Below are positions 1 to 45,132 of a stretch of DNA of 45,132 bases, piece by piece. The notes under the pieces were generated by a model. It did no database searches, was not told the DNA's origin, and saw only the letters and a list, made by a program, of their open reading frames with translations. The stretch is from Octopus bimaculoides (Eukaryota). The stretch covers positions 129,486,045-129,531,176 of the forward strand of contig NC_068984.1 of NCBI RefSeq assembly GCF_001194135.2, written 5' to 3'. Numbering within the stretch: position 1 is the first letter of the stretch; each line of letters begins with the position of its first letter. Position numbers and translations under genes: made by a program.

Positions 1-493
1 TATATATATATATATATATATGTGTGTTTGTGTGTCTGTGTTTGTCCCCCCATCATCGCTTGACAACCGATGCTGGTGTGTTTACGTCCCCGTAACTTAG
101 CAGTTCGGTAAAAAGAGACCGATAGAATAAGTACTAGGCTTCCAAAAAATAAATCGTGGGTCGATTTGCTCGACTAAAGGCGATGCTCCAGCATGGCCGC
201 AGTCAAATGACTGAAACAAGTAAAAGAGTATATGTATTCAAACACTCTTGCACCTCTTCAAAAGAAAACAAATTCTGTGCAGACTGATCTTAGAAGCAAA
301 TGTACTTCATGTTTGACCTAAAATATCCATAAATATAGTAGACAGGCAGGGCAGGGCTGAGTGGTTAAGAAGCTTGCTTGGCAATCATGTGGTATCCAGA
401 TTCAGTACCTTGGGCAAGTGTCTTCTACTATAGCCTTAGTCTGACCAATGTCTTCAGAGTGAATTGGGTAGACAGAAATTGTGCAAGTCCATA

Positions 494-526
<33 letters not shown>

Positions 527-996
527 CATGTGCATGTTTGTGCATGAGCATGTGTGTCTGTGTTTGTGCTTATCCCCCTGCCCTACACTTGACAATTGGT
601 GTTGCTTTGTTTACATCCCTTAATGGTTCAGTCAAAAAAAAAAAACCCAATAGAATAAGTACCAGGCATAAAAATAAGTACTGGGATCAATTTGATCAGC
701 TAAACCCTTCAAGGCAGTGCTCCAGCATGGCTGCAGTCCAATGATTGAAACAAGTATAAGTTAATTCTATTTGATAGACTGATTTTCATCACCTCACCAT
801 ATTTCCAAGAGCCACAAATCCAACATTCCTAAATAGGTAGCAAAGTAATGTGACATGGTCCATTGGATGGAATTCATAATATAAAAGATCAAAAATCAAA
901 ACTTTCTAAGTCAATTAATCAATACCCCTACATACTACAACTTGAGTATTCCATCACAGAAATATCATTTTTGCCAACTGAGTGAATTGGAGCAAT

Positions 997-1220
997 CATC
1001 ATCATCATCATCGTTTAACGTCTGCTTTCCATGCTAGCATGGGTTGGACAATTTGACTGAGGACTGGTGGACCAGATGGCTACACCAGGCTCCAATCTGA
1101 TTTGGCAGAGTTTCTACGGCTGGATGCCCTTCCTAATGCCAACCACTCCGAGAGTGTAGTGGGTGCTTTTACGTGCCACCGGCACAAAGGCCAGCCAGGC
1201 AGTACTGGCAACGGCCACGT
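997..1220 (-). mobile_element. RTE-LINE 3' tail copy inserted in a minus-strand tRNA-derived SINE (about 960-1325)
   Basis: Same sequence family as 24657-24887. Flanked by a gcaat duplication. Confidence 0.75.
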
Positions 1221-1516
1221 GCAATATGAAATGAAATATTTTGCTCAAGAACACAACACATCACCCAGTTCAGGAATCAAAACCACAATCTTACAGTCAT
1301 GAGACCAACACCCTAACCACCAAGACATGCACCTCCACCAAAACATCCTGTTTTAAAGTGATCTGAATTAAAATCCTCCATCAAAATTTCTTGTTAATTT
1401 AAGCTCCAAATAACAGTTAAATAATGATGGTTATTTCAGTAAATTCTTCATTATTTTCAAAATTAATTGAAATGAAGGCAGTATTTTTCAACAGAAATAT
1501 GCTAACAAAAGGGCTA

Positions 1517-1953
1517 ATCCTTTAGCATTCAGTACCGCCTGACTGGCCTCCATGCCAGCTGCACATAAAAAGCACCCACTACACTCTTGGAGTGGTTGGC
1601 ATTAAGAAGGGCATCCAGCTGTAGAAACCTTGCCAGATCAGATTGGAGCCTGGTGCAGCCTCCTGGCTTGCCAGTCCTCAGTCAAACCGTCCAACCCATG
1701 CCAGCATGGAAAGCGGATGTTAAACGATGATGATGAGGAGGATGATGATTACTTTATCAAATATAATGTTTATTTATTCACATCGTTTTGGAACTAATCC
1801 TGCATTATCTCACAGCTTCAAGATTTCAATGACATGATAATATATTTTTGAAGTGACATTGTGAGATAGGTGTAAGAGGCCAGTTCTTTCCAGGTTGAAA
1901 ATAAGACAAGTAAAATATTTGGGCCGGATAAAGCTGGTTTAAATGTTAAAGGG
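1517..1953. mobile_element. TTAA-type (piggyBac-like) MITE split by the RTE tail
   Basis: Left end taatcctttagcattcag, right end gtttaaatgttaaagggttaa. Confidence 0.65.
1533..1750 (+). mobile_element. RTE-LINE 3' tail copy nested in a TTAA MITE
   Basis: aaaagcacccactacactc...ggaaagcggatgttaaacgatgatgat. Further copies at 4590-4748, 19938-20163 and a diverged one at 31360-31570. Confidence 0.8.
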
Positions 1954-2027
1954 TTAAATAAACACCAGTATAAAACCAAATAAAATCAACACAAAAAATG
2001 AAAATTCAGAGACTAAAAGAATCTTAC

Positions 2028-2552
2028 CATTATCAGGGTACCACTCGTCGTCACTATCATTGTATCCTCTACCATCTCGACAATCTTTGACTGCAAATTC
2101 ATTACCAGGTGAATCCTCATCACTGTCATCACTTACTTTTATTGTTTTGCTGCTTGACGATGGCAAAGGTTCGCTTCGAAATTGTTTTTTCCTTTCATCA
2201 AACCAATTGTTTTTTTTTTTCTTGCTTGGGCTTGGGGTTGGAGCAAAGCGAGAATCTTGCATGACGGAATTACGTTCTTTCAAGGTTGCTAATGTTACTG
2301 TTGATGTCTTCTGGTGCTTAGGAGGAGTACGTTTAATTTTGGTCTGTTCTTTTTCCATTAAGAACTTCTCAAAAGGTGACATATCAGACTCCGATGTTAA
2401 AGAAATACCTTTAGATTTTTTGTCGCTGGGATCTTTAGTTACAGAGCCAAATGGAGTCATTTCCCCAGTTCGAATAAGCTTTTCCTGTTCAGTTTCTTGT
2501 TCAGAATTGCCAAATGTCAACATCTGATGCAAAACGGAAAGTTCTTCAGTTT
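2028..2552 (-). CDS. ERCC6: ERCC6/CSB coding exon 5 (gene continues beyond the left end)
   Basis: ctgcag|AA...G|gtaaga, 525 bp. Contains QETEQEKLIRTGEMTPFG (CSB QETAWEELIRTGQMTPFG), FEKFL (CSB FEKYL) and an acidic tract. Confidence 0.9.
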
Positions 2553-2799
2553 CTGCAGAATGGAAAATATTTACTTTAATGACATAAATTATTGGGGTGT
2601 GAGGAAACAACGGGGTTTATTAGAAATATAACAATCAACATCATTTTGATTTTGAGTGAGCACCACAGAGTAAGCTCCTGGGAATTTCAATTTCTTTTCA
2701 TAATTACAGGTGTCCTCAATGTTACCAAGACATTGCATTCATGAAGATCTTGTGTTAGAATTCATCACCATCATTATTATCATTTAACATCCATGTGTG

Positions 2800-2841
<42 letters not shown>

Positions 2842-2851
2842 NNNNNNNNNN

Positions 2852-2893
<42 letters not shown>

Positions 2894-3264
2894 CATGTGC
2901 GAGTGTTAATGTCATATCATCATACTAGCAGTGTCATTCATTTTCAATCTTCTGTGAATACATATCTAGCTATGGAGAAATAAAACATCGTTTTAGAAAC
3001 AGATGAAGATTGGCAACAGGAAGGGTATCCTGCTGTAGAAAATCTGCCTCAAGGAATTTCATCCAAGCATGGAAAAGTGGACATCAAAATGATGATGATG
3101 GTGATTGAATTTAAGTTCCACAGTAACAGTATCACCTTCCTGCATGCCATGGGAAGCATGATATGTAGTATGGTGACATAAGTAGGATATTTATTTACAG
3201 AGTATAAAGACATATGAAATCTTAGTCGGCAGATTGATTTTTCCTCTTTTTACTTAGACATTAC

Positions 3265-3358
3265 CTTGCTTAACAAGTTCCTCATCTGCTTCCAGTCCAT
3301 CAGCATTGCCATAGATCTTAAGATGTAGTGCTTTCATCTTAGCTTTAATTTCTTTCAT
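3265..3358 (-). CDS. ERCC6: ERCC6/CSB coding exon 4
   Basis: tag|ATG...CAAG|gtaatg, 94 bp. Encodes MKEIKAKMKALHLKIYGNADGLEADEELVKQ(E). Phase 0 in and phase 1 out, consistent with adjacent exons. Confidence 0.8.
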
Positions 3359-5003
3359 CTATCCCAAAATATTTGAAAAACAAAAAGAGCAAAAGCAGAG
3401 ATCAAAATATAGAACATATTAGCCCTTTTGATGGGAACCCACCTGAAACAACCCCTGGATCTGTGACACAAACTTCCTGTTTTAAAGCGATCTAAATTAT
3501 AACTTTTTATCAAAATTTCCCAGTAATTTATGTTCCAAACACCAGCTTAATAATCACTAAGTTATTTTATTTAAATATTTCATTATTTTAAAAACTAATT
3601 GAAACAAAAGCAATGTAATTCAACAGAAATATGGTTAAAAAAGAGTTAAAATGGTTTAGAATGATGAACTAGAAACATCACACTTAAGTGAATCAATCTA
3701 TTTTTCGGAGATGTATTTGCATAGCAAGTGACCTGATCTGAGATCGTGTGCTGGAACGAAAACAACTGCAGCGTGGAAGGTGTTTATAAGCCATTTAAGA
3801 AACACAAAAAAAACCGTTAGATTCACTTCAACATCTAAATTTAATTTGCCAAAATATTTTCATCGCTTTGAGACCGCGACCTGTTCACTGACCATTTATT
3901 CAGAAAGCATTCAGTATTATTTTAGCCATATCCAAGAACTTTACAGCTTTTATAGTATCATGACTATGATAATATATTATAAACAAAAAAAAACTTGTTA
4001 CATAACACCATAAGCAGTATGTAATATCTCAGATTTAATTGCTGTAGTTCAATCAAAGATGAGCTGCCATCTTGGATTGATACTGGCTCGGGAGCAGAAT
4101 ATATCATAACCATTAGTGTCAGAATGCAAAGAGCCAAAACAGATACTGCAAGGCACCTAGTGTGACTGTTTAATTGGGCTACCTATCAGCCTTGAAAGGA
4201 CAAGGGGCAAAGCTGACCACAGTGGCATCAAGTGTTCAACAAAAGAGACAATGAAATGACTATAAACATCTTAACAGAAGGCTATGGTGTCAGTAAGGCT
4301 GTGTGATAACTAAAATGTTGTTATTTCAAATTATCTGAGAAAAATAGATATTTTATGTAAAGGAATATTTTCATGGAAAATATTTCAGAGAAAAGACATT
4401 AAAGTGCAGACATGACTGTGTGGTTAAGAAGCTCACTTTAGACAACCATGTGGTTTCAGGTTCAGTCCCATTGCATGACATCTTGGGCCAGTGTCATCTA
4501 CTACAGCCCTAAGCTAACCAATAATTTGTGAGTGACTTTGGTAGATGGAAACTGTGTGAAAGCCTTGGAAAGTATATATATATGTATGTGACATGTAAAA
4601 GCACCCACTACACTCTCAGAGTGGTTGGCGTTAGGAAGGGCATCCAGCTGTAGAAACCTTGCCATCTGGTTTCACCAGTCCTCAGTCAAATCGTCCAACC
4701 CATGCTAGCATGGAAAGCAGACATTAAACGATGATGATGATGATGATGTGCACATGTGTGTGTGTGTGTGTGTGTGTGTTTATCCCCACCACCACCACCA
4801 TCACCATCATTGCTTGATAAATATATTGGTTTGTTTAAGTACCAGACTTAAAATTAAGTACTAGGGTCAATTTGTTCAACTAAACTCTTCAAGGCAATGC
4901 TCTAGCATGGCCACAGTTTAACAACTGAAACATGTAAAGATTATTTCTTTTATCTTTTAAGCAAAACAACTCGATAAATATATATAAAACAGTTTATACT
5001 CAC

Positions 5004-5118
5004 TCTTTTTTCTTTATGTTGTTTAACAGAATCTAATTTTCTAATCTCTTTCAAAGGCGCACTCTTACGCATACTTGCAAGTACTCGGTCAACTCGAGCA
5101 ATTTCTTGCTTCAACAGC
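5004..5118 (-). CDS. ERCC6: ERCC6/CSB coding exon 3
   Basis: poly-T tag|G...AGA|gtgagt, 115 bp. Encodes LLKQEIARVDRVLASMRKSAPLKEIRKLDSVKQHKEKR, matching CSB RKLDSVK. Confidence 0.88.
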
Positions 5119-5345
5119 CTAAAAAAAAAAAAAAAAACAGATTAAAAGTATATTCATTATATGAATATTATAGAGATGTTAGTTATCTAATTCTCTGAAC
5201 GCAAACTTCAGAAAATGAATAAAAATCATGAAACTAAAAACCATGTTTTATAAAACAATGAATTTTGCTCTTTAGAGACTCCCTCTTTGGATTTTAAAAT
5301 TCATTGAGAGAAGCTAATTTGTGAAGTCCAAACTGTTTAACTTAC

Positions 5346-5445
5346 TTGCAGTCATCTTCAGCCGCTGCTAACTGTTTAGTCATCTGTTTCTTTCGTCTTT
5401 CCTCTTCTTCTTTCTCAATAGCATTATCCACCTGGGCAATGACAT
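5346..5445 (-). CDS. ERCC6: ERCC6/CSB coding exon 2
   Basis: cag|AT...AA|gtaagt, 100 bp. Encodes (N)VIAQVDNAIEKEEEERRKKQMTKQLAAAEDDC(K), matching CSB VLQQVDNAI. Phases fit both neighbours. Confidence 0.88.
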
Positions 5446-5875
5446 CTGGAGGATGTCATTAAATTATTCAAAGAAAGATATATATGATTAACGGGGAATA
5501 AAGATTTATTTAAAACACAAATCTGAACATATGATGCTTCATTTACAGAATCATATCACGAAATGAAATATTTACAAAGTTAAAACTTCATGTAAAATTT
5601 TAAAATAAATGAACCTGTACAAAATTTGTCGCATGTGTGCATACATGAATGGAAAAGTGGGTATCGTTGTGGCAATGGTGCCATTGCAGCCAATGAAGTA
5701 AAAAAACTTCAAGTAAGGTAAATTAATAGAATCCTACAGGAAACCAAATAAAATGCAGTTTAACACAATGAAAAGAACAAAAAGGAATTATATCCTTCTT
5801 TCTATATACATTTACATGAAAGAAAAAAAAATGTTAATGTTAATGTTGTCTAGGAAATAGAAAATAGAAGCTTAC

Positions 5876-6191
5876 TTTGTTCAAATTCTTCCTGATTAAA
5901 AACTGTAAGACCAAGAGAAGATAGTTCATCATTAACTTGACCTTCCAGATGAGCTTTTGGTATTAAACTTGTATCCACCTTAAATGTATCTGTAGCTTTA
6001 TTTCCAGAGCTACTTTCACTTTCTCTCTCATCAGGATTGAAACTAGTATCCATACTGGAATTACCAGGAGTTTCTAGAATCTTCATGGATAAGAATTTAC
6101 TTGACTTAACTTCGGATGTGGAAGGTTTTTCATTGTCCACATCAAAATTATCAGCATTATCACTGTCTGAGAATGATTGTTGCATATCCAT
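5876..6191 (-). CDS. ERCC6: ERCC6/CSB homologue, first coding exon (exon spans 5876-6213, ATG at 6191)
   Basis: MDMQQSFSDSD...FKVDTSLIPK...ELSSLGLTVFNQEEFEQ resembles the CSB N-terminal ELQGLGVDVYDQDVLEQ motif. Acceptor ttctttatag at 6214, donor A|GTAAG at 5875. Confidence 0.85.
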
Positions 6192-6299
6192 ATTTACCTG
6201 GTACTTTGACAGCCTATAAAGAATAAGAAAAAATTTTCAGAAAACTCATAATTTTCATTTTAATCCTCTCAGACCTAGGCCCCTGTGTCTAACTTTACC

Positions 6300-6433
6300 C
6301 TAATCACTACTTTCTTCATCACTTTCACCAGCTTGATTGTCCGAATCACACTCATTGTCTACGTAAGGGTAAATTCTTCATCCGAAGAATAAATATCATC
6401 AATAATTTCCTCAATTGTAAAGAGTCTAGGCAT
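6300..6433 (-). pseudogene. Possible piggyBac-like transposase N-terminal relic
   Basis: MPRLFTIEEIIDDIYSSDEEFTL, frameshift, VDNECDSDNQAGESDEESSD*. Acidic N-terminus beginning like PGBD3 (MPRTLSLHEITDLL). Confidence 0.35.
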
Positions 6434-6545
6434 TGCTTGTTTACCAAAGTGCTGGGTTCATCACATGCTTTTCTTATTGCAAAAAAAATTTGTTTTTTCT
6501 CAATTAAAAACAAAAGTAGGTAACAGCTATGGGGGATATCATTAA

Positions 6546-6767
6546 CCCTTTTGTTATCACATTTATTTTGAGACGTTCTGTGTTTCTTTCAGTTAATTTT
6601 AAATATAATAAAGGATTTAGTAAAATAACTTAGTTATCATTTAGCTGGTGTTAGGAACATAAATTGTGACTAAGGTTTCGTGGAAGATTTTAATTCAAAA
6701 CTTATGAAAACAAGACATTTGTACTACAAAGCCAGAGCCGGTTTCAGTCGGGTTGGTATCAAAAGGG
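6546..6767. mobile_element. piggyBac-like MITE, 222 bp, TTAA TSD
   Basis: TTAA at 6542-6545 and 6768-6771. TIR cccttttgttatc / ggtatcaaaaggg. Related copies in reverse orientation at about 3423-3645 and 1330-1515. Confidence 0.8.
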
Positions 6768-7043
6768 TTAACGACGATTCATAAACACACTTGACTACAG
6801 AGTTGCAATGTAATCAGTTATCTATTTTTAGTACTTCATCTTCTTTTTCTACATGTATTGTTCATTACTGCTTTAATAGGAATCTAGTGGAGATTACATT
6901 TAGACGATTCCTACTGTACTGGGAACACAGCACAAATGAGTTAATAATTTTCATTTTAAAACAAGGAATTTTTTTTTAATCATTATTTTGTGCAGTGAAA
7001 CTGCCATTAGCTGCATACTACTGAATTAGCTAGTTAATGATAC

Positions 7044-7842
7044 TGGTATGACTGAGTGGTTAAGAAGCTTGCTTCTTCACCCTTTGATCTTAGGTTCTAG
7101 GTTCAGTCCCACTGCGTGGCACCTTGGGCAAGTGTCTTCTACTATAACCTTGGGCCGACCAAAGCCTTATGAGTGGATTTAGCAGACAAACCGAAAGGAG
7201 CTGTCGTATATATATATATATATATATATGTATCTATACGTGTATGTCCTTGTGTCTGTGTTTGTCCCCCCACATCATCGCTTGACAACCGGTGTTGGTA
7301 TGTTTACGTCCCCGTAACTTAGCGGTTCGGCAAAAGCGACCGATAGAATAAGCACTAGGCATAAAAAAATTTCTGGGATCGATTTCGGAAAGACTTCCTT
7401 TTGTACCCCACCGCCCATAAAATTTTTTTTTTTAATATTACAACATGATGGAAAATTGATTTCCTGTCATGTCTTATAATAATAATAATGAGAAAGTCAT
7501 AAAAATTTAGAATTTCTATTAAAAAACTTCATTTCTGTATTATGTATAGTCATGTCCCAATTTACCTAACGTTAAGGCCTAAATTGCCTAACTCTATGAA
7601 ATTTGCGTAACCTTGGGACATGAATATACAGAATAAGAAAAGTTTTTTTTTTAATAGAAATTCTCACCATCGTTATTATAAGATATGGTAGGAAATCAAT
7701 GCTCCACCAAGTCTAATATTGAAAAAAAAAAATTACAGGTAGGGTACATAGGGAAGTCTTTCCTCGATTTCTTCGACTAAAACATTTCAAGGCAGTGCTC
7801 CAGCATGGCCACAGTCAAATGACTGAAATCAGTGAAAGAGTA
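7044..7842 (+). mobile_element. tRNA-derived SINE family 1 with internal (TA)n, interrupted by the MITE at 7387-7763
   Basis: Head tgagtggttaagaagcttgc..ggttcagtccc, core ccttgggcaagtgtcttctactata, 3' end cagtcaaatgactgaaa. Other copies: 1-230, 345-760, 4411-4940, 14281-14630, 18880-19154 (+); 23870-24200, 31885-32138 (-). Confidence 0.85.
7387..7763. mobile_element. Foldback-like MITE, 377 bp, 8-bp TSD, inserted in a SINE
   Basis: TSD tcgatttc at 7379-7386 and 7764-7771. TIR ggaaagacttcc..tgtaccc. The interior is also an imperfect palindrome. Confidence 0.9.
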
Positions 7843-8898
7843 TTATAAGCTGGAGCACGCTAAATACAGTAATATAACTTTTTATCAACTTGCTTGTTTT
7901 ACAACATAACAACAGTACGTATATGAATGCGCGTGTTGTTATACAAACTATACATTTATTAATGGTTTAATTTTGTTAATAAAAAAAAAATGGAATTTAT
8001 CGATCTTTGATCAAGAGAAGCAAGTAGGGGAAGAACTCTCTATATTCAAAATTAAGTTGACCTACTTTATAGATCGTAATTATTTCATCATGATTATATA
8101 AGATGACATTTATAATTCATACCCATATGTAAATAGCGGGTCAGTTTACTGAAGAACAGACTGCCAAGTCCTACATACCCTATATAGTCTATAACCGATA
8201 GGTATATTTGTGTGTATGATATGCCGTTTTACATGAGTAAATTTGGATTAAAAACCAAAAAGAAATTGCTTTAAGGACTGTACAATTTTAACAAAATGTT
8301 AGTATTTACATTTTTGATAAAATTGTAAATATTTTCTTTTATTCAATGATAATATATATCACCTGAAATATAGATGATAATGATGATGTTTTTTTTTTTT
8401 ATTAACTACTAAGGATTCTCAAAACATTAATTCTTTATCTCATTTGTCGGTGCCAGTTTATCAACTTAAGATAGGATTTATAATCAAAGTGTAGGGAACA
8501 CATCTCATTCAAAATATACAATACTGTTTTAAAAAGGAATAATGTAGTTTCTGACATACAAAACGATGGGATGATCATGTCAAAAGTTCCACTTAAAATG
8601 ATCGAAAGGTTTAAAACCGAGAATCGAGATCAGTTTACAAAATACTACCGAATAAACTGTCTGCAATAATATTATACATGTATGTGAGTCAAACGCTACA
8701 GTGGTTGTATGTCCCCATAAAACTAGTTTCGATTGTCGCTTCTAAACCTTTCACATGTTTGATGAAGCTTGCGTTATTTATCCGCAAGTCAACCCGGGTC
8801 GAGCAAACATATATATATATATATATACCGGAGTAAGCACATAAATGTGCAACAAGGTGGGAAAAAGAGTACTCAAATACCAGAGGTAGAGTAATATG

Positions 8899-9086
8899 CT
8901 TTATTTAAAAGCAGCAGAAATATAACTAAAAACTGTTACTCGGAGTTTCGCGTTCCCGTTCATCGGACAATTAGTTTTGATTGCATCGTAATTTCTTTCC
9001 CATTTCTAACTAAACTGTCCGATAAATGGGAACGTGAAACTCCGAGTAACAGTTTTTAGTTATATTTCTGCTGCTTTTAAATAAAG
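8899..9086. repeat. About 78-bp inverted repeat, probably a Penelope-like terminal repeat, containing hammerhead-like motifs
   Basis: Arms at 8899-8975 and about 9008-9086 are near-perfect reverse complements. Confidence 0.75.
8933..8970 (-). ncRNA. Candidate minimal type I hammerhead ribozyme
   Basis: TTGT-CCGATGA-ACG GGAA CGC-GAAA-CT CCG AG-TA-ACAG gives stems I-III and the core (U4C variant). The second copy at 9015-9052 (+) has G8A. Confidence 0.45.
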
Positions 9087-9239
9087 TATACACATACACA
9101 NNNNNNNNNNNNNNNNNNNNNNNNNNNNNNNNNNNNNNNNNNNNNTATATATATATATATATATATATATGACGTTGGTAAAGAATACGCACACCCGGTG
9201 TTTAGGGTTAGGGTTTAATATATCGGGTATTATATTCCC

Positions 9240-9830
9240 CAATATGTCTTTCTTTAAGACGGTCGGGTGCGGCGATCTGAGGGAAATGTGGTCGCAAATT
9301 TTAGCAGGCAAATATTCCTCAAATAGACATGTTTTCCATCCATTGATTATATAAATCTAACCACGAGAAGTCGAAAAACTGGTTGCAAAAAATCGCACCA
9401 TCAAATGAGATAAAGAAATAGAACAATTTATAAGTTTGTATCTCAGAAATAAATTAATGTGAAAAGAAATGTAAGGAAATCTCAACAATAGATGTGAAAT
9501 AAATAATTTTAACTGACTCATCAATGTGCTTTGCTGGCTTGTCAAGTGAGTCAAAACTATTAGCTATTATATGAAATATTTAATTTTAAATTTAACTGTA
9601 TGTATTTAGATTTACATTAATTAAAAATCGAACACGTTTGCTGTTTCAGAAAAAGTTTAAGACTTTAAGAAACAAAAATACAAGGCTCGAGAGAAAGCAG
9701 AATGGTAACTTACGGCAAACACCGCAGTTGAAGGACCAAAGTATTTATGTACAATGAGAAGCGATAACTCTCGAGAACAGAAGGTAGAAAATAGAGCACT
9801 TCGTCTGTAAACAAGTTATTTAGGATGAAT
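9240..9830 (-). promoter_or_regulatory. Putative non-coding first exon plus intron start with GTAAGT donor (9713-9708); homologous blocks upstream of the ZNF genes
   Basis: Similar to 44395-44900, 33400-33600, 21260-21555 and 26340-26545. The donor is retained at 44795 and 33496. Function is inferred only. Confidence 0.45.
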
Positions 9831-10937
9831 GAAATTACTATTTGTTATTAGATTTGAAAAACACACCTCTAAAAATTTGCATTCATCATTTCCAATTGTT
9901 GGGGGTTTATATTTGCTTACTTTCCTTTTGTTTCGCATTGTCGTTTGTCGTTTTATCTATTACTTGTTTCAGTCACTGAACTTGCGGTTATGTTTGGGTA
10001 CATCGAAAAGTTACCAAAACGTTCCGAAAGTGACCATTGCACCTTTTAAAAGTGTTTCGACCATTATTTCCAGCTATTAAAGTATTTTTAGTCTAGTTTC
10101 GATTTGGTTCACAATGATGATGATGACGACGATGATGATGATGACGATGATGATGATGACGACGACTACCACTCTTTCTTCTAAAGACACAAGATATGAA
10201 ATGTTGGAGGCGAGGGGCAATTGGTTACATCGAACCCAGTGCTCAAATGGAACTTATTCTATCGATCTCGAAAGGATAAAAAGCAAAGTCGACCTAGGTG
10301 AAATTCGAACTCAGAACGTAGCTTATTGTGTACCGTGCTTCTCATTGGAGAAGCTAAAAACAGGGACTATAAGCTGTTGTAAGTCGAATAAAAAAATTAC
10401 AGGAATGAGAGCCAAAAACAGAAATGTGGAAAATAAAAGAGCCATAAAGAGGAAAGGATGCATAGGCACATCAAAAGTAATGTTAGTAAATTTTGAAGGA
10501 TGCAATGTCCTGGCTGTTAAACAACAAGGGTAGATTAATAATTAAACTTTAATTCATGCTTTGACAATTTTGCATCCAGGAACGCTACGAAAAAAATATA
10601 TATAGAATAAAAATGAAGAGGACCATGGGATCATACAGCAGACCTCCAGACCTTCAATCTGAGTTCTGCTGTATCTGAGTTCTGTTGTATCTGAGCTGAC
10701 ATGAGACTAAATGACAAACAGCGAAAGAACCGGAGGAGCGGGGGTTACTGCCATAGCACAACAAGCTGAATATAGCAGCAATTTTCCTCGTTAATACATT
10801 AATTCCAGTGTTAAATTAATCAACAGACATATTGAAACCCAAAACCTTATTTTAATTAAGAAATCGGGGGAAATAACAGGATTGTTATTGGAAATAAAAA
10901 GAGTGAATTTGGTTGACTGGAACTATACAGAGGCCCG

Positions 10938-10980
<43 letters not shown>

Positions 10981-11352
10981 NNNNNNNNNNNNNNNNNNNN
11001 NNNNNNNNNNNNNNNNNNNNNNNNNNNNNNNNNNNNNNNNNNNNNNNNNNNNNNNNNNNNNNNNNNNNNNNNNNNNNNNNNNNNNNNNNNNNNNNNNNNN
11101 NNNNNNNNNNNNNNNNNNNNNNNNNNNNNNNNNNNNNNNNNNNNNNNNNNNNNNNNNNNNNNNNNNNNNNNNNNNNNNNNNNNNNNNNNNNNNNNNNNNN
11201 NNNNNNNNNNNNNNNNNNNNNNNNNNNNNNNNNNNNNNNNNNNNNNNNNNNNNNNNNNNNNNNNNNNNNNNNNNNNNNNNNNNNNNNNNNNNNNNNNNNN
11301 NNNNNNNNNNNNNNNNNNNNNNNNNNNNNNNNNNNNNNNNNNNNNNNNNNNN

Positions 11353-11386
<34 letters not shown>

Positions 11387-11568
11387 AGAGAGACAGACAG
11401 ACAGACAAACAAACAAACCTCGTTTGGCCCTACCTGAGATTCCAAATCGAATCTAGAAATTCTCCCTAGCCATACGGCCTATTGTTCTGTCAAGGAGGAA
11501 CGCAGATTTATGTGCTTTCCACTCGACTCGTAACCTTTTCCATGCCATGAAAAGTTGAAATAGATAAT

Positions 11569-11702
11569 CACTAGCGCAACTAAAGTGTGTATCACCCGAG
11601 GCAGCTTTTCCGTTTGCTACCCCCGGACCCCACAAAAAACACATATTGCCTACACCAGACCCAAAAGTGCCGCCCCTACCGCCCCGCCTAGCTACGCTAG
11701 TG
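11569..11702. mobile_element. hAT-like MITE, 134 bp
   Basis: TSD tagataat at 11561-11568 and 11703-11710. 14-bp TIR cactagcg(c/t)a(a/g)cta. Confidence 0.85.
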
Positions 11703-12414
11703 TAGATAATGAGTGACCTACATTAATTTAACTATTGTTAGAACAGTATGTCTATTTTCCTAGCTAATCAGCATCATTATAAATACTAGCAGTTACAAGA
11801 TAAAATCAGTTAGTGAGAGCAACCACAGAGAGTAGGTTGACCGGCTGCACGAATGCCATCTCAATTGAAGTAACGTCACAGAGGGACAACTAATGGAATT
11901 CACCAACGATACAGTTGTCTCGTCACACCATTCTCTTACTTTCTCACTAGCTTATTTCCTTTCTACAACATCTCTCTCTTTCTCTCTCCCTCTCTCTGCC
12001 GCTTGAATGACCCGGGACATGTAAGTCTTACGCTATCCATTTATAAGTGAAAATATAACGCTCGTTACCTCGCATGCTTTCCGATTTACACGCGACTGCC
12101 CATTGTGGTTAGGCTATACATATTAAGTAACGGTAAATTAAATTTGGAGTCAATATCAACTTCGACCACTGTCCTTATTCCTTGAAATCCTATACAACGA
12201 CATTCACGTCATTTTTCTTTTCTTCAATATCATAACCGCTACATTCTGGTAACCACAACTGTTACATTTGGTGACACCGACGTCTAACTCCGTTACACAC
12301 ACACACATACTAGCAGAAATACTCATTGTCGACTGGGTTGAAAAAAGTTGCCAAAATTGTACTATGAATATTGAAAGTTATTCACTACGATTGTATTGAA
12401 TATAAGGGCCACAA

Positions 12415-13112
12415 TGAATTGCAGTGGTCGCAAGACACTGCCTTGTGGAAAACCACTCATTATTTGTTTTCTTGGAGGTGGCCCCATTGACCACCACTAC
12501 CTGACTTCTATCTTTTAGAAAGTCGTGTAGTCATTCTCAGAGTTTTCCAAATATGCGAAGATTTCGGAGCTTGTGACAAATCATAGCTTTTGCAAAGTCG
12601 AGGTATATCACGTACACATTCGAGTTGTTGAGCAGCTGCTTTAGCACCCAGTCATAATGCTGCAAGTGCTGTGTTAGGCAGCTTGTACTTGGTCGAAAAC
12701 CATGCTGGATGTCAGTCACCAAGTCATTCTCTTCAAGTAATGCAATTAATTGCCTTCGGACTATTCGTTGCATGACTTTGCTAATGTGCAAGGTCAGAGT
12801 GGTAGGCCTATAGTTTTTAGTATAAGCTCTGCTTCCTGCTTTATAGATAGGGCATATTATTCCCTTCTTCAATTTGTCCGGGAGCTTACCAATTTCGAGG
12901 AAGCTCCGAAGAAATAGCTGCAATGGTTTTGCAAGGATTCGTTTGCATAACCTGAGAAAGATTGCTGGGAATCCATCAGGACCAGCAGCTGAGTTTGCGT
13001 CTATATCATCTATTGCTAGCATTATATCCTTTTCTTCGATGTAGATGCTATCAATTCTTACTGCCTCCTGTTCAGCTTCTGTAGCAGTAAAGAATTCTGC
13101 AGCTTTGAGCAT
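12415..13112 (-). mobile_element. CR1/L2-clade LINE reverse transcriptase fragment, degenerate
   Basis: Motifs SAAGPDGFP, IICPIYKAG, NYRP, QHGFRP, YLDFAKA, then WLHDFLKDR and a frameshifted SGFPQGSVL. Confidence 0.9.
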
Positions 13113-13176
13113 ATAAACGTCTTATCTATGATCTCTAGGATTTGAGTCTTCAAAGTTATTATTCATTCTGCAAATT

Positions 13177-13700
13177 TTAGTTTGTTGATCTCATGTTAAA
13201 AACTTCCTTATAGGCAATGTTTTGGATTTTAGCAGTAGGGACGAAAATGAAAAGATTGTTCTTGCTCCCCACTCTGGAGCCCCAACTGACTGTGTGAAAA
13301 ACAATACTCCTCTGATTACAAAGCAGTAACTTTCGAAGTCTGATGTTGGGACTTATTAATGGGCATCGCAAAAGACAGCCGTATTGGGAATTGAAGTAGT
13401 TTGAATTGGAAGGACATATTAGAAGGTATTAAAGGTAAGCGAAGAATAAAAACATCTTTGCCTTTTCCACAAACAGAAATTATTGTGGCCTCCAAAATAT
13501 TTCTCAATTTCTTCACAAGTCTTGTGCAATTGCACAGTTTTGGCTGAGAAAAGTTTTGCAGAGACATGACAATGAGAAGGAGCTCCTTGAGTCTCCAGCC
13601 AGTTTAAGAAGTCAACGGTGTAATTATCAGTTTCCGAATCATCAACAGTAGAGTTTATAGATCTGTAAACTTTCTCGAGCCTTTCATTTAAATTATTCAC
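13177..13700 (-). mobile_element. Helitron Pif1-like helicase C-terminal fragment, frameshifted
   Basis: Motifs [46 protein letters not shown] and SRVGSKNNLFIF...NIAYKEVF across frames. Confidence 0.9.
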
Positions 13701-14420
13701 AGTAATGTTCTGTGCTGCCGAAGTTGTATTTAGTTATTTCCCTTTGATCGGTCATCTGTGGTCTTCCGTTTAAATTATTCACAGTAATGTTCTTTGGTGC
13801 TTAAGTTTTATTTAGTTATTCCCTTTAGACCGTTAATTTATTTGGGGACTGAGATATGTACATGTTGGAAAAGGGCCAGTAGTTCTGTACAGAGGACCAC
13901 TTCCATTGTCTTCGGCGTAACATTTTACACAAGAATTAGCTTTTGGTTTTTAGAAGGATGCTTTTGCCTTTCTTACTATAGGTGGACACACACACACACA
14001 CACGCACGTTCATTTTTATTATGTGTATGTGTGCGTGTGTGTATTTATTCTCACAGTATTTGGTAGTTTACTTCCCTAGCTGTTCGACAAAAGAGACAAT
14101 AAGAACAAGTACCAGATTTTTAAAATAAGCTCTGGGTCAATTCGTTCGATCAGTATACCAGCATGACCACGGTACCCAGGCTGAAACAAGTAAAATTATA
14201 AAAGAATGTCATTGCTATTACAGTTTAACATTTTTCTTGATTCCATCCAACTTAATGTCAAATTCCTTCAGGAATGTATAAGTAGCTTGCTTACAAGCCA
14301 CATGGTTCCGGGTTCAGTCCCACTGTGTGGCATCTTGGGCAAGTGTCTTCTACTATAGCCTCAGGTTGACCAAAACCTTGTGAGTGGAGTTGGTACACGG
14401 AAACTGAAAGAAATCCGTCA

Positions 14421-14453
<33 letters not shown>

Positions 14454-14642
14454 GTTTGTGCCCCCATCATTGCTTGACAACCGATGCTGTCTGTTTATGT
14501 CCCCGTAACTTAGCGGTTCGGCAAAAGATACCGATAGAATAAGCTTACAAAGAATCAGTTCTGGGATCGATTTGTTCAACTAAAGACGGTGCTCCAGCAT
14601 GGCCACAGTCAAATGACTGAAACAAATAAGAGTGTGTGTGTG

Positions 14643-14681
<39 letters not shown>

Positions 14682-15274
14682 NNNNNNNNNNNNNNNNNNN
14701 NNNNNNNNNNNNNNNNNNNNNNNNNNNNNNNNNNNNNNNNNNNNNNNNNNNNNNNNNNNNNNNNNNNNNNNNNNNNNNNNNNNNNNNNNNNNNNNNNNNN
14801 NNNNNNNNNNNNNNNNNNNNNNNNNNNNNNNNNNNNNNNNNNNNNNNNNNNNNNNNNNNNNNNNNNNNNNNNNNNNNNNNNNNNNNNNNNNNNNNNNNNN
14901 NNNNNNNNNNNNNNNNNNNNNNNNNNNNNNNNNNNNNNNNNNNNNNNNNNNNNNNNNNNNNNNNNNNNNNNNNNNNNNNNNNNNNNNNNNNNNNNNNNNN
15001 NNNNNNNNNNNNNNNNNNNNNNNNNNNNNNNNNNNNNNNNNNNNNNNNNNNNNNNNNNNNNNNNNNNNNNNNNNNNNNNNNNNNNNNNNNNNNNNNNNNN
15101 NNNNNNNNNNNNNNNNNNNNNNNNNNNNNNNNNNNNNNNNNNNNNNNNNNNNNNNNNNNNNNNNNNNNNNNNNNNNNNNNNNNNNNNNNNNNNNNNNNNN
15201 NNNNNNNNNNNNNNNNNNNNNNNNNNNNNNNNNNNNNNNNNNNNNNNNNNNNNNNNNNNNNNNNNNNNNNNNNN

Positions 15275-15321
<47 letters not shown>

Positions 15322-16711
15322 ACTTACTGAAAGTGCCGTAAATTCCATATCTGCTACATATGTGTATGTGTATGAAAGTTTAGCCAACTTCATCCAAATC
15401 AATAAGTTTCAAATATCTTAAGACTTGTTCACTATTTCAGTATTATTGTTGGCGGATGCTTGGTATTTGATATTGCTGGAAAACAAAAACGTCTTTCTAG
15501 GGCTGTGTTTAAAAATAAATAAAAACACTCATGAGCAATTAACGGTAACTTTATTTACTGCATATGGTGTTTTCTGTGTTGGTCTTTTGATGTAAAATAA
15601 CAGCGACAATTACACACCAGAGAGACGTACTACTAAGGGCTATGACAATTTCACTGCTATATAGCAAACTGTGGCTGCCCATCATAACTGGGAAATAATC
15701 ACACTATATCCTGATGAAAAAACCTGTGCCTTCTATCTGCCAACAGCTGGTGATGCAATGAGAATGCAGATGTCGAGTGGTAGTCTCATGATTCTATGGG
15801 AAAAGGTGAGATGTGTAAAGAAATTGACCAGTCTCAGCACTCTGCAAATAGTTTTGGTACTAAAAGCGACTTTATATAAGGCACGAAGTCAAAGTTACGT
15901 CACACGATGGGTTGATGCTGATTGATTGGTTAATTGGCCGATCATGTGAAACTGCTGTGTCTTAGCCATGATATCTACTCAGTTGTCCAGCGGGTTGGTT
16001 TCAAATCTGCAACACTATTCTTAGAATGAGATATAGATGTCTTTGTGAAGGTGCATGACTTAGTGGTTAGGTTACAGCACTCACGATCTTGCAATCATGA
16101 TTTCTATTCATAAACCGGACGGTGCGTTGTATTCTTGAGCAAAACATTCAATTTCGCATTACTCCAGTCCTCTCAGCTGTAAATGAATTCTAGCAATAGC
16201 TGGCAAGTTGATTCTGCAGAATAAATGCTGAAAGAATGTCTCTGTAAGTATAAGTTCATAAGACATACAAAGTTCCACAAGTCTTTTACTTTTTCTTTTT
16301 TTTAGTGAGGATGGAGGAGTCTATAAAAAGAATTTTCCAACTTCTCTTGAGAAGTATTTATCCATGTTGGATTATAATGCTTAGGTTAATGGTTGAAGAT
16401 TGGCATACATGTTAAACTTCAAGGTGGACTGCGATTGATTAAGAGCAGAAATTCTGAATGATATAATAGTTGTCTGCATGTACCATTTCGTTCAGTTTCC
16501 CTTTTATCACTCCTTTCATTTTCTTTACATTTCCATGTCTTCTTGCACTCAAATTAGATACTGAGCGCTCACATTTGTAAAACCACTTGTCTTTCTTTTG
16601 GCAACAATTGTATTTATATATAAATTCGTATTTCTTCCCTGATTTATTATGGGAAATGGTTTTAAAATGTTGGTTATTGTTAAGATGTAATAAATTTTGA
16701 CTATGTTACAG

Positions 16712-18247
16712 TCAGTCATTTGTATGGATAGATATATGTGAAGTTAAGTTGCATTTCTGAGCAAATGATTTACCACACATATTACAGTGAAATGGTTTCT
16801 CTCCCGTATGGATACGTCTGTGTCTACTTAAGATACTACTTTGAGAGAATGATTTACCACAGATATCACAATGATATGGCTTCTTCCCTGTATGAACACG
16901 TTTGTGAGTATTTAAGGAACTACTCAAAGAAAAAGATTTACCACAGATATCACAGGGAAACGGTTTCTCACCTGTATGAATACGTTTGTGAGTAGTTAAG
17001 GCATTACAAACAGCGAATGATTTACCACAGATATCACAGTGGTATGGCTTCTCCCCTGTATGAATACGCTTGTGAGTGGTTAAGGCATAACCTACAGAGA
17101 ATGATTTACTGCAGATATCACAATGATATGGCTTCTCCCCTGTATGAATACGCTTGTGACTAATTAAATTACCATCGGTAGAAAATGACATACCGCAGAC
17201 ATCACAGTGGCATGGTTTCTCTCCTGTATGGATACGTTTGTGTTTAGTTAAATGATCCATTCGAGAGAATGATTTGCCACAAACTTGACACTCAAATGGT
17301 TTCTCACCTGTATGTATACGTTTGTGTTTAGTTAAGGTGCTATTTTGTGAAAAATAGTTTCCACAGATATCACAGTGATATGGCTTCTTCCCCGTATGAA
17401 CACGTTTGTGAATAATTAAGATATTACAGTTAGAGAATGATTTACCACAGATATCACAGTGATATGGCTTCTCTCCTGTATGAATACGCTTGTGAGTAGT
17501 TAAGGCATTACATACAGAGAATGATTTACCACAGACATCACAATGAAATGGTTTCTCTCCTGTATGAACACGTCTGTGTAAAGTTAATAAAGAATTTTGA
17601 TAGAATGATTTACCACAGATTTCACAGCGATATGGTTTCTCTCCTGTATGAATACGTTTATGAAAACTTAGTTGACTTGCAGTTGAACATAATTTACCAC
17701 AGATATCACAGTGAAATGGCTTCTCCCCAGTATGAACTCGTTTATGAGTAGTCAAACTACCATTTAAAGCAAATGATTTACCACAGATATCACAGTTATA
17801 TGGCTTCTCTCCTGTATGAATACGTTCATGTTTCATTAATGTACTATTCTGTGAGAATGATTTACCACAGACACCACAGCAATATGGCTTCTCCCCTGTG
17901 TGAATACGCTTGTGATTAATTAAGACATTACTATGAGAGAAGGATTTACCACAGGTGTCACAGGGATATGGTTTCTCTCCTGTATGAATACGCTTGTGTC
18001 TAGTTAAGATACCATTTTGAGAGAATGATTTTCCACAGACATCACAGTGAAATGGTTTCTCTCCTGTATGAATACGTTCATGAATATTTACTTGACTACT
18101 TGTACTGAATGATTTACCACAGATATTACAGTGAAATGGCTTTTCTCCTGTATGAATCAGTTGGTGTTTAGTCAAGACATTTTTTCCAGAGAATATTTTA
18201 CCACATACATCACAATGATATGAGGATTTTCGTTTGGCTTTCGGCAT
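16712..18247 (-). CDS. C2H2 zinc-finger protein A, 511 aa, 18 tandem fingers
   Basis: Uninterrupted ORF of CxxC-x12-HxxxH units with TGEKP linkers. Start about 11 aa before finger 1. Conserved acceptor ttgttatttcag upstream (exon begins 18622). Confidence 0.95.
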
Positions 18248-18880
18248 CTCATCAAGGGATAAAAATAGATCGAATCCTTAAATTTTTCCACTATTAAATT
18301 TAGTTTCAGTTTTCTTCTTTTAGTAACAGTTCATTCCTTACAAATATTTCCACTGCTATTAACTGTAACCTTCACTGAAATCTAAATATCCTGAGAATTC
18401 ATCCAAGTTTAATTAGAATTCAAAGAAACCAGATGAGAAATAGAAAATGCTGCTGATAATCTCAGTTGAGAGCAAGTATTTCCCAGTGATCCTGTCATAG
18501 ATTTATCATAAAAGGATTGTATCTCTTCTGTATATCATTCTCCTTAATCTTTAAAAGATGATAAAATTAGAAGATATATCCTCTGTGAAAAAAGTTCTTT
18601 TATGCCAATGTCATCTGTTAATCTGAAATAACAAAGACACAATATAAGATACAAGGGATAGATAAACACGAAAATTTAACAACATTTCTATATTGATAGA
18701 TAAATTATGTCCTAAAAAATTGTATGAAATCTACATGTTTGTAAGCTACAGTTACATCTTCACATTGTGTACCGTTATATTAAACAACAGAATAATGGAC
18801 ATTAACATTCTTCTTTCATGACAAACACCATTTGTCATTATTGTTTAGCTCCAGATCAGTCCTGATTGAGCAAACCAAAG
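18248..18880 (-). other. Conserved 5'-UTR/intron block upstream of each ZNF ORF (copies 18248-18880, 30691-31300, 40657-41200)
   Basis: Collinear similarity among the three copies, including the acceptor tctttgttatttcag|ATTAAC. Confidence 0.8.
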
Positions 18881-18924
18881 CCTTGTGAGTGGAATTGGTT
18901 GACAGAAACTAAAAGAAGCCTGTC

Positions 18925-18974
<50 letters not shown>

Positions 18975-20240
18975 GTGTATATGTTTGTGTGTCTGTGTTT
19001 GTCCCCCCCCCACCATCGCTTGACAACCGATGCTGGAGTGTTTACGTCTCCGTAACTTAGCGGTTCGGCAAAAGACACCGATAGAATAAGTACTAGGCAT
19101 CCAAAGAATAAGTCCTGGGGTCGATTTTCTCGACTAAAGGCGGTGCTCCAGCATNNNNNNNNNNNNNNNNNNNNNNNNNNNNNNNNNNNNNNNNNNNNNN
19201 NNNNNNNNNNNNNNNNNNNNNNNNNNNNNNNNNNNNNNNNNNNNNNNNNNNNNNNNNNNNNNNNNNNNNNNNNNNNNNNNNNNNNNNNNNNNNNNNNNNN
19301 NNNNNNNNNNNNNNNNNNNNNNNNNNNNNNNNNNNNNNNNNNNNNNNNNNNNNNNNNNNNNNNNNNNNNNNNNNNNNNNNNNNNNNNNNNNNNNNNNNNN
19401 NNNNNNNNNNNNNNNNNNNNNNNNNNNNNNNNNNNNNNNNNNNNNNNNNNNNNNNNNNNNNNNNNNNNNNNNNNNNNNNNNNNNNNNNNNNNNNNNNNNN
19501 NNNNNNNNNNNNNNNNNNNNNNNNNNNNNNNNNNNNNNNNNNNNNNNNNNNNNNNNNNNNNNNNNNNNNNNNNNNNNNNNNNNNNNNNNNNNNNNNNNNN
19601 NNNNNNNNNNNNNNNNNNNNNNNNNNNNNNNNNNNNNNNNNNNNNNNNNNNNNNNNNNNNNNNNNNNNNNNNNNNNNNNNNNNNNNNNNNNNNNNNNNNN
19701 NNNNNNNNNNNNNNNNNNNNNNNNNNNNNNNNNNNNNNNNNNNNNNNNNNNNNNNNNNNNNNNNNNNNNNNNNNNNNNNNNNNNNNNNNNNNNNNNNNNN
19801 NNNNNNNNNNNNNNNNNNNNNNNNNNNNNNNNNNNNNNNNNNNNNNNNNNNNNNNNNNNNNNNNNNNNNNNNNNNNNNNNNNNNNNNNNNNNNNNNNNNN
19901 NNNNNNNNNNNNNNNNNNNNNNNNNNNNNNNNNNNNTGAGCGTGGCCGTTGCCAGTACCACCTGACTGGCCTTCGTGCGGGTGACACGTAAAAGCACCCA
20001 CTACACTCTCAGAGTGGTTGGTGTTAGGAAGGGCATCCAGCTGTAGAAACTCTGCCAAATCAGATTGGAGCCTGGTGTAGCCGTCCGGTTTCACCAGTCC
20101 TCAGTCAAATCGTCCAACCCATGCTAGCATGGAAAGCGGACGTTAAACGATGATGATGATGATATTATTGACTAACAACAGCTTTGCCCAGGTAGTTTGA
20201 TATTTCAAGTATGCAATCATATGAAACAGACAATCTGTGT

Positions 20241-20580
20241 TCAAACAGTGTATCCACTAACTGTTTTTTTCTGAGACCTTGAAGACAGAGACAGTCCCAA
20301 GTAAACAGGTAAAGGCTGTTCTCTCTTCTTCAAGTGTCTGTTCATTTGTAGCTGTGAGTTTTTCTTGGAACAGAAGTTGACCTGTAACAACTGAGCCATT
20401 GTAACATCAGCTTTTGACGCCTGATCCATGGGTAAGACAGGTGACAAAATGTTGCAGCTCTGGAGGGACACTTGAGTTCAGGTACTGGCTATCAAACATC
20501 CAAACGAATGAGCTGAAACACTGGAGCATCTTTTTCCTGAGTATATCAGCAGTTTTCGAGATAAGTATGGCTTCATCATA
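20241..20580 (-). mobile_element. Fragment of an Academ-like DNA transposon protein
   Basis: EAILISKTADILRKKM..SSVPPELQHFV..HGSGVK then MAQLLQVN..RHLKKREQPLPVYLGL. Resembles the SVP..L / AQLL.FN / RH...RE.PLP.Y.GL motifs I associate with Academ-type proteins. The family assignment is from memory. Confidence 0.5.
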
Positions 20581-21975
20581 GCTTATTCTGCCAAAATTTG
20601 AAACCGTTATTATGCACGACTTACAGTAAAATTAACCGTCAAATCATTTCAGCAACAAGTGACACTCTGCGTAGTGCCGTAGTTATTTTTATTTTTAAGT
20701 ACGTGCCTTGTTTCAGTTTTCTTTATAACATTTACAAAAATAGAAATAAGAAAGGAAAAAGATTTTAAAAAAGGGTGGGTAAAGCAGGAGATGGAGAGGG
20801 AGGGGCGATGGTTCACATACCCTACAATAAATGGTGTGCATAGCCGCGCCCCACTGGTTACGACCACAGTGACATTGCCGCGGAGAATTATAACCGTCAA
20901 CTATTTAAATGCCGCCGAAGTCGACATTGCCTTTCATCTTTTCGGGGTCAATAAGATAAGTACCAGTTGAGCTTTGAGATCGATGTAATCGATTTATTCC
21001 TTCCTCAAGAAATTGCTGCCCTTCTGCCAAAATTTGAAACCAATATTAACCGTCGACTTACTTCAGCAACAATTTATGACTTTCAATGCTAGAAATGTTT
21101 GAACACAGGGTGACTTGGTTTTCGATGGAAACGACACGCAACCCTCGCCAAATATCCATCTACCATCAAACAAATTCCATATATATATGCATGCATGTGT
21201 GTATGTACATCAGGGATTATATTATATAATATGCCTTTCTTTAAGACGATAGAGTACGATTTGAGGGAAATGTGATTGCAAATTTTAGTAGGCCAATGTT
21301 ACTCAGCTAGGCAAATCCTTCACCCTTTGATTATATAATAACCAAGAGAAATGCAAAAATTGCAACAGTAAATGAGATAAAGAAAAATTAAAAAAAGCTA
21401 TGAATTCATATCTCAGATTTAAATTAAGAGAAAAGAAACAAGAAAATCTCAAAAATAGGTGTGAAATAAATGACCAAAATGAATTTTAACTCACTCATCA
21501 ATGTATTCTGCTAGCGTAACAAAGACTATACGAAATATTTAATTCTAATTTATCNNNNNNNNNNNNNNNNNNNNNNNNNNNNNNNNNNNNNNNNNNNNNN
21601 NNNNNNNNNNNNNNNNNNNNNNNNNNNNNNNNNNNNNNNNNNNNNNNNNNNNNNNNNNNNNNNNNNNNNNNNNNNNNNNNNNNNNNNNNNNNNNNNNNNN
21701 NNNNNNNNNNNNNNNNNNNNNNNNNNNNNNNNNNNNNNNNNNNNNNNNNNNNNNNNNNNNNNNNNNNNNNNNNNNNNNNNNNNNNNNNNNNNNNNNNNNN
21801 NNNNNNNNNNNNNNNNNNNNNNNNNNNNNNNNNNNNNNNNNNNNNNNNNNNNNNNNNNNNNNNNNNNNNNNNNNNNNNNNNNNNNNNNNNNNNNNNNNNN
21901 NNNNNNNNNNNNNNNNNNNNNNNNNNNNNNNNNNNNNNNNNNNNNNNNNNNNNNNNNNNNNNNNNNNNNNNNNNT

Positions 21976-22322
21976 GGCCCAGTGGTTAGGGCAGCGGACT
22001 CGCGGTTTCGATTCCCAGACCGGGCGTTGTGAGTGTTTATTGAGCAAAAACACCTAAAGCTCCACGAGGCTCCGGTAGGGGATGGTGGCGAACCCTGCTG
22101 TACTCTTTCACTACAACTTTCTCTCATTCTTACTTCCTGTTTCTGTTGTGCCTGTATTTCAAAGGGTCAGCCTTGTCACACTGTGTCACGCTGAATATCC
22201 TCGAGAACTACGTTAAGGGTACACGTGTCTGTGGAGTGCTCAGCCACTTGCACGTTAATTTCACGAGCAGGCTGTTCCGTTGATTGGATCAACTGGAACC
22301 CGCGACGGAGTGCCAACAACAA
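21976..22322 (+). mobile_element. tRNA-derived SINE family 2 with (CAA)n tail
   Basis: Head ggcccagtggttagggcagcggactc..gtttcgattccc. Minus-strand copies at 33636-33744 (16-bp TSD tgttattatagtggaa) and 44896-45132. Confidence 0.85.
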
Positions 22323-22346
22323 TCTGTTATTACAGTGGAAAATACG

Positions 22347-22837
22347 GAACTACTTTATTTCATATTAATTTGCCATAAAGGCATTACACAGAGGGGACAC
22401 TACAACACATGTGGGGACATATAACAATTAAAAGTATAGAAATAAAACATGATATAATGAATGATACATGAAAATGCACGTGAATAACAAATTTAAAAAA
22501 TATGATAACATGAATGATATCTGAAAATGATATTATGAAGAGTGTGCTACTCACCCAGAAACTTACGTTCCCATGCCAGAAATCGAACCCTGGGTGAAAG
22601 CCAGGAATCCTAACCACTTGACTACATGGGAAAATACAATACGGAACTACTTAAATACAGAAGCCCCGATGCATCTACGTAATGATATGAAGGGAGGTAA
22701 TCTTGTTTTACCAAAAGTACTGTTAAAAGTTTTAGGGTTAGGGTTACGTGAAGTCACAGTAGTTTGGGTAAAACTAGATTACTCTCCCTTCACATCGTGA
22801 CGTAGATGCGTCGGGACCTCTGTATTCAAGTAGTGTC
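22347..22837. mobile_element. Palindromic MITE (about 65-bp TIR, TTAGGG core, 9-bp TSD gaaaatacg) carrying a nested retroposon
   Basis: TSD at 22338-22346 and 22838-22846. Empty paralogous site at 33758-33766. Confidence 0.8.
22568..22631 (-). pseudogene. tRNA-Glu(TTC)-derived sequence, head of an approximately 280-bp retroposed insert (22356-22637)
   Basis: TCCCATGTAGTCAAGTGGTTAGGATTCCTGGCTTTCACCCAGGGTTCGATTTCTGGCATGGGAA. About 7 nt of the variable/T-stem region are missing. Flanked by a 15-bp duplication aatacggaactactt. Confidence 0.75.
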
Positions 22838-22924
22838 GAAAATACGACCTGGAGATAAATAAAACATGAAATGCCTGTTTAAAACATTGTTTCCAGTTAT
22901 TAAGAGTTTGTTTTTGTTTAATGG

Positions 22925-23682
22925 TTAAACTCCACTGTTTGACCTGAGCAAAAAAAATAAGTAGTGCAATAGGGGTAAAGCAACATGTAATAAGCGAATA
23001 TGAAAAAGAAAATTACGCCGACGAACGGGGAAGAGGTTGAGAGGACTCGGAACATTGCTGATGTGAATTTTCCGAGTCGTCCACCTCCGTTCGCCAGTGT
23101 GCATTTTTTAAAATATTCATTTACAATATGTTGTTTTACACCTTTTACACTATTATTTTCTTTTTCATTTTTGTGACCAGGTGTTAACGTTGAGTTTTCG
23201 GATGCTGTGAGATTGATCGTGCGAATTTTCCGAGTTCTCTCCCCAGTCCTCCTCGTTTGCCAGCGCGCATTTTTTTTTTTTTCATATTCGTTTACTACAT
23301 GTTGTTTTACACCTATTACACTATTTTTTTTTTTCATTTTTGTGACCGGGTGTCGAAGTGGGGTTTACTGGATCGTGTGAATTATCCGAATCTGCACAAA
23401 ACCAACCCACCCCGTCACAAAAATTGAAAAAAAAAAAAAATAGTGTACTAAGTGTAAAATAATGTGTAGTAAATGGATATGAAGAAAAAAGAATTTCGCC
23501 GACGAACAGTGAAGTGGTGAGAGAACTCGGAACATTCCCGATGTGAATTTTCCGCGTCGTCTCCCCAACTTCCGTTCGCCAGCGCGCATTTTTTTTTTTC
23601 ATATTCGTCTGCGGCATGTTGTTTTACACCTATTGCACTATTTTTTTTTTTGTTTTGCTCGGGTCAAACACTGGAGTTATCG
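22925..23682. repeat. Inverted-repeat-bounded element with internal direct repeats
   Basis: About 90-bp inverted ends (aactccactgtttgacctgagc.. / ..gctcgggtcaaacactggagtt). Repeated catattc...gttgttttacacct.ttacacta blocks, related to 36070-36180. Confidence 0.65.
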
Positions 23683-24656
23683 AAAAGTTCCAACGTTCCA
23701 AACGTGACCATCCTATCTTTTTGAAATATTTCACACACAACCATTCCGTCATTTTAAAAAACATTTCAACTACAATATTCCTGATATTTATGCGTCACAC
23801 TGCATCTTTTTTCCAAGCCCAAATTTCATTCATGTTACATCCTATCATCTTTTTCCTTAAGACATTCTTTTGTCTTTCAGTTGTTTCAGTCATTTGACTG
23901 CGGCCATGCTGGGGCACTGCCTTGAAGGGTTTTAGTCGAACAAGTCGACCCCAAGACTTACATCATATTTTTTTCAAAACCTAATACTTATTCTATTGGT
24001 TCATCTTGCTGAACTGCTACGTTCGAGGATGTAAACACACCAACACCAATTGTCAAGCAGTGATGGGACACACACACGTGTATGTATATATACAACAGGT
24101 GTCTTTTAGTTTATGTATCATATCCACACACGAAGCTTTGATGCACGCAGTGAGACTGAACCCGGAAGCATGTGGTTGGGCAGCAAGCCTTTGACCATGC
24201 AGCCACTCTTTCTATTATAGGCAGAAAGCCTGAAATTTTGAGGAAGGGAACGAGTCGATTACATCGACCACAACACTTATTTTATTGACCACGTAAAGAT
24301 GAGAGGCAAACTCGACCTTGGCAGCATTATTAATAACTTTGTATTAATTATCTCCAACTATTACAGTATTTTTCAGCTAGTTTAGGTTTGTTTCACAATA
24401 TCACAAAAAGTATATACAAAGATCAAAAGATTATGTGGAAACTATATTTTATTTTCTGGGCTGAAATTCGAAACCGAATCTAAGGATTCTCGCTCACCTG
24501 ATCCACTGCTATTTGCTGACCAGGCGCAAAAAAATTCTTTGTCCTGTGAGAAAGTGATGGATGAGTTTCCACTCGACCTCTGACCTGAGCTGTGTCACAG
24601 AAAGTTCAGATGGACAAGGGACCTCAATAAACACAAACTACTCTTATGGTAGCTAA

Positions 24657-25415
24657 GATCATCATCATCATCGTTTAACGTCCGCTTTCCATGCTAGCAT
24701 GGGTTGGACGATTTGACTGAGGACTGGTGAAACCGGATGGCAACACCAGGCTCCAATCTACTTTGGCAGAGTTTCTACAGCTGGATGCCCTTCCTAACGC
24801 CAACCACTCAGAGAGTGTAGTGGGTGCTTTTACGTGTCACCCGCACGAAAACGGCCATGCTCGAAATGGTGTCTTTTATGTGCCACCNNNNNNNNNNNNN
24901 NNNNNNNNNNNNNNNNNNNNNNNNNNNNNNNNNNNNNNNNNNNNNNNNNNNNNNNNNNNNNNNNNNNNNNNNNNNNNNNNNNNNNNNNNNNNNNNNNNNN
25001 NNNNNNNNNNNNNNNNNNNNNNNNNNNNNNNNNNNNNNNNNNNNNNNNNNNNNNNNNNNNNNNNNNNNNNNNNNNNNNNNNNNNNNNNNNNNNNNNNNNN
25101 NNNNNNNNNNNNNNNNNNNNNNNNNNCTGGCAACAACCTTACTTGGCTTGCCGGGTCTTCTCACGCACAGCACATTTCCAAAGGTCTCGGTCAGTAGTCA
25201 TCGCCTCGGTGAGACCCAATGTACGAAGGTCTTGCCTCACCACCTCAGCCCAGGTCTTCCTGGGTCTACCTCTTCCACGGGTTCCCTCAACTGTTAGGGT
25301 GTGGCACTTTTTCACGCAGCTATCCTCATCCATTCTCACCACATGTCCATACCAGCACAATCGTCTCTCTTGCACACCACAACTGATGCTTCTAATGTTC
25401 AGCTTTTCTCTAAAT
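24657..25415 (-). mobile_element. RTE-clade LINE 3' end: ORF C-terminus plus 3' UTR with (GAT)n tail, interrupted by a gap
   Basis: ERRLCWYGHVVRMDEDSCVKK...GTRGRGRPRKTW...DRDLWK is a typical RTE C-terminus. It is followed by the ...gcggacgttaaacgatgatgat tail. Confidence 0.9.
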
Positions 25416-26899
25416 GGTTTCCTTGGACACACACCAGTTAGCCAGTAACGAGCAGACAGGCAGCATCGTGATTGAGATGGTGACCACTGTGAGCCAAGGG
25501 ACCAGAAGGTAGCAGTTGCAGACCATGAACAGACAAGATAGAAAAACAACACAACACGACCAAATGACAAACACACACAGACACAAATTATGTTTCATAC
25601 AATTTTGTCCCATCAACATTCTCTTTTCTCATTTTTTTTTCTTCGCTGACTTAAAGCAGTTGGTAACTTTATGTAGCAGCATATTTGTTCATATTTCAAA
25701 TCAAGCTTTCTGCATCCAACATATAAATGCAACTGTAACCAAATAAATTATGGAAAATGCATATCTATTCTTTTTCATTTGTTTTCCTTTGATGTCGGTC
25801 CAACATGCCTACCATCATTCTGCTACACCCAACAACTTACACAGATCCATCAACATCACATTTCATCACACATTCCACTACAATTACCAAAAAAATTCCA
25901 AACATGAAAATCCGCCTTTCAAAACAATTTCAAAACCATTGTCGTTTTTAAAAGCGTTCCAACTATAACAGTCCCAAAGTCTAAATGTAACCATTTAAAA
26001 ATTTTTTTTCAAACTACAAACTCTTTCATGTTACATTCTACCATCTTTTTTAATGACATCTAAGATGTTGATGATGATGATGATACTTTCTACTTTTGGC
26101 ACAAGTTCTGAAGCGTTGGTGGAGGGGGTGAGCTGATTACATTGACCCCAGTGGTCAACTGAAACTTTATGACTTTCAATGCTAGAAATGTTTGAACACA
26201 GGGTGACTTGGTTTCCGATGGAAACGACACGCAACCCTCACCAAATGTCCATCTACCATCAAACAAATTCCATACATATATGCATGCATGTGTGTATGTA
26301 CATCAGGGATTATATTATCCAATGTGCCTTTCTTTAAGACGATAGAGTACGATTTGAGGGAAATGTGATTGCAAATTTTAGTAGGCCAATGTTACTCAGC
26401 TAGGCAAATCCTTCACCCTTGATTATATAATAACTCAGAGAAATGCAAAAATTGCAACAGTAAATGAGATAAAGAAAAATTTAAAAAATTATGAATTCAT
26501 ATCTCAGATTTAAATTAAGAGAAAAGAAACAAGAAAATCTCAAACTTATTCTATCAACTCTGAAAGGATGAAAGGCAAAGTAGGCCTCGGTGGAATTCAA
26601 ACTCAGAGTATAGCTTATTGTATACCATGCTCAGATGTACTACAGTTCGTTAAATATATGTAAAAGATGGACTATAAAGCAGTAGTAAGCAGAATAAAAA
26701 TTTATGGCAATGAAAGACAAAAGTGCATGCACAATTCACTGGATGAAACACAATAAGACAGAAATGTGAAAAGCAAAAAAATCCATAAGGAGCAACGGGT
26801 ATCTGGACTGCAGTTATTCCAATTTTGCAGAAAAAATCAGCAGTGCAGGGTCCGAGAACATGATGTCTGGATGGTGACTAGTACAAACTAATTTGATTT

Positions 26900-29000
26900 G
26901 TTAGAATAGGTTGTTTTTAAATACTGAAAGTCATCATCATAGGCTAAAACTTTCAATATGAAAGCAACTTCAGCATTATATGTGTTATTAATGTTGTTTG
27001 CCATGTCAAATAGCATCTGAACGACACAGTGCCTGGAATGTTATAAAATATATCTATACAGAACACATTCCAATGTCTAAATACAAACAACTTCACTCAA
27101 TACCCTTACAAACTGTCATCCTCCTGGAAACACCAGCAGATATCGTCACTCAGACATTCAAGAACATCATCAGACAGGATTGATCTAATTGTAAAAGTCA
27201 TGAACAATATCCCTACATCTTTATTAAACCATAAAACACCAACTCTATGTGAGTATGAGTGGAACTGTTTGCATGAGTAGGCGTATGAATATGTGCAAGT
27301 GAATGCTTATGTGAACTCCATCTGACGTAGTTATGATTCTTACGATAAAGAAGATTCCCTAGATTTCAGTGTTTATTGTAATATGCTTTACATACATCCA
27401 AACAAAATAATCAACCATATCAATGATTAGTGTTGGTGTAATGTATATTTTGTTCAGTTATTTTCCTCAAACTTATGTTGTTTAATATCTTTTCTCTTGT
27501 AAAGTGCAATGCTAGGACCTCATTAAAATATGTCATGTATCACGTCTCAACGCCTTTGAAGGCAACTTTGTTTTTTCCATTGATCACTAAAAAACAAAAA
27601 AAAAAATTGTATGATGTCAGGTATAGTAACCAATTTGCAGACTAATGAAAACATGGCATCAATGATGGTAGAGATACAGGTAAACATGCAGCTTACCATC
27701 ATAAAAAAGTGCAAGTAAGGGCAGAGATACACCAACATTTTTTAAAAGGACCCAAGAATGCCCCGACAGTATGCCTGAAACACTAACTCGTATAAGCCAT
27801 CGAATATAGCCAGGAATACTTTTGGGTGCAGATGAGTGGGCTTTATATGTAGGTCTCACCAACTTCTACACTCATGAAGTTGTCAAACATTGTCTTAATT
27901 TTTTTATCCAAACGATGAGTGTATTTATACATAGACTAAAGAAGACCGATGGATGCTTGCCAAGAAGGAAATTAGCCAACAACGTGGAATTAGTAGTGAA
28001 AATAAATTGCCCATCATCACTTCAATGATGAAGGCAATCTTTCACTTTTTTTAAAATGGTAAACTGCATTTTAACTCAGACTTGGCCATCACCACCAACG
28101 TGAATTAAGTAAACAAGATATTCATAGTTTATTTTACAAAAAATGTGACTAGTTAGAAGAGAATCATGAGGAAATTGTGAAGAATATAAGTTTTATGGGT
28201 GGTATTGTTACAACATGCTAAGTGTATTGGTGCATGTAACCCAGCAACTTATGCTGCTGTCATGGGTAAAACCTGTTTGAAAGATTACCAGAGCAGTTAA
28301 AACTGAAGATATGAAATTCTACAAAAATGCAAGATTTTGTATCCAGTGAAAACATATACAGCAGTTGACTTCATTTCATGTTCAGTCACACGTGGTCCAT
28401 GTGCCAATCATGTACAGACACCATTTTCAACCAATAAGGCTCCAGAGTTCATGTGATAATTTTAGAGAATTCCTGCATTAACGGCATTACAAGAAGCAGA
28501 AAAGAGGTAATAATTTATAGTCAATCACCAAAGAAAAAGGTATATGTAAGACAAAATGATAAAAGAATGTACAGTATAAGTAGATGGTTGAAATGGAGCA
28601 AAATGTGTAATTTTAAAAAGTATTTATTAAGAACGTTCTTGTTATTACTATGTAATATCTTGTCTGCATGAATACATTCATTTCATACACAATGAATTTT
28701 TTTCAAAATAGCAAATGTCCANNNNNNNNNNNNNNNNNNNNNNNNNNNNNNNNNNNNNNNNNNNNNNNNNNNNNNNNNNNNNNNNNNNNNNNNNNNNNNN
28801 NNNNNNNNNNNNNNNNNNNNNNNNNNNNNNNNNNNNNNNNNNNNNNNNNNNNNNNNNNNNNNNNNNNNNNNATTGTTTGCTGTGGTAAAATATAATTAGT
28901 TTTGTGAATGCTGCAGTCACATATTTTTATGGATAGATCCATGTGAAGCGAAGTTGGATTTTTGAGTGAATGACTTACCATACATATCACAGTGAAATGG
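26900..29000 (-). repeat. Segmental duplication of the ZNF 3' flank (B 26900-29000 vs C about 35550-38364)
   Basis: Collinear blocks such as aagaagattccctagatttc, tagccaggaatactttt, gatgcttgccaagaagga and aatcaccaaagaaaaagg occur in both. Confidence 0.85.
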
Positions 29001-30690
<1,690 letters not shown>

Positions 30691-33113
30691 TTCTTCAATG
30701 GATGAAAATAGATCAAATATTTAAAATTTTCCACAGTATTAAATTCTAATTACAGTTTATTCTTTTCAAATATTTCCACCATTATCTGCTACAGTCTTCT
30801 CTGAAACTTGAATATCCTGAGAACTCTTAGAAATCCATATAAGTTTAATTGCAATTCAAACACACCAGGCTGTTGTTCTTCTCAATTCAGAGCAAGTATT
30901 TCACAGTGATCCTGTCATAGATTTATCATAAAAGGATTGTATCTCTTCTGCTTAACATTCTCCTTAATCTTCAAGAGATCATAAATATAGAAGATATATC
31001 CTCTGTGAAAAAACTTCTTTTATGCCAATGTTATCAGTTAATCTGAAATAACAAAGACACAATATAAGATACAAGGGATAGATAAACATGAAAATTTAAC
31101 AACATTTCTATATTGATAGACAAATTATGTCCTAAAAATTGTATGAAATCTACATGTTTGTAAACTACAGTTACATCTTCACATTGTGCACCGTTATATT
31201 AAACAACAGAATAATGGACATTAACATTCTTCTTTCATGACAAACATCATTTGTCATTGTTGTTTAGCTCCAGATCAGCCTTGTTTGAGCAAACTTATGA
31301 TCAAAAACATTGCATCCATGACTATCCTGTCTTTTGTCCACTTGTTATGTATTTGTCAATATAATCATTTTATGTCGGTTTCCATGCTGGCATGGGTTAA
31401 ACAGTTTGATAGGAGCTGGCAACGACAGGGCCCAAATCAGTTTCCATTATTGTCTGTTTTGGCATGCATTCCACAGCTGCATGCCCTTCCTAACTTCAAC
31501 CACTTAACAGAGTGTACTGGGTGCTTTTAACATAGCACCAGAACCAGTGTTTTTTATGTGATACCAGCATTATCTTCAAGGTCAAGTTACTTATAACCTC
31601 TGTTTAATACTAATATCCTTAACTGCACCATGACACATAGTTCATTTCCTCACTATCCTTCTCCACTTCTTGGCCCTTTGAAGTCTATACACACTTTGGT
31701 TGTATCCCTCAGTTTTTTTCCTATGCACACATAACAACATCCCCACATCTCTAGATTATTCTCTCATACACTCCTTTTGTTCCCTTTGTACTCTATCTCA
31801 TCTTATATCTCTTTCTCTCACAGTATATATTGACATATACGTGCATGTACACACACACACACACACACACTTTTATAATTCACTTGTTTCCCTTATTAAA
31901 CTCTGGCTATGCTGGGGCACTGCGTTGAAGAACTTTCAGTCGAATGTATCAACCCCAGTACTTATTTTTATATGCCTGGTTCTTATTCTACCGTTCTCTT
32001 TTGCCAAACCACTAAGTTATGGTGACGTAAACACACCAGCATCAGTTGTCAAGAGGTATTGGTTGACAAAGACAGACACAAAAACACATACACACAGATA
32101 TATATGTGCATATATACAACAGGCTACTTTCAGTTTCCGGTACTACTAAAGCAGCGCGAACCCGAACGCGCAGTCGCGCGTCCGCGCTAGCTAGTCGTGA
32201 GTGGTCGATCCTAACCCTAACCCTAAACACGTATTCATTTGCACACGCGGGTTAGAGATAGGGTTAGGGTTAGGGACAGGGTTAGAGTAAGGGTTAGGGA
32301 TAGGGTTAGGGTTAGGATCGACCACTCAAGACTAGCTAACTCGGACNNNNNNNNNNNNNNNNNNNNNNNNNNNNNNNNNNNNNNNNNNNNNNNNNNNNNN
32401 NNNNNNNNNNNNNNNNNNNNNNNNNNNNNNNNNNNNNNNNNNNNNNNNNNNNNNNNNNNNNNNNNNNNNNNNNNNNNNNNNNNNNNNNNNNNNNNNNNNN
32501 NNNNNNNNNNNNNNNNNNNNNNNNNNNNNNNNNNNNNNNNNNNNNNNNNNNNNNNNNNNNNNNNNNNNNNNNNNNNNNNNNNNNNNNNNNNNNNNNNNNN
32601 NNNNNNNNNNNNNNNNNNNNNNNNNNNNNNNNNNNNNNNNNNNNNNNNNNNNNNNNNNNNNNNNNNNNNNNNNNNNNNNNNNNNNNNNNNNNNNNNNNNN
32701 NNNNNNNNNNNNNNNNNNNNNNNNNNNNNNNNNNNNNNNNNNNNNNNNNNNNNNNNNNNNNNNNNNNNNNNNNNNNNNNNNNNNNNNNNNNNNNNNNNNN
32801 NNNNNNNNNNNNNNNNNNNNNNNNNNNNNNNNNNNNNNNNNNNNNNNNNNNNNNNNNNNNNNNNNNNNNNNNNNNNNNNNNNNNNNNNNNNNNNNNNNNN
32901 NNNNNNNNNNNNNNNNNNNNNNNNNNNNNNNNNNNNNNNNNNNNNNNNNNNNNNNNNNNNNNNNNNNNNNNNNNNNNNNNNNNNNNNNNNNNNNNNNNNN
33001 NNNNNNNNNNNNNNNNNNNNNNNNNNNNNNNNNNNNNNNNNNNNNNNNNNNNNNNNNNNNNNNNNNNNNNNNNNNNNNNNNNNNNNNNNNNNNNNNNNNN
33101 NNNNNNNNNNNNC

Positions 33114-33368
33114 GGTACTACTAAAGCAGCGCGAACCCGAACGCGCAGTCGCGCGTCCGCGCTAGCTAGTCGTGAGTGGTCGATCCTAACCCTAACCCTA
33201 AACACGTATTCATTTGCACACGCGGGTTAGGGTTAGGGTTAGGCATAGCGTTAGGGTTAGGGACAGGGTTAGGGTTAGGATTAGTGACAGGGTCAGGGCT
33301 AGGATCAACCACTCACGACTAGCTAGCGCAGACGCGCGACTGCGCGACCGTGCTGCTTTAGTAGTACC
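33114..33368. mobile_element. Same GGTACTAC/TTAGGG MITE family, longer telomeric tract
   Basis: Both TIR ends present. Another copy starts at 32139 and runs into the gap at 32347. Confidence 0.85.
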
Positions 33369-34714
33369 CATTTTTTTTCTCTTTTCAAAACGGAAAATCT
33401 ATAGCGACCGCGAGAAGCTTCGCTACAAATCTAAAGACTTAGAAAGAAGGAAAACAAAAATACCAAAGCTCGAGAAAAAGCAAATTGATAACTTACAATA
33501 GAAATGAAGATTAAGACTTGTGCTCGGCAAACAACGCTGGTTGATAAGTCTCTAGAACAGAAGTTAAAAATAGGGCACTTCCTCTAAAAACAAGTTACGA
33601 CGACGAAGGTGGATTTCTGTTATTATAGTGGAAGATTGTTGTTGTTGGCACTGCGTCGCTTACGACGTCGAGGGTTCCAGTTGGTCCGATCAACGGAACA
33701 GCCTGCTCGTGAAATTAACGTGCAAGTGGCTGAGCACTCCACAGTGTTATTATAGTGGAAAATACGACTTAGAGATAAATAAAACATGAAATGTCTGTTA
33801 AAAAAAATTGGGCGGAGGTAAAGATCATGGACTGCACTCCTTTTGCAATTTTTTTAGTGTTTTATTCTTACGGGAACACACTATATCGCGGGCGGAGATT
33901 CCGAATCTGCCAAAAAATCAGCATTTCATAATTTAAATCCCCCCATTCACACACACACACCTAAATTTCTTAAATTTTCACTTTCTTTAAAAAAATTTTT
34001 TTTTTTTTTNNNNNNNNNNNNNNNNNNNNNNNNNNNNNNNNNNNNNNNNNNNNNNNNNNNNNNNNNNNNNNNNNNNNNNNNNNNNNNNNNNNNNNNNNNN
34101 NNNNNNNNNNNNNNNNNNNNNNNNNNNNNNNNNNNNNNNNNNNNNNNNNNNNNNNNNNNNNNNNNNNNNNNNNNNNNNNNNNNNNNNNNNNNNNNNNNNN
34201 NNNNNNNNNNNNNNNNNNNNNNNNNNNNNNNNNNNNNNNNNNNNNNNNNNNNNNNNNNNNNNNNNNNNNNNNNNNNNNNNNNNNNNNNNNNNNNNNNNNN
34301 NNNNNNNNNNNNNNNNNNNNNNNNNNNNNNNNNNNNNNNNNNNNNNNNNNNNNNNNNNNNNNNNNNNNNNNNNNNNNNNNNNNNNNNNNNNNNNNNNNNN
34401 NNNNNNNNNNNNNNNNNNNNNNNNNNNNNNNNNNNNNNNNNNNNNNNNNNNNNNNNNNNNNNNNNNNNNNNNNNNNNNNNNNNCAAAAGAGGAAAAAAAA
34501 ATTTTAATGTCAAAGGATTACCGAAAACGTTTCCATCCCTTTTTTAAATATTCCCCAAACAAGCATCCTGTTGCTTTTAAAAGCATCCCACTTGTGGAAG
34601 TCCTGATGTCTAAATGTAATCATTGCGTTTATTTTATTTTATTTTTTCAAACTTAAAAATCTCTTTCCTGTTAAGTCTACCAAATTTTTTAATCACATCG
34701 AAGAGGGACGCAGT

Positions 34715-35205
34715 TTTTCCCCCACGGACCCGACTTGCGAACTCATTTGCATACAGCCAATCAGAGCTCAACTATCAAACTAATTTATGAGCGCATAACA
34801 AGTGTTGGGCAATAAGTTAAGGTCGCTTGAGTAAGGAATAACCATGGTTTTCTTCTCTTTTGCTGAGGCTTGTGTTTCAACCATGGCTGCGTCAGCATAG
34901 TTACTTGTGTTGTTTTTTACTTTCTAAAACAGTACGGGGAGAAGGTTGCTAGCACATCACCCTATGCCCACATCTTTACCATATGGGGCCCTAGCAAAAT
35001 CCGATAATAGGTATCGATACAAATCCATCTAATTACTTGTCTCCTTGCGTAACTTGGTGATCGGTCAACTTACAACACCGTTCTTCATCTTGAGTTTACT
35101 TGGTAGAGATTGTTTGTTAACTTGAGAGGGTCAAGGTTAGCTCTGATATCGGCTGTATGCAAATGAGTTCATTACTGGGGTCCGAAACTCTCGTGGGGAA
35201 AAAAA
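34715..35205. other. Region bounded by imperfect inverted repeats carrying octamer (ATTTGCAT) and CCAAT-like motifs
   Basis: gaactcatttgcatacagccaatcagagctcaac (about 34739) vs gttagctctgatatcggctgtatgcaaatgagttc (about 35137). Confidence 0.6.
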
Positions 35206-35970
35206 TTTTGCTAGCGGGACACGTGATTATTTCACAGAATTAAGGGTAAACTTACCGGGTTTCTTCTGAAACCTTTATCCAAAAAACCTGAAAGCATAGC
35301 CGGTGCTGTGTCTGAATAGAAAAATAGTTGCTCACCTGATTCTTATTGAAAAGCGAAACACTGCAATATGATGATTACTTAATGCACTTTATATACATTA
35401 TGCACAACTTTATTATAGACTTAATACAGAAATCTCATCAAACAAGTACTAATTTTTTTTCTTCTTCCATTGTTCCCATAAAGACAAAAGTATATTGCTG
35501 TACATATTATACAACATTCTGTTACATGCCATGTAAATAAGCGTGAATATTTCACGGAAAGCTCCTGGAATGTGATTATCTATACAGTTATACATTCCAA
35601 CATCTAAGCACAAACAACGTCACTCATTATCTTTACAAAACGCCATCTTCCTGGAAACACCAGCAGATCTCATTTCTTCCTTGTAGATGTCACTCAGACA
35701 TTCAAGATGTAAAAGTTATCAACAATCTCCCTAGATTTTTACTACGCAATAAAACATTAACTATGTATGTATGAGTGGAAATGTGTAGGTGTGTGCTTAT
35801 GTGTCAGTTTGTACATGCACTTGAATGTGAATATTTATGTGAGTTGTGTTTGACATAGTTATGATTATGACAATAAAGAAGATTCCCTAGATTTCCATGT
35901 TCATTGTAATATACCTTACATATGTCCAACCATATCAATGATTACTGTTCCACAAACTTATTTTGTTTAA

Positions 35971-36412
35971 GGTAATTTTCCAGTTTCGGGAGGTAAAAAA
36001 AGTAAATAAAAATACAAGGGAAATAACTTAACGTCTTACTAGTATTATCTATACTCTCCTCACCCCACCCCTTCGCGAGCGCGCATTCTTCATATTCGTT
36101 CACAGCAAGTTGTTTTAGACCTATTACACTAATTTATTTTTTTATTTTTGAGCTCGGGTCAAACGCTTTAGTTTGACCGTTATTTCCCTATACTGGAAGA
36201 TTACCATAAGTTGTTGTACAGCTGGTACTATGATATTCAATCTCGTGTGTGATTTATATATAAAGTTAACTTCAATCACGTGTGTGATTTTATTTATAAA
36301 CAGCTAAAAAAACAAACATTTCAGAGTAGTACGGATAATACTAGTAAGACGTTAAGTTATTTCCCTTGTATTTTATTTACTTTTTTTTACCTCCCAAAAC
36401 TGGAAGATTACC
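35971..36412. mobile_element. MITE with about 80-bp TIRs (GGTAAT...), 442 bp, 9-bp TSD
   Basis: TSD tttgtttaa at 35962-35970 and 36413-36421. Single gttgtttaa at the paralogous site 27477-27485. An extra internal right end (ctggaagattacc) finishes at 36205. Confidence 0.88.
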
Positions 36413-37046
36413 TTTGTTTAATACATTTTCTCTTGTAAAGTGCAGTGTTTGGAGTCATTAAAATATGTCATGTATCATATACCCACATCTTTGAAGGCAA
36501 CTTTATATTTTTTTTTATTCAAAACTGAAAAACAAGTACAAAAAAAGGTATTTGTATCACATCTGCTATATTAACCAATTTGCAGACTAACAAAAATGTG
36601 GCATCAATGATGGTGCAGGTATGGGTTAAGAAGCATCTTACTAATCATAAAAAAAAAGTGTAAGGAGTTGTCCTAAAAAAGACTCAAGTCAGGGCAGATA
36701 CACCAACATTTGTAAAAAGGACAGGAAGAACTCACAGACAGTATGTCTGAAACACATTAACTGATATAAGTCATCAAATATAGCCAGGAATACTTTTGGT
36801 AGCTGATGTGTGGGCTTTATACGTAGGTCTCACCAACTTCTAGACTAATAAAGTTGTCAGCGACTGCCTCAATTTTTTTAACCTAACAATGAGAATATCT
36901 ATGCATAGACTAAAGACCAATGGATGCTTGCCAAGAAGGAAGTTAGCCAACAATGTGGAACTAGTAGAGAAAATAAATTGCCCATGATGAAGGCAATCAT
37001 TCACTTTTTTTTAAATGGTAAACTGCATTTTAACCCAGACTTGGCC

Positions 37047-37225
37047 GGTACTACTAAAGCAGCGCGGACCCGAACGCGCTAGCTAGTCTTGAGTGGTCGA
37101 TCCTAACCCTAACCCGCGTGTGCAAATGAATACGTGTTTAGGGTTAGGGTTAGGATCGAGCACTCACGACTAGCTAGCGCGGACGCGCGACTGCGCGTTC
37201 GGGTCCGCGCTGCTTTAGTAGTACC
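37047..37225. mobile_element. Palindromic MITE with telomeric repeats, 179 bp, 9-bp TSD
   Basis: TIR ggtactactaaagcagcgcggacccgaacgcg. TSD gacttggcc at 37038-37046 and 37226-37234. Empty paralogous site at 28079-28087. Confidence 0.92.
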
Positions 37226-38364
37226 GACTTGGCCATCACCACCAATGTGAATAAAGTAGACTCATAGAATAAAGATACTCATAGTTTATTTCACAAAAAA
37301 AGTAACTAGCTAGAATAGAATCACCAGGAAATTATGAAGAATATAAGTTTTATAGGTGTTATTGTTACATGTTAAGTGTACTGGTACATGTATCCCTGCA
37401 ACTTATGTCACAGGTAAAACCTGTTCAAAGGAGTACCAAAGGCAGTACCAAACTGAAATTCTACAAAAATGCAAGTTTTTTATATCCAGTGAACAGAATC
37501 TGTTTCAATTTAATGTAATATTCACAAGTACGAGTGATTCCCAGTAGTTTTGATGGTCAGATTACTTCCAAACACAAAAACAACTCCTTCAGAAAACATA
37601 TACAGCAGTTGACTTCATTTCATGTTCAGTCACACGTGGTTCATGTGCCAATCATGTACAGACACCATTTTCAACCAATAAGGCTCCAGAGTTCATGTGA
37701 TAATTTTAGAGAATTCCTGCATTAACAGCATTACAAGAAGCAGAAAAGAGGTAATAATTTATAGTCAATCACCAAAGAAAAAGGTATATGTAAGACAAAA
37801 TGATAAAAGAATGTACAGTNNNNNNNNNNAGGTAATAATTTATAGTCAATCACCAAAGAAAAAGGTATATGTAAGACAAAATGATAAAAGAATGTACAGT
37901 ATAAGTAGATGGTTGAAATGGAGCAAAATGTGTAATTTTAAAAAGTATTTATTAAGAACGTTCTTGTTATTACTATGTAATATCTTGTCTGCATGAATAC
38001 ATTCATGGTTATATCAGTCATTTCATACACAATGAATTTTTTTCAAAATAGCAAATGTCCAAATAAAGTATGCGTATCCAAGGTAAGACATCACTACAGG
38101 GGCTGAAATAAGGAAGTGCTTCAGGCTATAGAACATTACTTCAAAAACAGTACCATCATGTATATAATTATTCATGGACTACTTTTATGTGCATAAAGCG
38201 AATCTGATTTATTACGGAAAATGTTTTTTTTAAATATTGTTTGCTGTGGTAAAATATAATTAGTTTTGTGAATGCTGCAGTCACATATTTTTATGGATAG
38301 ATCCATGTGAAGCGAAGTTGGATTTTTGAGTGAATGACTTACCATACATATCACAGTGAAATGG

Positions 38365-40656
38365 TCACTTGTCTGTATGAATACTTTTGTGTTTAGTCAA
38401 ATTACCATTTAGAGAGAAGGATTTACCACAAACATCACACTGATAGGGCTTTTCACCTGTATGAATCCGTTTGTGCTCAATTACCTGATGTATTCCTGAG
38501 AACGATTTGCCACAAATAGGACACTCAAATGGTTTCTCTCCTGTATGTACAGTTCTGTGTCTACTTAAGATACTACTTTGAGAGAATGATTTACCACAGA
38601 CACCACAGCAATATGGTTTCTCCCCCGTGTGAATACGCTTGTGAGTATTTAAGGAACTACTTACAGAGAAAGATTTACCACAGACATCACAGTGATAGGG
38701 TTTCTCTCCTGTATGAATACGCTTGTGGAAAGTTAAGGCATTACATACAGCGAATGATTTACCACAAATATCACAGTGATATGGCTTCTCTCCTGTATGA
38801 ACACGCATGTGGGTAGTTAAGGCATTACCTGCAGCAAATGATTTACTGCAGATATCACAATGATATGGCTTCTCCCCTGTATGAATACGTTTGTGATTAC
38901 GTAAAATGCTATGGTTAGTGAATGATTTGCCACAGATATCACAATGACATGGCTTCTCTCCTGTATGAATACGCTTGTGAGTAGATAAGGCACTACTTAC
39001 AGAGAACGATTTACTACAAATATCACAGTGATATGGCTTCTCTCCAGTATGAGTACGCTTGTGAGTAGTTAAAGAACTACTTACAGAGAATGATTTACTA
39101 CAAATATCACAGTGATATGGTTTCTCTCCTGTATGAATACGTTTATGTAAACTTACTTTACTTACAGTTGAGAAAAATTTACCACAGATATCACAGTGAA
39201 ATAGCCTCTCTCCAGTATGAACACGTTTATGAGAAGTTAAACCACCATTTAAAGCAAACGATTTACCACAGATATCACAGTGATATGGTTTCTCTCCTGT
39301 ATGAAGACGTTTATGTCTCATTAATGTACCATTCTGTGAGAATGATTTACCACAGGTGTCACAGTTATATGGCTTCTCCCCTGTATGAGTACGCTGGTGA
39401 TTAATTAAGACATAATTATCAGAGAAGGTTTTGCCACAAGTATCACAGGGATATGGCTTCTCTCCTGTATGAATACGTTTGTGCCCAGTTAAGACACTAC
39501 CCTGAGTGAATGATTTACCACAGATATCACAGTGGTACGGCTTCTCTCCCGTATGAATACGCTTGTGAGTAATTAAGGCATTACCTGCAGAGAATGGTTT
39601 ACTGCAGATATCACAACAATATGGCTTCTTCCCTGTATGAATACGCTTGTGACTAATTAAATTACTATCTGTAGAAAATGACACACCACAGACATCACAA
39701 TGGTATGGTTTCTCTCCTGTATGAACACGCTTGTGTTTGTTTAAGTGATCCTTTCGAGAAAATTTTTTGCCACAAATATGACACTCAAATGGTTTTTCTC
39801 CTGTATGTATACGTTTGTGTTTTGTTAAGGTACTATGTTGTGAAAAGTATTTATCACAAATATCACAGTGATAGGGCTTCTTCCCGGTATGAATGACTTT
39901 GTGACTACTTAAGATATTATGGCTAGAGAATGATTTACCACAGACATCACAGTGATATGGCTTCTCTCCTGTGTGAATACGCTTGTGAGTAGATAAGGCA
40001 CTACTTACAGAGAACGATTTACTACAAATGTCACAGTGATATGGCTTCTCTCCAGTATGAATACGCTTGTGAGAAGTTAAGGCACTACTTACAGAGAACG
40101 ATTTACCACAAATATCACAGTGATATGGTTTCTCTCCTGTATGAACACGTTTATGTAAACTTACTTCACGTGCAGTTGAGCATAATTTACCACAAATATC
40201 ACAGTGAAATAGCCTTTCTCCAGTATGAACACGTTTATGAGAAGTTAAACCACTATTTAAAGCAAATGCTTTACCACAGATATCACAGCGATACGGTTTT
40301 TCTCCTGTATGAATAAGTTTATGTCTCATTAATGTAGCATTCTGTGAGAATGATTTACCACAGATGTCACAGCAATATGGCTTCTCCCCTGTATGAGTAC
40401 GCTGGTGATTAACTAAGACATTACTATGAGAGAAGGATTTGCCACAGGTATCACAGGGATATGGCTTCTCTCCTGTATGAATACGTTTGTGTCTAGTTAA
40501 GATACCACCTTGAGTGAACGATTTTCCACAGATTTCACAGTGATATGGCTTCTCCCCCGTATGAATATGCTTGTGTCTAGTGATATGACTACTTGTCCTG
40601 AATGATTTACCACAGATATCACAACATGATGAATTATGTATAACTTTCGGCATCAC
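38365..40656 (-). CDS. C2H2 zinc-finger protein C, 763 aa, 27 tandem fingers
   Basis: Uninterrupted ORF with TGEKP-type linkers. Acceptor paralogous to A and B (exon begins 40942). Confidence 0.95.
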   Translation of the reverse strand: MMPKVIHNSSCCDICGKSFRTSSHITRHKHIHTGEKPYHCEICGKSFTQGGILTRHKRIHTGEKPYPCDTCGKSFSHSNVLVNHQRTHTGEKPYCCDICGKSFSQNATLMRHKLIHTGEKPYRCDICGKAFALNSGLTSHKRVHTGERLFHCDICGKLCSTAREVSLHKRVHTGEKPYHCDICGKSFSVSSALTSHKRIHTGEKPYHCDICSKSFSVSSALSTHKRIHTGEKPYHCDVCGKSFSSHNILSSHKVIHTGKKPYHCDICDKYFSQHSTLTKHKRIHTGEKPFECHICGKKFSRKDHLNKHKRVHTGEKPYHCDVCGVSFSTDSNLISHKRIHTGKKPYCCDICSKPFSAGNALITHKRIHTGEKPYHCDICGKSFTQGSVLTGHKRIHTGEKPYPCDTCGKTFSDNYVLINHQRTHTGEKPYNCDTCGKSFSQNGTLMRHKRLHTGEKPYHCDICGKSFALNGGLTSHKRVHTGERLFHCDICGKFFSTVSKVSLHKRIHTGEKPYHCDICSKSFSVSSSLTTHKRTHTGEKPYHCDICSKSFSVSSALSTHKRIHTGEKPCHCDICGKSFTNHSILRNHKRIHTGEKPYHCDICSKSFAAGNALTTHMRVHTGEKPYHCDICGKSFAVCNALTFHKRIHTGEKPYHCDVCGKSFSVSSSLNTHKRIHTGEKPYCCGVCGKSFSQSSILSRHRTVHTGEKPFECPICGKSFSGIHQVIEHKRIHTGEKPYQCDVCGKSFSLNGNLTKHKSIHTDK

Positions 40657-41295
40657 TTCAATGGAGAAAATAGATCAAATATTTAAAATTTTCCACTGTA
40701 GTTTGAGTTTTCTTCTTTGAGTTACAAGTATATTCCTTACAAGTATTTCCACTTTAATCAGCTATAATCTTCTGAAATCTAATATTCTCAGAACTCTTAG
40801 AAATTCATCCGAGTTTAATTAGAATTCAAACACAAATACTGCTGTTAATCTCAGCTGAGAGCAAGTATTTCAGAGTGATCCTGCCACAGATTTATCATAA
40901 AAGGATTATGTCTCTTCTTTTATGCCAATGTCATCTGTTAATCTGAAATAACAAAGACACAATATAAGATACAAGGGATAGATAAGCATGGAAATTTAAC
41001 AACATTTCTATATTGATAGACAAATTATGTCCTATAAAATTGTATGAAATCTACATGTTTGTAAACTACAGTTACATCTTCACATTGTGTACCGTTATAT
41101 TAAACAACAGAATAATGGACATTAACATTCTTCTTTCATGACAAACACCATTTGTCATTATTCTTTAGCTTCAGATCAGTCCTGATTGAGCAAACTTATG
41201 ATCAAAAACATTAACATATACATATATGCACACTTGTACAGGCATATATTCACATCTGGTGCGTATATGAATATACATATTCACTCATATATGTG

Positions 41296-41340
<45 letters not shown>

Positions 41341-42089
41341 NNNNNNNNNNNNNNNNNNNNNNNNNNNNNNNNNNNNNNNNNNNNNNNNNNNNNNNNNNNN
41401 NNNNNNNNNNNNNNNNNNNNNNNNNNNNNNNNNNNNNNNNNNNNNNNNNNNNNNNNNNNNNNNNNNNNNNNNNNNNNNNNNNNNNNNNNNNNNNNNNNNN
41501 NNNNNNNNNNNNNNNNNNNNNNNNNNNNNNNNNNNNNNNNNNNNNNNNNNNNNNNNNNNNNNNNNNNNNNNNNNNNNNNNNNNNNNNNNNNNNNNNNNNN
41601 NNNNNNNNNNNNNNNNNNNNNNNNNNNNNNNNNNNNNNNNNNNNNNNNNNNNNNNNNNNNNNNNNNNNNNNNNNNNNNNNNNNNNNNNNNNNNNNNNNNN
41701 NNNNNNNNNNNNNNNNNNNNNNNNNNNNNNNNNNNNNNNNNNNNNNNNNNNNNNNNNNNNNNNNNNNNNNNNNNNNNNNNNNNNNNNNNNNNNNNNNNNN
41801 NNNNNNNNNNNNNNNNNNNNNNNNNNNNNNNNNNNNNNNNNNNNNNNNNNNNNNNNNNNNNNNNNNNNNNNNNNNNNNNNNNNNNNNNNNNNNNNNNNNN
41901 NNNNNNNNNNNNNNNNNNNNNNNNNNNNNNNNNNNNNNNNNNNNNNNNNNNNNNNNNNNNNNNNNNNNNNNNNNNNNNNNNNNNTTATTAATTATCATAA
42001 TTATTATTTTAGAAAAAAATAAATTTTAAAAAAATGTTCTTTATTTTATGCAAAGAATACAAAAATTCATAATATACAATAATCTAATC

Positions 42090-42374
42090 CAGGGGTTTTC
42101 AAACTTTTTGACTTGCGAACCCCTTCATATTTCAGGCTTTACCTTAGGGACCCCCTTATAAACGCTTATGAAATTTATACATAAATATTTGCTTAAAATA
42201 ACATATATTTATTTAACAGTATTTAACAAATAGGTTTATTGTCAATTAAAAGATTTCGATTAAAAAACATATATAAAATCAAATTGCCCATAAAAAGTAT
42301 TTGCTGTCCACGGACCCCCTGTCTTGTCCTTGCGGACCCCCTGTGGTCCGAGGACCACAGTTTGAAAACCCCTG
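42090..42374. mobile_element. hAT (Charlie-like) MITE, 285 bp
   Basis: TIR caggggttttcaaact / agtttgaaaacccctg. TSD atctaatc at 42082-42089 and 42375-42382. Confidence 0.9.
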
Positions 42375-42634
42375 ATCTAATCTAATTACTGAGAAAAAGA
42401 AATAGAGAAAACAGAGCTGCATTGCATAATTGGTCAAACATTAAACATGTTTGACACAAGAAAATGTTAGGTCGAGCTCAAATAATAAAAATAATAATAT
42501 ATAGAAATGAGTCAAGCGAAATGTCAATACGAAGAGGCTCTTGAGTAAATAATGGTAAAAAGATTTTATTAATTGTAATAATAATTACAATTAAACCTTG
42601 GGAGAGGCATTATGCCGGTAATACACATACGAAA

Positions 42635-42856
42635 GTAATAATAATTATTATGCTATAAAAGATTTTATTAATTGTAATAATAATTATTATGCTATAAAAG
42701 ATTTTATTAATTGTAATAATAATTATTATGCTATAAAAGATTTTATTAATTGTTATAATAATTATTATGCTATAAAAGATTTTATTAATTGTAATAATAA
42801 TTATTATGCTATAAAAGATTTTATTAATCGTAATAATAATTATTATGCTATAAAAT
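42635..42856. repeat. 39-bp AT-rich minisatellite, about 5.5 copies
   Basis: Unit aaagattttattaattgtaataataattattatgctata. The gattttatta motif recurs at 42661, 42700, 42739, 42778 and 42817. Confidence 0.95.
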
Positions 42857-43532
42857 TTATATGAATATAAATGTTATAAATACAATGAATATTTTAACAT
42901 AAAGTATATGCAATTTAATCAAGTTTAGGAAAGTTAATGAATTTTCACTAGGGTTTTAGGTTTAGGGTTGGGTTACCGTAACCCTAACCCTAATGAAAAT
43001 CGTGCGGGTGTTAATCTGAAAATTTACCATACAATGAATATTTTAGCATAAAATATATGCAATTTTAGCCAAGTATAAGAAAGTTAATGGAATTTAAAAA
43101 GTTGAAAAAAAAATCGATTTCTTTAATGCGTGGCAAGGTTATGGAATTATAATCAAGGCTCGTTTGAACTCGACCCAATATTTTCTTGGGTCAGACGTGC
43201 TTGACCAATAACTTTGAATGGTTCTATCTTGTTAATTATTAACTTTTAGAAGAATTGAACACAATGTTCGTCATCAGCACGCAAAACTACATCTGTTTGC
43301 ATAATTTGAATACAACAGATTGAAAACTGAAAAATCTTCAAGTAGTTGGAATAAAACGAAAATTATTTCACTTTGAATAGACATTTCCTTTGCATGTTTT
43401 ATTACGCTATTTATCATCTTGATATTCCGTGATGTATGAACATCTATTCATGACTACTGTGCCATAATAAATCTTATTTAAACGTTTGCTCTGTGTAGTG
43501 GTGTCGTTAATATGCACAGCTTAAAAGCAGCG

Positions 43533-43760
43533 AGCTGGCAGAATCGTTAGCACGCTGGCAGAATCGTTAGCACGCTGGAGAAAATGCATAGCGGCATGTC
43601 GCCCATCTGCACGTTCCCAGTTCAAATTCCGCCGACGTCGACTATGCCTTTCATCCTTTCGGATTCGATAAAATATGTACAGTTGAGCACTGGGGTCAAT
43701 GTAATCGATGTACCTCCTCCTCGGACCTTTCTAACCTCATACCAAAATTAGAAACCGTTA
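43533..43760 (+). mobile_element. tRNA-derived SINE family 3 with a duplicated head segment
   Basis: gctggcagaatcgttagcac occurs twice, followed by gttcaaattccgccgacgtcgac..gcctttcatcctttcgg. Related fragments at 10195-10345 (-), 20905-21050, 26550-26630 (-) and 43985-44100. Confidence 0.7.
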
Positions 43761-44295
43761 TTAGGCACAGCTTACAGTAAGTTAACAGTCAACTCATTTG
43801 AACAACAGTTGACACTCTGTGGAATGCCGTTGTTCTTGTTTTGTTTCTTTTTTTAAAGTATCTATGTTCCTTATAACATTCAAACACAAAGAAACAACAA
43901 AACAAAAAAGAGATGAAAAAACTAGGTGGTGGTGTAAAGCAGGAGAGGGAGGGTGATGAGCTAGATATCCCAAAACAAATGATGTGCCTTTCGGGGTCGA
44001 TAAAATAAGTACCAGTTGAGCTCTGAGATCGATGTAATCGATTAACCCTTCCAGAAATTGTTATCCTTGTGCTAAATTTTGAAACCAATATTAACCGTCA
44101 ACTCATTTCAGCAACAATTTATGACTTTCGACACAAGAAATGGTTGCCAACACAGGGTGACTTGGTTTTAGATGGGAACGACATATAGCCCTAACCAAGC
44201 ATCCAACCACTCCATCAAACCAGTTACAAACATATCTGCATGTATGTAAGCAGGTAGATCAGGGATTATAATATGGAATATGGTTTTCAACGGAG

Positions 44296-44385
44296 GTAAA
44301 GAATACGTACACCACCAGTTTTCGGCTTAACAAAAAACCCTAACCCTAATCTTAACCCTAACCACCGGGTGTACGTACTCTTTAC
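44296..44385. mobile_element. Small palindromic element with CCCTAA repeats
   Basis: 18-bp inverted ends gtaaagaatacgtacacc / ggtgtacgtactctttac. Partial copy at about 9177-9215. Confidence 0.6.
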
Positions 44386-45132
44386 TTTCGCCAGTGCGAT
44401 TTGAGGGAAATGTGGCTGCAAATTTCAGTGTTCTTCAGCCAGGCAGGTTCTTTAGCATTTGATTATGTAAATGTAACCACGAGAAGTCGAAAAGCTGCTT
44501 GCAAAAATCGCAACAGTAAATGAGATAGATAAAAATAAAAACTTATATCTCAGATATAAATTAAGATAAAGGAAACAGGAAAATCTCGAAAATAGATGTG
44601 AAATAAATGACTAAAATAAATTCTGATTCATTAATGTGCTCTACTAGCAAAACAAAGACTATACGAAACATTTAACTTTAATCTATCTGGATTTATATGA
44701 ATTAAACAGAACACATTTTTTTTTGATAAAGGAAAAGTTTGAAGACTTAAGAAGAAAAACATTAAAGCTTTAGAACGAGCAGAATGGTAACTTACTAGGA
44801 ACGATGAAGATTAAGAGCAAAAGTCTAAGAACAACGATGGTTGATAACTCTCTGGAACAGAAGTTAAGAATAGAGCATTCCATCTGTAAACAAGTTATTG
44901 TTGTTGTTGTCACTCCGTCGCTTACGACGTCGAGGGTTCCAGTTGATCCGATCAACGGAACAGCCTGCTCGTGAAATTAACGTGCAAGTGGCTGAGCACT
45001 CCACAGACACCTTTACCCTTAACGTAGTTCTCGGGGATATTCAGCGTGACACAGTGTGACAAGGCTGGCCCTTTGAAAATACAGGTACAACAGAAACAGG
45101 AAGAAAGAATGAGAGAAAGTTGTGGTGGAAGA

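Follow-up and report, generated by a model that had tools for sequence, protein, structure and literature searches.

A block shared between the ERCC6 upstream region and a tandem zinc-finger array in Octopus bimaculoides: a candidate non-coding first exon

The ERCC6 5' end and the adjacent zinc-finger genes

The window analysed here, a stretch of 45,132 nucleotides, lies on chromosome CM046604.1 of Octopus bimaculoides (assembly GCA_001194135.2) at about 129.49-129.53 Mb. It carries three tandem C2H2 genes in the order ZNF-C, ZNF-B and ZNF-A and then the 5' end of ERCC6, all of them on the minus strand. The exons considered are the following:

5876-6213, minus strand: first coding exon of ERCC6; acceptor tttatag, then G, at 6213; ATG at 6191
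16712-18622, minus strand: terminal exon of ZNF-A; CDS 16712-18247 (511 aa) with a C2H2 array; acceptor 18622; untranslated leader of ~375 nt
29311-31042, minus strand: 5' part of the terminal exon of ZNF-B; called CDS 29311-30690 (459 aa); acceptor 31042
38365-40942, minus strand: terminal exon of ZNF-C; CDS 38365-40653 (762 aa); acceptor 40942

Each of the three ZNF genes has its whole reading frame within one large exon, with an untranslated stretch of ~290-375 nt between acceptor and ATG. The acceptors at 18622 (which we add to the account given in the earlier note), 31042 and 40942 are strong, consisting of a polypyrimidine tract of ~45 nt followed by CAG, and an upstream donor is therefore needed for each gene. 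The ATG exon of ERCC6 also starts at an acceptor, only 22 nt before the ATG, so that an upstream non-coding exon is required. Human ERCC6 has its ATG in exon 2 and a non-coding first exon. In this regard, the octopus gene resembles vertebrate ERCC6 in its need for an upstream non-coding exon, although not in sequence.

Searching protein collections with the ERCC6 N-terminus returned two sequences only: L003, a 900-bp genomic contig from a related octopus, and L004, a transcript contig from a distant cephalopod. The transcript aligns to window exons at 5990-5876, 5445-5391, 5051-5005, 3359-3265 and 2554-2340, and its continuation matches human ERCC6 with E=3e-264. Judged from these alignments, the ERCC6 label of the downstream gene is sound, the N-terminal exons being continuous with an ERCC6-orthologous ATPase of the SNF2 type. 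The 110-nt 5' UTR of the same transcript, compared with positions 6192-11000, gave a score of 29, which is not above shuffle level (23.5 +/- 2.9, maximum 32). The protein collections searched hold no ERCC6 or ZNF transcripts of O. bimaculoides, the ZNF matches being mostly to vertebrate ZNFs, and the three ZNF proteins are absent from the clustered protein collection.

The reading frame of ZNF-B stops at 29311, and its last ~90 residues, homologous to the C-terminus of ZNF-C, lie in another frame (29001-29279). This points to a frameshift relative to ZNF-C; ZNF-B may therefore be decaying, or the assembly may be wrong there. The array goes on beyond the window end at 45132, past a gap of 1314 N (L002:1-4207), where a further upstream unit shows spacer-like sequence at 1597-1810 and acceptor-proximal intron sequence at 3126-3897.

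The shared block and its copies

Upstream of ERCC6 and of the ZNF genes, five related segments are found:

9219-9820, minus strand: block E, 3.5 kb upstream of the ERCC6 ATG exon; reads as a diverged paralogue of the putative 5' module of the ZNF unit
21206-21554, minus strand: block A, intron part only, upstream of the ZNF-A acceptor at 18622; its exon and donor would fall inside the N gap 21555-21974
26166-26544, minus strand: copy A2, 380 bp copied secondarily from the A intron, with neither exon, core nor donor
33453-33597, minus strand: block B (core, exon and donor); GTAAGT at 33491-33496, 2.45 kb upstream of acceptor 31042
44393-44899, minus strand: block C; its GTAAGT donor (44790-44795) precedes the acceptor of the ZNF-C exon, 40942, by 3.85 kb

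The earlier note had described about 600 bp upstream of ERCC6 as collinear with sequence upstream of ZNF-A, ZNF-B and ZNF-C, and self-BLAST bears this out. Positions 9272-9820 match 44396-44899 (69% over 559 bp, E=4e-59), 9219-9538 match 21206-21515 (73% over 333 bp, E=3e-49) and 9763-9818 match 33543-33597 (86%, E=8e-12); between blocks B and C, 33453-33744 match 44752-45006. All of these matches have the same orientation and their alignments are collinear. A degenerate core of 29 nt, TAACTTGTTTWYAGANGRARTGCYCTATT, occurs three times in the window and not once in 100 shuffles. Eight matches to this core in a metagenome scan were rejected as chance, no similarity being found outside the motif.

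The limits of block E differ somewhat from those first proposed. Its start, previously given as 9240, moves to 9219, where the homology begins; its end, previously put at 9830, probably shifts as well, as E and B remain similar for ~40-60 nt upstream of the core at 9820 (p ~0.008 once the SINE and one duplication copy are removed from B). Beyond ~60 nt, similarity between E and B is not significant. At the other edge, the homology of E ends at half a MITE, a microsatellite and a gap, so that 9219-9820 is the extent visible in the assembly. As for the inventory of copies, those already listed are present, and the copy upstream of ZNF-A does enter a gap, at 21555; the fifth, partial copy at 26166-26544 had been missed.

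All five copies are on the minus strand, four of them at intervals of ~11-12 kb, 11.3-12 kb for those that bear the exon, with donor positions along the array at 44795, 33496, ~21.7 kb (in the gap) and 9713. Each of the three copies that belong to ZNF units precedes the strong acceptor of a ZNF exon by 2.4-3.9 kb. Units A, B and C are homologous through intron, exon and spacer, and the homology of A and C runs well past the block into the intron (20591-21554 vs 43742-44687) and resumes at the acceptor. Block E is homologous to the unit over 600 bp only, and neither a ZNF remnant nor spacer homology was found around it in positions 1-16600.

Copy A2 is 98% identical to 21073-21453 over ungapped columns (K2P ~0.017) and is inserted precisely in a SINE-like repeat (26064-26722), between ...GAAAC and TTATTC..., with AAAC at both junctions; an intact relative of the host repeat lies at 10140-10417. 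The boundaries of A2 show no discontinuity in the E/A/C alignments, and it can therefore be taken as a secondary copy of part of a unit. The copying of this part of the A intron was secondary and recent and did not include a promoter, and the outcome resembles a templated or filler insertion more than a transposon: as in templated or filler-DNA insertions and small ectopic duplications, a piece was copied alone over a few kb, here with 4-bp microhomology. Block E, unlike A2, is much older (K2P ~0.22-0.25 vs 0.017) and includes core and donor.

Duplication mode, age and direction of copying

The distribution of the block copies fits a DNA-level segmental duplication of the ZNF gene unit, and not the activity of a transposon. 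This is argued by their single orientation, their regular spacing and the absence of terminal repeats and target-site duplications. Within the sequence at hand, the block behaves as part of a duplicated gene unit and not as a dispersed repeat. In line with this notion, the C2H2 expansion of octopods is accepted to have proceeded by tandem duplication (PMC9068888, PMC9795677), and the octopod C2H2 literature that we searched confirms tandem expansion and makes no mention of shared 5' exons. The array resembles coleoid C2H2 clusters, and by analogy vertebrate KRAB-ZNF clusters, in its head-to-tail units of ~11-12 kb copied whole (PMC9068888, PMC9795677). It also resembles coleoid clusters in the make-up of the unit, with upstream module, intron, single finger-array exon and spacer, and in its fast-diverging finger arrays. 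What sets the present locus apart from those clusters is one module copy standing alone beside an unrelated and conserved DNA-repair gene, with no finger exon behind it. Block E is most likely a by-product of local gene-cluster duplication, ordinary for an octopus ZNF cluster.

Two other accounts of how block E came to its position have to be weighed against segmental duplication. If the block were a dispersed transposable element, or a fragment of one, lying upstream of genes by chance, the richness of the region in SINE and MITE insertions would be accommodated, as would A2, an isolated 380-bp insertion in another repeat with AAAC on both sides. However, all copies have the same orientation and occupy equivalent positions in their units, A/C homology extends past the block, and the junctions of A2 leave the E/A/C alignments uninterrupted. 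Moreover, no terminal inverted or direct repeat, poly(A) or (CAA)n tail or target-site duplication bounds E, B or C; for contrast, the SINE beside block B, which is 5'-truncated, carries a (CAA)n tail together with a duplication of 18 bp (tcttccactataataaca), and the interspersed repeats proper of the same window occur in both orientations. No further block copy was found in the 4.2 kb beyond the window, so that window and extension together hold same-orientation copies only. A transposable origin is, on this evidence, very improbable. A different concern is that E lies on a 1.8-kb contig (9146-10980) between N gaps, and its placement therefore depends on scaffolding: the contig might have come from another ZNF unit and not belong upstream of ERCC6. 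It is bounded by (TA)n runs and N gaps (9101-9145 and 10981-11352), the cluster is repetitive, and the exon-bearing block regions of other units fall in gaps (21555-21974, and the 1314 N past the window end). Against a misplacement, the downstream gap is estimated to be small (45 N), the orientation and spacing of E fit the array, and E is not the missing part of unit A, with which it overlaps at ~73-81% identity. We regard a scaffolding error as improbable.

With segmental duplication as the preferred account, the age of block E can be placed relative to the units. K2P distances are 0.22 for E-A, 0.25 for E-C and 0.18 for A-C, which would make E slightly an outgroup to A and C; over the exon part they are 0.38 for E-C, 0.37 for B-C and 0.49 for E-B. 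The divergence of E from A and C is comparable to that between A and C, which places the origin of E in the period of the unit duplications.

The direction of copying is less clear-cut. In the simplest seeding model, in which ZNF, spacer and ERCC6 leader were duplicated together, the spacer between ZNF-A and E is predicted to be homologous to the B and C spacers. The latter are 71-99% alike over >3 kb, and no homology to the spacers after ZNF-B and ZNF-C was found in the ZNF-A-to-E spacer: unit homology ends ~70 bp after the ZNF-A stop codon, and the next 6.8 kb up to E are transposon-rich unique sequence. Of the proposal that an ERCC6 promoter seeded the ZNF cluster, what holds is that a block with its consensus donor kept is common to the ERCC6 upstream region and the ZNF units; the simple version of the model lacks the spacer homology it predicts. 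Since copy A2 shows that small pieces can be copied alone, either direction is possible, and the sequence gives a slight lean towards block E being a stray module of a ZNF unit.

Several other elements were observed in the window. Units B, C and A have each independently acquired a copy of a ~350-bp SINE family that bears a (CAA)n tail, 0-400 bp upstream of the block core (33636-33745, 44898-45132 and 21975-22322, respectively), the B copy being 5'-truncated with an 18-bp target duplication, the C copy abutting the core and the A copy inverted; another lies in the intron of the next upstream unit (L002:3358-3709). The region upstream of the block core may thus be a hot spot of SINE insertion. 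No tRNA-like SINE heads were detected in a scan. A MITE-like element, with inverted ends (AAGAATACGYACACC) around telomere-like CCCTAA/TTAGGG repeats, is present as a complete copy in the C intron (44299-44382) and as a half copy at the 3' edge of E (9181-9215), by the (TA)n run and the gap. Just downstream of the gap after E lies a MITE-like, near-perfect palindrome of 196 bp (8895-9090), whose arms are 84% identical overall and 93% over 83 bp. Retrotransposon-like ORF fragments occur in the spacers at 12537-13112 (minus strand; weak RVT_1 match, E=1e-4, below the Pfam cut-off) and at 25139-25576 (minus strand; no Pfam match).

Block E as a candidate first exon

Three features within or next to block E bear on a possible role at the start of a transcript:

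9708-9713, minus strand: GTAAGT donor, the sole minus-strand GTRAGT between 6214 and 15326
9714-9820, minus strand: candidate non-coding exon without an ATG; its 57-nt core is conserved and its 3' half diverged, and a YAG at 9805-9807 is conserved too
9843-9852, minus strand: TATA-like TCTAATAACA, 34 nt upstream of the core; a putative promoter element

The minus-strand GTAAGT reported at 9713, 33496 and 44795 is found at exactly these positions, and each visible copy, three in all, has retained it although the surrounding sequence has diverged by 30-50%. The paralogues thus have a consensus donor in common, each paired with a downstream acceptor on the same strand (6213, 31042 and 40942, respectively). 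The distances of 2.4-3.9 kb earlier given between donors and acceptors are correct with these acceptors, although every interval spans an N gap whose length is an estimate. No GTRAG[TAG] other than the block donor is present in the C intron interval. As regards ERCC6, 9713 is the single GTRAGT donor on the right strand within 9 kb of its acceptor on the upstream side.

Conservation in the leader is highest over its first 57 nt, where E and C are ~86% identical, and over the 18 nt from the donor (18/18). The E and B leaders contain no ATG; in unit C, the putative splicing would leave an upstream ORF of 30 aa. The upstream stretch over which E and B remain similar takes in the TATA-like motif of E, whose homologous counterpart in B, TATAATAACA (33618-33627), precedes the core by 30 nt. 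In unit C, a SINE directly abuts the core, and any upstream promoter there would therefore be separated from it. The conserved YAG at the 5' edge of the leader could be an acceptor, which would allow the segment to be read as an internal exon. Taken over its full length, the putative exon has diverged further than the intron next to it (K2P 0.37-0.49 vs 0.18-0.25), and several patches of the intron are as conserved as the core; an exon-specific constraint is consequently only putative.

The CpG content of the region was considered as well. Around the four block positions, the observed/expected ratio amounts to 0.93-1.07, compared with 0.44 for the ZNF exons and 0.34 for the body of ERCC6, and the level of the blocks is reached by a fraction of 0.03-0.045 (3-4.5%) of circular shifts. 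Invertebrate genomes have a mosaic methylation in which gene starts are unmethylated and gene bodies methylated. The pattern at the blocks would be compatible with unmethylated gene starts, young CpG-rich SINEs being a confounding factor. Over the whole window, in 1-kb bins, the ratio is periodic, rising to ~0.8-1.3 in the 2-3 kb around each block and falling to ~0.2-0.5 over the body of ERCC6, the exons of the ZNF genes and the spacers downstream of them.

The sequence establishes the homology and collinearity of the copies, the conserved donor, the geometry and the absence of transposon hallmarks; a transcription start and splicing at the block, like any role of block E in ERCC6, are inferred. 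The 5' module would comprise ~60 nt of upstream sequence with the TATA-like motif, a non-coding leader of ~100 nt ending at GTAAGT, and the first 500 nt of an intron. In the ZNF genes, the module most likely provides a non-coding first exon, whose leader would be spliced over an intron of 2.4-3.9 kb to the single large zinc-finger exon. Copy E would have arisen in the same period of local duplication as the ZNF units and come to lie at the ERCC6-proximal edge of the array, with no ZNF exon of its own. Its position, its strand and the quality of its donor would make it the best candidate at hand for a non-coding first exon in ERCC6, a use that the geometry makes plausible. To this joint reading, in which E is a diverged paralogue of the ZNF-unit 5' module, the module is the likely first exon of the ZNF genes and E is a candidate first exon of ERCC6, we assign a probability of roughly 0.55.

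In this regard, the locus is reminiscent of promoter or first-exon capture by tandem duplication, as a donor-bearing 5' module stands before two unrelated kinds of exon, on the same strand and at similar intron distances. It differs from such captures in that the spacer homology of the simplest model is absent, and any chimera would here be a prediction from the DNA. A bolder proposal is that ERCC6, a conserved gene of transcription-coupled repair, and the adjacent lineage-specific ZNF genes are driven by paralogous promoter and first-exon modules, either because the promoter of the repair gene was amplified and so founded part of the octopus ZNF expansion or because ERCC6 was rewired to a ZNF-type promoter, and that they would be co-regulated either way; we consider this doubtful.

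The main competitor of the first-exon reading holds that the block is neutral spacer DNA of the tandem unit, copied along with the ZNFs and once separately by ERCC6, transcription starting elsewhere. Such an origin would account for the putative exon being more diverged than the intron part and for the scattering of conserved patches over the whole block, and it agrees with the SINE abutting the core in C and with the recorded gene calls, which give the ZNFs as single coding exons. Furthermore, non-coding conservation within the units peaks outside the block, at -250 to +80 around the ZNF acceptor (94-100% among A/B/C). On the other hand, the boundary of the ZNF exon is a textbook acceptor in CpG-depleted DNA and is not promoter-like, CpG around the blocks is not depleted, and GTAAGT survives in 3/3 visible copies amid strongly diverged surroundings, with no rival consensus donor in unit C or upstream of ERCC6. 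Taking both sides into account, we hold a neutral spacer to be unlikely, and continue to favour the block as a probable first exon of the ZNF genes and a candidate one of ERCC6.

Should ERCC6 make use of E, the regulatory front end of a housekeeping repair gene would be reshuffled by the very local duplication that builds the large ZNF expansions of the octopus, and the block would offer a defined promoter module for studying ZNF gene control. If it is not used, E would be a stranded piece of the tandem array, still of value as a marker of its edge and age.

A further observation concerns the acceptors of the ZNF exons. The tract of near-identity among A, B and C covers the last ~250 nt of the intron and the first ~80 nt of the exon (18595-18875, 31014-31311 and 40914-41212; also L002:3707-3897) and is flanked by sequence that is ~75% identical. 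It may represent either a sharp gene-conversion tract or a constrained functional element.
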